Origin: an uncultured Gammaproteobacteria bacterium
GTDB lineage: Bacteria; Patescibacteriota; Microgenomatia; CAZETR01; Amesbacteraceae
DNA length: 64,000 bases
Reading direction: 5' to 3'
Assembly: GCA_964518565.1 (NCBI GenBank)
Contig: CAZFGX010000001.1
Location: forward strand, 734,568 to 798,567
How positions within the stretch are numbered: the stretch's first letter is position 1; each line of letters begins with the position of its first letter. The notes under the pieces were generated by a model. That model did no database searches, was not told the origin of the DNA, and saw only the letters and a program-made list of their open reading frames with translations. Made by a program: the position numbers and the translations under genes. Shown piece by piece: positions 1 to 64,000 of the stretch.

Positions 1-3000
1 ACTTCTTGGGATGTTAGTAGCACTGGTGTAGCTAGCGGTCTCACTGGTCTCACTTCATCTGGAACTATCACTTTTTCCGGACTCAGTAGTGCTGGCCTAG
101 TCACAAACACCTCCGGTGGTGTACTTGGCACCACTACTACTATCGGCGCTGCATATATCACCGCCGATTCCTTAGACTTCACTGAATTCAAAGACTCAAT
201 GGCCCTCGACGCCGCCCTCACCATAGCGCAGGGTACTAATACTTGGACTCAGACATTCACCGGTACGACTGGTCCTGCCATATCTCTGACCGCCTCTGGC
301 AATGTTTCTTCTGGTAATGCCTCTGCTTTGTATATCAATGCTTCAAATGCCTCATCCAGTGTCTCACCTGTCATGATTAGTAATAGCTCTGCTCAACCCA
401 GTATCTGGATCAACGACGATGGTACAGATGCCGACAGTACTCCATTTGTAGTTGATGCCTCTGGCAATGTCGGAATTGGCGATTCAACACCAGACAATGC
501 CTTAGATATTGCCGGCACCACAAATGGTATCTACGGTATTGATGTCACCAACTCCAGCAACGGCTCGGGTGCCGTAACCACAGCCAGCTTCACCAACGAT
601 GCTTCAGCTCAAGTGCTAGTCGGTATGGGTGGTTCCAACGCCATCGCCAATGTATTAGGTAGCCGAGCATTTATGCAAAGCAACTCTACTTCAAACGGTA
701 TCTCTCTAGTCGCAAATGGATCAGCCGACGACATTCGCTTCTTCACCGGTGGCCAAGCCACTACCAATGAAAAACTTAGAATCTCAGATCTTCCTGCCGC
801 AGGGGCTTCCGGAGACATCATTTCCTCCACCTACACCTTAAATGCCATGGATGGCTCAGACACTGTCAATGCCATGATTCTCAGCCTTACCAACCCCAAC
901 CACACCATTGGCTCAAATGTGCTAAATGGCATAAACATTGCTGGTATTACAGGTGACGCAGATGCTACTGAAAACGCCTTCCAAGTTGGAACCGGTTGGG
1001 ACAATGTCCTCTCATACAACAACACCGCCATCATCAATGGTTCAGGCATACTACAATCAGCCGCTCTCTCAGGAACATATTCAAATGCCCTAACGCTCTC
1101 CTCAACTTCAAACGCCTTCACTGGTACCATTGGTCAATCCACAGCCCTAGCCGGATCATTCACCACTCTATCCTCAACTGGAGCCACCACCTTGGGCAAC
1201 AATTCTTCCACAGTTGCTATCGACACCACTTCTTGGGATGTCAGTTCAGCTGGCGCCATCTCCGGACTCACTGGATTCACCCAAGCATCCGGAGCCTTTT
1301 CCTCCACTCTTAGTACTACAAATACTGCCACTTTCAATTCCACCACAGCCAATTCTGACTCTATCGGTATCAAGCCCCAAACCACCACAGCTACTAATTC
1401 TTTCACTGGCACCATCACTTCAGATGATCTGACTGCTGCTCGCACCTGGACTCTTCCAGATGCCACCGGTACCATCTGTGTCTCTGGCCAATCATGTGCT
1501 TTGACCGGTACCGTCACTTCATCAGGCAGTTCTCTAAACACCCAACTCGCCTACTTTACTAGCGACTCAAATATCACCGGTAGCAGCACCTACACATTTA
1601 GTCCCAGCCCCACAACTGGTGCTGGTTTAGCACTTACTGGTTCTGGAGTGACTTCCGGATCACTCTCTCGCTTCACTGGATCTGGCGCCACCATGACTAC
1701 CGGTGGTGAACTCCTAGACTTAGTCATGGGTGCCAACACAGTTGGTGCTGGCATGACAATTACTTCTACTGGTGTATATACCGGAACTGGCGCTGCCGAT
1801 GGTCTAATAAACGTCGTCGCCAATTCTCTTACCACCGGGCTCGGATCTCAATATTCCTACACCGGTCTTACATCTGGATCTGGTGAAAGAGTTACTGGAT
1901 CTGGCGCTACCATGACTACTGGTGGTGAACTTCTAGACTTAGTACTTGGTGCCAACACTGTCGGTGCCGGCATCACCGTTACCTCTTCTGGTACCTACAC
2001 TGGCACTGGATCAGCCGATGGACTCATCAATGTAGTTGCCAACTCTCTCACCACCGGCGATGGTTCAAAGATGTCCTTCACTGGTCTGACTTCTGGCACA
2101 GGTTTAGAAATCATCGGCGGTACATCAATGACTACCAACGGTGAATTAGTAGACTTAAATATGGGTGCCGCCACAGCTGGAAATGGTCTAAACATAAATA
2201 CTTCAGGCGTCTATACAGGTACTGGCCTAGCCGTTCTTACTGCAAACGCCATGACCACAGGCCAAGCCATGAGTATCTCCACTACCGGACTCACATCTGG
2301 ATCCGCTCAAAGAATCACCGGATCCGGAGCAACAATGACTACTGGCGGCGAATTAGTAGATTTAGTTCTAGGTGCCAACACAGTTGGCGCTGGTATGACC
2401 ATCACTTCCACGGGCGCCTACACAGGTGTCGGCACTGCTGACGGTTTAATAAACTTAACTGCCAATTCACTCACCACAGGATACGCTAGTCAAATATTTA
2501 CCAACGGCCTCACCACTGGTAGATCACTAAACATCAATTCCACATCAACAGCATTAACTACTGGTAGTCTTGGATATCTCGAATGGGCTCCTGGCTCCAG
2601 TACCACCGCCACATCTGCAGATCTTTTCCGCATCAACATTGGCACAAATGGTAATCTGTCATCAGGCAATTTATTCAATGTCACAGATGCCGGCACCACC
2701 CTCTTCTCTGTCAACGAATCTCAAGTTACTTCAGCTCTTCCACACCAATTCACCGCCTCAGGAGACGTATCTATCGCCTACGATCTCAATTTCACCAATC
2801 AAACTTCCAGCTTTATCAAATCCAATTCCTCACTCACTATCCAATCAGGTGAAAGTTTCGAATCAAACAATCTGACTCTACAAACCTATGGTTCTGGCCG
2901 AGTTGTCTTTGATGTCAACGGTACAGCCAACGGCGGCATCCTACTTTCAAATGCTCCTTCTTCCCAAACTCCCAAAGGCTTATTCATGGTCTCGGGAACT

Positions 3001-4434
3001 GCCACAAACAATGCGCTGGCCATCTTCAATGAAACTGGCAGTGCTGCCATTCTTACAGCTTCAAACTCTGGCACAACCGTCATGACCCTCACAAATGGTT
3101 CTGGTGCAGATCTTATTATCGGTGCCGATGGTACCAATACTGCCGCCAACATTAGCGGCAATGGTCTACTCGCTTATGGCGCCATCTGTGCCGACGACAC
3201 TCTAGACACAGCCGACGATTGTATCGACGCTTCCCGCACAGCCGGAACAGTGTATGGAATTTCTTCCAGCTTCACCATCGATGACGTTGGCGAAAACTTC
3301 CCCACACTCGACAACAACATTCAAGCCGGTGATGTCGTCAGTACAGATTATCAAAGCATTCCCAATGAACCAGCTGCTGAAAACTACGCTTACGAAACTG
3401 AATTCGTTAAAAAAGCTACAAACGGAGATACTTCAAAAGTCTTAGGCGTAATCTCCGAAAAACCTGGCGTACTTCTCGGTGGCTGGGGTCAGAAAAAAGA
3501 TCCACGCTCAGTCAAAGACGTGGCCATTGCCCTTTCTGGTCGTATTCCAGTTAAAATCTCTCAAAACTCAGCTCCTATTCAAGCCGGAGATTATCTGACC
3601 ACCAGTTCCGAACCTGGAAAAGCCCAAAAAGCCACCAAACCAGGCCATATGATTGGAAAAGCTTTAGATGCCTGGAATCCTAATAGCGGAAAAGACACTG
3701 TCCTATTCTTTGTCCAAAATGGTTGGGCGGATCCAACCAATTTCCTTGCTTTCGATGACAGTGGAAATCTTGTAGTGCCTGGTACAGTGACTGCTTCAGA
3801 ATTTGCTGCCAAAACAACAGATATCAACAATCAAACAATTCAAATTACCAATATCAAATCAGAATTAGATGTCCTAAAAGATCAAGTTGCTTCTATCTCT
3901 GCCGAACTAGCCAATCTCCAAACAAACAACGCCTCTTCTAGTGGTCTACCAATAGATCAAAACTGGGCAATTTCTACAGATTCTGGCCGACTAGTGACCA
4001 CTCTAGCCGTTCAAGTACCTCAGCTCTCAGTTACTGGCAGACTCAATGTCGGTACACTCGTCTTTGACGACATTCTCTCAGACATCACTTCATTAACAGG
4101 CGAAATTTCTCTCAACGGTGGCGTAGTCACGATCGACGATCAGGGTAATATCACCACCACTGGCACACTAGCCGCCAAAGAAATAACCACTGAAAAAGTA
4201 AATATCCTCGGTACGGCGACAGAAAGTGCCTCACTTGGCAAAGCAGTCATCCCCACTGGTACGACAGAATTCAGTATCGACACTACAGCGGTCTCCACTA
4301 GCTCATCAGTCTTTGTTACTCCAGAAATCCCAGTTGCCATCTCCGCAAGTGCCACAGAATCTGGTAAGTTTGTAGTTCGTATCCCCCAAATTCAACCTAC
4401 TGATGTCAAATTCAGCTGGTGGGTCATTAACTAA
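1..4434 (+). CDS. Giant Thr/Ser/Gly-rich repetitive surface protein (adhesin or fibre-like), 5'-truncated by the window edge. It has a C-terminal coiled-coil followed by a globular domain.
   Basis: Frame 1 is open from nt 1 with no stop before 4432-4434, so the ORF-track start at 199 is only the first in-window ATG. Composition is dominated by T/S/G/N. There are four ~73-aa tandem repeats (TGSGATMTTGGELLDLVxGANTVGAG...). A heptad-like segment ITNIKSELDVLKDQVASISAELANLQ lies near the C-terminus. Confidence 0.7.
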   Translation, partial: TSWDVSSTGVASGLTGLTSSGTITFSGLSSAGLVTNTSGGVLGTTTTIGAAYITADSLDFTEFKDSMALDAALTIAQGTNTWTQTFTGTTGPAISLTASGNVSSGNASALYINASNASSSVSPVMISNSSAQPSIWINDDGTDADSTPFVVDASGNVGIGDSTPDNALDIAGTTNGIYGIDVTNSSNGSGAVTTASFTNDASAQVLVGMGGSNAIANVLGSRAFMQSNSTSNGISLVANGSADDIRFFTGGQATTNEKLRISDLPAAGASGDIISSTYTLNAMDGSDTVNAMILSLTNPNHTIGSNVLNGINIAGITGDADATENAFQVGTGWDNVLSYNNTAIINGSGILQSAALSGTYSNALTLSSTSNAFTGTIGQSTALAGSFTTLSSTGATTLGNNSSTVAIDTTSWDVSSAGAISGLTGFTQASGAFSSTLSTTNTATFNSTTANSDSIGIKPQTTTATNSFTGTITSDDLTAARTWTLPDATGTICVSGQSCALTGTVTSSGSSLNTQLAYFTSDSNITGSSTYTFSPSPTTGAGLALTGSGVTSGSLSRFTGSGATMTTGGELLDLVMGANTVGAGMTITSTGVYTGTGAADGLINVVANSLTTGLGSQYSYTGLTSGSGERVTGSGATMTTGGELLDLVLGANTVGAGITVTSSGTYTGTGSADGLINVVANSLTTGDGSKMSFTGLTSGTGLEIIGGTSMTTNGELVDLNMGAATAGNGLNINTSGVYTGTGLAVLTANAMTTGQAMSISTTGLTSGSAQRITGSGATMTTGGELVDLVLGANTVGAGMTITSTGAYTGVGTADGLINLTANSLTTGYASQIFTNGLTTGRSLNINSTSTALTTGSLGYLEWAPGSSTTATSADLFRINIGTNGNLSSGNLFNVTDAGTTLFSVNESQVTSALPHQFTASGDVSIAYDLNFTNQTSSFIKSNSSLTIQSGESFESNNLTLQTYGSGRVVFDVNGTANGGILLSNAPSSQTPKGLFMVSGTATNNALAIFNETGSAAILTASNSGTTVMTLTNGSGADLIIGADGTNTAANISGNGLLAYGAICADDTLDTADDCIDASRTAGTVYGISSSFTIDDVGENFPTLDNNIQAGDVVSTDYQSIPNEPAAENYAYETEFVKKATNGDTSKVLGVISEKPGVLLGGWGQKKDPRSVKDVAIALSGRIPVKISQNSAPIQAGDYLTTSSEPGKAQKATKPGHMIGKALDAWNPNSGKDTVLFFVQNGWADPTNFLAFDDSGNLVVPGTVTASEFAAKTTDINNQTIQITNIKSELDVLKDQVASISAELANLQTNNASSSGLPIDQNWAISTDSGRLVTTLAVQVPQLSVTGRLNVGTLVFDDILSDITSLTGEISLNGGVVTIDDQGNITTTGTLAAKEITTEKVNILGTATESASLGKAVIPTGTTEFSIDTTAVSTSSSVFVTPEIPVAISASATESGKFVVRIPQIQPTDVKFSWWVIN
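1672..2540 (+). repeat. Four tandem coding repeats of ~219/219/204/225 nt inside the giant surface-protein gene
   Basis: Repeat unit F/VTGSGATMTTGGEL(L/V)DLV(M/L)GANTVGAG(M/I)T(I/V)TS(T/S)G.YTGTG.ADGLIN(V/L)(V/T)ANSLTTG recurs at nt 1672, 1891, ~2110 (diverged) and ~2314 in the translated frame. Confidence 0.8.
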
Positions 4435-4435
4435 C

Positions 4436-7400
4436 ATGCGTATCAAAAAACCCAAATTCACCAAGAAAAAATTCTTTAGTTTTATCAGCAGTTTATTTCT
4501 TTTTATCGGAATTGCGGCAGTCTTTATGCGGCTTACAGCACCGGCAATCGAAGCCGCTTGGTTCGATGATACGTATGCCTATCGTGTCAAACTCATTTTT
4601 ACCCACAATGCCACTATTGGTGACCCTCGAGCCGTGACTTACAGGCTCGATACCGCCGAACTCATTTCGGCCAACATGATGCAATCAGATTGTGATGATA
4701 TTCGGTTTACAGATGTAAATGGCAAATCATTACTCTATGACCTTACAGGCACTTGCAACAACGCCACCACTGCATTTGAAATAGTTTTTCCCAACATAGT
4801 AAACGGATCAAATATTGCCTATGCGTATTACGGCAGTCCAAATGCCGTGAACGGTGAAATCGACTCTACCCAATTTACAGCTCTCACCCCATCTGGAGGC
4901 GATCCATCAGACGAAACCGCACCCACCACCAATCAAGAAGTAGGCCCCGGCCCAATTCTGTATTGGAAATTTGATGAAAAAGTCGGCACTACTGCATATG
5001 ACAGCACCTTAAACAGAAACAACGGCACGGTTGATTCTGCTTCTTATTGGAAAACTCCAGATTTATGTGCCAGTGGTCCATGTATTTATTTCACCGGTGG
5101 CAACAATCGTGTTTCCAAAAGTTACAGTTCAGATACTGAACTTGATCCTGGCAGTGGCAGTATGACTATCTCAGCCTGGACAAAACGTTCAGCCACAGCT
5201 ACTGATACAGACTATATCGTTTCCCGCGAATCTACCGGTGGATACAACTTATATATGAACAGTAGCGGCAATCTGTGTTTTGAAATCAAATCCGGCGCCA
5301 ACACAGACACTGCCTGCTCCACCACAACCTATGTAGATTCTACTTGGCACTATATCACTGGAGTAAAAAATGCCACCACATCAATAACTCTCTATATAGA
5401 TGGCAAACAAATGGGTCAAGACGCATCAATATCCGCCACCGGTTCAATCAGCGGTTCGTCCCCTACATTTTCCGTTGGTAGAAATTCCGACGGCGTCACT
5501 ACAAATGAATGGGTAGGTTTTATAGATGAAGTCAAATACTACAATTACGCCAAATCCGCCACTCAAGTACTGAATGAATTTAGCACCAAAACTCAATCAA
5601 AAGGTACCAATGCATCTTTTGGCGATAGTAGCACTACAAATCTTTCCAGCAATGGCCTGATGGGCTATTGGAAAATGGATGAGTACACCTCAAATCTCTG
5701 TTCAGGCGGCGCAAATGATAGTTGTGACTCATCTGGAAACAGTAATGATGGTCTATGGAATGGCAATGTCGCCGCCGTCTCTGCCACCAAATATTTTTAC
5801 GGCACATCCTACGACGGTACTGGAGATTATGTTGGCACTTCAAACAATAATTCAGTCAAAGGTAAATCCCAAGTTTCGGTGTCTATGTGGATCTACCCCA
5901 CAACAGTCAATTCCGTCCAACGAGACATCTATGCCGAACCCATAAATGCCGATGATTCAAATCGTTTTGAGCTAATGCTAGATTCTGACAACGCTATGTA
6001 TTTTGGTGGCCGCAGCACCGACACCAACAGTTTTGAAGATTGGGCAGATGGCACTACTACTATTAGTGCAAATAATTGGTATCACATTGTCGCTATATAC
6101 GACGGTGTAACCGGTAAACACAAACTATATGTCAACAATATTCTCCAAGACTCTTTCTCGACCACCCCAAGAGCCTTTGACAACACAAATCCATTTGCAG
6201 TCCCAAGAATTGGCGCCAACACTCTCGGAACTACTGGATTCATAGGCCGAATCGACGAAGTCAAACTTTACAGCCGAGCCCTAAGTGCCAATGAAGTCAC
6301 CAATTTATACGATGTTGGACCTGGTCCAGTCGGATATTACAAACTCGATGAAGCCGGTGGCACTACTGTGACAGACAATGCCAGCGCAAATACAGGAGTT
6401 CTCACTTCTAGTCCTGTTTGGGTCACCGGCAAATACGGACAAGGTCTAAAATTTGACGGCAGTGCTTCGTATGTCCGTGGCGACTCCCCTTCTACAAACT
6501 TAGCCTTAGTAGAAAATGTCACTGTCTCTGCCTGGGTCTATCGCCGCGTCGCCGGGGCCAATCACACCGTCGTCGAATATGCTTCAAATGGTGAAACCGA
6601 AACCACCAACGAAGCCTACAGTTTATTAATCAACTCGACAAACAATCTGGAGCTAAATTGGGAACATAGCACAGGGACAAACGATAGCACTGTTTCCACC
6701 GCCACGCTAACGACCACCTCCGGCGCCTGGATTCATGTCGCCGCAGTACGAGATATAAACAACAACACCGTCAAATTTTACGAAAATGGCGTTCAGTTAG
6801 GCACTACGGTTTCATATACAAACGATCCATCTGGTTCAGACAGCTCGTCAAATCGTATAGATATCGGTCGAGATGCCAGCAATGGTACAAACTATTTTGA
6901 CGGCACGATAGATGATGTAAGAATTTATAACTACACGCTCACCCCCAAACAATTAGCCATTGAAATGAATGCCGACCATCCCACAGTTGGCACACCCGTC
7001 GGCGCATATATCTCCTATTGGCCATTTGATGAAGGACGGGGTACTACGGCCAATGACAAATCATTAAATGCCGACAATCTCACTCTTTCCACTTCATCCT
7101 GGACCAGCACTGGAAAATTTTTCAATGCCTGGAATGGCCTTGGTACAAACTACATCTCTCGGTCAAATGACAGTGATTACGATGTCGACACCAACAGTTT
7201 TTCAATTAGTTTTTGGTTCAAGTCAGACAACAGCGGCGGCTCAGGTACCCAGTACATAGTAAACCGTGCCTCGTCCACCATCGCCGGATTTGCCGTCTAT
7301 GGAAATTCTTCTGGAAACATTGTCTTTGGCGTGGACGACGACACCAGCTGGGGGCCAGATGCCATCGTCACCTCTTCCAGCAATTTATACAATCAAGCCT

Positions 7401-9070
7401 GGCATCACATTGTCGCCGTAAAAACCGATACTTCCAGATTAGACCTGTATGTCGACGGCAAGCTAAATGCCTCAACAACTACTGGTGTTCCCACTGGCTC
7501 TCTTTCAAACGACCTTACCTTATATATAGGTGATCGCGACGGTACAGACAATGGCGATGAAGCCTTGGTGGATCTTGATGAAGTCAAAATTTATTCTGGC
7601 GCCTTGTCTCTTCAAGATGTCCAAGTCGAATACAATCACGCTTCCCAAACCCAACTCGGATCGCTCTCCACCAGTTCAGATGGTGTCACCATAGCAAACG
7701 ATACTGCACGTGGATACTGTGTCCCTGGCGATACCTCTACATGCAACACCCCAGTCTTAGAATTACAAATGGATGAAAACTCAGGCACATCAGCATTTGA
7801 CACCTCCGGAAATGGCAACACCGGCACACTCACGTTAGGCCCCACCTGGACAGCAGGCAAATTAGGCCCAGCCGTAAGTTTCGACGGCTCAGACGACTAC
7901 ATCACCGTTACAGACGCCAACAGTTTAGATCTCACCACCAGCGGTTCAGCCATGGCCTGGGTACGTCGAACCAGCACAGGTACTTACGACACGATCCTAG
8001 GCAAAGGTGCAGCAAACGCTGCAGCATCCCACAATTACGCTATGGAATTTACCGATACAAACACAATGGATGTCATTGTCGGTGGTGGTGGTGTGAGTGG
8101 CCAAACTTGCAACGACGGTTCTACGACATTTACAGACACCACCAACTGGCATCACTATGCTATGACGTGGGACAATTCAAATATACGTTTCTATTACGAC
8201 GGTAAACAAGCATTCAGTTGTACTCAAACTGTAGCAGGCACGGCAAATACAGCAGCATTATTAATAGGAATGTTTGGCGGAAGTGTGGACAATCTCGCCG
8301 GACAAATAGACTCAGTCAAAGTCTACAATTACACTCGCAGCGCATCTCAAATATCCTGGGATTACAACCAAGGCAAATCAGTCGCATATTGGAAATTTGA
8401 TGAATGTCAGGGATCTACTCTCTATGATTCATCTGGTGGCGGCTACAATGGTACTTGGAATGGCGCTTCCAGCGGCACTCAAACATCAGTCGGCTCATGC
8501 AACACTTCAAGTACTGCCTGGGGCAATGGCGCTACTGGCAAATTCAGTTCATCACTAAACTTTGACGGTACAAACGACTATGTCGAAGTCGCAAATGCCG
8601 CAGCATTAAATTATGTTTCTAGACCATTTAGTATTTCTGTATGGCTCAATAAAGGTAGTTCATTTGGCTCAACCTTTGCCCGCGTAGTAGACAAAATTAG
8701 TGCCGGCACAGGAAATGGCTATGGAATAGATATGCACGACACAACCATTCGCATCTTGGGTAGCACCAGCGTTGGCTTTACCTACTCTACCTCATCCAGC
8801 ACCTGGTACCATCTCGTAGCCACATATGACGGATCAAGTACTGGTACTTTATATATAAATGGAAACTTAGTTAGTTCTGGCTCATATGCAGCAGCCAATG
8901 CCTACACCGGCACACTTCGTATCGGTGCCGCCAGCGACGCCACCTCACCATTTACCGGTAAAATTGATGAAGTACAAATATTCCCCTATGCACTCACCGC
9001 CAGACAAGTAAAAACCATTTACAACCAAAACTCTGCCATTCGCTTTGGTCCACAAACTGGTACACCCTAG
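4436..9070 (+). CDS. Giant secreted or membrane-anchored protein with an N-terminal TM/signal anchor and at least six concanavalin-A-like/LamG (LamG_3-type) lectin domains
   Basis: N-terminal hydrophobic helix FFSFISSLFLFIGIAAVFM. Six recurring jelly-roll C-terminal strands: IDEVKYYNYAKSATQV, IDEVKLYSRALSANEV, IDDVRIYNYTLTPKQL, LDEVKIYSGALSLQDV, IDSVKVYNYTRSASQI, IDEVQIFPYALTARQV. Start placed at the ATG at 4436 immediately after the upstream stop; the track start at 4403 would overlap by 32 nt. Confidence 0.75.
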   Translation: MRIKKPKFTKKKFFSFISSLFLFIGIAAVFMRLTAPAIEAAWFDDTYAYRVKLIFTHNATIGDPRAVTYRLDTAELISANMMQSDCDDIRFTDVNGKSLLYDLTGTCNNATTAFEIVFPNIVNGSNIAYAYYGSPNAVNGEIDSTQFTALTPSGGDPSDETAPTTNQEVGPGPILYWKFDEKVGTTAYDSTLNRNNGTVDSASYWKTPDLCASGPCIYFTGGNNRVSKSYSSDTELDPGSGSMTISAWTKRSATATDTDYIVSRESTGGYNLYMNSSGNLCFEIKSGANTDTACSTTTYVDSTWHYITGVKNATTSITLYIDGKQMGQDASISATGSISGSSPTFSVGRNSDGVTTNEWVGFIDEVKYYNYAKSATQVLNEFSTKTQSKGTNASFGDSSTTNLSSNGLMGYWKMDEYTSNLCSGGANDSCDSSGNSNDGLWNGNVAAVSATKYFYGTSYDGTGDYVGTSNNNSVKGKSQVSVSMWIYPTTVNSVQRDIYAEPINADDSNRFELMLDSDNAMYFGGRSTDTNSFEDWADGTTTISANNWYHIVAIYDGVTGKHKLYVNNILQDSFSTTPRAFDNTNPFAVPRIGANTLGTTGFIGRIDEVKLYSRALSANEVTNLYDVGPGPVGYYKLDEAGGTTVTDNASANTGVLTSSPVWVTGKYGQGLKFDGSASYVRGDSPSTNLALVENVTVSAWVYRRVAGANHTVVEYASNGETETTNEAYSLLINSTNNLELNWEHSTGTNDSTVSTATLTTTSGAWIHVAAVRDINNNTVKFYENGVQLGTTVSYTNDPSGSDSSSNRIDIGRDASNGTNYFDGTIDDVRIYNYTLTPKQLAIEMNADHPTVGTPVGAYISYWPFDEGRGTTANDKSLNADNLTLSTSSWTSTGKFFNAWNGLGTNYISRSNDSDYDVDTNSFSISFWFKSDNSGGSGTQYIVNRASSTIAGFAVYGNSSGNIVFGVDDDTSWGPDAIVTSSSNLYNQAWHHIVAVKTDTSRLDLYVDGKLNASTTTGVPTGSLSNDLTLYIGDRDGTDNGDEALVDLDEVKIYSGALSLQDVQVEYNHASQTQLGSLSTSSDGVTIANDTARGYCVPGDTSTCNTPVLELQMDENSGTSAFDTSGNGNTGTLTLGPTWTAGKLGPAVSFDGSDDYITVTDANSLDLTTSGSAMAWVRRTSTGTYDTILGKGAANAAASHNYAMEFTDTNTMDVIVGGGGVSGQTCNDGSTTFTDTTNWHHYAMTWDNSNIRFYYDGKQAFSCTQTVAGTANTAALLIGMFGGSVDNLAGQIDSVKVYNYTRSASQISWDYNQGKSVAYWKFDECQGSTLYDSSGGGYNGTWNGASSGTQTSVGSCNTSSTAWGNGATGKFSSSLNFDGTNDYVEVANAAALNYVSRPFSISVWLNKGSSFGSTFARVVDKISAGTGNGYGIDMHDTTIRILGSTSVGFTYSTSSSTWYHLVATYDGSSTGTLYINGNLVSSGSYAAANAYTGTLRIGAASDATSPFTGKIDEVQIFPYALTARQVKTIYNQNSAIRFGPQTGTP

Positions 9071-9122
9071 CTAGCTTATACCCCTTGACTCAAATAGATC
9101 AAAGTAATAATCTGTACATCAG

Positions 9123-9320
9123 ATGACATCAGCAAATCTTTCCGAACTTCCAGACCTTCTCACTGTCAAAGAAGTCGCTGCTGTCTTACGAGTTTCAGTT
9201 CTTACAGTCAAACGCTGGGGCAAACGCGGTAAGCTCGTCCCTATCCGTATCAACTCCCGCGGCGATCGTCGCTACAAAAAAGAAGCCGTCCAATGGCTTC
9301 TCGGAATAACTCCTAAATAG
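9123..9320 (+). CDS. Small helix-turn-helix DNA-binding protein of the excisionase/MerR-like (HTH_17) family
   Basis: LTVKEVAAVLRVSVLTVKRWGKRGKLVPIRI matches the excisionase-family HTH signature. 65 aa. Confidence 0.6.
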   Translation: MTSANLSELPDLLTVKEVAAVLRVSVLTVKRWGKRGKLVPIRINSRGDRRYKKEAVQWLLGITPK

Positions 9321-10023
9321 CAAACTCCTGAATCTTATCTCCTACCCGCACCATATAGTTCCCCTTGGTCAAATCCAATATTTTTCCAATATATCCATTA
9401 TCTCCCACTCCTGTCATTGGTAACTGTTGCCACTCACTCGCACCAACTGATTTATATTCCACTAGATCCACCTTCTGTCGACTTACCACCGTTACCAAAA
9501 CAGAACGAGAATCTATAGGCAAAACAGAAATACTAAATATTTCAGACTTTGCCCCCACCTGGGTATTCTGAGACCGAGAAGCCAATTTCATACTTACCCA
9601 CAATCCACCCAATAGAAAAACAGCCACAAAGCTCAAAAATAATACCCGCGGCGCACTAGCAGGTTTTGATCCCGCTGCTCCATCACTAATCTTTTGTACA
9701 AACAGCCCATCTCCTCCATACCAACGTTTTCCACAGCGCACACAATATCGTACTTCAATAGTCACTGGCACATCTTCGCCCACATATCGCTGCAACATCA
9801 TTCCATCTTGAGGACACACACCAGTACCCCCCTTTAACCATAAGGAATCGATTTTTACTCGCCTCATGGCAACGAGCGCATGGGGATCGATCTCAGAAAA
9901 TGTATGCGCATCAGCCCAAAATCCCCCACAATGAAAACATCTGTACAAAAATTTTCCATCGATTTGTATATCGGACAATCGCGAACCACAATCAGGGCAT
10001 TTCATCTTGTTTAGTATACTCAA
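9313..10023 (-). CDS. Membrane protein with two N-terminal zf-TFIIB-like zinc ribbons, one TM helix and a C-terminal extracytoplasmic domain (paralog A)
   Basis: MKCPDCGSRL...YRCFHCGGFWAD and CPQDG...CVRCGKRWYGGD fit the CPxCG...CxxCGG(F/I)W(L/A)D pattern. Hydrophobic segment VLFLSFVAVFLLGGLWV. Confidence 0.55.
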   Translation of the reverse strand: MSILNKMKCPDCGSRLSDIQIDGKFLYRCFHCGGFWADAHTFSEIDPHALVAMRRVKIDSLWLKGGTGVCPQDGMMLQRYVGEDVPVTIEVRYCVRCGKRWYGGDGLFVQKISDGAAGSKPASAPRVLFLSFVAVFLLGGLWVSMKLASRSQNTQVGAKSEIFSISVLPIDSRSVLVTVVSRQKVDLVEYKSVGASEWQQLPMTGVGDNGYIGKILDLTKGNYMVRVGDKIQEFAI

Positions 10024-10744
10024 TAACTAGTGGGTATTCCCGCTCAAATATCTTATAAATATAGTTTCCTGGGGTAAGTTTTCTCAAACTCGCTCGATAC
10101 CGCCGACCATCAAATTGAACCGGAACTGTAGAATAGTTCAGTTGGCCTGCAGGACGATACAAAATATTCGACACTGGCATACTGGAAGCAAAAACAATAT
10201 CTACATCTCCCTGACCAATAAACACAATAGCAATCCCCGACGCCTCACTACTCGCAGAAATTCCCACCCGCTGTGGCAGCTGTACCAATACGATTGATGT
10301 TGCCACCGCCCCAATGACAAAAATCAAACTTAAGGCCGGCAACGCTACCTTTTTCAATCCATCCTTATTCCATTGCAAGGTATACTCACGCTTAGCTTTC
10401 ATTGCTTCATAAAAAGTGAACAATGAATTGTGCGGAAACCACCAATTTCTACACGCATCACATACACCTGCCACAAATCCCTCTGGCACTAGCTCACGAT
10501 GTGGCGAGTTTAAAATCCAGCCATCGGTAGGACACGCATTAGTCCCTCCAGCAGGACTTTCGCCAGCATGTTCTTTTACTTCCAAACTCTTTCCTTCTGC
10601 CAACGCATTGACCACCCAATTTGGCACCCAAAATCCTCCACATCGAGCACAACGAAAAGACTCATCAATTCCTATGACAGAAACAGTTTGCAGCTCCGCC
10701 GCACACCCCGGACACAACATATAAAAATAGTATAGCTTAACCAA
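9992..10744 (-). CDS. Membrane protein with two zf-TFIIB-like zinc ribbons, a TM helix and a C-terminal domain (paralog B of 9313..10023)
   Basis: CPGCAAEL...FRCARCGGFWVPNW and CPTDG...CDACRNWWFP. TM helix VALPALSLIFVIGAVATSIVLV. Same architecture and similar length as the downstream paralog, overlapping it by 32 nt. Confidence 0.55.
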   Translation of the reverse strand: MVKLYYFYMLCPGCAAELQTVSVIGIDESFRCARCGGFWVPNWVVNALAEGKSLEVKEHAGESPAGGTNACPTDGWILNSPHRELVPEGFVAGVCDACRNWWFPHNSLFTFYEAMKAKREYTLQWNKDGLKKVALPALSLIFVIGAVATSIVLVQLPQRVGISASSEASGIAIVFIGQGDVDIVFASSMPVSNILYRPAGQLNYSTVPVQFDGRRYRASLRKLTPGNYIYKIFEREYPLVIEYTKQDEMP

Positions 10745-10964
10745 AAGTTGACAACCAACCCAAAAAGGATTAATACTTAATGTATGGCATACAATGACAC
10801 ACTAGACAAAATAGACGCCGAACTAAAAAAACAAATCAAGCAACAATCTGAAGGCAATCTCTCAGGTAGTGATGAAAGACGACGTGATCGTGAAGAAGCG
10901 GCCGAAGAACGAAAGAAAAATAACCCGTCTTCAGCCGAAGGTTCTGGAATGGCCAGATAATTTT

Positions 10965-12200
10965 TTACGCTACTCTCTCCTTCAACGCTGAATAAAACTT
11001 CTCCAAATATACTTTTGCCTTTGTCCAATTATTCTCTTTCATTTCCATATTTGCCATATAAGCCAAATGTGCCGATTTCGTCGCTTGAAATTCTGAAAAC
11101 CGAAACTTTTCAGCTATCAACTGCTTCTGACCTTCTTCACTCTGGTTTTGCCACAAATTAATCTCAAAATTAGCTACAATCTCCGGCTCAAAGGCCAGGC
11201 CCACATTTCGCTTAATCAGCTCATACAATCCCACCAGGGCCTTCTTCGCCCCTTCCCATTCATCAGCCTTTCGATGGGCCAATGCACTTACCAAATGAAT
11301 ACCCGCCTCTTTTGCCAGATCTTTAGATAAGCCATATTGCTCTTTCAAATAGTTAATCGCTTCATCTTTCAAAGATCCAGCATCTCCAATTGCCAGAGCC
11401 CGTTGCCATTTTATTTCCAAATCCGCCACTACCTCAGGATTAAATCTCATATGCTCTACTGCATCATTTCCTCCAAATCTTCGTCTGCGCCGAGAATAAT
11501 CTACTACCGCCTCTACCAATTTTTCCGGAGTAAAATCCGGCAAATGATCTTGCTCCCAATAAAACTCTGCATACGCCATCTGCAAAGGCAGGAGTCCCGA
11601 TGTCCGCTGTTCTCCCGATGTCCGAATAAACAAATCTACATATGGATATGGTTGATCAGCCGTATCCAAATAGCTCTCAAATACTTTTTCATTTATGGGA
11701 GTCGTATCGGCATTAGCCAATTTTGATTCCAAAATTTTATTTGTCGCCCGCACGATTTCATCTTTGCCACCATAATCCAGCGCAATATTGAGTAAATAAT
11801 TTGTGTAGTGAGCAGATTCCGACTCCAATCGGCGAATCTCTGACACCACATCAGCTGGAAAACGATCCTTTCGCCCCAAATGCACCAATCGCATTTTTTC
11901 TTGATGCAAATCCTTTTCAATATCTTTCAAAGCCAGGCGCAAAATATGCACGATTTCATCGACCTCGGCCTGTGGCCTTTCCCAATTCTCTGTGGAAAAC
12001 GCCCAAATAGTAAATGTATGAATTCCCAGTTCGCGCACTGCATATCCCAAGCGTTTTATGGCCTGATATCCAGCCTTATGCCCTTCCCAAGGCTGCAAAC
12101 CCCGAGCCCGTGCCCAGCGCCTATTGCCATCCAAAATCATGGCAATATGGTTTGGCAAATTAGTGCCTGGAGGCAAGTTAATACGTTCTTTCTTTTTCAT
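10965..12200 (-). CDS. uppS: Undecaprenyl-diphosphate synthase (cis-prenyltransferase) with a ~170-aa C-terminal extension of unknown function
   Basis: N-terminus HIAMILDGNRRWA...FTIWAFSTENWERP is the UPPS signature. The protein is 411 aa, whereas a typical UPPS is ~240 aa. Confidence 0.8.
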   Translation of the reverse strand: MKKKERINLPPGTNLPNHIAMILDGNRRWARARGLQPWEGHKAGYQAIKRLGYAVRELGIHTFTIWAFSTENWERPQAEVDEIVHILRLALKDIEKDLHQEKMRLVHLGRKDRFPADVVSEIRRLESESAHYTNYLLNIALDYGGKDEIVRATNKILESKLANADTTPINEKVFESYLDTADQPYPYVDLFIRTSGEQRTSGLLPLQMAYAEFYWEQDHLPDFTPEKLVEAVVDYSRRRRRFGGNDAVEHMRFNPEVVADLEIKWQRALAIGDAGSLKDEAINYLKEQYGLSKDLAKEAGIHLVSALAHRKADEWEGAKKALVGLYELIKRNVGLAFEPEIVANFEINLWQNQSEEGQKQLIAEKFRFSEFQATKSAHLAYMANMEMKENNWTKAKVYLEKFYSALKERVA

Positions 12201-12220
12201 ATCTGACCATTATAGCGAAT

Positions 12221-13003
12221 GTGTCGTATTATCATACAATGCCAGATCGCCAACCATCTAGTCATAAGTTTTCCCGACGTACACTCTTCCGTTTTGCTGG
12301 AGCTGCCAGTATGGAACATTTTTTCGGCGAAATCCCCTCTGTCGCTTGGGCTGAAACCGACAAAACTCCAGAATCAGTCAGAAAATTTATTGAAACAATC
12401 GTCATCAACCCACCCTTAATTGGCACAAATCAAAATGCTGGCAAAAATCTGGACTTTGGCAAAGGCTGGGCCACATTTCATTTAGATGAAAACTCCCCCA
12501 TCATGCAAACAGTAATAAACAATCGCCTCAAAAGCATCCAAAATCACCCGACAATCTCAAAAGAAGACCAAAATATTCTCCAACTCAAAGACCACAAATT
12601 GACAGAATTCATCGTCGAAAAACAATCCCATCTCTCAATTGCAGAAGCTTTAGCCAGTAAAAAATATCTTGGCGCAGTTGCTACCCGCGGAACTCACGAC
12701 ATTGGCCAAGAATATGTCGTATTCACTCAAAAAACCTCCACTGCACCAATAGAATTTACCGGTATCGCCTTATGTGTCGACAATTCCGGCGATGCCAAAA
12801 ATTTATACAAGCCGTACAAACTAGACGGCTGGAACAAAGCTGGCTACAAAAACACTCCTCTGGAATGGATGTTAGACGCCTCCGCCAATCTAATAAAAAA
12901 TCTTCCTCTTGGCCGTGCGCCATCCTCTGACTATCTTATGAGCGGCCGACCAGGAGTAATCGTTATCAGTCGACCTGTTTACGACAATTTAGTCAGCAAT
13001 TGA
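12221..13003 (+). CDS. Hypothetical secreted protein with a twin-arginine (Tat)-like signal peptide
   Basis: SRRTLFRFAGAAS...SVAWA contains an RR-x-(L)F motif, a hydrophobic core and an AxA cleavage site. No recognisable catalytic motif. Confidence 0.45.
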   Translation: MSYYHTMPDRQPSSHKFSRRTLFRFAGAASMEHFFGEIPSVAWAETDKTPESVRKFIETIVINPPLIGTNQNAGKNLDFGKGWATFHLDENSPIMQTVINNRLKSIQNHPTISKEDQNILQLKDHKLTEFIVEKQSHLSIAEALASKKYLGAVATRGTHDIGQEYVVFTQKTSTAPIEFTGIALCVDNSGDAKNLYKPYKLDGWNKAGYKNTPLEWMLDASANLIKNLPLGRAPSSDYLMSGRPGVIVISRPVYDNLVSN

Positions 13004-14178
13004 TCCAAACTCAACCGTTCTACTTGCTCACTCAAACGCTTTTTATATTCTACATCCTCACCATTTTTTGCCGACACCACAATCCTATGTGGCATACCCA
13101 GTAGATCTGCATCAGCTAATTTTTCTCCAGCTGATCTATCAGTATCATCCCACAATACCGACACGCCTCGATCCACCAGTGTCTCATATACCACTTTTGC
13201 TCGCTCACTTGCCCGAATATCTACCAACTGAACTCGAAACGGAGCGACAGCTTCTGGCCAGATTATTCCTCGATCGTCATGAAATACTTCTACCAACGTC
13301 CCCATCAGTCGAGTAGTCCCAATACCATAGCTACCAAACCAAATCGGTTTTTTAGTTCCATCAGCATCAGTAAACAGTCCACCCATCTTTTCTGCATACA
13401 TCGTTCCAAGTGGGAAAATATTTCCGACTTCTATTGACCGAATAACTTCGTAATCTTTTTCATTTCCCTCAAACACTTCTTTGTTATAGCCCTCATGAGT
13501 TCCAGGCTTTATATAAATAGTATCTTCACCTGCTTCAGCCGCTACTTGAAATTCGTGAGTATGTTTATTAGTAAACACCCCACCAGAAGCTTCAGTCACA
13601 TAGACATGTAACCCAATACGTTCAAAAATTTTCAAATATGCTTGCTTATATTTCTCATACCACATCATCAAATCTTCTTCAGAAGTATGCATAGTGTATG
13701 CATCCTTCATCAAAAATTCTCGTCCTCGCAATATCCCCCCCTGAGATCGCAATTCATTTCGAAACTTTGTGGAAAAATGATAGACAGACAAAGGCAAGTC
13801 TTTATAAGATTGAATAAATTTTGTCATCAAGTGCATGACAATTTCTTCATGCGTAAATGACAAAGCAAACTCTTTATCTCGAGTATCTTTTAACTTATAC
13901 ATCACCTCATCTGCACTCTCCCATCTTCCAGTTTGATTCCAGATTTCTTTTGGATGCAGCAAAGGCATCAACATTTCTTGAGCCCCAATAGTATTTAATT
14001 CTTCTCGAATAATCTGCGAAATATTTTGCACCACCTTCCACCCCAACGGTAACAAAGTCCACGACCCCGCCATCAATTGATCAATAAATCCAGCCCGAAC
14101 CAACAATTTATGATTCGTCGTCATCGCATCTTTCGGTGCTTCTCGCAGTGTTTTAGGAAAAACTTGGGAATATTTCAT
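12979..14178 (-). CDS. proS: Prolyl-tRNA synthetase, minimal form lacking the INS editing domain
   Basis: N-terminus MKYSQVFPKTLREAPKDA..HKLLVRAGFI is typical of bacterial ProRS. Class II core motifs follow, then a C-terminal anticodon-binding region. Only 399 aa. Confidence 0.85.
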   Translation of the reverse strand: MKYSQVFPKTLREAPKDAMTTNHKLLVRAGFIDQLMAGSWTLLPLGWKVVQNISQIIREELNTIGAQEMLMPLLHPKEIWNQTGRWESADEVMYKLKDTRDKEFALSFTHEEIVMHLMTKFIQSYKDLPLSVYHFSTKFRNELRSQGGILRGREFLMKDAYTMHTSEEDLMMWYEKYKQAYLKIFERIGLHVYVTEASGGVFTNKHTHEFQVAAEAGEDTIYIKPGTHEGYNKEVFEGNEKDYEVIRSIEVGNIFPLGTMYAEKMGGLFTDADGTKKPIWFGSYGIGTTRLMGTLVEVFHDDRGIIWPEAVAPFRVQLVDIRASERAKVVYETLVDRGVSVLWDDTDRSAGEKLADADLLGMPHRIVVSAKNGEDVEYKKRLSEQVERLSLDQLLTKLS

Positions 14179-14264
14179 ACCTAAAAAGTATTTTACACCA
14201 TTGCCCCACTTGCAATTAAAAAAACATTAGTGTTTTAATAAATGCATACAGTCTTTTTCCTGCC

Positions 14265-15281
14265 ATGAATCCTAACAACACCAATCCCGCAAATCCAAAC
14301 GAAGGCGTCGCCTATATCCCTCAAGCCAACCCTACTCCAGTGGTCACAGAAGAAAAACCAACTGTTATTAGTAGTTCAGATTCTTCTCAACCAAAATTCT
14401 CCAAAAAAGCTCTTATCGCTGGTCTGACTGTTCTTACTCTTATTGCTGGTGCAGTCACCTCATTAGTATTAGTAAATCGCCAAGCCAGATATGTCACCTC
14501 TGCTTGGGACTGTACCAAATACACCTTCAATGTCTCAATCACCGGGAATGTGACTGCCACAAACCAATCTCAGCGCGACGAACCAGCTCAAAATGTCAGT
14601 ATCGAAATCACTCCCAACAACGGAACAAAAACCAGTCGTATCTTCAACGTCCCCCCACTTAAAAAAGGTGAAACAGCAAATTTGGGAACTGTCGCCGTTC
14701 CAAATGGTGGTGGATTTTCTTGGAACGCCGTCGGCTCAGACGATTGTAAAAACAGTGGCAATTACGGCGCCATCAACACCCCAACTCCTAGCCCAATTCC
14801 TCCTACCAACACACCTGTCCCCAGTACCAAACCTACTAGCACACCAAAGCCTACCAATACACCAAAACCCACAAACACGCCAGCTCCTACAAATACACCT
14901 CGGCCCACTACCATTCCAACTGGCTCACCAATTCCTACAAACGTTCCTAGTGCTACACCCACTCCCACCACACCTCCTATTGGCGGCGGTCCTACCAACA
15001 CACCCAATCCTACTCAGCCTCCAACGGCCAGTGAACCAAATTCCTGCAACGGCACTTGTGGCTCAGACGCAAACTGTAAATCCGGACTGACTTGCTACAC
15101 AGGCTACTGCCGAAACCCAAACAATCCATCCAGTATCAGTTGTGCCGACAAGCCAACCGCATCAAACCCCCAGCCCACCCCCATCTCCAGCTTGCCTACA
15201 TCTGGCGCAGCTGAATACACTTGGGCACTTGGCATTGGTGGTGTTCTCCTCCTCGGTCTAGGCGCCCTATTAGCTCTGTAA
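14265..15281 (+). CDS. Pro/Thr-rich cell-surface protein with an N-terminal TM anchor, a PT linker, a Cys-rich 'CRNP' module and a C-terminal LPxTG-like sorting signal (LPTSG + hydrophobic tail)
   Basis: TM helix ALIAGLTVLTLIAGAVTSLVLV. Repeats TNTPKPTNTP... Cys module CNGTCGSDANCKSGLTCYTGYCRNP. C-terminus SSLPTSGAAEYTWALGIGGVLLLGLGALLAL. Confidence 0.6.
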   Translation: MNPNNTNPANPNEGVAYIPQANPTPVVTEEKPTVISSSDSSQPKFSKKALIAGLTVLTLIAGAVTSLVLVNRQARYVTSAWDCTKYTFNVSITGNVTATNQSQRDEPAQNVSIEITPNNGTKTSRIFNVPPLKKGETANLGTVAVPNGGGFSWNAVGSDDCKNSGNYGAINTPTPSPIPPTNTPVPSTKPTSTPKPTNTPKPTNTPAPTNTPRPTTIPTGSPIPTNVPSATPTPTTPPIGGGPTNTPNPTQPPTASEPNSCNGTCGSDANCKSGLTCYTGYCRNPNNPSSISCADKPTASNPQPTPISSLPTSGAAEYTWALGIGGVLLLGLGALLAL

Positions 15282-15301
15282 AGAATGCTAAAATAATTCA
15301 G

Positions 15302-16459
15302 ATGAAAGATACGCTTATAGATAGTATTCTCAATCGTGGTGTCGCCAACATAATTCCATCAAAGGAATTACTCGAAAAGCGTCTACACAGCAACGACAAA
15401 CTAAATATATACTTTGGTGTCGACCCCACAGCCACTCATTTACATTTAGGCAATGCTACTCATCTTCGACGACTTCACAGTTTTGCCCAACTGGGACACA
15501 ATGTCACCTTCTTAATTGGTGATTTTACCGCCCTTATAGGCGACACCTCAGACAAAACTTCCGAGCGCCCTGTTCTCACCTATTCAGAAATCCAAGCCAA
15601 TTTCAAAACGTACAAATCCCAAGCGGAAAAATTATTAGACTTCTCTAAAGTAAAAATTGTCCACAACAGCGAATGGCTAAAAAAACTCACCTTCGAAGAC
15701 ATTCTAAAACTCACTCGTCATTTCTCATTAAACGATTTTATTTCTCGAGAACTAATCAAAAAACGCCTAACAGAAGGTGGCTCAGTCTCACTACCAGAAA
15801 CTCTCTACCCCATCATGCAAGGGTACGACAGTTACATGCTAGATACAGATATTCAAATTGGTGCGACAGATCAAACATTTAACATGCAAGCTGGTAGAAC
15901 CTTACAAAAAGATATACGCAACAAAGAATCTTTTGTCTTAGCTAGTGAGTTTTTAGAAGGTACTGATGGTCGAAAAATGAGCAAAAGCTGGGGAAATGCT
16001 ATTTGGTTAGACGACTCACCAAATGATATGTATGGCAAAGTAATGAGTCTTAAAGATGATCTGATTCACAGATACTTTTTACTCGCCACAAATCTCGCTG
16101 AAGCAGAAATTCCTACACAAGGTCACCCTATGGAATTAAAAAAACGCCTTGCTCATCAAATAGTTACAGAGCTCCACTCTGCTTCAGACGCCCAAAAAGC
16201 TCAACAACATTTCGAATCCGTCCACCAACAAGGTCAAACCCCAACAGACATGCTATCAATTCATCTCAAACCCAACACAATCATTACTACTATGGTCGAA
16301 TCAGGTTTGGTAAGTTCAAATTCTGAAGCACGCCGACTAATCCAACAAGGCGGCGTTATGTATGACAATCAAAAAATAACTGATATTCAAACACAAATTA
16401 ACTCGTCTGGCGTTCTCCAGATCGGTCCCCGAAAATTTATTAAAATTATCGTGGACTAG
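15302..16459 (+). CDS. tyrS: Tyrosyl-tRNA synthetase (class I, with C-terminal S4-like domain)
   Basis: HLGN ('HIGH'-type) motif in GVDPTATHLHLGNATHL. KMSKS motif in GRKMSKSWGNAIW. S4-like C-terminus RRLIQQGGVMYDNQKI. Start moved to the ATG at 15302 (MKDTLIDS...) because the track start at 15221 overlaps the upstream gene. Confidence 0.85.
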   Translation: MKDTLIDSILNRGVANIIPSKELLEKRLHSNDKLNIYFGVDPTATHLHLGNATHLRRLHSFAQLGHNVTFLIGDFTALIGDTSDKTSERPVLTYSEIQANFKTYKSQAEKLLDFSKVKIVHNSEWLKKLTFEDILKLTRHFSLNDFISRELIKKRLTEGGSVSLPETLYPIMQGYDSYMLDTDIQIGATDQTFNMQAGRTLQKDIRNKESFVLASEFLEGTDGRKMSKSWGNAIWLDDSPNDMYGKVMSLKDDLIHRYFLLATNLAEAEIPTQGHPMELKKRLAHQIVTELHSASDAQKAQQHFESVHQQGQTPTDMLSIHLKPNTIITTMVESGLVSSNSEARRLIQQGGVMYDNQKITDIQTQINSSGVLQIGPRKFIKIIVD

Positions 16460-16714
16460 GTAGTTGTGGCAACGACAATTTTGATTTTGGAAATGCTACT
16501 CGTGCCGCTTTATATACCCGACCCTGTTGTCTCTCTGAAGCTGTAAACAAATACAGACAACCTACAGAATACGGAGCATATACAACCAATCCTTCTGTTT
16601 CTCGCACAACTACTCCTTGTTCACAATACACCCCCACTCGGGCTTGATGTGATTCCCTATCCATAATTCTGATCGGAGTTTATCACAAACTACTTTGTTA
16701 AAATAAATCTTCCC

Positions 16715-17518
16715 ATGTCCAAAGATCAACTAATTCCACTTATACTAACCACAGTTGTCTGTGCTGTGGGCATTGCCTTATTACTGGCGACAGCATCCAT
16801 TCTCAATCTTCTGCCCCTGAGTCGAGAACATATTATCATTCACTTTCGATTTCCCGACATTCTCATTGGACTAACTATTTATCTCAAAACCAGCATAGAT
16901 TTTGCCATCTTCATTGGCCGTCTCATGCACGACCATCCAGGCTGGAAAAATCGAATCGCTATCGAGATTGGTACAGCATTGGGAAACATCGCCGGTACGA
17001 TAGCCATTTTGGTTATCTGGGACTTATTCCGTGAAGTAAGACCTCTCATGGCTACAATGATTGTAGTAGCCAGTTTTGTCCTACTCAAACTAGCAGAAGA
17101 TGGTTTTGATCACGCGAGTAACAAAATTTCTTTAGCCAACACTTTGCAAAAATATCTGCAAAAAATTAACCACTTCGCCTCACCAGTCTTAAACAAAATT
17201 CTCCCCCATGCTTCGATTAGCAACAGTCAAAAAACCAATTTCAAAAGTTTATTTATTCTTTCATTCAGTGTTCCATTTTTACTGGGTGCCGACGATTTTG
17301 CCGGCTATTTACCGCTATTTAATATAGTAAACGTAATTGGGTTTGCCACTGGCGTCTTTGTTGGCCATATGATTCTCAATATCGCCCTATTCATTTCTCC
17401 CAAAACCACCATTACTGCAGTCAAAAATCCTTATATCAGCTTTGTAGGGGCACTTGCATTCATCGGCCTTGCTATTTGGGGCTTCGTCGAAGCTACAAAA
17501 TTACTTCTGTATCACTAA
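16715..17518 (+). CDS. Hypothetical polytopic integral membrane protein
   Basis: Multiple hydrophobic helices throughout. No identifiable catalytic motif. Confidence 0.5.
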   Translation: MSKDQLIPLILTTVVCAVGIALLLATASILNLLPLSREHIIIHFRFPDILIGLTIYLKTSIDFAIFIGRLMHDHPGWKNRIAIEIGTALGNIAGTIAILVIWDLFREVRPLMATMIVVASFVLLKLAEDGFDHASNKISLANTLQKYLQKINHFASPVLNKILPHASISNSQKTNFKSLFILSFSVPFLLGADDFAGYLPLFNIVNVIGFATGVFVGHMILNIALFISPKTTITAVKNPYISFVGALAFIGLAIWGFVEATKLLLYH

Positions 17519-18196
17519 AAATAGATACTTCAACAATTTCAATTGTCTTCGCCAACGAAACGGTTCCTGAACAAGTCTCCACAACCACTCAAATCCCATC
17601 TGTGACACCAAGTGTGGTGGCGCCTTTAATCTACCAGTCAACACATCAAACGTCCCTCCTACGCCCATTACCAACTTCACTTTCAATTGTTTTTTATATT
17701 GGCCAATCCAATATTCTTGTTGTGGCGCACCATAAGCAACAAATAATATGTCAGGAGCAAAAGAGTTTATCTTTTTGATAATTGGATCATTGAGTTGTAC
17801 ATTTTCTCGTTCATTTAATACGTCAGCCAACCCTTCATCCCATTGTCCACCATACTTTTCCGCCATTTCTCTGGCTACACCATTCCGTCCACCTAAGAAA
17901 AATATCTTATAGTCACTTTGTAACAACTTTTCTACTAATATCCGGCCTGGAATTATTTCCTCAAATTCTCCCGCCAGTTTCAAACCATTACCATCAGCAA
18001 TATTTAGATCGGTTTGTTGTAAAACTTTACGAAAAGCATCCTCTTCTACTGCTCGAACCAGAAATTCAGGGTTAACTGTAGCCACAAAATAGGCTGAATA
18101 AACAGATTTATCCAATATTGTTTGCAAATCTTTTAGCAATTGTTTTAGGGGTTTGCTAGAAATATTGATTCCAAATACCTGTTGTTGTTGTGTCAT
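17501..18196 (-). CDS. WecB/TagA/CpsF-family glycosyltransferase (N-acetylmannosaminyltransferase-like)
   Basis: C-terminal family signature GFEWLWRLVQEPFRWRR. 231 aa. Confidence 0.8.
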   Translation of the reverse strand: MTQQQQVFGINISSKPLKQLLKDLQTILDKSVYSAYFVATVNPEFLVRAVEEDAFRKVLQQTDLNIADGNGLKLAGEFEEIIPGRILVEKLLQSDYKIFFLGGRNGVAREMAEKYGGQWDEGLADVLNERENVQLNDPIIKKINSFAPDILFVAYGAPQQEYWIGQYKKQLKVKLVMGVGGTFDVLTGRLKAPPHLVSQMGFEWLWRLVQEPFRWRRQLKLLKYLFLVIQK

Positions 18197-18323
18197 AGAT
18201 GATATTTTACTACAAGATAAGTATTAAGTAATAATCTAGATAAACATATAAAAAGTGTGCACAATTTATGGTTCAAAGATTTGTGCGTATTTGATACAGT
18301 TATACACATTTTATGCACCTTTT

Positions 18324-19430
18324 TTATCGACCTAGAGACAAAAATAACTCCAGGATATTTTTAGCAGATTTTTTCCAAGAAAATTCTTTCAATCTCTTCT
18401 CCCCCAATGGTTTCAACTTCAAGACATAAGTCTCATCAAACATTTTTCTCATCGCCTGTGCCATATCTTCAACAGAAGATGGATCAAACAGCTCCCCAGC
18501 TTGTCCAACCACTTCAGCCAATGCCCCACCAGAAGAACTTGCCACCGCCTTTCCTGCCTGCCACGCCTCGAGTATCGGCAAACCAAACCCTTCAGTAATA
18601 CTTGGTTGGATATAAAATGTTGCAAACTGTAACAAAGAATATCGTTCAGTATCAGAAATATATCCAGTAAAGACTACCTTCTTCTCTGCTCCATAGGTTT
18701 TTGGCGCTAAAGCAATTGCGTCATAAGACCAACCCCACTTTCCCGCAATCACCAATTTCACACCGTTCATGTCCAAGTTTGCAAAAGCCTCTATGAGCCG
18801 ATCCAGATTCTTTCGTGGCTGAATGGTTCCCACAAATAAAATATATTTCTGTTTTTCTAGACCAAATCGCTTTAATATACCCACATCAAGGGTGAACTGT
18901 TGGGGATCATAGCCCTCATAAATTGTTTGAATCCTGCTCGCAGCTGCACCTAGTCGTGTCACCAGCTGTGATTTAGTAAATTCACTCACTGCTACGATTT
19001 TTGTAGCCGTGGCGACAGCATATTTAGTAGAAAGCGGTAAATACCAGCGTTGTAGCGGATTTTCATATGCTGGTAACCACTCATATTCTATTCCATGAAT
19101 AGTCACCACTGTTTTTAGACCTGGTTTTCGAAAAACTGGTAAGGTATGTGCCGGCACCCACAATACATCCAAGGCTGTTGTCCAAGTTTTCCAGGCCAAA
19201 CCCACTTGAGTCCATAACCGAGGTAAGCTAATTTCTATCACTTCGACTTTCATATTGCTAAAGCTCTCAGCCTCAAATCTTACTTTTTGTCCCAACCTGA
19301 CAAAAAGCACAAATGTATGATCTTTCGCCTCAGGTAAATCCAATAGTGCCATCAGCATTTCCCTACTGTAACGTTCTGTCCCAGTTGGCTGATCAACAAA
19401 TGCTCGACTAGCATCAATTCCAATGCGCAT
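18324..19430 (-). CDS. GT4-family glycosyltransferase (Glycos_transf_1)
   Basis: EGFGLPILEAWQAGKAVASSSGGALAEVVG is the E-x7-E retaining-glycosyltransferase motif. Confidence 0.8.
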   Translation of the reverse strand: MRIGIDASRAFVDQPTGTERYSREMLMALLDLPEAKDHTFVLFVRLGQKVRFEAESFSNMKVEVIEISLPRLWTQVGLAWKTWTTALDVLWVPAHTLPVFRKPGLKTVVTIHGIEYEWLPAYENPLQRWYLPLSTKYAVATATKIVAVSEFTKSQLVTRLGAAASRIQTIYEGYDPQQFTLDVGILKRFGLEKQKYILFVGTIQPRKNLDRLIEAFANLDMNGVKLVIAGKWGWSYDAIALAPKTYGAEKKVVFTGYISDTERYSLLQFATFYIQPSITEGFGLPILEAWQAGKAVASSSGGALAEVVGQAGELFDPSSVEDMAQAMRKMFDETYVLKLKPLGEKRLKEFSWKKSAKNILELFLSLGR

Positions 19431-19469
19431 AAATATATTGTAACGTAAAACCCAGAGTATAATCCCCTC

Positions 19470-20213
19470 ATGAAAGAAACAGATATTCTCTCAGCAGCAA
19501 AATGGTTAAAAGGTCACGATATAAATCTTATAGCATTCGACGTAGACGATACTCTTCTGGATACATCCAAACACATACGTACTCATACCAATGCTTGGGT
19601 AAAAAATACTGCCGAGCAAATAGGTATTCCTGAAATAGAGCTTCATGCCCAATTTACTGAATATGGCCGTCAAGCCTTCCAAAACCCAGAGGTTCATGTC
19701 AAGCAAATTCGTTGGCAAATAATCTGTGATCAGCTAGCCAAGCATTTCGACCGTCCATCTTCCCAATTTGATCATAGGCCTATCTTAAAATTTTATGACT
19801 CCGCCCCAGACATCTATCCCGAAACCCGTTCCACTCTCGAATCACTAAGAAGTCACGGCCTCCATACCTTGGCCATTACACACTCACAGCCACATTGGCA
19901 TCAAATCAAGATGTCCCAACACAACCTCAGTCATTTGTTTGATTATCATGCCATTATTAACCCAGAACATGCCATCACAAAAACCAGTACACATTGGCGA
20001 GATGCAATAACCAGCCTGGGTAGTAAACCTGAAAAAACTTTAGCCGTAGGAGATGGCATCAAACCTGACATTCTCGCTTCATTGGCCGCAGGAGTAATTC
20101 ATGTAGTCCATATCACGCCCAAATGGGATATGTATAAACAAGGTGAAGTTCCAAAATCAGTTCATCAAATAGACGATATAGCCCAACTCATTCCCCTCCT
20201 CGCCCAACTCTAA
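19470..20213 (+). CDS. HAD-superfamily hydrolase
   Basis: Motif I LIAFDVDDTLLDT (DxDxT). Motif IV region LAVGDGIKPDI. Confidence 0.7.
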   Translation: MKETDILSAAKWLKGHDINLIAFDVDDTLLDTSKHIRTHTNAWVKNTAEQIGIPEIELHAQFTEYGRQAFQNPEVHVKQIRWQIICDQLAKHFDRPSSQFDHRPILKFYDSAPDIYPETRSTLESLRSHGLHTLAITHSQPHWHQIKMSQHNLSHLFDYHAIINPEHAITKTSTHWRDAITSLGSKPEKTLAVGDGIKPDILASLAAGVIHVVHITPKWDMYKQGEVPKSVHQIDDIAQLIPLLAQL

Positions 20214-21066
20214 TACGCCATTCTTGTCCATCTGCTATTACCTCCACGTCTCCACTTTTATCAGTTCTATATATATGCATACCTCGCTGTTGCAACAATT
20301 CAAGCGCTTCGGGTGCCGGGTGACCATATCGGTTTCCTTTTCCGCTCGAAATTATGGCAACTTTTGGCTGAAGTATATCCAACCAATCAGGCAACATTCC
20401 AGTTCGGCTCCCATGATGTGGCACTTTCAATACCTCCACTGGCACCAATTTCCCAGTTTGCATCTGCATCGGCTCCACGGGGATATCGGCATCAGCCGTT
20501 AACAACATATCAAAACTGCCGTACTGTATTCTGCCCACGACACCAAAACCATTCAAATCTGTGCCGTCACTCATCCCTTCCTTCATATGTCCTTCCACCC
20601 ACTCTCTACTCGGCCAAACGATTTCATATTTCACTCCAGCAAATTGGATCCGTTGTCCCGTAAATAAATTCACCGGCTCCAAATGCTGCTGTTGCAACAC
20701 CTGTCGCAAAGCCAAATACGCCACCGTATTATTTTTCTCTGGCCCGGCAAAAAATCTACTCACTCGATATCTATCCAGCACATGAATCAATCCAGCAAAA
20801 TGGTCAGACTGCGGATGAGTCATTACCATCATCTCAATCGTTCTATCAAAAAATGGTATATGGTCAGACAAGCAACCTAATACCCGATCATCTGGACCAC
20901 CGTCTACCAACAATTGCACAAACCCTCGACTTACCAATATCGCATCCCCTTGTCCCACATCACAAACCACTACATGTACCCGGTCATCTGGCCACACCCA
21001 CCATATACAAATCCCCAAAACCAAAATCAAACTCGCCAATATTAAAAGCGTTTTTTTATAAGCCAT
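20188..21066 (-). CDS. comEC: ComEC/Rec2 C-terminal metallo-beta-lactamase domain protein (3' half of a split comEC)
   Basis: VVCDVGQGDAILV and THPQSDH (HxHxDH) are the ComEC MBL signatures. Preceded by a single TM helix. Confidence 0.7.
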   Translation of the reverse strand: MAYKKTLLILASLILVLGICIWWVWPDDRVHVVVCDVGQGDAILVSRGFVQLLVDGGPDDRVLGCLSDHIPFFDRTIEMMVMTHPQSDHFAGLIHVLDRYRVSRFFAGPEKNNTVAYLALRQVLQQQHLEPVNLFTGQRIQFAGVKYEIVWPSREWVEGHMKEGMSDGTDLNGFGVVGRIQYGSFDMLLTADADIPVEPMQMQTGKLVPVEVLKVPHHGSRTGMLPDWLDILQPKVAIISSGKGNRYGHPAPEALELLQQRGMHIYRTDKSGDVEVIADGQEWRIRVGRGGE

Positions 21067-22238
21067 AAGACAAATACGCCTTCCAACAAGTACGCCAATA
21101 CCAGCAGCTCCAAACCAAAATTCACACCAATCGATCCAATACCCATTCTAGCCACTATTTGAACTGTCACAGTAATAATTTTAAGCAAAGGCCAAATCAA
21201 ATAACTTAATATTTGACCTATAGCCGAAAAACAAAGTCCTATAATAGTGATTATCAGTCCAAATTGCATAATAATTGGAACAATCAAACTAATAAACAGA
21301 GTCAAAAATATTGATATCCATGCAAACTGCCCAAAATAATAAGCCAAAATTGGCGCAGTCAAAAATGTGGCCCAAATTCCTACTTGTAGTTCCTGCAAAA
21401 AAATAGATTTTCCAAATCGAAATTCTCCTGCAATCAAAACTCCCAATGTTGCCAAAGCAGATAACTGAAAACTCACATCCGTACTGTAGGCTGGCCGAAA
21501 CAAAATCATTATCACAACAGCCAAATACAACACCCACACCCCCCCAGCTCTTCGACCCAAAAACTGGCCAATAAGTACAAACTCTGCCATCACTGCAGCT
21601 CGAATTATGGGCGGCACCATTCCTGCCAAAAATAGATACAATATATTACAAAATGTAACAAAGTATATCGTTTTTCTTCTTCCAAATAGCTTTTGTCCTA
21701 TTCCCGCAATCACAGCTGAAATTACCGAAAGGTTATAACCCGAGGCTGCAACAATATGCGTTAATCCCACCTGACGAAACAAATCCCGCATATTAGTCGT
21801 CATGGCTGAATTACCACCAAACAAAATCCCCGCACCTAGTCCTCCTTCGTCTGCGGGTAACCAATTTTTCCATAGTCCGATACTAGTTTGCCGAAAATCA
21901 TTCATAACTCTCCAAAACGATATTTCTGGAGAAAAAGCCTTAAAAATGTCTATATGAAGGTCAAAATAAACCTGTCCGTTAGCTATCGATCTTTCTTCTA
22001 GACTGCCAAAAATTTCTACCTCATCGCCAACATAGACATGTTTATCTGCGGGAATAACAATCTTCAACCCATCTACGCGTATAAATGCTCGAAATCTTGA
22101 ATCAGTATAAATATCTCGAACAATTGTATTTATCCGCACTCGTTGTCCAGCCTCATACTTCTGTCTCGTCTGGATTGCCCCAACAATCCTCACCGCACAG
22201 ATACTAGCTAGGAAAAAAACAATAAACCATTTCATCAC
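21042..22238 (-). CDS. comEC: ComEC/Rec2 N-terminal part (OB-fold/DUF4131 + polytopic 'Competence' channel domain)
   Basis: LTHIVAASGYNLSV competence-domain motif and many TM helices. Overlaps the downstream MBL ORF by 25 nt in a different frame. Confidence 0.7.
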   Translation of the reverse strand: MMKWFIVFFLASICAVRIVGAIQTRQKYEAGQRVRINTIVRDIYTDSRFRAFIRVDGLKIVIPADKHVYVGDEVEIFGSLEERSIANGQVYFDLHIDIFKAFSPEISFWRVMNDFRQTSIGLWKNWLPADEGGLGAGILFGGNSAMTTNMRDLFRQVGLTHIVAASGYNLSVISAVIAGIGQKLFGRRKTIYFVTFCNILYLFLAGMVPPIIRAAVMAEFVLIGQFLGRRAGGVWVLYLAVVIMILFRPAYSTDVSFQLSALATLGVLIAGEFRFGKSIFLQELQVGIWATFLTAPILAYYFGQFAWISIFLTLFISLIVPIIMQFGLIITIIGLCFSAIGQILSYLIWPLLKIITVTVQIVARMGIGSIGVNFGLELLVLAYLLEGVFVLWLIKKRF

Positions 22239-22807
22239 AAAGTATCGATCTGTTGTTTTATTTGGTCAAAAACTTTTTGTCCCAGGACTTTCTTTTCCAC
22301 CAATTCTTCAATACGCGAATATGGCCTATTTGAAATAATTTTTTCAGCAGTAGAAACACCGACTCCATTCAAATCCTCTAGCTCACTCGCAGAAGCGGAA
22401 TTAATATGCACCATTCGACTTGCTTTTTTCCCAACAGAGACTTGAGTAGCGTCAGACTTTTTTGGAATATACAACTTTATTCCATCTTTAAGTTTCTCAG
22501 TTTTGTTCAAGACTCTATCGATCCAATCTGCATCCACCTCATCAGAAAATCCACCCGCCGCTTCAATAGCATCACCCACTCTGTCCCCATAATGGAAATG
22601 GTACACACCAGGATTTTTTACTGCGCCAGATACATCCACCAAAACATTTCCAACCTCTGTATTAGTGTCGCTAGATTCCCCTAGGACTTGTATCTCAGAT
22701 TCAGCTTGTCCGCCACCTGCACCACTCCAAACTAAAAGCACTCCAACCACCAAAAACAAAATCCCTACTCCACCAATAGCATATACTGCTATTCTTCTAC
22801 GATTCAT
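22235..22807 (-). CDS. comEA: Competence protein ComEA (SLBB domain + helix-hairpin-helix DNA-binding domain)
   Basis: N-terminal TM. VDVSGAVKNPGVYHF (SLBB). INSASASELEDLNGVGVSTAEKIISNR (HhH). 4-nt overlap with the comEC start. Confidence 0.75.
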   Translation of the reverse strand: MNRRRIAVYAIGGVGILFLVVGVLLVWSGAGGGQAESEIQVLGESSDTNTEVGNVLVDVSGAVKNPGVYHFHYGDRVGDAIEAAGGFSDEVDADWIDRVLNKTEKLKDGIKLYIPKKSDATQVSVGKKASRMVHINSASASELEDLNGVGVSTAEKIISNRPYSRIEELVEKKVLGQKVFDQIKQQIDTL

Positions 22808-25197
22808 CCTGTAATAAAGTTAATCACTCTTCCTGGCACAAACACAACCCTCTGTACCTCTCCATTCAAAAATTTTGCTACATTTTCCTGTTCTCTCGCT
22901 ATTGATTCTACGAGTGATTGTTGGGCACCAGCATCAGCTTGCATGTCCAAAACCGCCCGCAATTTACCGTTCACTTGCACACTAATTTTTACTTGTTCAA
23001 CCATCTGCAGGTTTTTTGTTACCGCAGGCCAATCAGTCTTATGAATCGAATTAAAATTCCCAGACGACCCATACAAAAGACTATGCAACTCTTCAGTAAT
23101 AAACGGCGCTAACGGAGCCAATGTTTGCAAAAATACCAACACCATATCCTTGCCCACTGCTAATTTGTTCTCTGTCCAAAAGTTAACCAATTCCATCAGT
23201 GTCGACACAGCAGTGTTAAATTTCATAGCTTCAATGTCTCCTGCCACTTTTGTACTGGCCTTAAAAAATCGCGCCTGAATCAATTCCAAACTCTCGGCTT
23301 TCGCCTCCCGAGATTCACAGCTTAACAGCCAAACCCGCTTCAAAAATCGGTATACCCCCTCAAAAGATTCCCAATTCCACGCAGCAATCTGATCAAATGG
23401 TCCAATAAACATTTCGTAAAGCCTTAGAGCATCTGCTCCATATTTAGCTATTACCTCATCTGGATTTATGACATTCCCCTTACTTTTACTCATCCGTTTC
23501 CCATCTGGACCCAAGATCACTCCATGAGAGGTTCGCTTTGCATACGGTTCAGCCGTAGGCACTACACCTAAGTCATACAAAAACTTATGCCAAAACCGCG
23601 AATACAACAAATGCAAAGTCGTATGTTCCATTCCGCCGTTGTACCAATCTACAGGCAACCAATATTTCAGCTTTTCCGGTGATGCTATCGAAATGTTACA
23701 TTGTGGATCAATATATCTCAAAAAGTACCAGGAAGACCCTGCCCAATTAGGCATAGTATCAGTCTCTCTTTTGGCTAGACCTCCACATTCTGGACAAGTT
23801 GTGTTCACCCACTCAGTCATTACAGCGAGTGGCGACTCGCCAGTATCAGTCGGCTGGTACTTCTCTACTTCAGGCAATCTTACTGGCAATTGATCTTCGG
23901 GAACAGTCTGCCATTTAGCACATTTCCCACACCACACCATTGGAATCGGCTCCCCCCAGTAATGTTGTCTGGAAAAGATCCAATCTCGCAAATGATAGTG
24001 CACCATCTTCTCCCCCAATCCATCAACAACCATAGCAACCATTGCTTCTTGCCAATCCATACCAGAATATTTTCCAGAATCAACCAACACGCCCTCTTCA
24101 TTAACCACTATCTTGACTGTCAAACCATGCTTAGTGGCAAAAGCCATATCTCTATCATCATGTGCAGGCACACCCATGACCACCCCAGTCCCCACTCCTT
24201 TTAGTACATAATCTGCCACCCATACAGATATTTGCTCCCCATTTGCCGGATTCACTGCAACCAAATCAGTCCTCACACCTGTTTTTGCTTTTTCAGTTTT
24301 TTTTCTTTCTTCTTCAGAGGTATTTACGGATTTATCGACATACGTTAACACCTCTTTGTTTGGCTTCCAACCCATCTCCATCCACTCAGCTGCTACTTCA
24401 GGCGCCACAACTAAAAAGGTTACCCCATAAACTGTATCAATCCGTGTCGTAAATACTTCAGATTGCACACTAAATTGATCATTTTGTATCACAAATTGTA
24501 GTTTCGCACCATCCTTTTTTCCAATCCAGTTCGCTTGTTGTTGTTTAATATCGGATCGATAATCTACTGTATCCAAGTCTTGCAGCAATCGATCGGCATA
24601 TTCTGTAATTTTTAATAACCACTGACTTTGAGTTCTTCGTTCCACAGCTGTTCCCTCTCGTTCACATTTTCCATCAATTACTTCCTCATCCGCCAAATTT
24701 ATTTTGCAACTAGGACACCAGTTTACAGCAATTTCTTTTTTATAAGCCAAGCCCTTTTTATATAACTGTATAAAGATCCACTGAGTCCAGCGATAGTAAT
24801 CTGGATCAGTAGTATTTACTTCTCTACCCCAGTCAAATGATAACCCCCACGATTTTGCCTGAGCCTTTGCATTTTCAATATTTTTTTTAGTCGTAATGCT
24901 CGGATGTATTCCCGTCTTAATCGCATAGTTCTCAGCCGGTAGGCCAAAGGCATCCCATCCCATAGGATACATAACATTCATTCCCTTCATCCGACGCAAA
25001 CGTGCAACTGCATCCATACATGAGTAAGATCTCGCATGTCCTACATGCAAACGTTCCCCAGATGGATAAGGAAATTCTACCAACAAATAAGATTTTGGCT
25101 TCGAATCATGGTCGACTGCCTTATATAGCCCACTCTCTTCCCAAGTTGATATCCATTTACTTTCGAAACTACTAGGCACAAATTCTGGAATTGTCAT
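22804..25197 (-). CDS. leuS: Leucyl-tRNA synthetase
   Basis: HVGHARSYSCMDAVARLRRMKG...GWDAFGLPAENYAIK and KMSKSKGNVINP motifs. 797 aa. Confidence 0.9.
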   Translation of the reverse strand: MTIPEFVPSSFESKWISTWEESGLYKAVDHDSKPKSYLLVEFPYPSGERLHVGHARSYSCMDAVARLRRMKGMNVMYPMGWDAFGLPAENYAIKTGIHPSITTKKNIENAKAQAKSWGLSFDWGREVNTTDPDYYRWTQWIFIQLYKKGLAYKKEIAVNWCPSCKINLADEEVIDGKCEREGTAVERRTQSQWLLKITEYADRLLQDLDTVDYRSDIKQQQANWIGKKDGAKLQFVIQNDQFSVQSEVFTTRIDTVYGVTFLVVAPEVAAEWMEMGWKPNKEVLTYVDKSVNTSEEERKKTEKAKTGVRTDLVAVNPANGEQISVWVADYVLKGVGTGVVMGVPAHDDRDMAFATKHGLTVKIVVNEEGVLVDSGKYSGMDWQEAMVAMVVDGLGEKMVHYHLRDWIFSRQHYWGEPIPMVWCGKCAKWQTVPEDQLPVRLPEVEKYQPTDTGESPLAVMTEWVNTTCPECGGLAKRETDTMPNWAGSSWYFLRYIDPQCNISIASPEKLKYWLPVDWYNGGMEHTTLHLLYSRFWHKFLYDLGVVPTAEPYAKRTSHGVILGPDGKRMSKSKGNVINPDEVIAKYGADALRLYEMFIGPFDQIAAWNWESFEGVYRFLKRVWLLSCESREAKAESLELIQARFFKASTKVAGDIEAMKFNTAVSTLMELVNFWTENKLAVGKDMVLVFLQTLAPLAPFITEELHSLLYGSSGNFNSIHKTDWPAVTKNLQMVEQVKISVQVNGKLRAVLDMQADAGAQQSLVESIAREQENVAKFLNGEVQRVVFVPGRVINFITG

Positions 25198-25291
25198 ACC
25201 TAATTATACCCAACGAACTATATGTCGTAAACCAGATCCTGCCGTTAAAAGGCCGTACAGCGGGTCGATAATTTTTATACATTTGAACAAA

Positions 25292-25987
25292 TTATTTGTT
25301 CAAGTCATCCAAAACCACAGAATTTAACCGTTCGTCGCCTTCTATCCGACCATGATCAATGAACATTTTATACTCCTGTACGGAAAAATCGCCTAAGAAA
25401 ATATTTACCCATTTATCACCATTTATACCTATATATTGCGAATAGCTGCTATATAAATAATCATCAGGTCTAGTAGCACTCACCGTTTCTACTGGACCAA
25501 AACGACGAACTGTTCGGGACACGGGAACCAGATGGATGAATTTTGTCAAAGTCACAACCAAATCCTCGTCTACATGTCGCCCACGATACGCACTTTCAAA
25601 CAAACTTCCTCGTCGTTTGTACTTTTTATTAAAATACATGACATAAGCAGTAATCACCCGACGCATACACTTTACAATTCCATCAACACTTTCTTGCCGT
25701 AACAACAAATGAAACCTATTGGGCAATAAACAGTATGCGACGACTTGGACGTCTCCCGTCAAATTCATGGATTGTTTTTTTGCAGCCAAAGAAGGTTTCA
25801 GAGTTTTATAACCTATCGCCGTTTTATCTTCAAATCGAGTTGTATAACGTCGCAATAAACCTACAAAAAAATCATAATCTCCAGATTCCACAAAAATATC
25901 CCTACTATCGATACCCTTGTTATATATATAATAGTATGTCTGAGTCTTATAAATCTTTTTTCGAAATTTTACAGGCACAGAACTCAA
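25292..25987 (-). CDS. IS200/IS605-like Y1 (HUH) transposase-family protein, possibly a domesticated RAYT-like gene
   Basis: HUH-type motif LLPNRFHLLL and a downstream Tyr cluster YLYSSYSQY. Isolated gene in AT-rich DNA with GGTCAGACCT direct repeats upstream. Confidence 0.5.
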   Translation of the reverse strand: MSSVPVKFRKKIYKTQTYYYIYNKGIDSRDIFVESGDYDFFVGLLRRYTTRFEDKTAIGYKTLKPSLAAKKQSMNLTGDVQVVAYCLLPNRFHLLLRQESVDGIVKCMRRVITAYVMYFNKKYKRRGSLFESAYRGRHVDEDLVVTLTKFIHLVPVSRTVRRFGPVETVSATRPDDYLYSSYSQYIGINGDKWVNIFLGDFSVQEYKMFIDHGRIEGDERLNSVVLDDLNK

Positions 25988-26083
25988 AATATCACAGGTC
26001 AGACCTGGTACGCAATAGGTCAGACCTAATCCAAATTAGTGTCTTGACCTAAATATTCAAATACATATATAAATGTATGAAAC

Positions 26084-28168
26084 ATGAAATTAGCAGCAAC
26101 TACACAAAAAATAAATTACTACCTATCGCTCGTAGTAATGTTTGCCACTCCACTTCTTTTCTTACCTACAACTTCAGAATTTTACGAGATGAACAAACAG
26201 GCACTACTTATTATAGTTGCACTCGTATCATTTGTTTTATGGTCAATATCATTCATTAGTGAACGACAAGTTAAAATCGTCCGCAGCCCACTTGGACTGC
26301 CTGTCATTGGTCTAGTAGTTAGTTGGACCATATCTGCATTTCTAAAATCCCCTAACAAATTTGATGCCTTGTTTGATCCAAATCAACTGGGCACTATTGC
26401 GGGTCTTGGATTACTATTTTTTACTGCCATCAATTCATTTCGAGCCAAAAAACAAGTTGAAACAGCAGTCGGCACAATAGTCGCCTCAATTGCATTATTG
26501 GCAGCCACTACCTTGCTTTGGGCATCCAATCTTATGCCCAAAGTTCTTCCTGCCAGTTTCCTGCAAAGTCCTATCTGGACTCCTACAGGCAACTCGATTA
26601 GTACACTTGCACTACTGGTTTTATTTGCCGTCTTTATGGCTATCCTTATCATCAAAGGCCGAACTCAATTCGCAGCTGCCAAAGTCACTATGATATCAGT
26701 AGTCTTGGCTATTACTGTAGGTGCAGCTGGATTATTGACCTACCAACTCTTTTTCAATCCATCTCTAGCTCGACCAGTTTTCTTGAGCCAATCTGCCAGC
26801 TGGTCAATCGCACTCGAAGCATTAAAAACCTCTCCAATTTTCGGTACTGGTCCAGCCACGTATCTTTCAGACTTCACCAGTTTCCGCCCTATCAGCTACA
26901 ACCTAACCAACAACTGGGCCATCCGCTTTGCCTCTAGCTCAAATTATTATCTACAATTACTCTCAACCGTTGGCATACTCGGATTCGCCGCTTACGTACT
27001 CATCGCTGTTCGCACCACCAAACTCTTTAGTAAATCGTTCAAGACATCATCAGAATCACCCTTGCATGCTATTGCCATTGCATCCTCGTCTACAGCTCTG
27101 CTAGCCTTTGTTGGTCAACTCTTTATCCCAGTCAGCTTTGTATACTTGGCCACCATTTTCTTTCTATTAATCATCACCACCACCACATTTAAACAACTCG
27201 GATCTTCCTTAGTTCACGATGCCAATATCGACATCGTGGCTGCGAGTGAAACCGGAGGTAAATCACCCATCCTCCCATGGGTTAGCCTAGTCTTCTCCCT
27301 CATCCTTCTCGCACCCACCCTATACTTCGGCGGTCGACTCTATACAGCTGAAATGCTCTTCCAAAAGTCTTTGATGTCAGCCAGCACAAATGACGGCAAA
27401 GCCACTTACGACACTCTTATCAAGGCGATCAATATCTTCCCCTACAAAGACTCTTACCGCGTAGCCTATTCAAATGTAAACCTCTTATTAGCCAATTCCA
27501 TCGCTGCCAGTAAAAAAGATCTATCTGCTGATGATAAAAACACAGTTACCCAGCTCATCCAACAAGCTATCCGTGAAGCCAAAAACGCAGTTGCTCTGAA
27601 CCCCAATAAGGTAACCAATGTTGAAAACCTGGCTGGAGTCTATCGCCAGCTACTCACCCTCGCCAAGGGTGCAGATTCTTGGACAGTAGCTTCCTACCAA
27701 CGTGCCATCCAACTAGATCCTAGCAACCCAAATCTACGCATCGCCCTAGGTGGAGTTCTATACTCCCTCAAGAGTTATGACGAAGCTATCCGCATGTTCC
27801 AATCTGCCGCCGACCTAAAGCCAGACTTGGCCAACGCATACTACAATATTGCGGCTGCATACAAAGAAAAAGCCGATTACGCCCGAGCCTATGCTAACCT
27901 CCAAACTGTCGTCAGCTTGGTAAACAAAGATTCAGCCGATTACACCAAAGCCCTAGCAGAACTAGAAGAATTAAAGTCTAAAGTAAATGACAAGGCTTCC
28001 ACCTCATCAGCTCAAGAACCAGCCAAGACGAATCTCAACAAACCTGAACCTCTTCCTACATCCAAAGCTCAAATCCAGCTCCCAGCTGACCTAGGTCCAG
28101 ATACCACCATTACTCCTACTCCATCAGAAACCCCAAAAACTAGCATCACTCCAGCTCCTACTCGATAA
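26084..28168 (+). CDS. Large polytopic membrane protein (O-antigen-ligase/Wzy-like N-terminal region) with C-terminal TPR repeats and a Pro/Thr-rich tail
   Basis: About 10 or more TM helices in the first ~400 aa. TPR-like AYYNIAAAYKEKADYARAYANL. PT-rich C-terminus. Confidence 0.45.
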   Translation: MKLAATTQKINYYLSLVVMFATPLLFLPTTSEFYEMNKQALLIIVALVSFVLWSISFISERQVKIVRSPLGLPVIGLVVSWTISAFLKSPNKFDALFDPNQLGTIAGLGLLFFTAINSFRAKKQVETAVGTIVASIALLAATTLLWASNLMPKVLPASFLQSPIWTPTGNSISTLALLVLFAVFMAILIIKGRTQFAAAKVTMISVVLAITVGAAGLLTYQLFFNPSLARPVFLSQSASWSIALEALKTSPIFGTGPATYLSDFTSFRPISYNLTNNWAIRFASSSNYYLQLLSTVGILGFAAYVLIAVRTTKLFSKSFKTSSESPLHAIAIASSSTALLAFVGQLFIPVSFVYLATIFFLLIITTTTFKQLGSSLVHDANIDIVAASETGGKSPILPWVSLVFSLILLAPTLYFGGRLYTAEMLFQKSLMSASTNDGKATYDTLIKAINIFPYKDSYRVAYSNVNLLLANSIAASKKDLSADDKNTVTQLIQQAIREAKNAVALNPNKVTNVENLAGVYRQLLTLAKGADSWTVASYQRAIQLDPSNPNLRIALGGVLYSLKSYDEAIRMFQSAADLKPDLANAYYNIAAAYKEKADYARAYANLQTVVSLVNKDSADYTKALAELEELKSKVNDKASTSSAQEPAKTNLNKPEPLPTSKAQIQLPADLGPDTTITPTPSETPKTSITPAPTR

Positions 28169-28196
28169 TCTCCGGTTTGTTAAAATAATCTTAATT

Positions 28197-28267
28197 GGGC
28201 CATTAGCATAGTAGTAGTGCGCCGCATTCGCATTGCGGATACGGGGGTGCGATCCCCCCATGGTCCA
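28197..28267 (+). tRNA. tRNA-Ala (anticodon CGC)
   Basis: Hand-folded cloverleaf. Acceptor GGGCCAT/ATGGTCC with G3:U70. D-stem GCAT/GTGC. Anticodon stem CCGCA/TGCGG with loop TTCGCAT. T-arm GGGGG-TGCGATC-CCCCC. Discriminator A. CCA not encoded. Confidence 0.75.
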
Positions 28268-28336
28268 CCGAGTCTGCGAGCTGGATCATAGAGGAAATCA
28301 TAAAGATATTGATTTCCGATATGGTCCGATCAAATT

Positions 28337-28588
28337 ATGAAAAAACAAATATCTACGTCTCGACTAATTATTTTTTCCACCGGACTAACGTTTATGCTCT
28401 GGTTTACCTGGAGCTTCTTCACTCCATGTAACACCCACGCCCAATTTGGTCTAACCAAAGAATATAAATGTAAATGCTTAGGAATGGTAACTCAAAACAT
28501 AAAATATCATTACGAAGATCCAGGATTCGAAGCGTGTATAGGTCTAATCGTGTATCGATATGTAAGTTACGATCCCCATCGAAACTGA
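28337..28588 (+). CDS. Small hypothetical secreted Cys-containing protein (83 aa) lying between two tRNA-Ala genes
   Basis: N-terminal hydrophobic segment LIIFSTGLTFMLWFTWSFF. Five Cys. No homology recognised. Confidence 0.25.
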   Translation: MKKQISTSRLIIFSTGLTFMLWFTWSFFTPCNTHAQFGLTKEYKCKCLGMVTQNIKYHYEDPGFEACIGLIVYRYVSYDPHRN

Positions 28589-28605
28589 TATAATATTGCT
28601 GTCTC

Positions 28606-28676
28606 GGGCCCGTAGTTCACCGGTAGAATAACTCAATGGCATTGAGTAGAAAGGGGTTCAATTCCCCTCGGGTCCA
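28606..28676 (+). tRNA. tRNA-Ala (anticodon GGC)
   Basis: Acceptor GGGCCCG/CGGGTCC with G3:U70. D-arm GTTC-ACCGGTA-GAAT. Anticodon stem ACTCA/TGAGT with loop ATGGCAT. Canonical T-arm AGGGG-TTCAATT-CCCCT. Confidence 0.8.
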
Positions 28677-28739
28677 CATAAATTTTCCCAATACAAGCGT
28701 CTTCACGAAAACCAAATTAACAAAAAAGTGTATGAGTAG

Positions 28740-29273
28740 TTACTTCATTACTTTTGGAAGAATAATAAAACCAGCTTTTTCATATATAGGAACTGGAAAA
28801 TGTCTAGCATTTGAAGATAAAATAAACGTTTGACCGACGGATGATTTCAAATGAGCTCCCAAATAAAGATCCTCAGGTTCTGGATGGCAATTAACTTCGT
28901 GTAGCTGTCGCTGAAGATCAAGAGCCTTTTCGTTAATCATTCTTTCTTGGTGACCAACATTTACAAATTTATGCCTGTCTAAAAAACCCTGCCTTCTTAC
29001 CCGTTGAGCCAAATCACTCCCTCGAAGAATCTCTAAATAGATAGGTAAAATTAAACAAGGAATAGCCCCTAAACTTGTAATAGCGGTCATTTCTTCATCA
29101 GCCTGAAAATCCACAAAAGAATTAATAGTACACGCATCAAAAAAAATGTGACTAATTTTCAGTTTATCCAACTTGATATCGACCCATCTAATTTGAGGTT
29201 TTGGATTCATATTCAACGAGAAGTTGCTCCAATTTTTTATGGAATTCATCAGAAAAATTTCTTGTAATTTCAA
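28740..29273 (-). CDS. PIN-domain (VapC-like) ribonuclease candidate
   Basis: Acidic residues placed like PIN motifs: IFFDACTINSF, ADEEMTAI, EDLYLGAHLKS (D-x-l-I-A-A-like), FILSSNARHF (T/S-x-N/D). The true start may be an internal Met. Confidence 0.4.
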   Translation of the reverse strand: MKLQEIFLMNSIKNWSNFSLNMNPKPQIRWVDIKLDKLKISHIFFDACTINSFVDFQADEEMTAITSLGAIPCLILPIYLEILRGSDLAQRVRRQGFLDRHKFVNVGHQERMINEKALDLQRQLHEVNCHPEPEDLYLGAHLKSSVGQTFILSSNARHFPVPIYEKAGFIILPKVMK

Positions 29274-29532
29274 CTTTATGGTTCTCTTTTTGCCATTTAT
29301 TCTGCTCAGAGGCCAAAAATGTTGAAAGAATGTTAAAAAAGTTTTCTGCTGCTTTTGGATTATCAGCCATCATTTGATAACCTTGGTTTGATAAAAGAAA
29401 CTTTTGAATTTGATCTGCCAATTTACGAGGATCACTTGTAGATACTATTTGCTCAAACTTAATACGAGGAATAGAAGAATTTAATATTTGAAAAAGATCA
29501 ATCACAAAAAAAGTATACCATGCGAATCCCAT
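29188..29532 (-). CDS. Hypothetical 115-aa protein immediately upstream of and overlapping the PIN-like gene (possible partner or antitoxin)
   Basis: Start re-set to the ATG at 29532 (MGFAWYTFF...). The longer track ORF (to 29706) would read through the rho-independent terminator at 29535-29563. Confidence 0.35.
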   Translation of the reverse strand: MGFAWYTFFVIDLFQILNSSIPRIKFEQIVSTSDPRKLADQIQKFLLSNQGYQMMADNPKAAENFFNILSTFLASEQNKWQKENHKVEITRNFSDEFHKKLEQLLVEYESKTSN

Positions 29533-29534
29533 AC

Positions 29535-29563
29535 AAAAACCCCGCCTTTCAGCGGGGTTTTTT
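29535..29563. terminator. Bidirectional rho-independent terminator
   Basis: AAAAA-CCCCGC-CTTTCA-GCGGGG-TTTTTT. GC stem flanked by an A-run and a T-run, 19 nt downstream of the minus-strand gene ending at 29582. Confidence 0.8.
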
Positions 29564-29581
29564 AAAAGATACAAACAAAAC

Positions 29582-29926
29582 TTAGTTTTGTTTACTCTTT
29601 TTGAAACAGTCACCACAAAGAACTGGTCGACCTTCCTTAGGCTGAAAATTGACGGTGTCTTGTTTACCACAATTACTACACGTGATTGTGTACTGTTGAC
29701 CACCACCAGATCTCATTTCAGTCTTTTTCTTTGCCCGACAATCGGGACAACGACTTGGAGGGTTAGTAAAACCTTTTTCTTGATAGAACTGTTGTTCACC
29801 TGCGGTCCATGTGAATGTGTTTCCGCAGTCTTTACATGTGAGGGTTTGATCTTGCACGTATATCACCGCCTTCTGGCTTGAATTCCCGTTGGTCTTGTAT
29901 CTCCTGGGAATAAATGCCAGAAGCAA
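29582..29926 (-). CDS. Double zinc-ribbon protein (zf-trcl-type CxxC...CxxC repeats)
   Basis: TCKDCGNTFTWTAGEQQFYQEKGFTNPPSRCPDCR and TCSNCGKQDTVNFQPKEGRPVLCGDCF. The N-terminal ~25 aa of the track ORF may not be translated. Confidence 0.55.
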   Translation of the reverse strand: MLLAFIPRRYKTNGNSSQKAVIYVQDQTLTCKDCGNTFTWTAGEQQFYQEKGFTNPPSRCPDCRAKKKTEMRSGGGQQYTITCSNCGKQDTVNFQPKEGRPVLCGDCFKKSKQN

Positions 29927-29960
29927 AGGATACCTGGGTTATACCCTATATTATAGCACG

Positions 29961-31088
29961 TCAGTGCTTCCCAAGAAACTGCAGAGGACTTTGATGCTTC
30001 CCAGTCAGACGAATTTCAAAGTGTAAATGAGGTCCTGTAGACCGTCCAGTGGAACCTTCTAGACCTACTCTATCGCCTCGTTTCACAGTCTGACCTACCA
30101 CCACATCAATTCGTGACAAATGTGCGTACCAGGTCTGGTAACCATTACCATGATCAATCACCACCCGATTTCCATATCCAGAATTATCTGGCCAGCCAGC
30201 CACAGCCACACGTCCAGCATCAGCTGCAAGCACTGGAGTACCAATACCAGTCGCAATATCTATTCCCCGGTGATACCAAGAAAATCCTTGGGTAATCACC
30301 CCTGACATTGGCCACGCAAATGAACCAGAACCAGACACCGAACCAGCGTTTGGTGTCAACTGGGCCAAATTTCGCGTAGGTGACCACTTCACCTCATCTG
30401 GCTTTTCCCCCTCTGGGACGATCAAATCCTGACCGACGGCCAAAGCAAAAGTTTCATTATCCGCAAAAGTGTTAAAAGGAAAATCGACAATTGCCTGAGA
30501 ATTGGCCCCATATTTTTTAGCAATCGTATAAATTGTCTCTCCACGACCCACGACATGACGAATACCGGTTACCGGCAAAATTTTCAATACTTGACCAGGT
30601 TTGATCGCATGAATACTCGATAAATTATTTTCCCACCGGATAGTATCGACCGAAATATCAAACTTATCTGCAATAGTCGACAGGGTATCTCCATCTTGAA
30701 TCTTATATTCCAAAACCTTGTCTCGCACCTTGTCCGACACCACAGTTCTGGTCGTATCATCACTAACTTCCATTACCGACTCTCCCAACACGCCTCCTGG
30801 TACGACTGCCGCATCTGCACCTGGAAAGGAACTCGCCAACACTGGCGCCAATGTCACAGACAAGGCTACAATTCCACCCATAGCAGTATGCACAAAAGGC
30901 CGAGAAAACCTTCCCCGTTGTCGATATAACCCTCGAGCCAAAAACTTTTTTACCCCTTCAAAACCAGAAAACAATCGATAGCTATGTGCAAAAAGTAGCC
31001 TCCACCAAGCTTGGAAAAACAGTCGAAAATCAGCTCTCAACCCACGGAAAAACCGTTTCATGAACCCAACCATAACATACAAAAACAA
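29961..31088 (-). CDS. Membrane-anchored peptidoglycan hydrolase with two LysM domains and an M23 (LytM) metallopeptidase domain
   Basis: LysM: YKIQDGDTLSTIADKF and VVGRGETIYTIAKKYG. M23: HRGIDIA...DHGNGYQTWYAHL...GSTGRSTGPHLHFEI. Confidence 0.8.
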   Translation of the reverse strand: MFLYVMVGFMKRFFRGLRADFRLFFQAWWRLLFAHSYRLFSGFEGVKKFLARGLYRQRGRFSRPFVHTAMGGIVALSVTLAPVLASSFPGADAAVVPGGVLGESVMEVSDDTTRTVVSDKVRDKVLEYKIQDGDTLSTIADKFDISVDTIRWENNLSSIHAIKPGQVLKILPVTGIRHVVGRGETIYTIAKKYGANSQAIVDFPFNTFADNETFALAVGQDLIVPEGEKPDEVKWSPTRNLAQLTPNAGSVSGSGSFAWPMSGVITQGFSWYHRGIDIATGIGTPVLAADAGRVAVAGWPDNSGYGNRVVIDHGNGYQTWYAHLSRIDVVVGQTVKRGDRVGLEGSTGRSTGPHLHFEIRLTGKHQSPLQFLGKH

Positions 31089-32267
31089 TCAGCGCAAAAT
31101 CGCCTGCTCAAAGGCTCTTTTATCCGATCGCTCTATCTCACGCTCCCCGATACGTTGTGTTTGTTCATGTCCCATACCAGTCGCCACCACAATATCGCCC
31201 TTTTTAGCCAGTTTCACCGCTCGCAAAATCGCCACATCCCTATCATCTTCTCGTTCAATACGTGCCATGTCTACCCCTCGCGTCATGTCGGCAAAAATCT
31301 TATCCAACGGTTCATCGTATGCATCATCGCTAGTAATTATTACTTTGTCGGCCAATTTAACAGCTATCGATGTCATAACTGGTCGTTTTGCAAAATCCCG
31401 CCTACCTGTACAACCAAACACTAAAATAATCTTGCCTTTCTTTACCTCCATTCTCAAACTACCTAGCAGTTGTTCCAACGCCTGAGGCGTATGAGCAAAA
31501 TCCACAATCGTTCGTATACCTAAAGAGTTTTTTATTTCCTCTCGCCTACCTGGCACCCCCACAAATGTCTTCACAACACGCGAGATCACTTCAGAATCTA
31601 CCCCCAACAACTCCGCCACTTTGGCAGCTGCCGAAATATTGTACCGATTGTAATCTCCTCCTAATGTCTGACTTATCGCTGTTCCCACAAACGGTCCATA
31701 CTCCACAATCTTTGCCTGCAAAATTCTTGTTCGAAACCAATCAAACCACGCATCGTCTTTATTCAAAACTGCAAAACGTACACCAGCAAACAAACGTAAT
31801 TTCGCCGAAGCATATCGCTCCATTGTCTTGTGGTAATCCAAATGTTCGTGTGCCAAATTGGTCCACACACCAATCAAAAAATTACACCCCCATACCCGAT
31901 ATTGATCCAATGCATGAGATGTAGTTTCTACCACGACCACCTCTACGCCTTGATTCAACATAGTAGCCAACACTCGTTGCAAAATAGCTGCCCCTGGAGT
32001 CGTCGCATGTAATACATTTGGCAAAATGACCTCTTTACCCTTGTGCCAAAATTTAGTCTCCACAGTAGTGATCATCCCCACAGACTGCCCTGCCGCTTTT
32101 AACATTTCATAGATCAAAAACGAGGTAGTAGTTTTACCATCAGTACCTGTCACACCAATCGTTTTCAGTTTTTGAGCTGGAAATCTGTAGTACACAACCC
32201 AAAAAACTGCTTCAAAAAAATGCCAAATATTTTTTAATTGTTGCATATTCATATTAATTATACCCAT
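31089..32267 (-). CDS. murE: Mur ligase, MurE-like (UDP-MurNAc-L-Ala-D-Glu: diamino-acid ligase), lacking the usual N-terminal domain
   Basis: IGVTGTDGKTTTSFLIYEML P-loop. VVVETTSHALDQYRV...WTNLAHEHLDYHKTMERYASAKLRLF. Start set at MGIINMNMQQ after the SD GGGAGGTAATA. The track start at 32315 would translate through the 23-bp palindrome. Confidence 0.75.
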   Translation of the reverse strand: MGIINMNMQQLKNIWHFFEAVFWVVYYRFPAQKLKTIGVTGTDGKTTTSFLIYEMLKAAGQSVGMITTVETKFWHKGKEVILPNVLHATTPGAAILQRVLATMLNQGVEVVVVETTSHALDQYRVWGCNFLIGVWTNLAHEHLDYHKTMERYASAKLRLFAGVRFAVLNKDDAWFDWFRTRILQAKIVEYGPFVGTAISQTLGGDYNRYNISAAAKVAELLGVDSEVISRVVKTFVGVPGRREEIKNSLGIRTIVDFAHTPQALEQLLGSLRMEVKKGKIILVFGCTGRRDFAKRPVMTSIAVKLADKVIITSDDAYDEPLDKIFADMTRGVDMARIEREDDRDVAILRAVKLAKKGDIVVATGMGHEQTQRIGEREIERSDKRAFEQAILR

Positions 32268-32679
32268 TATTACCTCCCTGAACGTCCCTCCTTTGTAAGG
32301 AGGGACTAAACGCAATAATTTGTAGTTTTATTTCTTGAACACAATTCTGAAGGTGTATAAAAATCTGTGAGTTGGCAAACCGAAGTATCGTAATACCATA
32401 TTCATTCAATGTCCTCGTTCTATAGACATCAAAATCTTTTTGTGATAAATGAATATCGCCATCTACTTCCAAACCCAATTTAATTTCAGGACAATAAAAA
32501 TCCATAATATAAGTTCCAAAACTATATTGACGGCGAAACTTCACTCCCAATTTTTTTCTACGAATCTCCTCCCACAAAACCTGTTCTGCAGCTGTCGCAT
32601 TGTTACGCAGCTTTCGTCGAGTCTCGGTAAGAAACTGCTTATTTTTTAAATATGTCACAACAATAAATATATCTACCAT
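32254..32679 (-). CDS. DUF559 / Vsr-like (very-short-patch-repair endonuclease fold) protein
   Basis: LTETRRKLRNNATAAEQVLWEEIRRKKLGVKFRRQYSFGTYIMDFYCPEIKLGLEVDGDIH...ILRFANSQI is the DUF559 signature. Start set at MVDIF, 7 nt after the SD AAGGAGG supplied by the upstream palindrome. Confidence 0.6.
   Translation of the reverse strand: MVDIFIVVTYLKNKQFLTETRRKLRNNATAAEQVLWEEIRRKKLGVKFRRQYSFGTYIMDFYCPEIKLGLEVDGDIHLSQKDFDVYRTRTLNEYGITILRFANSQIFIHLQNCVQEIKLQIIAFSPSLQRRDVQGGNNGYN
32284..32306. repeat. Perfect 23-bp palindrome GTCCCTCCTT-TGT-AAGGAGGGAC (left inverted repeat of the DUF559 insertion)
   Basis: 10-bp arms and a 3-nt loop. Exact inverted partner at 32682-32704. Confidence 0.85.
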
Positions 32680-32681
32680 AC

Positions 32682-32704
32682 GTCCCTCCTTACAAAGGAG
32701 GGAC
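32682..32704. repeat. Perfect 23-bp palindrome GTCCCTCCTT-ACA-AAGGAGGGAC (right inverted repeat of the DUF559 insertion)
   Basis: Identical arms to 32284-32306 with the loop reverse-complemented. Contains the SD for the DUF559 gene on the minus strand. Confidence 0.85.
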
Positions 32705-32716
32705 AAATAGGGAGGT

Positions 32717-33751
32717 TTACAAAAACGCCAACCACATACCAAATACAGCCACAATTACTCCCGCCAGCCATGCTCTAGCTACAATTTTCGGCTCTTCCCA
32801 ACCAACGAGTTGCAACCAATGATGAATAGGCGCAATTGGGAAAATACGTTTCTTCATAAATTTTTTCGAAAACAACTGCAACAAACTACTTCCACCTTCC
32901 AACAAAAAAATACTTCCCACCAACAACAAAGCTACAATCTTTCCCGACAACAAGCCCACAACTGCCAATGTAGCTCCAAAAGCCAACCCTCCCATATTTC
33001 CTAACATAATTCTCGCCGGATATACATTGAAATACAAAAACGCCAGCAATGTCCCCATCCAAATCGAAATAAATACCACCAAAACACTATCTAGATTAGC
33101 CACTGATACTATCCAAAACGCCAACAAACAAATAAACAACAGTCCACACGATAATCCATCCAATCCGTCAGTAATATCAAATCCATTGGCAAACGCCACA
33201 ATTAAAAATGCCGCCAGGAAAAAATACCCCACTCCCAAATGCACCATTCCTAAAAACGGAATATGGATAAATGAGATTTGTAATACCCAAGTCAAAATAG
33301 CAGCCACGATAATCGCAATTATCCATTGCACGATTAATTTATGCCGCATTCTCAATCCAAAAAATCCCGTCTTGGCAAAACCCACAATTTTAATTACATC
33401 ATCATAAAATCCTAAAGCCGCATACCCGCCAAAAGTCAACAAAATTACCAACACCTCATGTTCAAATTTATAACCAGGCAAAAAGCTAGGATTCGTATGA
33501 GCAAACAAAAATACAACCAAGGACATGACAATCACCACCAACGCCAACAAAATACCTCCACCAGTAGGCACACCAGCTTTGACCGCGTGCATTTTTCGAA
33601 TATCATAAAACGCCTTTGTTGCGCTTGCCCGTTTTTCTTCCACTTCAGTTTTACGAGTGAATTTCAGCTTATATAGCAAGCCAATAAACGGAATCATCAG
33701 AGCCGAAGTAGTACCAAATGCCAACAGCAAGAGCCCTAAATAGAACCGCAT
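32717..33751 (-). CDS. mraY: Phospho-N-acetylmuramoyl-pentapeptide transferase
   Basis: About 10 TM helices. NVYPARIMLGNMGGLAFGATLA motif of the MraY/WecA family. Lies among Mur ligase genes. Confidence 0.85.
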   Translation of the reverse strand: MRFYLGLLLLAFGTTSALMIPFIGLLYKLKFTRKTEVEEKRASATKAFYDIRKMHAVKAGVPTGGGILLALVVIVMSLVVFLFAHTNPSFLPGYKFEHEVLVILLTFGGYAALGFYDDVIKIVGFAKTGFFGLRMRHKLIVQWIIAIIVAAILTWVLQISFIHIPFLGMVHLGVGYFFLAAFLIVAFANGFDITDGLDGLSCGLLFICLLAFWIVSVANLDSVLVVFISIWMGTLLAFLYFNVYPARIMLGNMGGLAFGATLAVVGLLSGKIVALLLVGSIFLLEGGSSLLQLFSKKFMKKRIFPIAPIHHWLQLVGWEEPKIVARAWLAGVIVAVFGMWLAFL

Positions 33752-33771
33752 AGGAGTATTATACTTAAGTC

Positions 33772-35055
33772 ATGTTACGTGTGCACTTTTTAGGTATTGG
33801 TGGCTCAGGTATGTCTGCGGTCGCTCAGATTGCCCATGCGTATGGCTATCAGGTATCAGGATGTGACAAAAACCCCGATACACCATACATCGCCAAAGTC
33901 AAAGCCGCAGGAATAAAAATCTATCCTTCTCACGACCCAAGCCATATCGAAAATATTGACCTGTTAGCTATTACCCCAGCTGCCCTATTTCAGACCAATC
34001 CAGACCCAGAGCTGGCCGCAGGCCAAAAAAAAGGCATTGTCATGAAATGGCAACAATTTTTAGGTGAACACCTCCATCAAGGCAAAAAATTGATTTGCAT
34101 TGCCGGTACTCACGGTAAATCTACTACCACTGCTCTTGCAGGCCAATTACTCATCGATGCCAAACTAGATCCCACCGTCGAAGTCGGTGCTACAGTCAAA
34201 ATCTGGGAAAACAATGTTCGCATAGGGCAAGGCGATTGGTTTATCTCTGAAGCTGACGAATATCATGACAATTTTGCCTCGTATCACCCCGACATTCTCA
34301 TTCTCAACAATATCGAAATGGATCATCCCGAATATTTTAAAACTCAAGACAATCTTCTCGCTCACTTCCAACGTTTAATTGATCGCAGTAAACAAATAAT
34401 TTTCAATACCGACTCACCACTTATTCACCAGCTCAAATTACCTGCTTCAGCCATTGCCTACAGTTCATCTGAATTCCCTACAGACATAGCGTTATCAATT
34501 CCTGGAACACACAACAAAGCCAACGCCATGGGCATTATCAAGCTCGCCTCTCTATTAAGCATTCCTTCACCAACCATAAAACAAACTCTCCAAAATTTCA
34601 ACGGCCTTCATCGCAGAATTGAACTTATAGGGGAGTCGCCGCAAGGTATTCGCGTCTATGACGATTATGCCAATCATCCAACAGCTTTTTCCGCCACTCT
34701 GTCCGGGGTCAAAGAATTAAATCCTCATAGCAAAATTTTTGCCATCATCGAACCTCACACCTTTAGCCGTCTTCGAGCTGTCTTAGCCGACCTTCCTGCT
34801 TCAATAACTCAAGCAGATGAAATTATTGTCTCAAAAATTTATGCTTCTCGAGAAACCGACCCGGGCGATTTTAGTGGCCAAGATATCGTCACCGCCATGC
34901 ATCATCCTCACGCCCAATATATTCCCGAATTTACAAATATAGTTTCTTATATAACTTCTCATGCCAAGTCTAACGACACCATACTCGTGATGGGCTCTGG
35001 CAACTCTTACAAGCTCGCCCAAGATATTCTCGCCTCACTTGCTCATCCACGCTAA
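33772..35055 (+). CDS. murC: UDP-N-acetylmuramate-L-alanine ligase
   Basis: VHFLGIGGSGMSAVAQIAHAYGYQVSGCD N-terminal signature. Mur ligase P-loop IAGTHGKSTTTAL. Confidence 0.85.
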   Translation: MLRVHFLGIGGSGMSAVAQIAHAYGYQVSGCDKNPDTPYIAKVKAAGIKIYPSHDPSHIENIDLLAITPAALFQTNPDPELAAGQKKGIVMKWQQFLGEHLHQGKKLICIAGTHGKSTTTALAGQLLIDAKLDPTVEVGATVKIWENNVRIGQGDWFISEADEYHDNFASYHPDILILNNIEMDHPEYFKTQDNLLAHFQRLIDRSKQIIFNTDSPLIHQLKLPASAIAYSSSEFPTDIALSIPGTHNKANAMGIIKLASLLSIPSPTIKQTLQNFNGLHRRIELIGESPQGIRVYDDYANHPTAFSATLSGVKELNPHSKIFAIIEPHTFSRLRAVLADLPASITQADEIIVSKIYASRETDPGDFSGQDIVTAMHHPHAQYIPEFTNIVSYITSHAKSNDTILVMGSGNSYKLAQDILASLAHPR

Positions 35056-35064
35056 AATAGATAC

Positions 35065-35874
35065 GTGCAAACACTCACCGCACCCCATCAAAATTTTGAA
35101 ATCACCAAACATATCGACGAATCAGGATTTGAATACTGGACAGCACGAGAATTGATGGAATTATTGGGCTATTCTAAATGGTCCAACTTCAAAAAAATTA
35201 TCGAAAAAGCAATCATATCCTGTAGCAAGTCTGGTCAAAAAATTTCTGATCATTTTCCCGAAACCAGCAAAAAGATAATAATCGCAACAGGTACGTCTAA
35301 ACAAACAAGTCGGGATATCCAGGACTACAAATTGTCCCGTTATGCCTGTTATCTTATAGCCCAAAACGGTGATCCAAACAAAGCCCCAATCGCCGTGGCT
35401 CAGACATATTTTGCCCTTCAAACTCGCCGCCAAGAACTCTTCCAAAGTTTAAACGAAGACGAACGCCGACTATTCATTAGAAATGAAGTCAAAAAACAAA
35501 ATAAAAAACTCTTTAGCACTGCCAAAAAAGCCGGTGTCAAAGACTTTGCCGCCTTCAATAATTTTGGCTATCTTGGTCTCTACAACCAACCCTTAGAAAA
35601 AATTAAATCTTCCAAAAACATAGGTGAAGATGACATTCTGGATCGCGCCGGGTCTACAGAACTAGCAGCCAATCTATTTCGTATCACCCAAGCTGAAGAA
35701 AAAATCAAAAACGAGCATCTACACGGACAAGGAAAGGCCAATATTGCCCATTTTGTTGTCGGTAAACAAGTGCGTAAATCTATTGAAGAAATTGGCGGCA
35801 CCATGCCAGAAAATCTGCCTCCTCAGCCCCATATCGCCAAACTCAAACCCAAATCCCAAAAACTTCTCAAATGA
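35065..35874 (+). CDS. dinD: DNA-damage-inducible protein D (DinD)-family protein with an N-terminal Bro-N/KilA-N-like domain
   Basis: FEYWTARELMELLGY...LSRYACYLIAQNGDPNKAPIAVAQTYFALQTRRQEL...GSTELAANLFRITQ matches my recollection of the DinD family signature. 269 aa. Confidence 0.65.
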   Translation: MQTLTAPHQNFEITKHIDESGFEYWTARELMELLGYSKWSNFKKIIEKAIISCSKSGQKISDHFPETSKKIIIATGTSKQTSRDIQDYKLSRYACYLIAQNGDPNKAPIAVAQTYFALQTRRQELFQSLNEDERRLFIRNEVKKQNKKLFSTAKKAGVKDFAAFNNFGYLGLYNQPLEKIKSSKNIGEDDILDRAGSTELAANLFRITQAEEKIKNEHLHGQGKANIAHFVVGKQVRKSIEEIGGTMPENLPPQPHIAKLKPKSQKLLK

Positions 35875-35963
35875 TACGACTCAAACGTATTTTTTATATA
35901 TGCATCAGCCCACTCAGAAAATTATATTGGTTTGTGTTCCGACCCCATACACGAGGTGCCAAA

Positions 35964-36383
35964 ATGCTTATTGAATACAATGGCCAACTACTTCTAGTCA
36001 GAAACACTTACGGCAAAAAACTCTGGACCTTTCCTGGCGGGGGAGTAAACAAAAATGAATCCTTTTACGCTGCTGCCATTCGCGAAGCAAGAGAAGAAGT
36101 CGGTATACACATCAAAAAAGCTGATTATATCGGCACCTACACCAACACGCTGCAATACAAAATAGATACTGTGGAATGTTTTTACACCAAAGTGAGCTCA
36201 CCAGATTTCGCCATCGACCCCGGCGAAATTCTCGAAGCCCGTTGGGTCAAGCCAGATCAAATTCCCAAGCCGGCTACAGCTCGCATGACGCTCATTTTGC
36301 CCATGCGTGAAAACTATATCAAACTACATCACCAACCTAAGGATAATACGATATTTTTAAACTGCTCTCCCCGATCTTTATAA
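35964..36383 (+). CDS. NUDIX hydrolase
   Basis: Nudix box GGGVNKNESFYAAAIREAREEVGI (G-x5-E-x7-REuxEExGu). Start placed at MLIEYNGQLL. Confidence 0.7.
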   Translation: MLIEYNGQLLLVRNTYGKKLWTFPGGGVNKNESFYAAAIREAREEVGIHIKKADYIGTYTNTLQYKIDTVECFYTKVSSPDFAIDPGEILEARWVKPDQIPKPATARMTLILPMRENYIKLHHQPKDNTIFLNCSPRSL

Positions 36384-37558
36384 TTTTTAAACATGTCAAA
36401 ACTGGCACATGCCGGCGACAAAATCACCACATCTCCAGACACTGCCACGTCCTTTGCTTGTTGCACAATTTCTGTCATTGTTTTGGCTCCTTCAATAATT
36501 TTTACCCCCTCACCTATCGATTGTTTTATTTTTTCCGCCATCAGTCCAATCAATATCACCGCTTTAATATTTTTTGTTTCAGTAATTACCCTACCCAATT
36601 CCACATAATCTGAACCTTTGTCACTTCCACCCAATATTACTATCTCTGGCTCAGAAAAAGCCTGTACAGCAGCAATTGCTGTCTCAGGCGTCGTAGAAAA
36701 TGAATCATTGTAATATGTCACCCCATCTACTACCCCCACTTCTTCCAACCGATGTTCCAACCCACGAAATTCTTTGGCCACTGCCAAAATAGTTTCTTCA
36801 TTCACTCCCACGGCTCTTGCTGCAGCTGCCGCCGCAGCCAAATTTTCTTTATTATGTGCACCTCTCAGTCTTGTCTTCCCTTTCCACAAATCTCTTTGCA
36901 CACCAACTTTCAACCCCGCTCCCATCTGGCCTATGATCACACTATTGGGATACAGTTCGTTAAATATCGACACATCTCCATTACCTTGATACTTCGTAAT
37001 ATTTGCCTTTGCCATCACATATTCGTCTGGATCCTTGTGCCAATCTTGATGTTCAGATGTTACCATCAATGTCACCGCAATCTGAGGCGAACGATGCAAG
37101 TCAATCAACTGAAAGCTCGACAACTCCAATACCACCCACGAGTCACCCGTCAATTTCGGTAAAAAATCAAATACCCCCTTACCAATATTTCCACCCAAAT
37201 ACACATCCTTTCCGCCTGACTTCAACATCTCATATATAAGCGTACTAGTCGTTCCCTTTCCCTTTGTTCCAGTCACACCAACAATCTTTGCCGGACACTC
37301 ATCAAAAAATATTTTTGTTTTTGACGTCACGGTCACTCCTGCTTTCTCTGCCGCAATCAATTCCGGCCGATATCGATAAATCCCCGGGCTACGAACCAAC
37401 ACGTCATAGGAATTTAGATTAGCGAATGCCTGCGGATTTTCTTTTTCATCCAAAATGGTTATCCATGCCCCTTGTTGTCTCAACCACGGTTCCACATCTT
37501 GGCTATCCACCCCCCACCCCAAAATCGCCACTTTTTTATTTGTAAAAGTTATTGCCAT
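36329..37558 (-). CDS. murD: UDP-N-acetylmuramoylalanine-D-glutamate ligase
   Basis: KVAILGWGVDSQ N-terminal Rossmann motif. IVGVTGTKGKGTTSTLIYEML P-loop. Confidence 0.85.
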   Translation of the reverse strand: MAITFTNKKVAILGWGVDSQDVEPWLRQQGAWITILDEKENPQAFANLNSYDVLVRSPGIYRYRPELIAAEKAGVTVTSKTKIFFDECPAKIVGVTGTKGKGTTSTLIYEMLKSGGKDVYLGGNIGKGVFDFLPKLTGDSWVVLELSSFQLIDLHRSPQIAVTLMVTSEHQDWHKDPDEYVMAKANITKYQGNGDVSIFNELYPNSVIIGQMGAGLKVGVQRDLWKGKTRLRGAHNKENLAAAAAAARAVGVNEETILAVAKEFRGLEHRLEEVGVVDGVTYYNDSFSTTPETAIAAVQAFSEPEIVILGGSDKGSDYVELGRVITETKNIKAVILIGLMAEKIKQSIGEGVKIIEGAKTMTEIVQQAKDVAVSGDVVILSPACASFDMFKNYKDRGEQFKNIVLSLGW

Positions 37559-38277
37559 GCTTTTTGTATTGTAACCCGTCGCCCCAAAATTCGCTCCGCA
37601 ATATCAATATCCCGATTATTCGTGTCACTAAAATAATATTCATCTTCACCTTCGTCATTCAATGATAATTTATTCGCCACCTCTCTCCCACAATGAATTA
37701 GCTCAGCCTCAACAAATTTTTTAATTATTGGCTCAAGCACAGGATAATGAGTGCACCCCAGTATTAGTGTATCAATCCCCTGTTCATTCACGAATGCCAA
37801 ATAACGTTTTACCAACCTTTCTATCAACTCTCCCTCACATTCACCTTCTTCCACAAACGGCACAAACAATGGACAGGCCTGTTCTACAATATCTGGAATA
37901 AATTTCTTGTACGCATGACTAGCAATAGTTCCCCGAGTTCCAATCACACCAATTCGTCCGTTTTTAGTCACCTTTTTAGCCGCTTCAGTTGCTGGCTCAA
38001 TCATGCCCCAAACAGGCACCCTAGCTACAGCCCTCACCTCAGCCAGAGCCAATGCCGACACAGTATTACAAGCAACCACTATTTCGCTCACTCCTTTTGA
38101 CAACAAAAATTTTGTATCTTCAATCGCAAACTGAGTAACCACATCTTTACCCCTGGGCCCATATGGCACCCGAGCCGTATCCCCAAAATAAATGATTTTT
38201 TTAGTCGGAAATCGCTTTTTAATCTCTGCCACGACCGTCAATCCACCCACTCCAGAATCAAACACCCCCAAAGCCAT
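37549..38277 (-). CDS. murI: Glutamate racemase
   Basis: LGVFDSGVGGLTV...IVVACNTVS...LGCTHYP motifs. Confidence 0.85.
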   Translation of the reverse strand: MALGVFDSGVGGLTVVAEIKKRFPTKKIIYFGDTARVPYGPRGKDVVTQFAIEDTKFLLSKGVSEIVVACNTVSALALAEVRAVARVPVWGMIEPATEAAKKVTKNGRIGVIGTRGTIASHAYKKFIPDIVEQACPLFVPFVEEGECEGELIERLVKRYLAFVNEQGIDTLILGCTHYPVLEPIIKKFVEAELIHCGREVANKLSLNDEGEDEYYFSDTNNRDIDIAERILGRRVTIQKAWQ

Positions 38278-38278
38278 A

Positions 38279-38989
38279 TCACACCATCATAGCAACCGCA
38301 GCAATTCTTCCCTCTGGCTCTCCAGTTATTCGCTTGCTTCGATAGTGTGAAAAATAATTCAGATCCCGAATTGTATCCACTGGACTAATATCAATTTTTT
38401 TAATACCTAAATCTTTTGCCTGTTTAACTAAATAGCCAGCCAAATCTATCCCAATCTTTCCATTCCCCTGCATATCCAAAAACTCTCCCCAACCATCCAA
38501 ACTTCTTTGGCGCACCTCTTCTACAGGAAATACATACGATTCCTTTTTTACCCCCGGACCAATTCGCATTTCAATATCCTCTGCTCGACTTCCAAACGCC
38601 ACCAATTCACCCACTACTCCCAACAACAACCCACCCACAATTCCTTGATATCCCAAATGTACCAATGCCAGTTGATTCTTGTGTGAATCAAACAATACCA
38701 CTGGAAAACAATCTCCCACCACCATAAACAAAGGCACCTGTAGTTCTCGAGTGATTAACGCATCGACATCTTCAATCATCTGCCCTTTATTTCGAGCATC
38801 AACCACAGCAAAATTTACGCCCAAATTTAATGAACCTACGACCAAATCAGTCGGAAGGACACGAAAACGTTTCAACCACAGAGCTCTATTTGTCTCAGCC
38901 TCACCATCAGTTGCCTGCCATTTTACCGACATATTGCCATCAGATTTTGTAGAAAAACCATATAACAAACCAGCCATATCATCCGCCAT
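38279..38989 (-). CDS. pgeF: YfiH/PgeF (DUF152, Cu-oxidase_4) family protein, a peptidoglycan-editing factor or purine nucleoside phosphorylase-like
   Basis: FSTKSDGNMS...VVGDCFPVVLF...ALVHLGYQGIVGG are family motifs. Confidence 0.7.
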   Translation of the reverse strand: MADDMAGLLYGFSTKSDGNMSVKWQATDGEAETNRALWLKRFRVLPTDLVVGSLNLGVNFAVVDARNKGQMIEDVDALITRELQVPLFMVVGDCFPVVLFDSHKNQLALVHLGYQGIVGGLLLGVVGELVAFGSRAEDIEMRIGPGVKKESYVFPVEEVRQRSLDGWGEFLDMQGNGKIGIDLAGYLVKQAKDLGIKKIDISPVDTIRDLNYFSHYRSKRITGEPEGRIAAVAMMV

Positions 38990-39030
38990 TATGGCACAAA
39001 ACTATACGTAACCCGTATAATAATAGAAGC

Positions 39031-40326
39031 ATGAATCTAAAAATTCAGGGTGGGGTCAAGCTCAAGGGTGAAATCACCCCTTCAGGTCGCAAAAACTCTG
39101 CCGTTGCCTTGATTCCAGCCTCAATTCTCTTCGACAAACCAGTTACATTTTCCAATGTCCCAGATATCACAGATATCGATCGTCTGGTCAAGATTTTGAC
39201 CGACATGGGCAGCAAAATCACCTGGGACAAACCCGCGAAAACTATCACTCTAGATCATAGCCAACTCAAATATGATCCCTTAGACAAATCTGACCTCCAA
39301 GGCACCAGCTCCAAAGGTATCCGCGGCACCACACTTCTCTGGGGTCCATTACTAGCCAAATTCAAAAAAGCCGAAAGTGCCGAACAACCTGCCGGTTGCA
39401 CACTAGGTGCCAGACCGATCGATGCCCACTATATAGCTTTCCAAGATTTGGGCGTAGTCATTACTGAACAAAATCATCAAATAATTCTAGACGGCACAAA
39501 TGCCAAAGCTGCCAATATTTGGCTCCTAGAAGCCAGCCCCACAGCCACTGAAAATGCCATTTGTCTAGCTGTCTCACTACCTGGAACTACCACTATTACT
39601 CATGCTGCTACTGAACCCAATGTCCAACAGCTTTGTATTTGGCTCAACTCCTGTGGCGCCGATATTACCGGTATTGGCTCAAATGTACTGACTATCAATG
39701 GTGGCAAACCCCTGACCCCTGCTCCTTGTGAAATTATCCCCGATCTCGAAGAGATTGCCACTTTCCTAGCTCTCGCAGCTGCAACCGGAGGCGAAATAAA
39801 AATTCACCACGCCGCACCCCAGTACTTCACAGGCATCAATCGTGAATTTGCCAAATTTGGTATCGGAATTATCTACGAAGGTGACACGGCCATGATCGCC
39901 GCCAATCAAAAACCGGTGATTACCAAAACCAAATCTGCCATGGTCGTCCGCGCCCAGCCTTGGCCCGGCTTACCAGTCGACATGTTGCCGTTATTTATTC
40001 CCCTCGCCTTAGCTGCACCTTCAGGTCAGGCCTTGTTTCACAATTGGATGTACGAAGCTGGTTTATTTTGGACCAGTGAATTACTCAAGCTTGGAGCCAA
40101 TATCACTATGTGCGACCCACACAGAGTCATTGTCACCGGTGGCAATCAATTAACTGGCACAGAAATGGATGCTCCCTATATCATCCGCGCCACCATATCA
40201 CTGGTCATGTCCGCCATGATCGCTTCAGGTGAATCCATCATCAAAAATGCTGACGCTGTTTTAAGAGCTCATCCAAACTTCGTCGCCAATCTCAAATCCC
40301 TCGGCGCCCAAATCGAAGAAGTGTAG
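39031..40326 (+). CDS. murA: UDP-N-acetylglucosamine 1-carboxyvinyltransferase
   Basis: MNLKIQGGVKLKGEITPSGRKNSAVALIPASIL. EPSP-synthase-fold repeats. 431 aa. Confidence 0.85.
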   Translation: MNLKIQGGVKLKGEITPSGRKNSAVALIPASILFDKPVTFSNVPDITDIDRLVKILTDMGSKITWDKPAKTITLDHSQLKYDPLDKSDLQGTSSKGIRGTTLLWGPLLAKFKKAESAEQPAGCTLGARPIDAHYIAFQDLGVVITEQNHQIILDGTNAKAANIWLLEASPTATENAICLAVSLPGTTTITHAATEPNVQQLCIWLNSCGADITGIGSNVLTINGGKPLTPAPCEIIPDLEEIATFLALAAATGGEIKIHHAAPQYFTGINREFAKFGIGIIYEGDTAMIAANQKPVITKTKSAMVVRAQPWPGLPVDMLPLFIPLALAAPSGQALFHNWMYEAGLFWTSELLKLGANITMCDPHRVIVTGGNQLTGTEMDAPYIIRATISLVMSAMIASGESIIKNADAVLRAHPNFVANLKSLGAQIEEV

Positions 40327-40327
40327 T

Positions 40328-41371
40328 ATGGATCTGTCTCAATACAACACGTTACAAGTTCCAGCTAAAACCAAAAGCTTCCTAGAAATAAACACACCTG
40401 AAGATCTAGAAAAAATCAATCTCACCGAACCATATATGTTTTTAGGTTCTGGTGCCAATGTATTATTTACCAAAGATTACCCCGGCACAGTCGCCAAAAT
40501 AAATCTCGATGGTATTACTGTCGTCGAAGAAACAGATACAGATGTCCTAATCGAAGTTCAATCAGGCCAAAACTGGCATGACTTTGTCACTTTCTGTGTC
40601 GAAAATGGCTTTTCTGGCAACGAAAATATGGCTCTCATTCCCGGCACAGTTGGCGCTGCCGCCATTGGCAATATCGCCGCATATGGTCAAGACCAAGAAG
40701 ACATCTTCGAATTTTTAATTGCTCGCGACCTCAAAACAGGTAAATCTCACAAATTCACCAAAAACGATATGGGCTTTGCCTACCGCGAAAGCGCACTCAA
40801 AAAAAATCCTCAAAATTTGTTTGTTTCATCTGTCACCTATCGCCTCTCAAAATCTCCGCAGTTTTCTCTAAATTACGACGCCAAACGCCATCAATCATTA
40901 CGTTCTAAATTGATGGAACTGCACGAAAACCAAACCTCAAAACAATTCACGAGTAAAGACATTTATGAAGCGATCATCGCCCTACGAATTGAAAAATTGC
41001 CCGATTGGCGCACTACTCCAAATGCAGGCTCATTTTTCAAAAACCCTGTCGTCACCAAAGATCATTTTCTTACCCTCCAGTCCCAAGTCCCAGATCTCCA
41101 AGCCTATCCACCAGAAAAACTCATTCAAACCTCAGACGATTCTTGGCTAGATTCAGCCATAGAAATCAAAGTGCCCGCTGGCCGTTTATTAGATCAGCTC
41201 GGTTGGCGCGGCAAACGAATTGGCAATGTCGGCACGCACCATTCTCAAGCGTTATGCGTGGTCAATTATGGCGCCACCGGAGCCGAAATTTATGCCTTCA
41301 CCGAAAGTATGCGCCAAGACATAAAATCTCATTACAATATCGATCTTGAGTACGAAGTACAAATCCGCTAA
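40328..41371 (+). CDS. murB: UDP-N-acetylenolpyruvoylglucosamine reductase
   Basis: FAD-binding FLGSGANVLF. LIPGTVGAAAIGNIAAYGQ motif. Confidence 0.8.
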   Translation: MDLSQYNTLQVPAKTKSFLEINTPEDLEKINLTEPYMFLGSGANVLFTKDYPGTVAKINLDGITVVEETDTDVLIEVQSGQNWHDFVTFCVENGFSGNENMALIPGTVGAAAIGNIAAYGQDQEDIFEFLIARDLKTGKSHKFTKNDMGFAYRESALKKNPQNLFVSSVTYRLSKSPQFSLNYDAKRHQSLRSKLMELHENQTSKQFTSKDIYEAIIALRIEKLPDWRTTPNAGSFFKNPVVTKDHFLTLQSQVPDLQAYPPEKLIQTSDDSWLDSAIEIKVPAGRLLDQLGWRGKRIGNVGTHHSQALCVVNYGATGAEIYAFTESMRQDIKSHYNIDLEYEVQIR

Positions 41372-41391
41372 CCTGTGCTATAAATATTAAT

Positions 41392-42072
41392 ATGGATCGC
41401 CAATCTGAAGTAACAGAACAACAAACAGAACTTCGTGGACTTACCCCAAAAAACCTGACTGAATATCTCTCACAGATGACAACACTGGCCATGGAAGATC
41501 TAGAGCTTGACAGTGAAAAAGCAACAGTCGAAAACGCCCTGCATGAAATAACACTCCAATCAAACAAACCTGTAACAACAGAAAAAATTTCAGACCGAGA
41601 TCGGCTATATGACACCGAAATCGGTTCAAAAGAACGCTTTCCAAATCCAGAATCTCGCCGCCCAAGTATAGGAGAGTATCCCGGATTTCATATAAGCCAA
41701 CCCAGACCAGACGGAAGTGTATTACACATATATGTCTATGGTGGATTAAGAGATTATGATGTAAATCTACGAGACGGAGTTACCTCACGCCAAAAAGGCA
41801 ACGACAGCGCTTCACAAACTGAAGATATACTTTCCCAACCCACAAACTTCCGTTTTGAGGTTACCGACGAACGTGGAAACAAGCCCACCAGCCACATGTG
41901 GATTGCAGCTACATTAATAGGCCATGAACCAGGACAATTTAAAATGGCAGAATCTGGAAACAGAGTTCTAAACAGGGACATTCTCATACCTCCACAATTT
42001 TCCGATGAGATTAGAGAGGAAACACAAATTGTCTCAAAAGTGAAACAAACCCTAAATCAGCGTCCTCGTTAA
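41392..42072 (+). CDS. Hypothetical soluble protein inserted between murB and ddl
   Basis: 226-aa ORF with no TM and no recognisable motifs. Confidence 0.4.
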   Translation: MDRQSEVTEQQTELRGLTPKNLTEYLSQMTTLAMEDLELDSEKATVENALHEITLQSNKPVTTEKISDRDRLYDTEIGSKERFPNPESRRPSIGEYPGFHISQPRPDGSVLHIYVYGGLRDYDVNLRDGVTSRQKGNDSASQTEDILSQPTNFRFEVTDERGNKPTSHMWIAATLIGHEPGQFKMAESGNRVLNRDILIPPQFSDEIREETQIVSKVKQTLNQRPR

Positions 42073-43092
42073 ATCCATTCTGCGATTATGTCGCTCAATC
42101 GCCAATTGAATTAACCTATCCAGCAATTCTGAATATTTCACTCCACTCGCTTCCCATAATTTCGGAAACATAGATACACTCGTAAACCCAGGCAACGTAT
42201 TGATCTCATTTACAAATACTTCGCCATCTTTGCGCAAAAAGAAATCGACTCTGGCCATTCCTTCTACATCTAATACTTCACAGCTCTTTATTGCCAATTT
42301 TTGTATCTTCGAAACCAAATCCTCATCCAAATCATCGGCAGGTATCTGAATCTCAGCCGCATCAACATCGATATACTTTGCCTCATAATCATAAAAATCC
42401 CCCTTCACAATCACTTCACCTACAACTGAAGCTTCATATGGTCGATTGCCTAGTACACCCACTTCCAATTCTCGCCCAGCTACCCCTGCCTCTAAAACCA
42501 CCTTCGTATCATAAGCAAACGCTCGTTTGACTGCCTTTTCCAACTCATCTAGCTGCATACAACGTGTCACTCCTACAGATGAACCCGTATTAGCCGGCTT
42601 CACAAATACTGGATACCCCGAGCTCTCCACAAATTCTTTGGCTTCATGTGTCAAGACTGGCTGATGCAAAACCAAAAAATCTGTCACGCGCACCCCTGCT
42701 GCCCGCAGCAAACGTTTTTGTACATCCTTATCCATCCCAATGGCCGATCCCAACACTCCTGCCCCCACATACGCTACTCCCATTTGCTCAAAAAGTCCCT
42801 GCAAACTTCCATCTTCCCCCGCAGTACCGTGAATGATTGGAAAAAATACATCCGTTACAACCTCTTGAGGCGTCAGAATATGTTGGACCTGATCTAACGC
42901 TTTCATTTCCGAAAACCCTGGTAACCATTTAGGCTCAATTTTTTGCCATCCTCCAAAACGATCTACGCCAATCAGAGTAATATCATATTTTTGCTTATCT
43001 AACGCTTTATAAATATTCGCCGCCGACCGCACACTCACCTCATGCTCCGCACTTCGACCTCCAAACACCAATCCCACACGAATTTTTGCCAT
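42052..43092 (-). CDS. ddl: D-alanine-D-alanine ligase
   Basis: MAKIRVGLVFGGRSAEHEVSVRSA N-terminus. ATP-grasp motifs. Confidence 0.85.
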   Translation of the reverse strand: MAKIRVGLVFGGRSAEHEVSVRSAANIYKALDKQKYDITLIGVDRFGGWQKIEPKWLPGFSEMKALDQVQHILTPQEVVTDVFFPIIHGTAGEDGSLQGLFEQMGVAYVGAGVLGSAIGMDKDVQKRLLRAAGVRVTDFLVLHQPVLTHEAKEFVESSGYPVFVKPANTGSSVGVTRCMQLDELEKAVKRAFAYDTKVVLEAGVAGRELEVGVLGNRPYEASVVGEVIVKGDFYDYEAKYIDVDAAEIQIPADDLDEDLVSKIQKLAIKSCEVLDVEGMARVDFFLRKDGEVFVNEINTLPGFTSVSMFPKLWEASGVKYSELLDRLIQLAIERHNRRMDLTRTLI

Positions 43093-43117
43093 GGAATAAG
43101 TATATAATAGCCTTGCA

Positions 43118-44293
43118 ATGGGGTTTTCCTTACTTCGTTTTTGGACTGGACCTCTTCCTCAGGAAGAGCTATTCCCTACCGACCGCCAACCAAATCCTAT
43201 ACTTCATTGGATTCTTCATCCTATCAAACGTCATATTGCTCGCCACTATCTGAAACTACTCCAGCGATTTTGTGGACTCAAGGTCATTGCCATTGCTGGC
43301 TCAAATGGCAAAACCACGACTCGCACGCTACTGGCCCACATTTTGCCCAATAATGTTGCCACCAAAGACTCCATCACCTCCACCTACAATATCCCCTCAT
43401 CAATATTGCAACTACGTCCTTGGACCAAATATTTTATCTGCGAGATGTCAGTCGAATATGTCGGGGATATGCGCTTTTATCGCTGGCTCACCACTCCAGA
43501 TATTGCCATTATGACCATGATCGAAATAGAACACACCAAATATTTTGGTTCAATTGAATCAGTAGCCAAAGAAGAAAACTATCTCCTCGAACACATGCCA
43601 AAAAACTCTATCGCAATAATCAACGGCAACAGTCCCAAAATTAGCACCAATACTCGCGCCAAAGTGTTCAAATTTGGCACCTCACCTGAATTTGACTCGT
43701 ATATCAAATCAGTAGAATTAACTCCGGATTTCCATACTAAAATTCAGATTATCGCCAAAGGTACCGAAACAACGCTTACAATTCCACTTGTTGGCAAGCA
43801 TTTTGCTCACCCCATTGCTGCCACACTCCTTATTTCAGACATACTAGATCTCAACACAGAAGAGAGTGTTCAAAATCTACTCTCAATCACTCCTCCACTA
43901 CATAGAGCCAATATAGTCACAAACCCATCTGGCTTAACAATTATCGATGACACATATAATTCCAACCCATCCTCTGCCAAAGCTTCAATTGAAACCGCAA
44001 TTGAACTAACAAAATTAACGCAAAAAAATTTAATAATAATTATTAGCCAAATGAACGAACTCGGCCAATATGACATAGCCGAACATCAACGACTCGCCGA
44101 ACAAATTAAAAAATCGGATACGAAATACGTTTTTTCAGTCGGACCTTCTGCCAAAAAAATCGGCAAAAACTTCGCCAACACCCAAGAACTAATTGACCAT
44201 CTCACAAATCAAAAACTTCCCAAAAATTCCTTAATCCTTATCAAAGGCTCTCGCAGTTGGAAACTAGAAAATCTGGTAGACTTGCTTTCCTAA
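43118..44293 (+). CDS. murF: Mur ligase, MurF-like (UDP-MurNAc-tripeptide: D-Ala-D-Ala ligase)
   Basis: VIAIAGSNGKTTTRTLLAHIL P-loop. IIDDTYNSNPSSAKASIE C-terminal domain motif. Confidence 0.7.
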   Translation: MGFSLLRFWTGPLPQEELFPTDRQPNPILHWILHPIKRHIARHYLKLLQRFCGLKVIAIAGSNGKTTTRTLLAHILPNNVATKDSITSTYNIPSSILQLRPWTKYFICEMSVEYVGDMRFYRWLTTPDIAIMTMIEIEHTKYFGSIESVAKEENYLLEHMPKNSIAIINGNSPKISTNTRAKVFKFGTSPEFDSYIKSVELTPDFHTKIQIIAKGTETTLTIPLVGKHFAHPIAATLLISDILDLNTEESVQNLLSITPPLHRANIVTNPSGLTIIDDTYNSNPSSAKASIETAIELTKLTQKNLIIIISQMNELGQYDIAEHQRLAEQIKKSDTKYVFSVGPSAKKIGKNFANTQELIDHLTNQKLPKNSLILIKGSRSWKLENLVDLLS

Positions 44294-46116
44294 TGCAAAT
44301 TCTGCTCAAGCATCCTATTTTCAAAACCATCGCATCTCTAACCAATGATGGAATTTGGATCATCAATCTTCAAGGCCAAACCTTATACGTAAACACCAAA
44401 ATGGCCAGCCTTTTAGGTTACTCTGCCGAAGAATTGATCAATATGTCAGTCTACGACTTCTTCTTTCCTGAAGATCTCAAACGCAGCAAAGGGCGCCTTC
44501 ACAACACGTTCAACGGTCTAAGTAGCTCCCATACGAGCAAATTTCGCCGTAAGGATGGTACAGCTCTAGTAGTGGTTTCACGCACAGGTCCATTACAAGA
44601 CCAAAATGGTCTTATTTATGGCGCATTAGGGATATTTACCAACATCACCCAAGAGCTCACCCACGAAGTCGGTATTGCTCAACTAGCTTCCATCGTCGAA
44701 AGTTCAGACGATGCTATATGGAGTTTTGACTTCACTGGAAAAATTAAGAGTTGGAACAAAGGAGCCGAAAATCTCTACGGATACATAGCCAAAGAAATGC
44801 TGGAGGAAAGTATCTATAAAATAATCCCAAAAAATCCTGCCATACTCAAAACGATCAAACAACTCATAAACAGGTTAAAACGCGGCGAGTCTGTCCCTAT
44901 TATTGAAAGCGTTCGTCAAACCAAATCTGGTCAAATAATTCAGGTATCATTCAACGCTTCACTTATCAAATCATCGGATGAAAATATCTATGGCATATCG
45001 ATTATCGAACGCGACATTACCCTACACAAAAAAATTGAACAAGAAAACACCGAACTCTTAGCCCAACTCAATGGCCTAGTAGAAATTGCCCCTATTGGCA
45101 TCGCCTTTGTGAACAACCAGCTCCAGTTCATAAAAACCAACGACACTTTCGCAGAAATTGCCGGCCTACCATTCATAGAACACCTCAATAAAACTCCTAA
45201 CGAACTCTTCAATCCAGCACATGCCAAACTAATAAACAAACAATTCGACTCGGTTTTGTCAAACCGCCGTCTAAAAAGTTTTGAGATAGAAAATTTACGT
45301 GACACACCACAAAAACAATTTGTTTCGGTTATCTGTTATCCAATTGAAACTACTGCCAACCACTATGGTATCGGCGTAATACTCCAAGATATCACCGAAC
45401 AAAAAATTATCGAAAGACGCAAAGACGATTTTCTCAGTATGGCTTCTCATGAACTAAAAACTCCATTAACAGCAATCAAAGCGTTCACTCAATTATTACA
45501 GCTTTCCAAACAAACCCGAGCAAAAAAAGATACAAGCCTGCTACAAAAAATTGACCAACAAATCAACCGACTTACAAAGCTTGTAAACGATTTATTGGAT
45601 ATTTCAAAAATTCGTAGTGGCAAAATAGCCATTGAACCAGAGTGGTTTGACTTCGATGCCTTGGTCAATGAAACAATTAAAACGTATCAAGCAGCAATTA
45701 CCTCTCACCATATCAGTATATTCGGCAAAACCGAATCAACTATCTTTGCCGACCGACATCGAATATCGCAAGTCATTACTAATCTTTTGAGCAATGCAAT
45801 TAAATACTCCCCCAACAGTGATCAAGTCGAGGTTGAAATGGAAAAACAAGCTGGACATATCAACTTTAGTGTTCGTGACTACGGTATCGGCATCTCACCC
45901 ATCAATCAAAAACGTATTTTTCAAAGTTTTTATCGAGTCTTTGATCCAAATGACAATCAATTTCCCGGATTAGGTATTGGTCTATACATTGCTTCAGAGA
46001 TAATTCGACTACATGGCGGTACAATAGGGGTGAAAAGTCGACTAAGCGCTGGTTCTCTCTTTTATTTCAACCTACCATATGAAACCAAAAGTTCTCATCA
46101 TCGACGACGAAAATGA
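44293..46116 (+). CDS. Sensor histidine kinase with N-terminal PAS domains, HisKA and HATPase_c
   Basis: H-box SHELKTPLTAIKAF. G-box GLGIGLYIASEIIRLHGGTIGV. Start at the ATG overlapping the murF stop (taATG). Confidence 0.8.
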   Translation: MQILLKHPIFKTIASLTNDGIWIINLQGQTLYVNTKMASLLGYSAEELINMSVYDFFFPEDLKRSKGRLHNTFNGLSSSHTSKFRRKDGTALVVVSRTGPLQDQNGLIYGALGIFTNITQELTHEVGIAQLASIVESSDDAIWSFDFTGKIKSWNKGAENLYGYIAKEMLEESIYKIIPKNPAILKTIKQLINRLKRGESVPIIESVRQTKSGQIIQVSFNASLIKSSDENIYGISIIERDITLHKKIEQENTELLAQLNGLVEIAPIGIAFVNNQLQFIKTNDTFAEIAGLPFIEHLNKTPNELFNPAHAKLINKQFDSVLSNRRLKSFEIENLRDTPQKQFVSVICYPIETTANHYGIGVILQDITEQKIIERRKDDFLSMASHELKTPLTAIKAFTQLLQLSKQTRAKKDTSLLQKIDQQINRLTKLVNDLLDISKIRSGKIAIEPEWFDFDALVNETIKTYQAAITSHHISIFGKTESTIFADRHRISQVITNLLSNAIKYSPNSDQVEVEMEKQAGHINFSVRDYGIGISPINQKRIFQSFYRVFDPNDNQFPGLGIGLYIASEIIRLHGGTIGVKSRLSAGSLFYFNLPYETKSSHHRRRK

Positions 46117-46447
46117 CATCTTAGAAGCCATTACGTTGATATTAAAAACCCAAGATTTAACCGTCAGCACGCACACATCTGCCCCGCCTATCGAATGGAT
46201 CATCAAATACCAGCCAAAGCTCATCCTGCTTGATATGCTGCTTATTGGCAAATCTGGCCACGAAATCTGCAAAGAATTAAAATCTCATCCACAAACCAAA
46301 GATATTCCTATTATTCTTTTATCCGCCAATCCCATCGCCAAATTAAAAAGTCTAAGTAAATCATGCAACGCGGACAATTATCTTCCCAAACCATTTGAAC
46401 TAACTGAGCTAATAACCATAGTCAAAAAATACATACCCTCTTTCTAA
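46079..46447 (+). CDS. Single-domain response regulator (CheY-like receiver only)
   Basis: LIIDDENDI...LILLDMLL...ILLSAN receiver motifs. Overlaps the kinase 3' end. Confidence 0.7.
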   Translation: MKPKVLIIDDENDILEAITLILKTQDLTVSTHTSAPPIEWIIKYQPKLILLDMLLIGKSGHEICKELKSHPQTKDIPIILLSANPIAKLKSLSKSCNADNYLPKPFELTELITIVKKYIPSF

Positions 46448-46527
46448 CTTCTTACACATCTCTCCCTAAATCTTCAAGCCCAGCGAGTACAGTTCAAAGT
46501 ATGACAAATAGAAAGGGGGTGAAAAAA

Positions 46528-46746
46528 ATGAATCAAGATACCAACAAAAAAAATAAATCCAACTCTGCCAAAGGCTTTGCAGGCATGGATCCCGAACAAC
46601 AACGCGAAATTGCTTCAAAAGGTGGCCAAGCTGCTCACCAATCCGGCAATGCTCACGAATGGGATAGCCAAGAGGCCAAAGACGCAGGTCGACTCGGTGG
46701 TCAAAATAGCCGAGGTTCGACAAATTCAGACCTTGAAGAAGAATAG
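46528..46746 (+). CDS. KGG-repeat general stress protein
   Basis: Repeated GGQ...HQSGNAHE and GGQNSRG KGG-type motifs. Strong SD AGAAAGGGGGTGA before the ATG at 46528. Confidence 0.6.
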   Translation: MNQDTNKKNKSNSAKGFAGMDPEQQREIASKGGQAAHQSGNAHEWDSQEAKDAGRLGGQNSRGSTNSDLEEE

Positions 46747-47240
46747 TTTTCTACTCTTCTCAAACCAATAGTAAATATGGGCGATCGAAATTGATCGCCC
46801 ATATTACAAATCTGGCGCATCAACACAATGCTTTCGCCTAATGCTTTTAAAAACAAAATCTTATCCTCCACATAAGCGTTAACATAAATTTTAAATACCC
46901 CCTCCTCTTGCTTGGGCCAATTCCAAGATGTCCGACCGCGATAGACGGCTTTTCGAGCCCCAAAGGTAATTTTTGCCTTGCACAAATATTCCAATAAAAT
47001 ATGCTCAAACAAATGACCAAACTCTGTATTTTGTACCTCTTGCTCAAATGCGAAGCCCTGATCATTAAAACACGTAGATCGCAAAATACTAGGCAAGCGC
47101 CACTGCAACAATTCTACAATTCCTGACAAACTATCTGTTCGATAAATACGAGATGTTTGTAAATACATCACCACCCCCCGTTTACCAAACGTACCTGATA
47201 TTGAAAAATTCTGGTCTTGATACCACAGTTTCTTACTCAT
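46701..47240 (-). CDS. Hypothetical protein; the 3' end overlaps the KGG gene and the palindromic hairpin
   Basis: 179-aa ORF with no recognisable motif. The 3' ~35 codons read through the 46775-46804 hairpin. Confidence 0.35.
   Translation of the reverse strand: MSKKLWYQDQNFSISGTFGKRGVVMYLQTSRIYRTDSLSGIVELLQWRLPSILRSTCFNDQGFAFEQEVQNTEFGHLFEHILLEYLCKAKITFGARKAVYRGRTSWNWPKQEEGVFKIYVNAYVEDKILFLKALGESIVLMRQICNMGDQFRSPIFTIGLRRVENYSSSRSEFVEPRLF
46775..46804. terminator. 30-nt perfect palindrome with a 12-bp stem, a candidate intrinsic terminator for the KGG gene
   Basis: ATATGGGCGATC-GAAATT-GATCGCCCATAT, 29 nt downstream of the stop at 46746. No strong T-run. Confidence 0.5.
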
Positions 47241-47256
47241 TTCTCACACTATAAAA

Positions 47257-47307
47257 ACCAAATTCTTACAATGCAAGCTGAACAATAAAATTTACCAAAT
47301 TCTTACA
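47257..47307. promoter_or_regulatory. Two exact 14-nt direct repeats ACCAAATTCTTACA in the divergent promoter region of the stress genes
   Basis: Copies at 47257-47270 and 47294-47307, between the minus-strand gene starting at 47240 and the GlsB/YeaQ gene at 47383. Confidence 0.5.
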
Positions 47308-47382
47308 TCACATTTATATCCGATTTATAACCAATATCTAATCTATATATATGAACACAAAACGAAAGGAGGTGAAACATCT

Positions 47383-47631
47383 ATGGGGATAATACTTGGA
47401 ATAATTCTCGGTGCTTTAGCTGGATGGATTGCCTCCATGATTATGAAAACTGACGCCCAACAAGGAACACTTGGAGACATCATCCTTGGTATCGTCGGAG
47501 CTGTTATCGGCGGAATAGTCATGAATTTCTTAGGCCAGCCAGGCGTAACCGGATTCAATCTATACAGTCTCATCGTCTCCGTCGTTGGCGCAATTGTCGT
47601 CATCGCTATTGGCCGTGCACTCAGTAGATAA
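47383..47631 (+). CDS. GlsB/YeaQ/YmgE-family stress-response membrane protein
   Basis: MGIILGIILGALAGWIASMIM...GIVGAVIGGIV family signature. SD AAAGGAGGTGA upstream. Confidence 0.7.
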   Translation: MGIILGIILGALAGWIASMIMKTDAQQGTLGDIILGIVGAVIGGIVMNFLGQPGVTGFNLYSLIVSVVGAIVVIAIGRALSR

Positions 47632-47667
47632 TTTTCCTAAAATACCCCACCTTGATTATCAGATGTC

Positions 47668-48102
47668 ATGGTGGGGTATAGTGCATCTATGAAACAAAAA
47701 GATATCTCCACTCTACTCCATGAAATAAACAGCCCTTTAGCTTCGATGCAGGCCATCCTCTTCACCTTACCTATAGACAAAAAAATTCAATCTCGCCTGA
47801 CCCATCACATACACCGACTTAGCCAAGCCAGCCAAGTGCTTTCAGAATATTTATCCCCACAAAACGCAACCAAAGATACACTTGAAAGACTACTTTCCAT
47901 CTACACAAAAAGCCCTCCACAAATAATCAACAATATTTATACCTGGCCAAAAAACTCCAGCACTTCTTCAACACAATTTGATCAAGTACTTTGGCAACTC
48001 ATCACCAAGATTGCAGATAGTTTAGATATCCGTCTGAAACAAGAACCAGATCTAATCTGTCTCGACCTTAAACACGTAGCCAAATCCTCGAACCGAATGT
48101 AA
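47668..48102 (+). CDS. Hypothetical protein with a stand-alone histidine-kinase H-box-like (HisKA-like) segment
   Basis: LLHEINSPLASMQAIL resembles the H-box HE(L/I)xTPL. No ATPase domain. The 3' end overlaps the convergent response-regulator gene. Confidence 0.3.
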   Translation: MVGYSASMKQKDISTLLHEINSPLASMQAILFTLPIDKKIQSRLTHHIHRLSQASQVLSEYLSPQNATKDTLERLLSIYTKSPPQIINNIYTWPKNSSTSSTQFDQVLWQLITKIADSLDIRLKQEPDLICLDLKHVAKSSNRM

Positions 48103-48732
48103 TAATTTCTCCCGATATCCAGTATCAATTTTCTTACGCAAATAGCCCATGTATACATCCACCACCCGACTTTCCACATCAAAATTGTACGCCCAGACAT
48201 GATTCAAAATCATCTCCCGGCTTAAAACTACACCCACATGACTCATCAAATATTCCAACAATTTAAACTCATGTGTTGTGAGCGAAATTATTGCCCCATC
48301 CCGTTTTACTTCAATCCGTTTCGCATCTAATTCCAATCCGTGATAACTCAGCACACCGGTGTTTGTAGTTTGCTGGCGCAAACGAGCCCGTATCCGAGCG
48401 ATTAACTCTTCTGGCACAAACGGCTTTGTGACATAGTCATCAGCACCCAAATTCAACACTTCTACCTTCTCGTGCGTTCCAGTTTTGGCCGTCAAAATAA
48501 TAATTGGCAGATTCGGATGCAATTGACGCAATTGTTTACACACACCCTCTCCGGTCAAATCTGGCAGAGTTAAATCTAAAAGCACCACATCTGGCACAGC
48601 CTTCTCAACCAACTGTATACCTTCGCTACCCTTTGCAGAGACATGTACGACATATCCCTGCTGAGTTAGCAAATCCCGTAAAAACACCTGAATATCGGCA
48701 TCATCTTCTATTACCAAAATAGTAGTCGACAT
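48052..48732 (-). CDS. OmpR/PhoB-family response regulator (receiver + winged-helix)
   Basis: ILVIEDDADI...VVLLDLTLPD...IIILTAK receiver. EFKLLEYLMSH...VRGFGYVF winged-helix. Confidence 0.8.
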   Translation of the reverse strand: MSTTILVIEDDADIQVFLRDLLTQQGYVVHVSAKGSEGIQLVEKAVPDVVLLDLTLPDLTGEGVCKQLRQLHPNLPIIILTAKTGTHEKVEVLNLGADDYVTKPFVPEELIARIRARLRQQTTNTGVLSYHGLELDAKRIEVKRDGAIISLTTHEFKLLEYLMSHVGVVLSREMILNHVWAYNFDVESRVVDVYMGYLRKKIDTGYREKLLHSVRGFGYVFKVETD

Positions 48733-48753
48733 GGCGTTCAGTATACTACAGCT

Positions 48754-49836
48754 TTAAACAGTACGTTCAACCGTATAAATGGCCACACCCTGCAAAAAAT
48801 CAATTGCTTCTCCATCCAAATCCATACTTCGCAGCGCCTCTGCCGCATCCACTGCTTTTTGCGCAAAATCTCGAGAAATCTGACGGTTATATTCCAAAGC
48901 CCCACTTTCGGATATTGCCTGCTTCGCTGCCAACACATCATCCACCGTAGCCTTCTTATTACCCCATACACGTTCAAACGCCTCTTTTTGGACTATATTA
49001 CCTAACTCCAGAGTTTTTAGTGCCAACAATGTCCGCTTACCTTGTCGCAAATCCGAATCCGCAGATTTACCTGTTTTTTCAGTGTCTCCAAACACTCCCA
49101 AAATATCATCCTGTATTTGAAATGCTAACCCTCCATACAAAGCATATGTGTGCAACATATCTCGCACGGATTGTGGCAATCGAGCAAAAATAGCTCCCAA
49201 CATTAAAGGATTCTGATAAGTATACAAACTCGTCTTTGCCGTATGTACCGCCAACACATCTTGCTCTGACCAAGATTGAGCAAACTCCATGTGCACATCA
49301 TGAGCTTGACCCATGACCGTCTGCATAATCGTCCGCTGTAAATGAGTGACTCCTTCCACCACCAGCGCCGGATCTAGACCACAACGAGACAGTGTTTCAA
49401 ATCCCAGTGCTAAAACCAAATCTCCAACACACACCGCCATACTATCACCATAATGTTGTCCATAAGTTCCAGCAAAAAAAGCCTGAGTAGTTGGCAACCC
49501 ACGTCGCAAGACATCTTCATCCATAAAGTCGTCATGCATCAAAAGTGCTGTGTGTACCAACTCGACAGCAACAGCTGCTTGCCATACGCCATCAGGTACC
49601 GATCTCCCTGTCAATTCATAAGCCACAGTCACAAACGCACTTCGTATCCGTTTCGACGGTGCCAAATTATGACCCATCGCATGCAAAATCATCTCATTTG
49701 CCAAATCCTTTTGCCCCTGACTAAACCCTGAATTCAAAGCCAACTCCTTCTCCCAAACAGCCTTCAACTTTTTGTCAATCACAGGCACAAAGGTTTTCAA
49801 TCGTTCTCGCGCTGCATCTGCAAGTGCAGTATTCAT
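48754..49836 (-). CDS. trans-Polyprenyl diphosphate synthase (IspA/GGPPS family)
   Basis: First DDxxD LLMHDDFMDED. Second DDxxD QIQDDILGVFGD. Confidence 0.8.
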   Translation of the reverse strand: MNTALADAARERLKTFVPVIDKKLKAVWEKELALNSGFSQGQKDLANEMILHAMGHNLAPSKRIRSAFVTVAYELTGRSVPDGVWQAAVAVELVHTALLMHDDFMDEDVLRRGLPTTQAFFAGTYGQHYGDSMAVCVGDLVLALGFETLSRCGLDPALVVEGVTHLQRTIMQTVMGQAHDVHMEFAQSWSEQDVLAVHTAKTSLYTYQNPLMLGAIFARLPQSVRDMLHTYALYGGLAFQIQDDILGVFGDTEKTGKSADSDLRQGKRTLLALKTLELGNIVQKEAFERVWGNKKATVDDVLAAKQAISESGALEYNRQISRDFAQKAVDAAEALRSMDLDGEAIDFLQGVAIYTVERTV

Positions 49837-49840
49837 GAAG

Positions 49841-51148
49841 TTACTTTACCGGCTTAGATAAGCTGTCCAAAAATTCTTTATTTGTGTCCACTTTTTTCAT
49901 TTTATTGATCAACAACTCTGTTCGTTCATCTTCATCCAACAAATCCAACATTCGACGCAATTGCATCACCTTATCGTATCGATCGCCCAACAATTTTTCT
50001 TCTCCTCGAGTTCCAGATCGCAACAGTTCATAAGCTGGAAAAATTCGTCTATCAGCTAATTTACGATCCAAATGCAATTCCATATTCCCAGTTCCTTTAA
50101 ATTCTTCATACACCAAATCGTCTTGGCGAGAACCAGTATCCACCAAACAAGTACCTAAAATAGTCAGACTTCCCCCTTCTTCACACTTTCGAGCTGCACC
50201 AAATGCCTTTTTTGCTGGATAAATAGCTTCGGCTGAAAATCCACCAGACATCATTCTGCCAGAATTTCCCGAGATCATGTTATAAGCTCGAGCTAACCGA
50301 GTAATAGAATCCAACAAAATAAATACATCTTTACCTAATTCGACCAATCGCTTAGCTCGTTCCAATGCCAATTCAGCAATACGCACCTGTTCCAAAGGTG
50401 GTTCATCAAAATGCGACGCAGCAACTTCACCTTTCAGATTTCGCGTCACTTCAGTTACCTCTTCTGGTCGCTCACCGATCAAAACCGCAATCAAATGTAC
50501 ATCTGGATAATTTTCGGTCAATGCTTGAGCAATATCTCTCATGAGCCATGTCTTACCAGCTTTTGGCTGGGCAACAATCAATCCACGTTGACCTTTTCCA
50601 ATTGGTGCAATCAAATCAATGATCCGCGTAGACAACACTTCTGGCTTCGTCTCCAATATCAATTGTTCATCAGGAAATACTGCAGTCATCGAATCAAATT
50701 CTGGTCTATTTGCCGCCTCTTCTGCTGGCAATTCATTTACTTTTTCTACCTTCAGCAAACCCCAATATCGTTCGTTATCTTTTGGCTCACGTGCTTGACC
50801 ACCCACCATATCCCCCGGCCGCAAATTGAATCGACGAACCTGAGAAGCTGAAATATACACATCCTTAGAAGACGGGGTCATCTTAGGTCTCAAGTAGCCA
50901 TGACCATCAGGAGTAATATCCAAAAAGCCTTCTACATACTCAGTTGGCAATCCTGCATCTGGCAAAATCCGATCATCCACTACACCATTAAAATTATCGA
51001 CTGGAGCAGCTGGTCGGTTTGTCGGACGAACTGGTGCCTGGGCTGGCCGAGGCCCAACTCGACCCACGACACGCACCACACCTGGACGCATCACAGACCG
51101 TATAGATGAAGGAGAACCATTCTCCACAGGATCAACAGTATCTGGCAT
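49841..51148 (-). CDS. rho: Transcription termination factor Rho
   Basis: [40 protein letters not shown] is the Rho Walker-A region. Confidence 0.85.
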
Positions 51149-51273
51149 ATTAAATCAAATTTGTAGGAAGTTCATTGGGAATTGAGGCTAATTCTCTGGC
51201 AACCGAAAGCTTCCCCTTCAGTATAGCATGGCCACCACTTCTGTCAAGAAGTGACAAAAAAAAGCTCCAGGGG

Positions 51274-52563
51274 TCATATGACCCGCTGGAGCTCAATAGT
51301 ATGTTTATCTGCTCGAGTCACACCCCAAGAACACATCACAATCGGCAGCTCTAGCCGATCTGAAATATCTTGCAAATATGCTCTTTGATTACCCAACTCG
51401 ACCGATTCATAAACCGGCACAGCGTCAAACAATTGCCTCGTTACTTGTTCTCGAAAAATCAGATCTCTTTGTTCACCTTCAGGTATGTTTGTCCAAGTTT
51501 GTCCATGGACACGATACCCAGAAACCATTTGCCACACCGGCAAATGACAGAGTTGATCGACATGGCTCACCACCAATCCATCAACATGACCCAATGCCGC
51601 CAATCCGTATCGCAGCATCAGCATATCCAAATAACCCACTCGAAAATGCTCTTGCCAGGGATTTGTTGGATTATGTATATCCGCCAATCGTTTTGTAAGA
51701 TCTTTGTCCTCAGACGGAAACGGTCCTGCCCCATGACGAGTAGCATACGCTCGCATCAATCCTAAAAATTGCTTTTGACCATCAAACTGCATTCGTCCTA
51801 ACAAATTCTGAGCATTATCGTATGTAATCGTACTCCAGGTGGTGTAAGGATGAAATCCTCTCCACTCATCCAAAAGCACCCCCTGAGCCCCCTCAAACAC
51901 CACTACACCATCAAGTCTACCCAACTGTAACAAATATGCTTCGTCTACCAAATTCAGCTGTTTTCCTACATGCAAGTACTCGTCCACCACATTTTCCAAA
52001 AAAACGTTTGCCTGAAATTGTGGTAATAAATACTGCTGTTTCAGTTCTCGAATTGCCAATAATTTTTGTCTCAGTATTGACCTGTTCTGCAAATCAGCTG
52101 CATACATAGTCAATTCCGGAAACTCCAAACTATCAGCGACTGTTTCACCTACACCCAATCCACAACTACCATGACGGTTTTGGCCTCGAGCTAATTCCTT
52201 TGCCATGTTAGTCATTTGTTGAAATGGTGTAATGACTCTCGCCCGCCGATCCACATATAAGCGTCCAAATGCATCAGTCACACCCACCTGCTGCAAACCT
52301 CGCTCTTCTTTAACCAAAGCCAAAGGATGCAAAATCATGTATTCAGACAAATAGGTATTAACACCGGGAATAAAAGTTCCGGCTCCAAATTGACTAAAAC
52401 GATGATGTCTCCCGTCCGGTGTTACAACATTATGTGCCGCTTGTGCTCCGCCGTTGTATCGCACTACCGTATGCACCGGCACAGTAGCAGCCAAATAGTC
52501 GACGACGCTGCCCTTACCAGCATCCCCAAACCCCAAATCTGCAATCACAATCGCCTGTTTCAT
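51274..52563 (-). CDS. Adenylosuccinate synthetase-family protein with a divergent active-site motif
   Basis: P-loop GFGDAGKGSVVD (GDEGKGK in canonical PurA). VVRYNGGAQAAHNV replaces the canonical VVRYQGGHNAGHT. ~430 aa. Start at MKQAIV. Confidence 0.65.
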   Translation of the reverse strand: MKQAIVIADLGFGDAGKGSVVDYLAATVPVHTVVRYNGGAQAAHNVVTPDGRHHRFSQFGAGTFIPGVNTYLSEYMILHPLALVKEERGLQQVGVTDAFGRLYVDRRARVITPFQQMTNMAKELARGQNRHGSCGLGVGETVADSLEFPELTMYAADLQNRSILRQKLLAIRELKQQYLLPQFQANVFLENVVDEYLHVGKQLNLVDEAYLLQLGRLDGVVVFEGAQGVLLDEWRGFHPYTTWSTITYDNAQNLLGRMQFDGQKQFLGLMRAYATRHGAGPFPSEDKDLTKRLADIHNPTNPWQEHFRVGYLDMLMLRYGLAALGHVDGLVVSHVDQLCHLPVWQMVSGYRVHGQTWTNIPEGEQRDLIFREQVTRQLFDAVPVYESVELGNQRAYLQDISDRLELPIVMCSWGVTRADKHTIELQRVI

Positions 52564-52614
52564 TTTAAACCTCAAAAAAAGGGCAGAAGGTTCCCCCTCT
52601 GCCCTAAATCACAC

Positions 52615-53655
52615 TCACAAACGCTTCGTTTTGGATTTACCACCGAAACCTGGTAGCAAATTACCGATTCCGGCGATTCCCGTCCCCGAAGGTTTGTACA
52701 ATTCCACAGCCTTACCTGCCGCGGCCACAGCACTCGCAGAAGCATGCCCAGACAACAATTGTGACTGAACATCAGCCCACCGTAATCCACTATCCAAAGC
52801 CATCACCGATAAAATCACCTCACACACCGCTTCATTATCAGTCAGCTGCAACACATGCTGACCCAACAAATTTTTCCACGTTCGCAATACTCGATCCTCA
52901 CCACTATGGTCCGCACCTGTCGGCATGATGTAAAACACTTCATATCGCTTTTTCAATTCAGACACAATGTGTTCGACCGAAATTGAGGCTTGCAACCGAT
53001 CGCCAATCAACCGCTCAACCTGAATTGGGTCTACTTGTCCATATGGCATCTCATCGCCAATCATAAACAAATAACCCTTTTGCCGGCGCTTGTTCCAACA
53101 GTCCAAATCCGTATGCCGTGCCATAAAGTACATCGCCAACTCATACGATTCTGTCATCTGACCACCACCGCCTCCTTCCAAAATTAGGTTCCGAAGCTGC
53201 TCATCCATCGCATTATCAGCCTCGAATTGTCCAATTTGCAGCGGCACCCGATCACAAGTCGCATCTCCAATTCCCCCAAACAAGATTTGTGGATGCTCCA
53301 CATACCCTCGAGTCATCAAAAGTCCCATCAGCTCCGGCAACTTTTTTTGCAACGCCATCGGAATCGAACCCATCGATCCTGTCACATCCAAAAGCACACC
53401 AACCGCCGTTGAACTGGGATGCCCAGCGGAATCTCGACTTTCACGTACAGTTACCCCATAAGGATTAAGAGTGTCGTGAACAGTATATCTTCCCGACGTA
53501 CGAGCCTTGGCGTCCCAATCAAAATCCGGCGTACCAGTAGCCTTTCGATGTCTGGCTAAGCGTTGATACTCATCAAGATCAATATTAAAATATCCCATGA
53601 TTTTTCCTCCATCTGCTAATGCGGCATCAAAAACGTATGAAACGCTCGTTTCCAA
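52615..53655 (-). CDS. Cytoplasmic von Willebrand factor A (vWA) domain protein with an intact MIDAS motif
   Basis: VLLDVTGSMGS (DxSxS-type MIDAS). No signal peptide or TM. The 5' end overlaps the upstream J-domain/kinase-like gene by 40 nt. Confidence 0.65.
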   Translation of the reverse strand: METSVSYVFDAALADGGKIMGYFNIDLDEYQRLARHRKATGTPDFDWDAKARTSGRYTVHDTLNPYGVTVRESRDSAGHPSSTAVGVLLDVTGSMGSIPMALQKKLPELMGLLMTRGYVEHPQILFGGIGDATCDRVPLQIGQFEADNAMDEQLRNLILEGGGGGQMTESYELAMYFMARHTDLDCWNKRRQKGYLFMIGDEMPYGQVDPIQVERLIGDRLQASISVEHIVSELKKRYEVFYIMPTGADHSGEDRVLRTWKNLLGQHVLQLTDNEAVCEVILSVMALDSGLRWADVQSQLLSGHASASAVAAAGKAVELYKPSGTGIAGIGNLLPGFGGKSKTKRL

Positions 53656-54638
53656 AGCGAATCTATCAAACGATTAAAATCTCTTATTAACACCACCGCA
53701 TCTTGCGGTCTTATTCGCACATTATCCAAAAGACATGCGCGAAAATAAGCATGAAACTTTTTATCTATCGTATTGGGCAAAGCTCCAGTTGAAACATCAC
53801 CTCCCAATAAATAGACCATTACCCGCGCAGCCATCGCAATATCCACCCCACAACCAGCTTCAGCTTTTGCCAAAACCTCCTTTGGATACCAGGCTTGATA
53901 TGGGCTTGATATAGCCGAAACCTTTTCTCCAACCCGAATACCATAGCACCAATCAATAAGTATCAATCCATGGCCATCAGGATGAACCAATACATGCTCA
54001 GGCAAAATTGCTCCATGGATAACATCCATTTGATGCCCTACTGCCATTGCCATCAGCAATCGTCTCCAAATCCACGCCATGTCTTTCGGATCAATTCCGT
54101 TTGGATACACATCATGAATTTGTTTCGCTGTATAAAACCCGGACATATACGACAACACATTTACTCGTCGGACAGTCCAGGTTGTTTGTTCACGAAAATC
54201 AAAGCTATTCAACAATCTCGGCACAAACATCAAAAACTTTTTATGTTCTGTTTGTGCTAAGCGTCTCAAAATCTCCGCCTCATGTTCAACCAAATCATTA
54301 TCCTGCGGATCTAAAGCAACCTTGCACACAACCTGCTCTTTATTTTGTGTTTGTGCTAGATAAATACTCGCCACATCACCTTCTGCCAGAACAGTATTTA
54401 GGGTATAGACTTCATTACCCGATGAAATTTGTCCCAGTATCTGCGGCAACCCAAAAGCTTCCCACAATTGCCCCAGTCGTTGAAAAACAGTCTCTGCATC
54501 GGTCTCATCTGCCACATCCGGATGCACAATTTTTGCCAAACCCAGATATGTTTTATGTGCGACTTTTGCATCTGAACCAAATAATTGTTCCGGTACCACC
54601 GCTGTCAATATCCGACTCTTTGCTTCGGAATAATTCAT
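53616..54638 (-). CDS. J-domain (DnaJ-like, HPD motif) fused to a protein-kinase-like domain with a degenerate catalytic loop (predicted pseudokinase)
   Basis: J-domain YLGLAKIVHPDVADETDAETVFQRLGQLWEAF. Kinase subdomains LAEGDVASIYLA (G-loop), VVCKVAL (VAIK), EHEAEILRRL (alphaC Glu), VIHGAILPEHVLV (HRDLKPEN-like with D->A, K->L, N->H), LIDWCYG (DFG-like). Confidence 0.5.
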   Translation of the reverse strand: MNYSEAKSRILTAVVPEQLFGSDAKVAHKTYLGLAKIVHPDVADETDAETVFQRLGQLWEAFGLPQILGQISSGNEVYTLNTVLAEGDVASIYLAQTQNKEQVVCKVALDPQDNDLVEHEAEILRRLAQTEHKKFLMFVPRLLNSFDFREQTTWTVRRVNVLSYMSGFYTAKQIHDVYPNGIDPKDMAWIWRRLLMAMAVGHQMDVIHGAILPEHVLVHPDGHGLILIDWCYGIRVGEKVSAISSPYQAWYPKEVLAKAEAGCGVDIAMAARVMVYLLGGDVSTGALPNTIDKKFHAYFRACLLDNVRIRPQDAVVLIRDFNRLIDSLWKRAFHTFLMPH

Positions 54639-54718
54639 TTCTCACCTTCCTTGTTAATGAGCGAGAGTTAGTGTCTAATGCACACTATACCTGAAGTTTA
54701 GTTATTGTCAAGTAAACA

Positions 54719-55468
54719 CTAATTCTCTGTTTTTATCGGTGTAGCCACCACAATCAACCGCTTCCAACTCGTCCCAGGCGGATAACATGTTTGCAATACC
54801 AACTGCTCCTTTTGATCTTGTGTTCGCAAATAGCTCAAATCTTTCGCGGCAATAATATGTCGCTCACTCATCTGATATCGATATAGTTTATCTTTATACA
54901 CAATCTGAATCTCATCCCCCAATTCCAGCCGATGTAGCAAATAAAAAATCGCATTATATCTTGCAAAATCCAAGCTAGATCCAACTGAATGAGCAAACAA
55001 ATAAGTCGTCCCCACCTGTCCAGGCACAGCCAATCCTTTTGCCGCTGCCACTCCTTGTTTCAAAGCTGCAGAGTATGCCCGAGAATCAAACGGATCTACC
55101 TCATCCACCACTCTAGACTTTGCCAAAATTTTTGGGATATAAATCGAATAATCTGAATCTGGTACACTCCAGGTTGGCTTACCCTTATCCTCTTTCGTAT
55201 ACACATGAACAATTTGATTAGGTTGGCTATTAGAAATCCGCTCCACCGCCCTACCTGCTGACGTCTGTCCAAACCCATATTTCATTTCCTCTCGCAACAC
55301 TGGCCACACCAACCACAAAACAAACAATACCCCGCCTACCACTACACCCAAACCAAATCGATCCAGAAATCGCACGACTCTTCGCAACCGGCTCAATTGC
55401 CGACCTACCGCCACTTCAGTCGTAACTTGTGGTGGAGAAGAACTCTCAAAGATTAGCCCTTCTTTCAT
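54719..55468 (-). CDS. Sortase (cysteine transpeptidase)
   Basis: N-terminal TM anchor. His motif TTYLFAHSVG. Active-site Cys in LVLQTCYPPG (TLxTC-like). Conserved Arg in RLIVVATP. Confidence 0.7.
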   Translation of the reverse strand: MKEGLIFESSSPPQVTTEVAVGRQLSRLRRVVRFLDRFGLGVVVGGVLFVLWLVWPVLREEMKYGFGQTSAGRAVERISNSQPNQIVHVYTKEDKGKPTWSVPDSDYSIYIPKILAKSRVVDEVDPFDSRAYSAALKQGVAAAKGLAVPGQVGTTYLFAHSVGSSLDFARYNAIFYLLHRLELGDEIQIVYKDKLYRYQMSERHIIAAKDLSYLRTQDQKEQLVLQTCYPPGTSWKRLIVVATPIKTEN

Positions 55469-55474
55469 AAATAT

Positions 55475-56257
55475 TTACCAAATCCTTTTTGCCAATGTCT
55501 TCACTCCAAATCCTATACCAAATACCCCTGCAGCACCCAATAATATCCAACCTTCGCCTCCAGTGTCTGGAGTAGTCTGTACCTTACCACAAAAACAACT
55601 CTTATCAGATGGACAACTTGGATTTCGACAAACTCCTTGAAAACAACCAAAACCCGCACCACAAGCCGAATCATTAGTACACATCTGGCCACAAGCACGA
55701 ATAATAGTCGGGGTTGGGGTTTTCGTTGTCACCAGTGTTGGTGTTCCAGTCGGCGGCTGACTCAAAATAGTCGTCGGAATTACAGCTACAGTTGGTGTTA
55801 CGCGCAATACTGGACGAGTTGGCAATGGGGTAATGGGTGGTGTCCCAGTTCCATCCCAACAATCACCCGAATACCACACCATGTACCCCAACAATTTACA
55901 TTCTGGATTCCATGTTCCATCTTGTCTCCGACAAGTTTTGTCATATAAAGACAATTGGATTGTCTTGCCACAAGCCGCAGTGCCAAAAGACTCAGAATTA
56001 CTCCAATATCCTTCCGATTCCAAACACTGATCCCATCTCCCAGAACAGGTATATTTCACCACCCCACCTGACTGACTCTGACATGTTCCTGTAGTTGGAT
56101 TACATCCCACATCGCAGCTGTATCGAGTCGCCGCAGTACCAGATCCACACAAATTTACATACGTCCCAGATCCATACGACAAAGCTGCGTGCGCCGTATC
56201 CGCCAACCCCGCCAAACCCAAAAGCATAAAAAGGCAAATGAAAACAAGGTATCTCAT
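55475..56257 (-). CDS. Secreted Cys-rich protein with a signal peptide, a PT-rich linker, a 'CRNP' cysteine module and a C-terminal sorting signal (candidate substrate of the adjacent sortase)
   Basis: Signal peptide MRYLVFICLFMLLGLAGLADTAHA. PT linker. CGQMCTNDSACGAGFGCFQGVCRNPSCP. C-terminus TTPDTGGEGWILLGAAGVFGIGFGVKTLAKRIW (motif + hydrophobic helix + basic tail). Confidence 0.6.
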   Translation of the reverse strand: MRYLVFICLFMLLGLAGLADTAHAALSYGSGTYVNLCGSGTAATRYSCDVGCNPTTGTCQSQSGGVVKYTCSGRWDQCLESEGYWSNSESFGTAACGKTIQLSLYDKTCRRQDGTWNPECKLLGYMVWYSGDCWDGTGTPPITPLPTRPVLRVTPTVAVIPTTILSQPPTGTPTLVTTKTPTPTIIRACGQMCTNDSACGAGFGCFQGVCRNPSCPSDKSCFCGKVQTTPDTGGEGWILLGAAGVFGIGFGVKTLAKRIW

Positions 56258-56910
56258 AAAGCCATCATAACGTACGATAACAAACGCACAGTGCGGAGAA
56301 CCCGCTGCACGGATTCATTGGCCTGCCCTACCAATGAATCACGCGTTACTCAGCAGATCCTCCGCACTAAGCGCGAATATAAATGGCTAATAAAAGTGCT
56401 ATATATCGACATTCTTTTTTATTGACAAAAAGAACTGTCAGATGTTAAGACTGTTAACAAGTGAAACCGCCGATATCTGTCCAGGCGTTTTCCGCTTAAA
56501 GGGCATTGCTATTCGTGGTCCTCAATCCTCTGTCGCAAGACAGAGGGATCCAGCGATGGCGATGCTCTTTTTTTTGGCCTACTTGCCAACAGTCATAGAT
56601 ATAAATCCTTGATTCATTTTTTGCATTTTCGATAACTGTGTACGCATCCAGATTGAACCCGCAGCATTAACTCCCCTACGTCTCGAAACGTCCTTTTTCT
56701 TCATAAAAGACAAGATCTGTTTCATTACCCGAAAGTTTACCATTCTACGTCAATTTACGCAATCCCATAGTTTATGTGTGTCAAAGTTGTCCACAGCCCA
56801 TAATATATAAACAACCCAAATAAATACATTAAAATAGCCATTTGTGGATAAACAAAATAAATCTCATATTATCTTAGGAACCAAAAAAACTATCTGTGGA
56901 TAACTCACTC
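56258..56910. other. 650-nt non-coding region with strong predicted RNA structure (candidate ncRNA and/or leader)
   Basis: No ORF longer than ~78 aa. Nested helix GTGCGGAG(56291)...CTCCGCAC(56378) encloses a 10-bp hairpin GATTCATTGG-loop-CCAATGAATC. GNRA-type hairpin CCTCTGTC-GCAA-GACAGAGG at ~56527-56546, followed 21 nt later by T8. Confidence 0.3.
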
Positions 56911-58224
56911 TTAATCGTGCAACAGTTTCTTAATCGCCGCTTCTACACTTTTTCCCGATTCAGCAGAAGCCACCTTATAACCCAATTTCTTTGCCTCTTT
57001 CACTCGTACTTCCAATCCTTGAACCCTTCGTACTTCACCCAACAGCCCCACCTCTCCAACTGCCGCAACTGTTGCCGGCAAAGACCGGTTTAAAAAAGAA
57101 CTAGCAATAGACAAACATATGGCCAAATCAATTCCCCTATCAGCCAGACGAATACCTCCAGTCACATTAACAAAAATATCCGAAGATTCTATATGCAACC
57201 CGGCCCGTTTCTGCAAAACCGCCACCAACATCTGCATACGTGCCGAGTCTACTCCGGTTGCTACTCGTCTAGGCACTGCCAACTGACTAGATACTACCAA
57301 CGCCTGAATCTCTACCATCATTGGTCGTTTTCCCTCAACCACTACCGACACCACGCTGCCAGGTACACCACTCACTCGTTCTTCGAGCAGCAATTGCGAT
57401 GGGTCAGATATTCCTACCAATCCCTGCTCTTTCATCTCAAACACCCCCACCGCATCAGTTGGACCAAAACGATTTTTGACAGCTCTCACCAGTCGTAATG
57501 TCTGCCCCCGTTCACCCTCAAACCACAATACTGTATCTACCATATGTTCCAATACTCGCGGGCCTGCCATCGTACCTTCTTTTGTCACATGCCCCACCAA
57601 AAACGCTGGTATACCCAACTGCTTACAACTCATCCCCACCCGAGACGCACATTCTCGCACCTGCCCAACAGATCCAGCTACTCCAGTCAAATCATCGGTC
57701 ACCAATGTTTGTATCGAATCGACTATGACAAGATTTGGTTTAATCTCTCCAATTTTCATAACAATCTCATCCGCATTCGTGCTCTCAAACAACAACAATT
57801 CCTGACCCACTGCAGTATTTCCTGCTATTCGCCGAACCCGTAATGCCACCTGACTAGCACTCTCTTCTCCACAAACATACAAAACCTTACCTCGACAATG
57901 CAACGCTACCTGCGTCAACAATGTGGATTTACCTATTCCAGGCTCACCAGCGATCAAGGCTACCAACCCCTGAACCATGCCACCACCCAAGACCATATCC
58001 AGTTCCAACTCTCCAGTACTCAAACGTTTCTTTTCATCGATTTGGATTTCACTCAGCGTGTAAATGGGTGACGCTCCAGAAGTATGTCTTCGTGCACCTT
58101 GTTGCACTTCAGCCACACTCTCCACTAGGCTATTCCAAGTGTCACAATTTGGACATTTTCCTGCCCATTGCGACTGGCTATATCCACAATTTTGGCATAT
58201 ATACTGACTTCTACTTTTCGCCAT
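56911..58224 (-). CDS. radA: DNA repair protein RadA/Sms
   Basis: N-terminal Zn finger YICQNCGYSQSQWAGKCPNCDTW. Walker A LIAGEPGIGKSTLL. KNRFGPTDAVGVFEM motif. Lon-like C-terminus. Start at MAKSRSQYIC. Confidence 0.85.
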   Translation of the reverse strand: MAKSRSQYICQNCGYSQSQWAGKCPNCDTWNSLVESVAEVQQGARRHTSGASPIYTLSEIQIDEKKRLSTGELELDMVLGGGMVQGLVALIAGEPGIGKSTLLTQVALHCRGKVLYVCGEESASQVALRVRRIAGNTAVGQELLLFESTNADEIVMKIGEIKPNLVIVDSIQTLVTDDLTGVAGSVGQVRECASRVGMSCKQLGIPAFLVGHVTKEGTMAGPRVLEHMVDTVLWFEGERGQTLRLVRAVKNRFGPTDAVGVFEMKEQGLVGISDPSQLLLEERVSGVPGSVVSVVVEGKRPMMVEIQALVVSSQLAVPRRVATGVDSARMQMLVAVLQKRAGLHIESSDIFVNVTGGIRLADRGIDLAICLSIASSFLNRSLPATVAAVGEVGLLGEVRRVQGLEVRVKEAKKLGYKVASAESGKSVEAAIKKLLHD

Positions 58225-58273
58225 ACCTACGTACCATAGCACAAAAAAGCCCCGATCTCTCGGGGCATAACAA

Positions 58274-58849
58274 CTAAACCTTGTGAAATCGTATCTGCAA
58301 AAAATTTGTCCACAAATATAAAAACCAAGCACCAATCAGGGTAATTACAAAGATACCCACCCAAACAGACGCCGGATCAGTAATAATATTTGTCAAGATT
58401 TGTCCATCCAAACACTTGGCCACTACTTCCACCTCTTCCGCTGGCGGCTTCTCAGGTCCAGGATCAGAAATGAACACAAACTCCCATACACCAGGCTCTA
58501 AATACGTCGTCATTGAGTACACTTTTTCCACAGCCCCAAGTTCCACTCCAGAGACCAACCGAGCTGGAATAACAGTCTGAGGTGTATTGGTATTTTGTAT
58601 CAAAAATTTCGCATGCGACCCTGCTTCAATGCCACACGTACCATCAACTACCAATCTACTTCCCTGGTCAATCCAGATCCGGGTGTTCAAATCAAATGGT
58701 TTATAGCTATACCAAGTTTGAACCAACCAAAATATAGCAAATGCCCACAAGCAAACCAATATGATCATTCCGATAATCCAAACTGGCACAGAGACACCAC
58801 GCAATGTTTTCAATTTCCCAATCATAAAACTACCTCCAAAAAAATTCAC
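58274..58849 (-). CDS. Hypothetical membrane protein with N- and C-terminal TM helices
   Basis: Hydrophobic VPVWIIGMIILVCLWAFAIFWLV and WVGIFVITLIGAWFLYLW. No motif recognised. Confidence 0.5.
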   Translation of the reverse strand: MNFFGGSFMIGKLKTLRGVSVPVWIIGMIILVCLWAFAIFWLVQTWYSYKPFDLNTRIWIDQGSRLVVDGTCGIEAGSHAKFLIQNTNTPQTVIPARLVSGVELGAVEKVYSMTTYLEPGVWEFVFISDPGPEKPPAEEVEVVAKCLDGQILTNIITDPASVWVGIFVITLIGAWFLYLWTNFLQIRFHKV

Positions 58850-58880
58850 AATCTCTCAAAGTACCAAATTACTCGTCTGT

Positions 58881-59990
58881 TTACTTGTATCCTACCGGCT
58901 TTTCGGTCAATACAACACCCAGACTCAAACGTCGCTTATCCAAATCTACTGATTCGACAAATACTTCCAACTCATCGCCTTCTTTAAATGCCGTATTAGC
59001 TGGCAATTTTGATGCATGGATCAATCCTTCGACACCCTTCTCTAGTCGCACCAATACACCGTATGGCACCACTTTGGTGACAGCTCCCTTATGCTTCGAA
59101 TCTGTTGCATAGCGTTTACCCACTTCTATCCATGGATCAGATGATAATCGCTTCAGTGACAAAGCCAGTTTTCCAGTTTCTTCATCTACTCCAATTACTT
59201 TAACTTGAACCTTGTCTCCTTCCTTCAGAATCTTATGCACCTCATCGATCTTTTCCCAAGAAATCTCTGAAATATGCACCAAACCTTCGACAGTCTGAGC
59301 CTTCTCGCCTTTTCCAACTGTCACGCTAATAAATGCTCCAAATGGTACAGTACCCACTACTGTTCCTTCATATTCACCACCCAGAGTCACCAGCTCCAAG
59401 GCTTTTTTGCGCTTGTCTAACTCTTCAGATTCAGATACTGCTCGTTCAGACAATACCAATCTGTTTTGACTTCTATCTACTTCTACGACTTTCACTGGAA
59501 AGGATTTGCCTACAAAGGATGAAGTATTTGCTTCCATATCCCGACCAAATTGTGATGTAGGAATAAACCCATACACTCCATCCACATCGACCAACATTCC
59601 ACCCTTAGTAGCTTCTTTTCCTCGAACTGAAACCACAGACTCATCAGCCATTGCTTGTTCAAATGCTTTCCAACGAGTCTCAACCGCAGCTCGTCGCAAA
59701 GACAATACTACATGTCCTGCTTCATTTTCAGACACCAATACCATTCCACTGACTTCATCACCTGGCTTTAAAGACTTAAAATAATCCTTCGCAATGGCAA
59801 ATTCTTGTTCAGATACAACCGCATCAGACTTTCCACCAATATTAATAAATACGGTCTTATTGGTTACTTCCTTAACCTTACCCTTAACAGTTGTTCCTCG
59901 ACGAAAGCCCTTAAAATCATAACCCGTAGACGCCAACAACTCCTCCATGACAGAGCCAGATATATTAGATGAAGATTTCTTTTGAGCCAC
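58881..59990 (-). CDS. rpsA: 30S ribosomal protein S1, short form with four S1 domains
   Basis: Repeated S1 OB-fold units, e.g. VKGKVKEV...VFINIGGK and KEGDKVQVKVIGVDEETGKLALSLK. Confidence 0.8.
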   Translation of the reverse strand: MAQKKSSSNISGSVMEELLASTGYDFKGFRRGTTVKGKVKEVTNKTVFINIGGKSDAVVSEQEFAIAKDYFKSLKPGDEVSGMVLVSENEAGHVVLSLRRAAVETRWKAFEQAMADESVVSVRGKEATKGGMLVDVDGVYGFIPTSQFGRDMEANTSSFVGKSFPVKVVEVDRSQNRLVLSERAVSESEELDKRKKALELVTLGGEYEGTVVGTVPFGAFISVTVGKGEKAQTVEGLVHISEISWEKIDEVHKILKEGDKVQVKVIGVDEETGKLALSLKRLSSDPWIEVGKRYATDSKHKGAVTKVVPYGVLVRLEKGVEGLIHASKLPANTAFKEGDELEVFVESVDLDKRRLSLGVVLTEKPVGYK

Positions 59991-60048
59991 GATTCATGTC
60001 CACCTTTCTTGTTTAGTTTGGGATTATTATATCAGATTACCCACCCAA

Positions 60049-61662
60049 TTACACCCACTGCCCAAAATATCGTAATGCATCCGCCGTTTTTTCAAATACT
60101 AACTTTTTCTTTTTTAGTCCCAAATACTCTTCACTCTCCTCAAGCCATCGCTCCACAAAAGGACTGACACCAGTAAGAACGATCTCTTTTTTTGCTTGAT
60201 GCGCCATATCAATAATTTCTGAAATACATTCCACACCCTCCATATCAATAAACAACAACTCACGCAAACGTATAACCACCCTCTTATACTCCGACAATCC
60301 TTTACTAAATCGCTCCAAATGCGCCTCTGCATTTAGGTGCAACAACTGCCCTTTAATAGCATAAACAACAATCTCCCCTTTCACATCAATTTCACCCAAC
60401 GTGTCGCCGTTCACTCGATGAACTATACCTTTTTTGGAGTGGTTCAAAATCAACTCAAACTGCCCACGAGACATCTTTTCAACCAACAACAACAACGAAA
60501 CCACCGTACCGACTAAAATTCCATAAATCGGATCAATATACACCATGATAACAGTCACCAAAATAGATATCCAAAAACTCTTTTTGTCCAAATACCACAT
60601 CTCTATAAATCGTTCCCGCTCCACCATTCGAAATGCGACAAACATCAAAATAGCAGCAATTACTGCAATTGGAATATATCTAAAGTACCCTAAAAATAAG
60701 AAAGAAACCACAGCAATAGCAATACAATTAATAGTCGCAGACACTTTGTGTGTCGCCCCTGTTTTAATATTTGTGGCAGTTCGTGCCAAAACTCCAGTCG
60801 CCGGCAAACCACCCATTGCTCCCGACACCAAATTAGCAATTCCAAGTCCAAACATCTCTTTTCGTTTGTTGTAATGGGTCCCAGTCATCCCATCTGCAAT
60901 CTTTGCCGACAATAGTGTCTCCAAAATAGCTACCAATGCCACAGCAATACCTGTAACAATTAGCGAAGGTTCGAATCGCAATGTTGGCATCTTAAAAAGT
61001 ACTGGTGCCAATGCAGGAAACTTCGACCCAAGTGTAGCCAGCTGAATCGGCAACGTGCCAGTGGTAGACAAATACCCTAGCAAAATACCAGGCAAGACAA
61101 GCACGATAGCTGGAGGAATTTTTGGCAGTAGTTTTAACATCACAAACATCATCATTAAAAATACCGTAAATACTAAAAACGTCGGCATAGATATTGCAGA
61201 TAAATGCAAGAAGGTTTCAACCATATTTTCAACAAATCGCTCATGAACTTGTAGTCCAGATAAACCTAAAGCAGAATTTAGCTGACCGCCCGCAATAGTT
61301 ATGGCCACTCCCAAAGTAAACCCGTGAACAACTGAAGCTGGGATAAAAACCAAATATCGTTCTAACTTAAAAACCCAAGAAATCAGAATAAATATTCCCG
61401 TAACGACTGCCAACATCGGCAACAAACTTGCTCCATATGTCAATGCAAATGCTGCCAATATGCCGGTTAATGCTCCAGCCGGTCCTACAATGTTGTAGTT
61501 ACTTCCTCCAAAAATCGAAGCCATCAACCCTGCCCAAATCGCCGTCAATATCCCTTCCACTGGTGTTGCCTGAGACGCAACTGCAAGAGATACCGACAAA
61601 GGAATAGAAACAAATGCAACTGTTAATCCAGATTTCCAATTTTCTTTAATCTTTTCAAACAT
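60049..61662 (-). CDS. SulP-family anion transporter with a C-terminal STAS domain
   Basis: GLTVAFVSIPLSVSLAVASQATPVEGILTAIWAGLMASIFGGSNYNIVGPAGALTGIL SulP signature. C-terminal STAS-like VVIRLRELLFIDMEGVECI. Confidence 0.8.
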   Translation of the reverse strand: MFEKIKENWKSGLTVAFVSIPLSVSLAVASQATPVEGILTAIWAGLMASIFGGSNYNIVGPAGALTGILAAFALTYGASLLPMLAVVTGIFILISWVFKLERYLVFIPASVVHGFTLGVAITIAGGQLNSALGLSGLQVHERFVENMVETFLHLSAISMPTFLVFTVFLMMMFVMLKLLPKIPPAIVLVLPGILLGYLSTTGTLPIQLATLGSKFPALAPVLFKMPTLRFEPSLIVTGIAVALVAILETLLSAKIADGMTGTHYNKRKEMFGLGIANLVSGAMGGLPATGVLARTATNIKTGATHKVSATINCIAIAVVSFLFLGYFRYIPIAVIAAILMFVAFRMVERERFIEMWYLDKKSFWISILVTVIMVYIDPIYGILVGTVVSLLLLVEKMSRGQFELILNHSKKGIVHRVNGDTLGEIDVKGEIVVYAIKGQLLHLNAEAHLERFSKGLSEYKRVVIRLRELLFIDMEGVECISEIIDMAHQAKKEIVLTGVSPFVERWLEESEEYLGLKKKKLVFEKTADALRYFGQWV

Positions 61663-61730
61663 ATTGATTCAAAAGAATAACAGCATATCGCCGCTGGCCA
61701 CGATTATACTCTCGGAAAATCAATTACTCA

Positions 61731-63425
61731 CTACTTCAAACACACATTCACAAAAGCAACAAAAATGGGATGCGGCGACAGTGGTCGAGATTTATATTCC
61801 GGATGAAATTGAGTTCCAACAAAAAAAGGGTGAGCTGATGTTGGCAATTCTACCGCCTCTACCAAAGTTCCATCTGGACTAGTACCACTAATAACCAGTC
61901 CAGCTTTTTCCAATTGTTCACGATATTGATTGTTAAACTCATATCTATGTCTATGCCGCTCAGATACAATACGTTCGTCGATACAATTTGGCTCTAATCC
62001 ATAACGTTTATAAGCTGTTTCCAAAATCGATCCCTCCAACACCGCACATGGCCAAGCCCCTAATCGAATTGTCCCACCATATTGATGCGCTGCTAAATAT
62101 TTTTCCTGATCAGGCATCAGATGTATAACTGGATATTTTGTTTTTGAATCCACCTCAAAAGAATTTGCACCATCTAAATGCAGAATATGCCGCGCATATT
62201 CAATCACTGCCATCTGCATTCCAAAACACAAACCCAAAAAAGGAATCTTCATTTCTCGAGCCGCTTGTACGGCAGCAATTTTTCCTTCAGTTCCTCGACT
62301 CCCCCAGCCTTGTGGCACAATTACGCCATCAAAATTTGCAAATCTTTTTTTAAGCTCTGGCAGATCTGCCTCTTCAGAATTAATCCATTCCATATCTACA
62401 CCAACGCCCAGTTTTGCCGCAGCATGCTTGATCGCCTCAATCACACAAATATACGAATCCTTCAAGACATAATTCCCTGTCGCAAAATATTTTCCCACCA
62501 TAGCAATTTTTATTTTTTTCTTTGGGGTATGTAGTTGTTTTACAAAATGGGACCAATCTGCCAAATCAATTTTTGTCACCGACAAACCCAACTTCTTAAG
62601 CGCTTTACTTGAAAATTTTTGCTTTTCCATAAAAAGCGGCACTTCATAAATATCATCTAAATCAGGGTTTGAAATAATATCCTCATCCTGCATGTTACAA
62701 AACAAGGCCAGTCGTTCACGTCGCTTATCATCAATTGGTTTTTCACTTCGAGCAATCAAAAAATCTGGCTGTATTCCCATGGAATTCAATACATGCACAG
62801 ATTGTTGCGTTGGCTTACTCTTGAGCTCTCCAATACTTTTAATTACTGGTAAATAAGATACATGTATATGCAGAACATCGTGTGGTTGTCGCAATTTCAT
62901 GATTCTATTTGCCTCGAAAAATAACCCATTTTGATATTCACCCACAGTTCCCCCCAACTCCACTATTACTATTTGAGCTTTATTTACCTCACCAGCTTTT
63001 ACAATTCGACCAATTATCTCGTCAGTTACATGCGGTATTGCTTCCACATCTTCACCATGATACCCAAATGCACGCTCACGATCGATAACAGATTTATATA
63101 CCTGACCAGTGGTCATATAATTTTGTCTATGTAGTGATCGATTTAAATATCGTTCATAGTGTCCCAGATCTTGATCTGTCTCAATACCATCATCCGTCAC
63201 AAACACCTCTCCATGCTCCTGTGGCCGAATCGTCCCCGCATCAACATTAAGATACATATCTATCTTAATATTCGTCGTCCTATACCCATGTGACTCAAGC
63301 AACAACCCTAAACTCGCTGCAGTAATTCCCTTACCCAATCCAGAGATGACTCCCCCACTAACAAAAATATACTTTGTAGTTTTTTTTCTAGCGGGCACTA
63401 AAAGATTATAGTCATCAAAAACCAA
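61731..63425 (-). CDS. pyrG: CTP synthase
   Basis: KYIFVSGGVISGLGKGITAASLG N-terminal synthetase motif. C-terminal glutamine amidotransferase GLCFGMQM. Confidence 0.9.
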   Translation of the reverse strand: MVFDDYNLLVPARKKTTKYIFVSGGVISGLGKGITAASLGLLLESHGYRTTNIKIDMYLNVDAGTIRPQEHGEVFVTDDGIETDQDLGHYERYLNRSLHRQNYMTTGQVYKSVIDRERAFGYHGEDVEAIPHVTDEIIGRIVKAGEVNKAQIVIVELGGTVGEYQNGLFFEANRIMKLRQPHDVLHIHVSYLPVIKSIGELKSKPTQQSVHVLNSMGIQPDFLIARSEKPIDDKRRERLALFCNMQDEDIISNPDLDDIYEVPLFMEKQKFSSKALKKLGLSVTKIDLADWSHFVKQLHTPKKKIKIAMVGKYFATGNYVLKDSYICVIEAIKHAAAKLGVGVDMEWINSEEADLPELKKRFANFDGVIVPQGWGSRGTEGKIAAVQAAREMKIPFLGLCFGMQMAVIEYARHILHLDGANSFEVDSKTKYPVIHLMPDQEKYLAAHQYGGTIRLGAWPCAVLEGSILETAYKRYGLEPNCIDERIVSERHRHRYEFNNQYREQLEKAGLVISGTSPDGTLVEAVELPTSAHPFFVGTQFHPEYKSRPLSPHPIFVAFVNVCLK

Positions 63426-63443
63426 ATAAAAAAGTCCTAAAAA

Positions 63444-63818
63444 TTAACTCCCCAATATTCCGACTTTCAATCTGTTCAAAATTGCCACTGCTGCTGGCGA
63501 ATGGTCAGGCTCTCTATCAGGCCGATTATGAAATAAACTTGTCGCGTCTTTTCCACATCCTTGTAAAATTTTGTCTCCTCCAGGATGTAATTTTACATAA
63601 GCAGTCACATCATATACACCGCCATCAATAGCCATCCAACAATCGTTTTGTGAATTATGACTAGAAATATCTGCCAAAGTATATGTCTTCATTTGGTCTA
63701 CTGGAACCGGTGTCGGTAACGCCGAAATCGCACTAGACAAATTTGAAGACTTAAACACCCAAAACCCCACTCCCAAAACAACCAAAACCAGCAAGGCAAT
63801 AAGTATATTTTTTTTCAT
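63444..63818 (-). CDS. Secreted or membrane-anchored cytochrome b5-like heme-binding domain protein
   Basis: N-terminal signal anchor MKKNILIALLVLVVLGVGFWVF. HNSQNDCWMAIDGGVYDVTAYVKLHPGG (cyt-b5 HPGG motif) and a second His in SLFHN. Confidence 0.6.
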   Translation of the reverse strand: MKKNILIALLVLVVLGVGFWVFKSSNLSSAISALPTPVPVDQMKTYTLADISSHNSQNDCWMAIDGGVYDVTAYVKLHPGGDKILQGCGKDATSLFHNRPDREPDHSPAAVAILNRLKVGILGS

Positions 63819-63835
63819 ATATATTTATTCTAAAC

Positions 63836-64000
63836 TCAAATTCTGACATTTTGCTGAATATCAGCAACGAGTTGCGGACCTTCAAAAATCATTCCCGTAA
63901 TTAATTGTATTTTTGTCGCACCCACAGCCAATTTTTCTTTCGCATCTCTATAATTAAATACTCCCCCACATCCTACAATTTCAAATCTATTTTTAAACTT
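63836..64000 (-). CDS. pyrD: Dihydroorotate dehydrogenase, C-terminal fragment; the gene continues beyond the window end
   Basis: Hand translation of the minus strand: ...EIVGCGGVFNYRDAKEKLAVGATKIQLITGMIFEGPQLVADIQQNVRI*, matching the DHODH C-terminal TIM-barrel strand. Confidence 0.55.
   Translation of the reverse strand, partial: KFKNRFEIVGCGGVFNYRDAKEKLAVGATKIQLITGMIFEGPQLVADIQQNVRI

Follow-up and report, generated by a model that had tools for sequence, protein, structure and literature searches.

The window, the whole stretch of 64,000 nucleotides that was analysed, opens with two consecutive giant genes on the forward strand, the architecture described in an earlier sequence-only reading (Table 1). 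Gene 1 encodes a fibre protein in which Thr, Ser and Gly together make up 41% of the composition, matching the Thr/Ser/Gly-rich character that had been noted. Reading frame 1 contains no stop codon between nt 1 and the TAA at 4432-4434, so the window edge truncates the gene. The independently assembled Logan contig L001 matched the window at 100% identity across 9120 nt and added 1222 nt to gene 1, also at 100% identity; the product is thus at least 1884 aa, a lower bound, with the N-terminus outside the window and the 5' end still missing. Gene 2 likely starts one base past the gene 1 stop, its exact product is also encoded on L001, and no promoter-like site was found at the junction. The stretch that separates gene 2 from a convergent Zn-ribbon gene (9313-10023, minus strand) contains a terminator-like hairpin.

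Table 1. Features of the two-gene locus, in window coordinates
Feature	Position (nt)	Strand	Details
Gene 1, 3' part	1-4434	+	1477 codons plus stop; giant Thr/Ser/Gly-rich fibre protein
Long-range 283-nt repeat, second copy	963-1245	+	within gene 1
Tandem unit R1	1672-1890	+	gene 1; 73 aa
Tandem unit R2	1891-2109	+	gene 1; 73 aa
Tandem unit R3	2110-2313	+	gene 1; 68 aa
Tandem unit R4	2314-2532	+	gene 1; 73 aa
Conserved module of ~165 aa	2455-2955	+	motif …STSTALTTG…W-PGS-TTAT-DL…GDVSIAYD…TNQT…
phi29-gp12-type (Peptidase_G2-like) intramolecular chaperone domain	3274-3732	+	aa 1092-1244
Putative autocleavage motif D1095-V-G-E1098	3283-3294	+	aligned with D-F-A-E of phi29 gp12
44-residue heptad helix	3793-3924	+	aa 1265-1308; AF2 helix at model residues 186-229
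C-terminal beta domain	4099-4431	+	terminates in F-x-W-W-V-I-N
Gene 2	4436-9070	+	1544 aa; likely start ATG 4436; hydrophobic N-terminal anchor/signal, DUF2341-like domain, six LamG modules
Gene 2 hydrophobic segment	4472-4528	+	FFSFISSLFLFIGIAAVFM; behind a Lys-rich start; Kyte-Doolittle
DUF2341-like domain	4688-4855	+	PF10102, borderline
Six LamG (concanavalin-A-like) modules	4961-5578, 5666-6307, 6335-6964, 7016-7630, 7760-8362, 8387-9019	+	Pfam Laminin_G_3
Terminator-like hairpin	9280-9302	-	gap between gene 2 and the Zn-ribbon gene

The homologues of gene 1 are Patescibacteria proteins of 1-2.5k aa, and a Pfam search of its visible part gave no significant match. A 283-nt repeat recurs at long range, with the first copy mainly upstream of the window (-264 to 18); the two copies (L001 958-1240 and 2185-2467) share 79% nucleotide identity, and at the protein level the likeness spans ~160 aa with 51-88% identity. 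The best-conserved part of the family is the ~165-aa module, for which no Pfam model exists. It was 45-63% identical to many relatives, in which it is present up to ~5 times per fibre, and a search of 1.84 billion cluster representatives detected it in 542 of them (E<=1e-3).

The C-terminal part of gene 1 carries a phage-type chaperone fold together with its motif. In the AF2 model the chaperone domain had a pLDDT mainly of 85-95 with a single low-confidence loop (model residues 42-52). Foldseek against the PDB returned 3suc (E=4.6e-4) and 3gqh_A (TMt 0.54), the BFVD match was a 'preneck appendage protein' (E=1e-9), and the family profile matched 3gqh_A at E=5.3e-7; Pfam PF11962 (Peptidase_G2) remained sub-threshold on gene 1 (16.7 versus 25 bits). 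The D-x-x-E of gene 1 aligns at residue 1 of the released, crystallised phi29 gp12 fragment, and across the family the motif D and the motif E were each present in 72 of 83 distinct domains. The 44-residue helix comprises five heptads with a clean a/d pattern (I,I,L,V,L / Q,I,L,I,L), is flanked by folded beta domains on either side, and is probably a trimeric coiled coil. In the C-terminal beta domain, AF2 placed strands at residues 288-398, with a pLDDT of 86-96 for 334-398, and the 'cterm' HMM matched 56 ORFs in related loci.

This C-terminal domain is kept behind both G2-type and S74-type chaperones in the relatives. In gene 1 itself, Pfam gave no match to Peptidase_S74, a family that had been proposed as a search model and is confined to paralogous relatives. 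About 230 conserved residues follow the chaperone domain, which is therefore not at the extreme C-terminus, unlike in phi29; their conservation is odd if everything beyond D1095 is discarded. Besides the heptad helix, collagen triple-helix repeats among the relatives hint at a trimer: they were found in L003, which has the conserved module, in the gene 1 homologue P0061, and, at locus L002, in a neighbouring giant ORF that begins with a MerR/HTH domain. Fold and profile support the tail-fibre-like layout first read from the sequence, and the AF2 model recovered the heptad helix and the folded C-terminal domain.

A single hydrophobic segment lies at the N-terminus of gene 2, where the Kyte-Doolittle score over 19 residues peaks at 2.36 (residue 13). 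It is predicted to act as a signal anchor or as a signal peptide of the Sec type, in keeping with the N-terminal anchor anticipated earlier. The following PF10102 match fell below the cut-off (E=5.6e-4, 20.7 versus 23.4 bits). The N-terminal region as a whole (query aa 1-179, nt 4436-4972) is conserved in the LamG partners at related loci, where 34 ORFs lying downstream share 29-66% identity with it. Six stretches matched Laminin_G_3 (E=3.6e-141, 465.9 bits versus a cut-off of 27.6), mutually 23-35% identical, and the strand motif [IL]D[EDS]V[KRQ][IVLY][YF] occurred exactly six times, closing each module once, in agreement with the at least six LamG modules counted previously. LamG domains may also belong to enzymes or play a structural part.

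The window is chromosomal Patescibacteria DNA. Its LeuRS has an identical counterpart on a 1.0-Mb contig and every named relative belongs to the CPR, which agrees with the small-genome bacterium that had been supposed. In all five genome loci having downstream DNA the fibre ORF was followed by a multi-LamG ORF. Over genome and metagenome loci together, a same-strand multi-LamG gene followed the fibre gene in 41 of 51, directly adjacent in 28, and after de-replication the pair was present in 34 of 43 distinct lineages; upstream of the fibre gene, multi-LamG genes were found in merely 3 of 18 loci (Fisher p=2.6e-6). The LamG partner was undetected at 10 of the 51 loci; at two of these, L037 and L078, a downstream ORF nevertheless carries an N-terminal domain like that of gene 2. 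The pair is conserved over diverse CPR lineages, and its recurrence in related loci is new here. A limited literature check found no description of the fibre-plus-LamG pair, the phage-type chaperone domain, the module of 165 aa or N-termini of the cytoplasmic DNA-binding kind.

The N-terminal survey covered 22 gene 1 relatives with a complete N-terminus. A DNA-binding-type N-terminal domain was predicted in 16 of them (MerR/HTH_17 in 9 and Phage_int_SAM in 7), and one TM segment near the N-terminus in 18; among database homologues of gene 1, 41 of 61 had one TM segment. The combination of a DNA-binding-type domain and a TM segment also occurred in P0013-P0018, P0022, P0033, P0037, P0041 and P0054, and some relatives had a short tail plus TM only. 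Judged by these relatives, gene 1 would be membrane-anchored as well.

Taken together, the locus is best read, with moderate confidence, as a co-expressed trimeric surface fibre and lectin cassette predicted to serve attachment. It would be a conserved, co-transcribed cell-surface cassette of Patescibacteria, in which gene 1 provides a very long fibre assembled in the manner of a phage tail fibre or tailspike. Trimerisation would be nucleated by the phi29-gp12-type chaperone domain, behind which lie the coiled coil and the small beta domain, and the chaperone region would probably be cut off afterwards at D1095; in phi29 gp12 and K1F tailspikes, C-terminal domains are required for trimer folding and later lost (PMC3357383). 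The fibre would probably be held in the cytoplasmic membrane via its N-terminal segment. The gene 2 product would be membrane-anchored or secreted and would present the DUF2341-like domain and the six divergent lectin-type modules. Acting together, physically or functionally, the two proteins would most likely make up a surface apparatus that binds glycans and attaches to a partner cell or substrate.

The N-termini of the relatives suggest a second role, which we consider rather unlikely as the main one: a transmembrane device that senses contact or is linked to DNA, in which one TM helix joins a cytoplasmic domain of DNA-binding type (MerR/excisionase HTH or integrase SAM-like) to the fibre outside the cell. 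In that case the fibre would act as sensor arm of a one-component transmembrane regulator or as a nucleoid-envelope tether, and adhesion would be just part of the role. Besides the frequency of such domains next to a TM-like segment, MyRF offers a precedent: this membrane transcription factor trimerises and is cleaved by means of a phage-type chaperone domain (PMC8326128). However, the domain is seen in relatives, the window's gene 1 N-terminus lying outside; the short-tailed relatives lack this arrangement; the chaperone sits at the far extracellular end, where cleavage cannot free the DNA-binding domain as in MyRF; and the device is without known target sites or regulon. This role would supplement attachment and is compatible with it.

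Less probable still is a polysaccharide-processing apparatus, in which the fibre would act as a depolymerase of the tailspike kind, with the LamG modules as its carbohydrate-binding partners, for nutrient acquisition or for breaching the host envelope rather than for adhesion as such. The best structural relatives are indeed tailspikes whose shafts are enzymatic (phi29 gp12; 'chaperon domain D4 for tailspike protein Dpo31'), the C-terminal domain of 6 of 17 relatives matched that of the K1 capsule lyase (PF24146 K1-lyase_C), in P0028 the match covers residues 988-1040, homologue P0046 carries Beta_helix/NosD domains, and ConA-like domains of Patescibacteria phages have been read as glycoside-hydrolase-associated (PMC12911398). 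The tailspike and lyase matches nevertheless fall on the chaperone and C-terminal domains, not on catalytic beta-helices. No catalytic domain or Pfam enzyme family was detected in gene 2 or the visible gene 1, and the monomer model of the shaft (aa 545-1110, pLDDT 49.8) was unusable and gave no beta-helix or triple-helix fold.

The origin of the pair as virion genes of an integrated phage, a tail fibre with a LamG 'virion structural protein', is largely refuted and very improbable. Its appeal comes from the phage-type chaperone domain, from the match of gene 2, via its LamG modules, to PHROG families annotated 'virion structural protein', and from the NCBI name 'tail fiber domain-containing protein' for some relatives. 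Yet the flanking genes examined are housekeeping genes and include no phage gene, both in the window (uppS, ProRS, TyrRS and LeuRS) and in relatives (LeuRS and ComEC). Gene 1 had no PHROG match, and an IMG/VR pattern scan for the conserved module confirmed no relative. The TM anchors and HTH domains at the relatives' N-termini differ from virion fibres, and the pair has been kept through diverse CPR lineages.

The tandem units of gene 1 had been described as four near-identical 73-aa repeats, recently expanded or contracted and at risk of assembly collapse. Four units were found (the third of 68 aa); the near-identity and the recent origin did not hold. Pairwise identity among R1-R4 was 50-81% for protein and 56-75% for DNA, third-codon identity was just 32-50%, pairs among R1, R2 and R4 used different codons at 28-38 of 52-59 conserved residues, and Tandem Repeats Finder returned no repeat. 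Such low DNA and third-codon identity indicates that the units are ancient, conserved at the protein level and without collapse risk. The independent Logan assembly contained the same four units, base-identical to the window, and two independent short-read assemblies broke 1.2 kb upstream of the window, not at 1672-2532, which together with the low identity and the silent repeat finder makes a collapse at 1672-2540 unrealistic. That the 219-nt units mark a hotspot that expanded or contracted recently, perhaps with mis-assembly or collapse of the array, is thus scarcely credible, even though they are strictly tandem and in frame and the copy-number comparison proposed earlier gave 1 to 5 copies by repeat HMM in a few distant relatives (P0224, P0274, P0195 and P0235).

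Among known systems, trimeric autotransporter adhesins (YadA/Hia) share with gene 1 a long repetitive fibre, a coiled-coil segment, a C-terminal assembly domain and a probably trimeric state. Their anchor and head/stalk Pfam domains are absent from the visible gene 1, and their topology is the reverse of that of its relatives, with an N-terminal TM anchor and the C-terminus outside; an autotransporter-type reading is accordingly not supported. The haloarchaeal Tat-fimbriae subunit TafC (NF052521; PMC11821415) partially matched gene 2 in five stretches (E=8.1e-56), with a score of 189.7 against a cut-off of 410, a similarity at the domain level only in a protein of bacterial source; no twin-arginine motif was visible in the gene 2 N-terminal sequence. 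In the eukaryotic MyRF, with a phage-tailspike-like ICA domain, DNA-binding, TM and intramolecular chaperone/autocleavage functions are joined in one polypeptide, as in gene 1 relatives, but its S74-type domain lies on the same membrane side as the DNA-binding domain, so cleavage releases the factor.

A close likeness is to the phi29 gp12 pre-neck appendage of a Bacillus phage (PF11962; 3suc/3gqh), a ~150-aa beta domain of the same fold, likewise downstream of a long fibrous region and beginning its released fragment with D-x-x-E. It differs in size (854 aa versus at least 1884 aa in the cellular, probably membrane-anchored gene 1 product) and in ending with the chaperone, where gene 1 continues with the coiled coil and conserved beta domain; cleavage of gene 1 is putative, deduced from sequence. 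The same logic, a C-terminal chaperone that makes the trimer fold and is lost afterwards, applies to endosialidase/K1F-type fibres (Peptidase_S74, PF13884) and T5 pb1 (PMC3357383, PMC4690869). In gene 1 paralogues, S74 replaces the G2-type domain, while the coiled coil and C-terminal domain behind it are the same. The phylum-level setting is that of the very large surface proteins of Absconditicoccaceae, with concanavalin-A, fibronectin and integrin-type domains (PMC13059738). Those proteins resemble the gene pair in size class, in TM or signal targeting, in their ConA/LamG domains and in the host-cell attachment proposed for them. 'Concanavalins (lectins)' are listed as typical CPR surface equipment (PMC12911398), and giant ConA-domain surface proteins are regarded as candidate attachment factors in the phylum (PMC13059738, PMC12911398), as the sequence-only reading had assumed for proteins of this kind.

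The fibre gene (gene 1) was already in progress at the start of the window, since frame 1 of the plus strand has no stop from nt 1 until the TAA at 4432 to 4434. A 10,342-bp contig of the Logan assemblies (L001, from SRR29476910), obtained by an exact look-up of the gene 2 product, was 100% identical to window positions 1 to 9120 and added 1222 nt upstream, so that the protein has at least 1884 aa and its start is still absent. Threonine, serine and glycine make up 41% of this known part. The 1477 aa inside the window, scanned whole, had no match in Pfam, NCBIfam, PHROGs or the PDB sequences, and the full-length protein was absent from the protein database searches. The 62 database homologues (0.9 to 2.5k aa) showed mosaic similarity to gene 1, one module at a time. 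Those with names were from Patescibacteria, with the single exception of Vitreimonas; many carried a C-terminal Peptidase_S74 domain and one a Peptidase_G2 domain. A second Logan contig, SRR16481186_339774, ends inside gene 1 at exactly the base where L001 begins (window position -1221). Both are short-read assemblies of different sequencing runs, and their shared break 1.2 kb upstream of the window suggests that a repeat or strain-variable sequence lies closer to the 5' end of the gene.

Coordinates of the features in the window and in related loci (L) and database homologues (P); aa numbers of gene 1 count from window nt 1
Feature	Location	Strand	Basis or remark
Gene 1, fibre	1-4434	+	5' end outside the window
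Four tandem units of 73, 73, 68 and 73 aa	nt 1672-2532	+	protein and gapless DNA matches
Conserved module	residues 819-985, nt 2455-2955	+	45-63% identity to segments of many relatives
Confident beta domain (chaperone domain)	gene 1 aa 1092-1244		AF2, pLDDT mostly 85-95
44-residue helix, clean heptad pattern	gene 1 aa 1265-1308		AF2 and sequence
Terminal beta domain, confident, soluble-looking	C-terminus of gene 1		AF2
Gene 2, LamG	4436-9070	+	start most likely ATG 4436, one base past the gene 1 stop
Zn-ribbon paralogues	9313-10023, 9992-10744	-	convergent to gene 2
Prolyl-tRNA synthetase	12979-14178	-	399 aa
LeuRS, then ComEA/ComEC-type competence genes	20188-25197	-	
tRNA genes	28197-28267, 28606-28676	+	
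Tandem unit copies in relatives	P0224 at least 3, P0274 4+1, P0195 2, P0235 1		unit HMM
Fibre ORF 5' ends of note	L003, L007, L018, L022, L024, L028, L033, L035, L039, L040, L044, L045, L051, L053, L056, L070, L073, L082, L087, L089		loci behind the observation of N-terminal MerR/HTH_17 or SAM-like domains and a TM-like segment
Intervening ORF of ~200 aa	L014 3652-4284, L020 6749-7351, L034 8518-9129, L042 5287-5886, L060 3459-4136, L065 2803-3426, and others		
Fibre ORF opening with intein motif	L017 766-1665		Pfam Intein_splicing, E = 1.4e-9
Collagen repeats with conserved module	L003 5615-6514		N-terminal 300 aa
Giant collagen ORF	L002 5182-9876		Pfam Collagen, E = 2.3e-101
LeuRS and ComEC upstream of fibre genes	L002 1-4809, L003 1-5099		

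The AF2 model of aa 1080 to 1477, built with 16 homologues (family alignment A1), had a mean pLDDT of 75.6, and of the heptad coiled coil and globular C-terminal domain proposed in the sequence-only reading, the helix and the C-terminal domain were seen in the model and the heptad pattern in the sequence. By Foldseek, the domain preceding the coiled coil was placed on the phi29 gp12 pre-mature tailspike (3suc, E = 4.6e-4) and on the released gp12 C-terminal autochaperone (3gqh_A, E = 1.4e-3, TMt 0.54), and BFVD models of viral 'preneck appendage' proteins matched it as well (E = 1e-9, TMt 0.60). The A1 profile run against PDB sequences recovered 3gqh_A (E = 5.3e-7) and the tailspike 'chaperon domain' 28nb_A (E = 1.1e-4). 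Its motif D-l-a-E-y-f aligned to residues 1 to 6 (DFAEYF) of the released fragment 3gqh_A, of which residue 1 is taken to be the cleavage site. Gene 1 carries D1095-V-G-E1098 at this position, and among 83 distinct family domains the aspartate was present in 72, likewise the glutamate. While the gp12-type fold and the D-x-x-E motif were found, the Pfam gathering score was not reached: PF11962 (Peptidase_G2) gave no match to full-length gene 1 at E ≤ 0.1 and scored 16.7 bits (E = 0.0052) on the C-terminal 398 aa, below the 25-bit cut-off, and it passed in 4 of the 17 relatives, the best at 9.4e-9. Peptidase_S74 (PF13884), another phage-type chaperone suggested earlier as a model to search, had no Pfam match in gene 1 and was found in paralogous relatives, where the same coiled coil and beta tail follow S74-type domains. 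The terminal beta domain of relatives matched the K1-lyase C-terminal domain. A trimeric autotransporter was rejected, as the visible part of gene 1 has no YadA-type anchor domain in Pfam and the protein ends in a beta domain that looks soluble. For aa 545 to 1110, the AF2 monomer model was too poor for use (pLDDT 49.8).

The locus further defines an unannotated 165-aa module family. No Pfam model matched the conserved module in gene 1. Among 1.84 billion cluster representatives, a profile search returned 542 proteins at E ≤ 1e-3, 280 of them at E ≤ 1e-30. Many of the module-bearing proteins are of very large size, reaching 6172 aa, and a single protein contains up to about 5 copies. The pattern scans used the tighter alignment A3, as A1 and A2 proved too diverse for this purpose.

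No promoter-like site was present at the junction of gene 1 and gene 2, and a hairpin lies in the gap separating gene 2 from the next, convergent gene. A start at ATG 4403 was rejected, since its exact look-up was empty, whereas the 4436 version is on record. Laminin_G_3 (PF13385) matched six stretches of gene 2 (E = 3.6e-141, 465.9 bits versus a gathering score of 27.6), which agrees with the earlier count of at least six LamG modules, and the terminal motif quoted there, [IL]D[EDS]V[KRQ]x[YF], together with a YWKFDE-like start delimits all six. They share 23 to 35% mutual identity. The N-terminus has a Lys-rich start followed by one strongly hydrophobic segment, predicted from its sequence to be a signal anchor or a signal peptide, and behind it a borderline DUF2341 match (PF10102, E = 5.6e-4, 20.7 bits, below the gathering score of 23.4). 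TafC (NF052521), in an excerpt of PMC11821415 a haloarchaeal Tat-fimbria subunit, was rejected at 189.7 bits versus the NCBIfam equivalog cut-off of 410. This match is an effect of the LamG domains, from which the PHROG 'virion structural protein' matches of gene 2 stem, too; by eye, no twin-arginine (RR) motif was seen in the N-terminus MRIKKPKFTKKK.

The cassette was defined as two ORFs of one strand, the first a fibre ORF that carries the 165-aa module and the second, downstream of it, an ORF with a TM segment, a DUF2341-like region and several LamG modules; the window contains such a pair with a spacer of 1 nt. A genome scan found 7 related loci, and in all five of those with downstream DNA the fibre ORF was followed by one or two giant same-strand ORFs with 5 to 8 LamG modules. 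A metagenome scan with the conserved module yielded 155 relatives, and 80 of these were retrieved. From the pooled genome and metagenome loci, 51 were kept, each containing the end of the fibre ORF and 2.5 kb or more beyond it. A multi-LamG ORF followed on the same strand in 41 of these, directly adjacent in 28 and within 3 kb past a small ORF in 13, and was absent from 10; after de-replication at 90% identity, the pair was present in 34 of 43 lineages. Just upstream of the fibre, a LamG ORF occurred in only 3 of 18 loci (Fisher p = 2.6e-6). The N-terminal region of gene 2, with the anchor and the DUF2341-like part, was 29 to 66% identical to 34 ORFs of related loci, mostly LamG partners, including ORFs of two loci scored as having none (L037 and L078). 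In about ten related loci, a ~200-aa ORF with the motif AARSGKQNIAEGS lies between the fibre and LamG genes; judged by the motif alone, it resembles a four-helix-bundle or 23S-rRNA-IVS-type protein. The window lacks it, and it is probably an insertion rather than a third component of the cassette. A keyword-level literature search found no earlier account specific to the cassette or to HTH-fibre fusions.

The best-supported reading of the locus is a co-expressed surface cassette of a phage-tail-fibre-like fibre and a six-lectin partner. The fibre would probably be trimeric, folded from its C-terminal chaperone region and processed at D1095, and it probably serves attachment together with the LamG partner. 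The competing explanations, in falling order of confidence, are contact sensing or DNA tethering, a role as depolymerase or in carbohydrate acquisition, origin from a prophage, and recent repeats.

The first of these is implied by the N-termini of relatives of gene 1, whose own start lies outside the window. Among 22 relatives with a complete start, a MerR/HTH_17 domain was found at the N-terminus in 9 and a phage-integrase SAM-like domain in 7, and a single strong hydrophobic, TM-like segment was present in 18, roughly at residues 80 to 280 (in one at residue 11). The order is a DNA-binding-type domain, the TM-like segment and the giant fibre; other homologues have a short tail and the TM segment. 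Accordingly, the fibre family is anchored N-terminally with the C-terminus outside, and most members are predicted to carry a cytoplasmic DNA-binding-type domain. It is conceivable, albeit unlikely, that gene 1 combines a cytoplasmic MerR/excisionase HTH or integrase SAM-like domain, one TM segment and an extracellular fibre that runs to hundreds or thousands of residues, owes its folding to a phage-type intramolecular chaperone and is accompanied by a multi-lectin partner. As a contact sensor, such a protein would on its own relay host contact by fibre or lectin straight to the chromosome; as a tether, it would fix the nucleoid to the attachment site. This strange architecture, seen in relatives, would make up a previously undescribed protein class of Patescibacteria and, if functional, be a new way to couple cell contact with gene control. 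MyRF (PMC8326128) is a partial eukaryotic analogue.

Some relatives had further features of note. One fibre ORF opens with an intein C-terminal splicing motif. Another, containing the conserved module, has collagen triple-helix repeats, and a giant collagen ORF with a MerR/HTH N-terminus adjoins a module-containing fibre ORF; in both cases the collagen repeats would fit trimeric fibres.

Second among the alternatives is that the cassette acts as a depolymerase or in carbohydrate acquisition. A prophage origin of the gene pair, as a tail-fibre module, is largely excluded. The rest of the window carries uppS, ProRS, TyrRS, LeuRS, MurA, MurC, Rho, RadA, PyrG and similar genes, so that the neighbours examined, all on the downstream side of gene 1, are housekeeping ones, relatives of gene 1 adjoin LeuRS and ComEC, and no relative of the conserved module was confirmed in the IMG/VR pattern scan; together with the lack of a PHROG match of gene 1, this leads us to read the locus as cellular DNA. 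Proteins annotated as 'tail fiber domain-containing' in these genomes are accordingly cellular. Named relatives of the window LeuRS were all from CPR lineages (WWE3 at 58%). In the window, competence genes follow LeuRS; two related loci have LeuRS and ComEC immediately 5' of the fibre genes.

The reading of the tandem repeats as near-identical and recent is excluded. The four units are 50 to 81% identical pairwise in protein and 56 to 75% in DNA, with 32 to 50% identity at third-codon positions and different codons at about half or more of the residues conserved between units; Tandem Repeats Finder reported nothing on positions 1 to 12000, and an independent assembly across the stretch matched the window base for base. 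The units are therefore old and kept by protein-level selection. The sequence-only reading had the layout of both genes right and the age of the repeats wrong, its attachment proposal is a reasonable hypothesis, and the risk of assembly collapse that it raised is likewise excluded: the internal repeats of gene 1 can be annotated as stable features. With an HMM of the unit, a few distant relatives were found to carry between 1 and 5 copies, and one copy directly precedes a conserved module in gene 1, P0224 and P0274. Gene 1 also has a long-range repeat that spans the start of the window (283 nt, 79% identity, spacing 1227 nt). The tandem units, of 219 nt, are the sole repeat family of at least 60 nt in the 64-kb window; a diversity-generating retroelement target was rejected, with no template/variable repeat pair.

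Additional observations concern the surrounding DNA. Past gene 2 lie two paralogous proteins; each has a Zn-ribbon at the N-terminus, and a hydrophobic segment and a C-terminal domain were made out by eye. In L056/L058 and L032, homologues lie past the LamG gene. The short prolyl-tRNA synthetase aligned with the bacterial ProRS models in two separate stretches and, judged from its sequence, seems to lack the inserted editing domain. A Logan contig breaks off within the first of the two tRNA genes. The GC skew of the plus strand is strongly negative across positions 1 to 64000 (mean -0.26, range -0.11 to -0.36), at -0.20 in plus-strand genes (-0.23 without genes 1 and 2) and -0.33 in minus-strand genes, and is a strand-wide asymmetry of unusual size.

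To our knowledge, little is known of how ultra-small Patescibacteria recognise and hold partner cells, except for type IV pili. The surface cassette offers a concrete, recurrent two-gene unit for testing such attachment, in which one gene reuses a phage tail-fibre folding device and the other encodes a dedicated six-lectin partner. An attachment role fits how giant ConA-domain surface proteins of Patescibacteria are generally viewed (PMC13059738, PMC12911398), and the phage-type assembly device, the conserved gene pairing and the module family add to that view. In the phi29 and K1F tailspikes, according to an excerpt of PMC3357383, such chaperone domains are required for trimerisation and are afterwards shed. 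In contrast to phi29, the chaperone domain of gene 1 is not at the extreme C-terminus and is followed by ~230 conserved residues, comprising the coiled coil and the beta domain.

Follow-up and report, generated by a model that had tools for sequence, protein, structure and literature searches.

The genomes of CPR/Patescibacteria are rich in conserved proteins of unknown function, and the organisation of the envelope in these bacteria is poorly understood. In the window analysed here, i.e. a stretch of 64,000 nucleotides from a tiny uncultured bacterium of Candidatus Amesbacteria (CPR), two overlapping genes, ORF2 and the downstream ORF1, raise the question of what kind of protein combines paired zinc ribbons with a membrane anchor, and what such a protein might do. 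The initial annotation described the products as paralogues, each crossing the membrane once between a head of zinc ribbons and a domain on the outside, and proposed for them either an anti-sigma-like role in transmembrane signalling or a role as a mobile-element-associated regulator. The structural reading was borne out by our analysis; the two functional proposals were not.

Two overlapping genes encode full-length paralogues

The two consecutive ORFs on the minus strand had been reported to encode 236 and 250 aa, and these lengths are correct when counted from the furthest TTG in each frame. Translation almost certainly begins at the ATG of MKCPDCG in ORF1 and at that of MLCPGCA in ORF2, giving proteins of 230 and 242 aa (ATGAAATGCCCTGA), because M1 is invariant in the family alignment and the orthologue in locus L003 can start only there. 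Counted from the ATG starts, the start of ORF1 and the end of ORF2 overlap by 14 nt, an arrangement that fits coupled translation, and ORF2 and ORF1 are probably coupled in this way. The coordinates of all features are listed in Table 1.

Both genes are real, since an exhaustive search at E<=1e-10 recovered 458 representative proteins and syntenic orthologues are present in 12 Amesbacteria-type loci. Moreover, ORF1 and ORF2 are tandem paralogues over their full length, as had been suggested (23% identity, E 2e-19). ORF2 belongs to a clade of positional orthologues, the ORF2-type clade, which is separate from the ORF1-type clade, and the order of the two genes is kept across Amesbacteria; separate clades with a kept order fit non-redundant, co-operating subunits. 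The promoter-like site upstream of ORF2 and the terminator-like hairpin behind ORF1 are weak candidates, because such matches are no more numerous than in shuffled sequence. Rfam returned no RNA element at E<=0.1 over positions 8000-13000.

Table 1. Features of the ORF2-ORF1 locus and its flanks (positions in the window)
Feature	Position	Strand	Remarks
HTH gene	9123..9320	+	MerR_1/HTH_17 small DNA-binding protein, BldC-like, 65 aa; convergent with ORF1, 8-nt overlap
Terminator-like hairpin and T-run	9280..9302	-	Consensus match only; 11 nt past ORF1 stop, within 3' end of HTH CDS
ORF1, downstream paralogue	9313..10005	-	230 aa from ATG; frame reaches TTG at 10023
ORF1 FN3-like beta-sandwich	9316..9543	-	Residues 155-230; Pur_ac_phosph_N type; Foldseek, family profile, PF16656 in relatives
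ORF1 TM helix	9583..9645	-	Residues 121-141; topology analysis
ORF1 ribbon 2	9715..9822	-	Residues 62-97; C64-P-Q-D67-G ... C88-V-R-C91-GKRW; Asp at second ligand position
ORF1 ribbon 1	9910..10005	-	Residues 1-32; C3-P-D-C6 ... C23-F-H-C26-GGFW; four-Cys PF13453-type
ORF2, upstream paralogue	9992..10720	-	242 aa from ATG; frame reaches TTG at 10744
ORF2 TM helix	10277..10333	-	Residues 130-148; topology analysis
Promoter-like site	10727..10754	-	TTGTCA-16-TACTAT; consensus match only; ends 7 nt before ORF2 ATG
Cis-prenyltransferase gene, UppS-like	10965..12200	-	411 aa; C-terminal extension of ~165 aa; 244 nt upstream of ORF2, same strand

The N-terminal head pairs a canonical with a divergent zinc ribbon

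Each protein had been credited with two ribbons of the form CPxCG...CxxCGG(F/I)W. This form was found in ribbon 1 (CPGC...CARCGGFW in ORF2) but not in ribbon 2, which follows the pattern CPxDG...CxxC, with Asp replacing the second Cys, and therefore offers three Cys and one Asp (CPQDG...CVRCGKRW in ORF1, CPTDG...CDACRNWW in ORF2). The suggested assignment to the zf-TFIIB family PF13453 (Zn_ribbon_TFIIB; gathering score 22 bits) was obtained in Pfam for ORF1 with 25.7 bits and was narrowly missed by ORF2, which scored 21.2 bits, just under the cut-off; 37 of 43 relatives match the family (best E-value 1.5e-20). In both ORF1 and ORF2 the match is confined to ribbon 1, and ribbon 2 scanned alone against Pfam gave no match.

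In the family alignment, all four Cys of ribbon 1 are invariant or nearly so. In ribbon 2, C64, P65 and C88 are invariant and C91 is invariant or nearly so. The C-P-x-D...C-x-x-C pattern of ribbon 2 is present in all 26 Amesbacteria-type copies, and of 138 family-sized proteins, 89 have Asp and 36 have Cys at the second ligand position; relatives with a CPxC second ribbon match PF13453 twice. Moreover, AF2 modelled ribbon 2 with a pLDDT above 90. In total, the invariant residues, the CPxC relatives and the confident model suggest, by indirect evidence, that ribbon 2 is a derived zinc ribbon. Both ribbons of the head would be expected to bind zinc; however, ribbon 2 lacks one Cys and has no Pfam match, and thus zinc binding may be absent there. 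The systematic change from Cys to Asp is a small point of metalloprotein biochemistry that is testable.

When the head was modelled alone, a pLDDT of 87 and a pTM of 0.81 were obtained, supporting that the two ribbons form one unit. Foldseek detected no structural homologue in the PDB for the whole double-ribbon head; only the single ribbon of Thermus thermophilus ZifS (TTHA0897, PDB 8yoz) matched. Ribbon 1 is homologous to ZifS as judged by the family profile (E 1.4e-6), and in Foldseek the two align over 38 residues with an rmsd of 1.8 Å; ZifS differs in that it is a soluble protein of 82 aa with one ribbon. A function for ZifS/TTHA0897/8yoz or for PF13453 was not found in the literature searched. 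Distant relatives contain 2, 4 or 6 ribbons, and a hydrophobic C-terminus (...LLRLFLRR) is found in many proteins of ~200 aa. Thus, the paired ribbon behaves as a module, frequently one with a membrane tether.

A single TM helix leads to a fast-evolving FN3-like domain

Topology analysis identified one TM helix in each protein, in agreement with the initial annotation. We infer a bitopic N-in, C-out topology, with a K/R count that is nearly balanced under the positive-inside rule (2.7 before the TM helix vs 2.2 after). Behind the helix, an extracytoplasmic C-terminal domain of ~100 aa had been proposed; a beta-rich domain of ~80-90 aa is indeed present in each protein and would lie on the extracytoplasmic side. 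In the full-length AF2 model, the TM helix is followed by a beta-sandwich, with a pLDDT of 83-93 across the ectodomain. For the ectodomain, Foldseek ranked purple acid phosphatase (N-terminal domain) and FN3/Ig domains first (E 2e-3, probability 1.0), the family profile matches a contactin FN3 domain (E 1.2e-5), and Pur_ac_phosph_N (PF16656) was detected in 7/43 relatives (best E 2.5e-9); Pfam gave no match for the ectodomains of ORF1 and ORF2 themselves. We conclude that the ectodomain is FN3-like, i.e. a seven-strand beta-sandwich recognised by fold or profile.

Identity within orthologue clades is 42-56% for the ribbons (50-56% for ribbon 1) and 25-28% for the FN3 domain. The better conservation of the ribbons places the main constraint on the cytoplasmic side. 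Fast evolution of the ectodomain is also seen in exposed surface proteins, and the proteins could be surface receptors or adhesins in which the FN3 domain is the functional part, contacting a host cell, cell-wall polymers or the LamG giants, and the ribbons serve only as a stable anchor in the cytoplasm; the expansion of the array to 2-3 copies and the giant LamG surface proteins that adjoin it are compatible with this. We consider such a role quite unlikely, because it is the cytoplasmic head that is under the strongest constraint, a lone FN3 domain of ~80 aa with a short stalk would hardly reach beyond the cell wall, and the ribbon head also occurs in relatives without any ectodomain.

Family members were detected only in Microgenomates

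The family was found only in Microgenomates (CPR) and is kept in both Microgenomates lineages sampled. In Amesbacteria, its genes form tandem arrays of 1-3 ancient paralogues that lie downstream of uppS and are followed by a convergent gene for a BldC-like HTH protein; in Gottesmanbacteria-type relatives, there is a single-copy gene and no HTH gene nearby. Members are named "zf-TFIIB domain-containing protein" or "hypothetical" at NCBI. The family is uncharacterised, and it is at present a set of hypothetical proteins annotated by domain and not a new kind of system.

The convergent HTH gene is a conserved syntenic neighbour

The 65-aa protein encoded convergently with ORF1 had been assigned to the excisionase-type HTH family, and its gene had been described as overlapping the membrane-protein genes. 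Both statements are correct: the gene extends 8 nt into the end of ORF1, and the protein passes the curated thresholds of MerR_1, HTH_17 (38 bits vs a cut-off of 27) and TIGR01764 'excise' (29.6 bits vs 28.8). Its best NCBIfam match is NF033787 HTH_BldC with 43.9 bits (E 1.6e-11), which is under the family cut-off of 77. Like Streptomyces BldC, it is a small MerR-like HTH protein of ~65 aa without an effector domain; the host here, however, is a CPR bacterium and not an actinobacterium. A match to mad1 was rejected as generic HTH similarity.

The HTH gene directly follows the array in 9/12 Amesbacteria-type loci and is found at a distance of 1-4 kb in loci L006, L009 and L010; locus L011 ends at the array. 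The anticipated co-occurrence of the membrane proteins with an HTH gene in related genomes was therefore seen in Amesbacteria, but family members elsewhere have no such HTH gene nearby. Across loci, the HTH protein is 81-89% identical, vs 28-55% for the membrane proteins there. As operator-like repeats for the HTH protein, a palindrome at 9059-9082 and otherwise only short matches in two copies were detected, none of them convincing. In total, we conclude that the HTH protein belongs to the core genome as a BldC-like DNA-binding protein in its own right, with high conservation, and that its gene is a syntenic neighbour, by a link restricted to Amesbacteria, and a candidate functional partner at most.

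The notion that the membrane proteins are mobile-element cargo regulated by an excisionase draws on the score of the HTH protein with TIGR01764 and on its matches to PHROG excisionase families. This notion is effectively refuted. The ProRS-UppS-array-HTH-LamG block represents conserved chromosomal synteny that includes aminoacyl-tRNA synthetase genes, and the HTH protein is better conserved than ProRS. There is no integrase among the neighbours, i.e. within ~4 kb, there are no flanking repeats, and no tRNA gene lies closer than 19 kb. Finally, PHROGs and PADLOC returned nothing for the membrane proteins and thus no defence or phage signal.

The membrane proteins differ from zinc-binding anti-sigma factors

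Zinc-binding anti-sigma factors (ZAS: RsrA, RsiW, ChrR) include several proteins that span the membrane once and have their zinc site in the cytoplasm; the ZAS domain consists of helices with an HxxxCxxC motif, and its gene has an ECF sigma gene as a partner. The bitopic build of ORF1 and ORF2 and their cytoplasmic, potentially metal-binding head resemble membrane anti-sigma factors. By analogy, the heads could hold a transcription factor, either a sigma factor from another locus or the BldC-like HTH protein, that would be released when the FN3 domain senses the envelope or a host; the position of the HTH gene directly behind most Amesbacteria arrays would be compatible with this, as would the proposal that SamG-SamH of B. 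subtilis generates a stress signal. We regard a function of this type as unlikely.

Specifically, neither protein matched zf-HC2/ZAS or any further anti-sigma family of Pfam at E<=1, and no such match was seen among the 43 relatives; NCBIfam likewise showed no anti-sigma domain. The HxxxCxxC motif is absent from the sequences of ORF1 and ORF2, and their predicted zinc sites are beta-ribbons. As stated in the initial annotation, no ECF sigma gene is adjacent, the neighbours being uppS, the HTH gene and a LamG gene. Pfam identified no Sigma70 domain in the neighbours and 10 mid-size ORFs of the window, and tblastn with an RpoD-type sigma factor, a query that a divergent, more distant ECF sigma factor could escape, had no match over the 64 kb. 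In ~20 related loci, co-occurrence with an ECF sigma factor, as an anti-sigma role would suggest, was not observed beside the gene; in locus L010, the only sigma gene is a convergent one of the RpoD type. Concerning the HTH protein as the factor held, its gene is convergent and not co-transcribed with the array, its much higher level of identity agrees poorly with co-evolution of the two, and the Gottesmanbacteria-type members lack such a gene nearby.

Gene neighbourhoods are envelope-flavoured

The HTH gene had been considered the sole neighbour of the array; this is incorrect, as an uppS-like gene lies upstream of ORF2 on the same strand (Table 1). In every Amesbacteria locus, the array is located downstream of uppS on the same strand, with or without a polyprenyl synthase gene. 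In loci L003, L008, L009 and L010, the spacing between uppS and the array ranges from a 4-nt overlap to 35 nt, and in L001 and L002 an entire carotenoid-type cluster intervenes. In an independent subfamily (L014 and L015), BacA/UppP is encoded upstream of the gene, and in other lineages GDSL/SGNH hydrolase, LytR_cpsA_psr and NTP_transferase are encoded near it. Moreover, the window also encodes LamG giant proteins, WecG and a GT4 glycosyltransferase. Thus, the gene neighbourhoods are envelope-flavoured; no neighbour is common to the whole family in the related loci examined, and synteny differs by lineage.

These neighbourhoods suggest a possible, if improbable, alternative in which the proteins are accessories of the undecaprenyl-phosphate (Und-P) cycle that scaffold or regulate UppS, with possible docking at its unusual C-terminal extension, or act in downstream envelope polymer assembly. 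The invariable position behind uppS in Amesbacteria, the tight spacing in four loci, the position of the independent subfamily gene behind BacA/UppP, the enzyme that follows UppS in this cycle, and the proximity of LytR_cpsA_psr, WecG and NTP_transferase all point in this direction. However, the spacer of 244 nt in the window has its own promoter-like site, the carotenoid-type cluster separates uppS from the array in two loci, Gottesmanbacteria-type loci (L018-L023) have no prenyl genes nearby, and the link, which was noticed post hoc, involves two independent lineages only. Moreover, Amesbacteria loci share general synteny, and therefore the adjacency to uppS and the HTH gene could be inherited gene order without functional meaning. 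Still more speculatively, and in our estimate with little chance of being correct, the proteins could form a Microgenomates-specific envelope module that couples the Und-P cycle or a divisome-/elongasome-like machine to the outside, in which the Cys3-Asp ribbon would provide a labile metal site with a regulatory role and the hetero-oligomeric array would recruit UppS via its extension. If true, the supply of cell-wall precursors in reduced episymbiotic CPR bacteria would have an organiser that was not known before.

ORF1 and ORF2 may be membrane adaptors

The explanation that we favour, with a probability of about 0.5, is that ORF1 and ORF2 are membrane adaptors, the conserved ribbon head of which docks a cytoplasmic partner. 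In this model, ORF2 and ORF1 would be expressed as a two-gene unit, in some genomes co-transcribed with uppS, giving rise to two anciently duplicated bitopic proteins oriented N-in, C-out. The compact head of ~110 aa, with two PF13453-type ribbons, the first with four Cys and the second with three Cys and Asp, would act as a docking surface that tethers a conserved partner, either protein or nucleic acid, to the membrane. The fast-evolving extracellular FN3-like domain would contact the cell envelope or cell surface, and the two paralogues would probably act as a hetero-oligomer.

The closest analogues are YdjG/SamG of B. subtilis, ZitP of Caulobacter and GltJ of Myxococcus, all of which were compared by architecture alone. 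SamG is described as a protein in which a pair of N-terminal zinc ribbons precedes a TM segment and an extracytoplasmic domain; it recruits the cytoplasmic SPFH protein YdjI/SamI to the membrane, and thereby PspA. It shares with ORF1 and ORF2 the order of two zinc ribbons, TM helix and ectodomain; however, its ectodomain is NTF2-like and YpeB-related and not FN3-like, and it is a Firmicutes and not a CPR protein, encoded in the operon pspA-ydjGHI (pspA-samGHI) together with pspA, ydjH (TPM domain) and ydjI (Band-7). No pspA, TPM-domain or Band-7/SPFH gene is present among the genes from 199 to 21066 or in related loci.

GltJ is a membrane protein with a cytoplasmic N-terminal four-Cys zinc ribbon that functions as a regulated protein-binding module and binds MglB. 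The likeness to ORF1 and ORF2 consists in a cytoplasmic zinc ribbon on a membrane protein; GltJ differs in its single ribbon, behind which come a linker and a GYF domain, in its much larger size and in its place in the gliding motility machinery. If ORF1 and ORF2 are adaptors like SamG, ZitP and GltJ, naming their partner would shed light on one aspect of CPR cell biology, and their role would extend the emerging theme that small zinc ribbons are membrane-proximal protein-docking modules in bacteria.

Finally, ZitP is bitopic, with a cytoplasmic N-terminal zinc ribbon that binds PopZ, a TM helix and a DUF3426 domain, and it resembles ORF1 and ORF2 in combining a cytoplasmic ribbon and a TM helix with a beta-rich outside domain. 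It differs in its single PF13719-type ribbon, its DUF3426 ectodomain and its alphaproteobacterial partner PopZ; in Pfam, neither PF13719 nor DUF3426 matched ORF1 or ORF2, and PF13719 matched 1/43 relatives. Weak matches (E 0.03-0.6) were obtained to PDB entry 2nb9, which we take to be the ZitP ribbon.

Paralogy and gene models of ORF1 and ORF2

The ORF call on the window gave two consecutive minus-strand ORFs, 9992-10744 (ORF2, upstream) and 9313-10023 (ORF1, downstream). Because the Met immediately 5' of the first CPxC is invariant in the family alignment, and because MLCPGCA is the sole possible start of the ORF2 orthologue in the related locus L003, the gene starts were taken as 10720 and 10005, respectively. 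The start of ORF1 overlaps the stop of ORF2 by 14 nt (ATGAAATGCCCTGA), an arrangement typical for translational coupling, while the stop of ORF1 overlaps the convergent HTH ORF by 8 nt. ORF1 and ORF2 are paralogues that align over their full length with 23% identity (E 2e-19).

Features of the window, with the identity of relatives to the window proteins across the loci compared
Feature	Position	Strand	Description	Identity
ProRS				66-74%
UppS-like cis-prenyltransferase	10965-12200	-	411 aa; Prenyltransf domain, residues 22-243	58-76%
Spacer ORF (uppS-ORF2)	10784-10960	+	58 aa, highly charged; no Pfam match
Terminator-like hairpin	10943-10957		After the spacer ORF
Zinc-ribbon membrane proteins				28-55%
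ORF2	9992-10720	-	242 aa; start reset to ATG by family alignment and L003 orthologue
ORF1	9313-10005	-	230 aa; start reset by family alignment
ORF1 TM helix	residues 122-141		AlphaFold2 model
HTH ORF	9123-9320	+	65 aa, convergent	81-89%
Palindrome	9059-9082		Centred on TAGCTAGCTA; between LamG gene stop (9070) and HTH start (9123)
Giant protein	199-4434	+	1411 aa; no Pfam match
Giant protein	4403-9070	+	1555 aa; six Laminin_G_3 domains and a Toxin_R_bind_N match
Gene of 250-340 aa	12221-13003	+	No Pfam match; homologue in L001
Gene of 250-340 aa	14265-15281	+	No Pfam match
Gene of 250-340 aa	16715-17518	+	No Pfam match
Gene of 250-340 aa	20188-21066	-	No Pfam match; homologue in L009
tRNA-Ala	28197-28269	+	Anticodon CGC
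tRNA-Ala	28606-28677	+	Anticodon GGC; ~340 nt from the first

A double zinc-ribbon head joined to a predicted FN3-like ectodomain

Ribbon 1 (CPxC...CxxCGGFW) matches Pfam PF13453 (Zn_ribbon_TFIIB) with 25.7 bits in ORF1 and 21.2 bits in ORF2, i.e. above and below the cut-off of 22 bits, respectively. Moreover, the family profile matches ZifS of Thermus thermophilus (8yoz), a small zinc-finger protein of solved structure (E 1.4e-6). The initial annotation had assigned the form CPxCG...(R/K)C..CGG(F/I)W to both ribbons; this is correct for ribbon 1 but not for ribbon 2, which reads CPQDG...CVRCGKRW in ORF1 and CPTDG...CDACRNWW in ORF2. Cys64, Pro65, Cys88 and Cys91 of ribbon 2 are invariant or nearly so in family alignments, and at its second ligand position 89 of 138 family-sized proteins carry Asp and 36 carry Cys; all Amesbacteria-type copies carry Asp. 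Scanned alone against Pfam, ribbon 2 gave no match; since PF13453 matches two, four or six times in more distant relatives that have CPxC, it appears to be a derived PF13453 ribbon. Because the first 113 residues of ORF1, modelled alone, gave pLDDT 87 and pTM 0.81, the two ribbons are predicted to pack as a single unit, for which the single ribbon of ZifS was the only solved homologue in a structure search. The head presumably binds zinc.

The AlphaFold2 model of ORF1 (mean pLDDT 77) comprises both ribbons, a juxtamembrane helix, the TM helix and a C-terminal beta-sandwich, which is FN3-like. Foldseek matches this domain best to the N-terminal domain of purple acid phosphatase and to FN3/Ig domains; the family profile matches FN3 domains of contactin and Tie2, and PF16656 (Pur_ac_phosph_N) is present in 7 of 43 relatives. 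From the domain types we infer an N-in, C-out topology; the charges flanking the TM helix are nearly balanced in count between the two sides.

An exhaustive profile search of representative proteins gave 3432 matches at E<=1e-3, 458 at E<=1e-10 and 58 at E<=1e-30, and also recovered giant FN3-repeat proteins via the C-terminal region. Approximately 90 of the best 150 matches have the full architecture in 220-265 aa. According to genome records, the close relatives belong to Candidatus Amesbacteria; a sister subfamily is found in Candidatus Gottesmanbacteria and in other Patescibacteria. NCBI lists family members as "zf-TFIIB domain-containing protein" or as "hypothetical protein", and no functional study of the family was found in the searchable literature. 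A sister group of ~200 aa (P0012, P0074, P0109, P0172, P0175 and others) has a double PF13453 ribbon without the FN3 domain and a conserved hydrophobic C-terminal tail (...ILLRLFLRR), which may serve as a tail anchor or as an amphipathic helix that binds the membrane; four or six ribbons occur in other relatives. The many distant relatives in which a double ribbon precedes a C-terminal hydrophobic tail support frequent membrane tethering of the paired ribbon.

The gene array is part of a conserved chromosomal block

The whole block is syntenic across 12 Amesbacteria-type loci in the order ProRS, UppS-like prenyltransferase (400-413 aa), sometimes polyprenyl synthase, 1-3 tandem family genes, HTH and giant LamG proteins. 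In a neighbour-joining tree, the ORF1-type genes adjoining HTH form a "last gene" clade, distinct from the one or two "upstream" clades of ORF2-type genes; the duplication is therefore old, with both copies and the gene order retained. The initial annotation had suggested an association with a mobile element; given the core synteny, the lack of an integrase, border tRNA or repeat, and the lack of PHROG and PADLOC signals for ORF1 and ORF2, mobile-element cargo is scarcely credible.

The HTH gene directly follows the array in 9 of the 12 loci and lies 1-4 kb off in L006, L009 and L010. Its product passes the MerR_1, HTH_17 and TIGR01764 thresholds and has its best NCBIfam match, under the cut-off, in the BldC subfamily. 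This extreme conservation, above that of ProRS (81-89% against 66-74% identity), speaks against an excisionase and for a core DNA-binding protein; the HTH protein is probably a core regulator or a nucleoid protein of the Amesbacteria lineage. The palindrome beside its gene may be an operator or the stem of a terminator.

Outside Amesbacteria, the family gene occurs as a single copy, with no HTH gene of this kind nearby. BacA/UppP is encoded 1-2 genes upstream in L014 and L015, a GDSL/SGNH hydrolase 1-2 genes upstream in L018, L021 and L022, and a convergent RNase HII downstream in L018-L020, L022 and L023. Among the loci compared, no partner is kept across the whole family; cell-envelope biogenesis is a recurrent theme of the neighbourhoods. 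An accessory function in the lipid-carrier cycle would fit two lineages, which have uppS and bacA as neighbours, but a third lineage lacks them, and we regard this function as unlikely.

ORF1 and ORF2 as candidate membrane adaptors

The two proteins had also been likened to anti-sigma factors. Pfam detected no ZAS or other anti-sigma domain in ORF1, ORF2 or their relatives, and the HxxxCxxC motif is absent from ORF1 and ORF2. Moreover, neither Pfam scans of the neighbours and of 10 mid-size ORFs nor tblastn with an RpoD-type sigma revealed a sigma gene in the window, and no ECF sigma gene lies beside a family gene in any relative compared. The anti-sigma reading was therefore rejected; a signalling or sequestration device is distinctly unlikely.

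The best-supported reading, at a probability of about 0.5, is that ORF1 and ORF2 are a co-operating pair of bitopic membrane adaptors. In this model, a conserved partner from the cytoplasm would dock at the membrane on the double-ribbon head, which is itself conserved, and the FN3 domain, which evolves fast, would lie towards the envelope. A function as a surface receptor is very unlikely. Within orthologue clades, the ribbons share 42-56% identity (ribbon 1, 50-56%) compared to 25-28% for the FN3 domain. ORF1 and ORF2 may hetero-oligomerise. The putative adaptor role has architectural precedents in the literature: B. subtilis YdjG/SamG, built from two ZnRs, a TM helix and an ectodomain, serves as the anchor of the SPFH protein SamI, and the ZnRs of Caulobacter ZitP and Myxococcus GltJ bind PopZ and MglB, respectively. 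The family differs from these systems in its FN3 ectodomain, Cys3-Asp second ribbon, ordered tandem paralogy and restriction to Microgenomates. We conclude that it is a domain-annotated, uncharacterised family and a putative variant of the zinc-ribbon-anchored bitopic adaptor, which a specialist would find more plausible than surprising.

Other features of the window and the related loci

The UppS-like protein has a C-terminal extension of ~165 aa without a Pfam match, and the long form (398-413 aa) is kept in all Amesbacteria loci. In L001 (2846-9269) and L002 (777-2275), an inserted carotenoid-type cluster separates uppS from the zinc-ribbon pair, with genes for polyprenyl synthase, Caroten_synth (PF04240), a CrtI-like amine oxidase, SQS_PSY, a UbiA prenyltransferase and a GT2 glycosyltransferase; pigment biosynthesis is seemingly unexpected in a reduced CPR genome. 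The uppS-ORF2 spacer is 244 nt in the window; because it is only 25 nt in L003, the 58-aa spacer ORF is probably not a conserved gene. Relatives keep both giant proteins beside the HTH gene. L004 (CAYTYO010000005.1) has the order of the Amesbacteria loci (ProRS, UppS, a three-gene array, HTH, LamG), and its MAG label "uncultured Gammaproteobacteria bacterium" is probably wrong. Finally, GC skew is very strongly negative in all 2-kb bins of the window (1-64000; -0.11 to -0.36), spanning the plus-strand genes at 199-9070 and minus-strand genes alike, a sign of unusually strong replication-strand bias, the whole window lying on a single replichore.

Follow-up and report, generated by a model that had tools for sequence, protein, structure and literature searches.

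Two unlinked genes in the 64 kb stretch of DNA analyzed here (the window) encode proteins that share a short cysteine module, and one of the two lies beside a sortase gene. The question raised by this locus is whether the module belongs to the sorting signal of a family of sortase substrates, as an earlier note on this DNA proposed, or is an element of its own. A six-frame scan of the window found the 'CRNP' plus five-Cys pattern exactly twice, at 15045-15119 on the plus strand (protein A) and at 55619-55693 on the minus strand (protein B). A and B were also the sole ORFs in the window that combine a PxTG-like motif with a terminal hydrophobic segment, and their C-terminal regions matched each other by BLASTP with E=3e-10 and 30% identity. 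The common layout that had been described for the two proteins was confirmed: in each, a hydrophobic segment at the N-terminus is followed by a folded domain, a Pro/Thr linker, the Cys module, and a motif with a hydrophobic tail at the C-terminus.

Protein A consists, in this order, of an N-terminal membrane anchor, a small beta-rich domain, a Pro/Thr linker, one Cys module, LPTSG and a hydrophobic C-terminus. Its features are the following (the two classes of C-terminal signal are defined below):

14265-15281, plus strand: protein A gene, 338 aa (ORF list)
14409-14474, plus strand: N-terminal hydrophobic segment of A, aa 49-70 (read from the sequence)
14490-14768, plus strand: extracellular N-domain of A, aa 76-168, 'AWDCTKYTFNV...' (homology to P0070 and related proteins)
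14769-15044, plus strand: Pro/Thr-rich linker of A, aa 169-260 (read from the sequence)
15045-15143, plus strand: Cys module of A, six-Cys form CNGTCGSDANCKSGLTCYTGYCRNPNNPSSISC, spacing C-x3-C-x5-C-x5-C-x4-C-x10-C
15192-15206, plus strand: LPTSG pentapeptide of A, with Ser at position 4, class II type (pattern scan)
15207-15278, plus strand: C-terminal tail of A, AAEYTW and a hydrophobic stretch ending ...GALLAL, with no K/R

A polar, N/P/T-rich head of 48 aa precedes the transmembrane (TM) segment of A; residues 49-70 may be a signal anchor or an uncleaved signal, and look more like the former. The 'VNRQAR' that follows the segment is a weak form of the [NQ]Q[DE]xRxxA motif of relatives. The N-domain is 35-40% identical to P0070 and related proteins; relatives of the P0070 type sit in PilN/PilO clusters, and the scan of window ORFs of 150 aa or more found no PilN or PilO gene. 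HMM scans of full-length A against Pfam and NCBIfam gave no family, only noise. Homologues of A at two further loci (L009 and L010) are syntenic, lying between the ProRS and TyrRS genes, and no sortase gene adjoins A either here or at those two loci; one sortase gene is found 40 kb away in the same genome.

Protein B has a signal peptide, a Cys-rich N-domain, a Pro/Thr linker, an eight-Cys module, TPDTG, a TM segment and a K/R tail. Its features and those of the adjoining sortase are:

55475-56257, minus strand: protein B gene, 260 aa (250 aa in public data; ORF list; P0001 is 100% identical)
56186-56257, minus strand: signal peptide of B, MRYLVFICLFMLLGLAGLADTAHA, with an AHA-A cleavage-type site (read from the sequence)
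55859-56161, minus strand: Cys-rich N-domain of B, aa 33-133, with 10 conserved Cys (invariant columns of alignment A1)
55694-55858, minus strand: Pro/Thr-rich linker of B, aa 134-188 (sequence and alignment)
55589-55693, minus strand: Cys module of B, eight-Cys form CGQMCTNDSACGAGFGCFQGVCRNPSCPSDKSCFC (pattern scan and alignment A1)
55559-55573, minus strand: TPDTG sorting pentapeptide of B, family consensus x-P-x-T-[G/A] (alignment A1)
55502-55558, minus strand: hydrophobic segment of B
55478-55501, minus strand: basic tail of B, KTLAKRIW
54719-55468, minus strand: membrane-anchored sortase, 249 aa (PF04203, 3e-20; TIGR01076)
55295-55357, minus strand: TM segment of the sortase, aa 38-58
54986-54997, minus strand: FAHS of the sortase, containing His160
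54773-54796, minus strand: LQTCYPPG of the sortase, containing Cys228
54749-54763, minus strand: Arg237 of the sortase

The signal peptide of B was read by eye, not by a dedicated predictor, and is helical in the AF2 model. The N-domain was modeled with pLDDT 80-93, and a domain of this type is also present in the PKD-domain proteins P0034-P0044. Full-length B, like A, gave only noise in the Pfam and NCBIfam HMM scans, and a Foldseek search of its model against the PDB returned nothing below E=0.09.

The sortase ORF scored 72.6 bits against PF04203 (cutoff 26.6, E=3e-20) and 44.1 bits against TIGR01076 (cutoff 39.35). Its His, Cys and Arg (in FAHS, LQTC and KRL) are matched in the alignment with the sortase 6ixz and do not vary within alignment A3. 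Judged by its sequence, the ORF is a bona fide sortase. None of the NCBIfam class models A-F reached its cutoff, the best being SrtD (55.7 bits vs 140), with class C at 42 vs 160, E at 38.6 vs 160 and F at 19.6 vs 166 bits. The sortase gene starts 6 nt after B and both are on the minus strand; the earlier note was right to place the two genes side by side, but B is transcribed first and thus lies upstream of the sortase gene, not downstream. The gene order S1-RadA-B-sortase(-Rho) is conserved at loci L001-L008. Among 69 sortase loci from GTDB genomes, 21 have, directly upstream and on the same strand, a gene whose product ends in xPx[T/A][G/A], a TM segment and K/R, and these 21 include all 15 closest relatives, in which the B-sortase pair is kept. 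The motifs of the sortase-adjacent homologues are NPQTG, TPETG, TPKTG, VPRTG, TPDTA and similar, and in L012, L015/L001, L016 and L018 two tandem substrate genes precede the sortase.

The three parts of the B signal (MRYLVF...TAHA, then GEGWILLGAAGVFGIGFGV, then KTLAKRIW) are all conserved in 33 homologues; within the B family P230 is invariant and T232 is at least 90% conserved (alignment A1). Since this tripartite signal and the gene pair are conserved across many genomes, B is predicted to be a sortase substrate, and very probably a substrate of the neighboring enzyme. The window also codes for MurA-F, Ddl, MraY, MurI and UppS, and therefore a wall exists to which B could be anchored.

The earlier note had given the module as five Cys ending in CRNP. 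Such a module is present in both proteins, with a second gap of x5 and not x4, so that the core spacing is C-x3-C-x5-C-x5-C-x4-CRNP in A and in B. The module extends past this core, with a sixth Cys in A (x10) and three further Cys in B (CRNPSCPSDKSCFC). The spacing was expected to be conserved in homologues, and it is: in the alignment of 33 B-family sequences, which were gathered independently of any Cys pattern, all module Cys and R211, N212 and P213 were at least 90% conserved, and the module was intact in 31, carried an insertion in one and was absent from one. A module-only HMM matched 2089 clusters with the limit set at E<=1e-3, and 444 clusters under the stricter limit of E<=1e-10. Nothing in Pfam or NCBIfam scored above threshold for the module; DUF7107 (PF23416) reached 12.7 bits for A and 15.3 bits for B, below its gathering threshold of 24.6. 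The proteins that head the profile search have many repeat matches, such as P0163 of Myxococcota (49 stretches); they match the generic four-Cys core alone (profile positions ~6-28) and were left out of the module family.

Structure prediction, which had been suggested as a check, gave an AF2 model of the module with pLDDT 91.5. The best structural neighbors found with Foldseek were Draxin, EETI-II, conotoxins, Dkk4, kiwellin and DPY, all of them small disulfide-rich or knottin domains. The match to Draxin covered 39 columns with probability 0.97 and rmsd 0.7 Å; Foldseek E-values for this 38-aa model were all >0.4, and the fold call is made on probability, TM-score, rmsd and borderline profile matches. 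With the module profile, the Dumpy DPY module gave E=4.5e-4, and E=1.1e-3 was obtained for the N-terminus of kiwellin. The alignment, the profile searches and the model support the view that the module would be a conserved, independently folding mini-domain of the disulfide type with knottin-like neighbors. A Zn-binding cluster, suggested by weak matches to the Nab2 zinc finger, was rejected, since the module is extracytoplasmic and its better neighbors are disulfide domains. No DsbA or VKOR gene was found among the scanned window ORFs of at least 150 aa.

If the CRNP module and a (L/T)Px(S/T)G motif formed one extended signal of a dedicated family of sortase substrates, with the knot needed for recognition or positioning, the module should accompany the signal. 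In favor of this reading, the last module lies at a near-fixed distance from the motif, its core ending a median of 57 aa before the C-terminus in 87 module proteins with a sorting-type C-terminus, and the module is present in 10 of the 21 sortase-adjacent substrates. It is absent from the other 11, however, and the B orthologues L017, L019, L021 and P0032 keep both the signal and the adjacent sortase with no module; the A-family members P0051, P0055 and P0070 are likewise module-less. From the opposite side, 100 strict-module proteins were drawn from the module-only profile search. Although 95 of them have a TM segment or anchor C-terminal to the modules, which occur in one to five tandem copies, only 45 have a sorting-type C-terminus and 50 end in an ordinary TM segment and tail with no PxTG-like motif. 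In 47 of these 50 the tail is longer than 25 aa and presumably cytoplasmic. The extended signal is thus largely refuted by the comparative data and we regard it as very improbable. The module no longer serves as the mark of a sortase-substrate family, and its place as a part of the sorting signal was rejected on the module-less B orthologues and on the half of the module proteins that have an ordinary TM segment. The comparison points instead to the module as a widespread membrane-proximal stalk element that is outside the sorting signal.

The single motif (L/T)P(T/D)(S/T)G of the earlier note also came apart, as it merges two distinct signals. Class I, to which B belongs and which is sortase-linked, is xPxT[G/A] followed by a TM segment and a basic tail; class II, to which A belongs, has [LIV]Px[S/A]G and then a hydrophobic end that lacks a basic tail. 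Thr at position 4 pairs with a basic tail and Ser or Ala with none (29/9 vs 6/49, Fisher p=1e-10, in a count that leaves out the B family). Neither protein fits LPXTG: TPDTG of B has the P, T and G and lacks the Leu, and LPTSG of A has Ser at position 4, with LPx[S/T]G in its orthologues (LPx[ST]G being kept in P0048, P0049, P0053 and P0055). No NCBIfam LPXTG-anchor model matched A or B, and B had no match of the TIGR01167 type at E<=1. Candidate peptides for sortase cleavage are KVQTTPDTGGEGW and PISSLPTSGAAEY.

That A and all class II proteins are not sortase substrates, and that their C-terminus is a permanent anchor or another processing signal, possibly linked to PilN/PilO, is a serious contender which we nevertheless hold to be somewhat less than an even chance. 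The split between the two tail types speaks for it, as does the gene context, which lends no support to sortase dependence of A: A lies between ProRS and TyrRS with no sortase near, the 932 kb surrounding the 69 sortase genes contained no genuine class II ORF, and the class II proteins that were looked up (5/5) each come last in an S20-PilN-PilO-... cluster and have no sortase gene within 8-10 kb. A plain TM anchor, on the other hand, does not explain a conserved pentapeptide at a fixed distance. The genome codes for a sortase, and housekeeping sortases of the SrtA type are usually unlinked to their substrate genes. Moreover, A itself ends ...GLGALLAL with no K/R, but short basic tails are present in some of its orthologues, which bridge the two classes (LPQTG...FIKK, LPESG...SRKIA, LPESG...FRKS), so that the classes may be a continuum served by one enzyme. 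We advance only tentatively, and consider rather unlikely, the broader proposal that CPR/Patescibacteria have two anchoring signals, class II marking a sortase-independent or differently catalyzed pathway tied to an envelope structure associated with pili. The CRNP knot would in that case be a lineage-specific juxtamembrane stalk module, shared by both pathways and by ordinary type-I membrane proteins.

Among known systems, B resembles the cell wall sorting signal (CWSS) substrates of Gram-positive bacteria, which also have a signal peptide, PxTG, a hydrophobic segment and a basic tail, and an adjacent membrane-anchored Cys transpeptidase with His, Cys and Arg. By motif, the nearest of these is Clostridioides difficile SrtB with its (S/P)PxTG substrates, in which, as in B, position 1 is not Leu (PMC4155245). 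In contrast to the CWSS systems, position 1 is free in the B family (T/S/N/A/V/P/L), position 5 can be Ala, the sortase fits no class model (A-F) and the organism belongs to the CPR; the A variant, with Ser/Ala at position 4 and no basic tail, is a further difference. Sortases are common to near-ubiquitous in Microgenomates, and many CPR have an MdbA-like oxidoreductase and VKOR (PMC6744442). Surface proteins rich in Cys are described for Peregrinibacteria. Actinobacterial MdbA/VKOR offers a precedent for Sec-exported, disulfide-containing sortase substrates that require oxidation outside the cytoplasm, although no such gene was found among the scanned ORFs of the window.

Co-transcription of the sortase with its substrate, and the tandem substrate genes in some relatives, are also what would be expected if B and its dedicated sortase assembled a pilus or fibre by class C-like polymerization instead of simple wall anchoring. 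Of the solved structures, moreover, those nearest to the sortase are 6ixz and 7d6p, both entered as 'sortase family protein', and we take them to be pilin-type sortases. The low score of the class C model and the lack of a conserved lid motif in alignment A3 nevertheless give such a system no support, and the best class score is that of class D. B has no recognizable pilin motif or E-box, the fold search returned no pilin-like Ig domains and the window holds a single substrate gene. We consider a pilus improbable.

For the module itself, the nearest sequence relative is the Dumpy DPY module (PF21164; PDB 1oig), whose spacing Cx5Cx5Cx4C (PMC12723725) equals C2-C5 of both window modules and is followed by R-[D/N]-P, 'CRDP' against 'CRNP'. 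DPY is likewise found in repetitive extracellular stalk or fibre proteins. It differs in having 4 Cys (2 disulfides), in its setting in insect ECM and in its flanking EGF repeats, whereas the CPR module has an extra upstream Cys (x3) and 1-3 downstream Cys. Of 53 module sequences, 17 had a match to PF21164 with E<=1, the lowest E being 6.5e-7; four relatives scanned singly scored 17-22.5 bits, under the gathering threshold of 27 bits, and neither window module matched even at E<=1. Kissper of the plant kiwellins (PDB 4pmk, 4x9u) has the same six-Cys spacing as A (x3, x5, x5, x4, x10), and the two are similar in sequence (SCNGPCRDLNDCDGQLICIKGKC vs SCNGTCGSDANCKSGLTCYTGYC), with a profile match to 4pmk of E=1.1e-3 over 24 residues only. 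In kissper, however, the domain is N-terminal to a double-psi beta-barrel in a secreted plant defense protein, with no RNP motif and no anchor, and the likeness could be convergence in a small disulfide scaffold. The predicted fold superposes on the knottin (ICK) and Dkk/Draxin domains, namely Draxin, EETI-II, conotoxins and the Dkk4 N-terminus, and the six-Cys spacing presumably fits the loose ICK pattern; unlike a free peptide, the module is internal to anchored proteins.

These neighbors are bioactive knottins and receptor-binding domains of Dkk/Draxin, and kissper forms ion channels in bilayers (PMC9813671), so that the module could be a functional ligand or toxin-like element (a protease inhibitor, a kissper-like pore-former or a receptor-binding knottin) and not a passive stalk. 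Against this, it is membrane-proximal, below a long linker and not at an exposed tip. Several copies can stand in tandem, and orthologous families include members with and without it. DPY, to which it is closest in sequence, has a structural role in fibres (PMC12723725). We judge a ligand role unlikely, if slightly less so than a pilus. A structural role in the stalk would be the most economical reading of the module, although the comparative data do not separate a structural from a binding role.

The explanation that we favor, with moderate confidence, is that A and B are stalked surface proteins with a DPY/kissper/knottin-like stalk module and that B is processed by the co-transcribed sortase. 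They would be exported via Sec and displayed on a peptidoglycan-containing cell of Candidatus Amesbacteria (Microgenomates/CPR), the extended Pro/Thr linker keeping the small N-terminal domain away from the cell. At the base of the linker, ~15-20 residues before the C-terminal anchor, the 33-35-residue module would form three disulfides in A and four in B, oxidized outside the cytoplasm, probably by machinery of the DsbA/MdbA-VKOR type. It would act as a rigid, protease-resistant element of the stalk close to the membrane or wall, an optional cassette of 0-5 copies with no recognition role in sorting. By analogy with characterized sortases, the co-transcribed membrane sortase would cleave B at xPxT|G and join it to a peptidoglycan precursor, a prediction made because of the signal anatomy and the conserved gene pairing. 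A may be processed, as a weaker substrate, by this or a different sortase, may stay membrane-anchored or may follow another route. The fit is imperfect in that the B motif lacks the canonical Leu and neither protein matches an NCBIfam LPXTG-anchor model, and in that A has no basic tail, Ser at position 4, an N-terminal anchor in place of a clear cleavable signal peptide, and no nearby sortase.

In the literature searched here on CPR/Patescibacteria sortases, Cys-rich proteins and knottins, we found no account of the module or of these signals, class II included. As far as the sortase and the signals are concerned, the biology is ordinary and only the lineage is new, so that the gain is incremental and leaves the general picture as it was. 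CPR bacteria are obligate epibionts, and to our knowledge almost nothing is known of their surface proteins. The locus offers a sortase-substrate pair that is clear and conserved and uses a relaxed xPxTG motif, an abundant mini-domain (>2000 clusters) that is absent from Pfam/NCBIfam and marks the base of many CPR stalks, and a hint of a second C-terminal anchoring signal. If the two-signal proposal were true, the CRNP knot would be a rare knottin-like domain family expanded in bacteria. With the module profile and the two tail types, it may become possible to annotate the CPR surface proteome systematically and to select candidates for studies of host attachment.

The Cys-rich module common to the surface proteins A and B and the sortase gene of the locus lie at the following positions of the window:

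14265-15281, plus strand: gene of protein A (ORF of 338 aa)
15045-15119, plus strand: core of the A module, CNGTCGSDANCKSGLTCYTGYCRNP (six-frame scan)
54719-55468, minus strand: sortase gene (PF04203, 3e-20; TIGR01076 over its cutoff)
55475-56257, minus strand: gene of protein B (ORF of 260 aa)
55619-55693, minus strand: core of the B module, CGQMCTNDSACGAGFGCFQGVCRNP (six-frame scan)

A six-frame scan of the whole window found the string CRNP with the five-Cys pattern only in the A and B ORFs. These were also the only window ORFs in which a PxTG-like pentapeptide was followed by a terminal hydrophobic tail, and their C-terminal 80 residues aligned with an E-value of 3e-10, confirming the proposal of an earlier note that the two proteins share a module. 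The five-Cys CRNP pattern in that note was also correct, except that the second gap is of five residues and not four (C-x3-C-x5-C-x5-C-x4-CRNP). A sixth Cys follows 10 residues on in the A module, and three further Cys lie downstream in B (CRNPSCPSDKSCFC). The Cys spacing holds in the B family, where conservation is at least 90% for every Cys of the module and for its R, N and P residues.

A profile of the module only, without linker or signal (53 module sequences, 38 columns), matched 2089 representative clusters at E≤1e-3, of which 444 remained at E≤1e-10; the named proteins were "hypothetical protein" entries of Patescibacteria. No Pfam or NCBIfam model matched the module at threshold: DUF7107 scored 12.7 bits with A and 15.3 bits with B (cutoff 24.6), and Dumpy_DPY 17-22 bits with relatives scanned singly (cutoff 27). 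The AF2 model of the 38-residue module (pLDDT 91.5) had as Foldseek neighbours the Cys-rich domain of Draxin (probability 0.97, rmsd 0.7 Å over 39 columns), EETI-II, conotoxins, spider toxins, the Dkk4 and kiwellin N-termini and the DPY module. All are small disulfide-rich domains; owing to the very small size of the domain, every E-value exceeded 0.4. Against solved structures the profile matched the DPY module of Dumpy (ECVLNSDCPSNQACVNQKCRDP, E=4.5e-4), whose Cx5Cx5Cx4C spacing (PMC12723725) equals that of C2-C5 in the CPR module, and the kissper domain of kiwellin (SSCNGPCRDLNDCDGQLICIKGKC, E=1.1e-3), which has six Cys in three disulfides (PMC9813671) and, in the 4pmk sequence, the Cys spacing of the A module. 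As modelled, the module is a DPY/kissper/knottin-like mini-domain, "knot" denoting resemblance and not topology. It is a new family within these known small disulfide-rich domains, and as far as could be searched the literature on sortases, Cys-rich proteins and knottins of CPR/Patescibacteria does not describe it.

The sortase adjoins B, as the earlier note had stated, but in the opposite order: the two genes are read from the minus strand, so that B is transcribed ahead of the sortase, whose start codon lies 6 nt past the B stop. By its named homologues and loci the organism belongs to Candidatus Amesbacteria (Microgenomates, CPR). The window encodes the complete peptidoglycan pathway (MurA-F, Ddl, MraY, MurI and UppS), so that a wall is available for anchoring. 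None of the class-specific NCBIfam sortase models came near threshold for ORF 54719-55468, which, judged by its sequence, fits no established class; its His160, Cys228 and Arg237 align with the solved sortase 6ixz.

The 32 B homologues, of about 250-350 aa, are built alike: behind the signal peptide come a 10-Cys N-domain, a Pro/Thr-rich linker and the module, and the C-terminus combines x-P-x-T-[G/A] with a hydrophobic stretch and then a basic tail, mostly with Trp as its last residue. This C-terminal anatomy reads as the classical tripartite sorting signal. The gene order S1 protein-RadA-B-sortase was found in all loci retrieved for these homologues, with one additional substrate-like gene between B and sortase in L001 and L002 and with Rho after the sortase in L001, L003, L005 and L006. 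In a search from the sortase side (69 sortase loci, GTDB genomes), a gene ending in xPx[T/A][G/A], a TM segment and K/R lay immediately upstream on the same strand in 21 loci, including all 15 closest relatives. B is thus very probably the cognate substrate of the adjoining sortase, and we infer its cleavage and wall linkage. The relaxed first position of its motif recalls the (S/P)PxTG motif of C. difficile SrtB substrates (PMC4155245).

Some Amesbacteria carry two tandem substrate genes ahead of the sortase (L012 6327-7990; L001 6001-7590; L016 6224-7867; L018), namely a module-bearing B-type gene and one for an unrelated protein, beta-rich and about 235-250 aa long, whose end consists of NPEAG, TPKTG or TPTTG and a basic tail. 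The arrangement resembles two-subunit sortase operons. The 10-Cys N-domain of B (55859-56161, minus strand; AF2 pLDDT 80-93) gave no match in a PDB fold search; it recurs in proteins of about 400 aa that carry PKD domains (P0034-P0044) and end in QPxTG, a TM segment and K/R, and is therefore a surface domain that is shuffled separately. Three genes (51274-54638, minus strand) separate sortase and Rho in the window:

49841-51148: Rho
51274-52575, minus strand: adenylosuccinate synthetase
52615-53655, minus strand: 346-aa gene without assigned family
53616-54638, minus strand: weak protein-kinase-like gene

In L003, L005 and L006 Rho comes straight after the sortase. The three-gene interval, also found in L007, looks like a lineage-specific insertion or rearrangement.

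The claim that the module defines a family of sortase substrates was not supported, and four kinds of comparative data speak against the module as a part of the sorting signal. Among the best 150 matches of the module-only profile, 100 had the strict module; 45 of these ended in a sorting-type C-terminus and 50 in an ordinary TM segment and tail, the tail exceeding 25 aa, and presumably cytoplasmic, in 47. The module was absent from 11 of the 21 sortase-adjacent substrates, from B orthologues directly ahead of a sortase (L017, L019, L021, P0032) and from members of the A family (P0051, P0055, P0070), and it occurred in one to five tandem copies with a period of 41 aa. Position is the constant feature: modules lay just outside the C-terminal membrane segment in 95 of the 100 strict-module proteins, and where a sorting-type C-terminus could be recognised (87 module proteins) the median distance from last module core to C-terminus was 57 aa. 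On the simplest reading the module would be a juxtamembrane stalk cassette, optional and stiffened by disulfides, that sits at the base of the Pro/Thr-rich linker; the DPY modules of the Dumpy fibre are a proposed analogue. It may be oxidized by MdbA/VKOR-type machinery, reported to be common in CPR (PMC6744442); no such gene lies within the window.

A large subfamily (P0214, P0221, P0243, P0251, P0293 and about 40 more profile matches) has three modules (CRLA / CR[NR]P / CRLA), a TM segment and a long Pro-rich tail ending in SSMMDRLKQKGI, with a conserved SSMM(D/E)RLK(Q/D)KGI motif; these type I membrane proteins apparently share a conserved cytoplasmic docking peptide. Many module-bearing CPR surface proteins (24 of the 100 strict-module proteins; carriers include P0052, P0058, P0088, P0214, P0221 and P0299) have [NQ]Q[DE]xRxxA(S) right after the N-terminal hydrophobic segment, as in LVKNNQDIRDRA and SQENRQQAS, and A has a weak form of it, VNRQAR (14472-14489). 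The motif is possibly lineage-specific and may serve signal-peptide processing or retention.

The C-terminal signals were of two types. In a collection of 125 proteins that have a PxTG-like motif ahead of the terminal hydrophobic segment, a basic tail was present in 60 of 70 with Thr at position 4, and no basic residue whatever in 49 of 55 with Ser or Ala (Fisher p 7e-18; 1e-10 without the B family). By this sequence pattern B is class I (xPxT[G/A], TM segment, basic tail) and A, with LPTSG...GALLAL, class II ([LIV]Px[S/A]G, hydrophobic end, no basic tail). Sortase-adjacent substrates were class I without exception. In 932 kb around sortase genes the only class II candidates were three short ORFs on the minus strand (L016, L077), which were regarded as spurious. 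For five class II proteins of different lineages the genomic context was retrieved, and in all five cases the gene closes a conserved cluster:

L080: 6285-10786
L081: 5429-10657
L082: 3640-10440
L083: 4358-11281
L084: 4273-8954

From MurJ, on the opposite strand, the order runs through S20, PilN and PilO to a small TM protein, then an fn3-like protein and at least one large protein, with the class II protein last. One fn3-like gene itself bears a class II signal (VPTSG...). Genes for a PMT-type glycosyltransferase, DUF2298, LCP (LytR_cpsA_psr) and FemAB lie nearby, and no sortase was found within 8-10 kb of the five clusters. A itself is syntenic between ProRS and TyrRS, and its N-domain has a homologue in P0070, the gene at the end of the PilN/PilO cluster.

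The class II tail is possibly a new variant of C-terminal anchoring signal. The A orthologues include mixed C-termini (LPQTG...FIKK, LPESG...SRKIA, LPESG...FRKS), so that the two classes may grade into each other and share one enzyme. Housekeeping sortases, too, are normally unlinked to their substrates. A is at most a candidate for cleavage by a sortase, and a second anchoring signal, perhaps tied to the PilN/PilO clusters, is a reading of low probability.

Other features of the window were:

199-4434, plus strand: giant ORF of 1411 aa, overlapping 4403-9070
4403-9070, plus strand: giant ORF of 1555 aa with six Laminin_G_3 / ConA-like lectin domains
28197-28269 and 28606-28677, plus strand: tRNA-Ala genes (anticodons CGC and GGC), 340 nt apart
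32254-32754, minus strand: DUF559 endonuclease-like gene inside the mur/mraY peptidoglycan cluster
35065-35874, plus strand: Bro-N domain gene inside the same cluster

The 1411-aa ORF had no Pfam match, and the 1555-aa ORF also gave a clostridial-neurotoxin receptor-binding-like match; both probably encode large proteins of the cell surface or for adhesion, and a sorting-type C-terminus is absent from each. DUF559 endonuclease-like and Bro-N genes usually accompany mobile elements or phages.

The module, the class II tail and the B-sortase pair are not categorically new, the pair being a further example of a well-known sortase-substrate system, with a relaxed motif. Of use are the surface-stalk module of CPR, which can be defined, and, for a lineage that is uncultivated, a clean pair of sortase and substrate; the second anchoring signal is the less probable yet more interesting lead.
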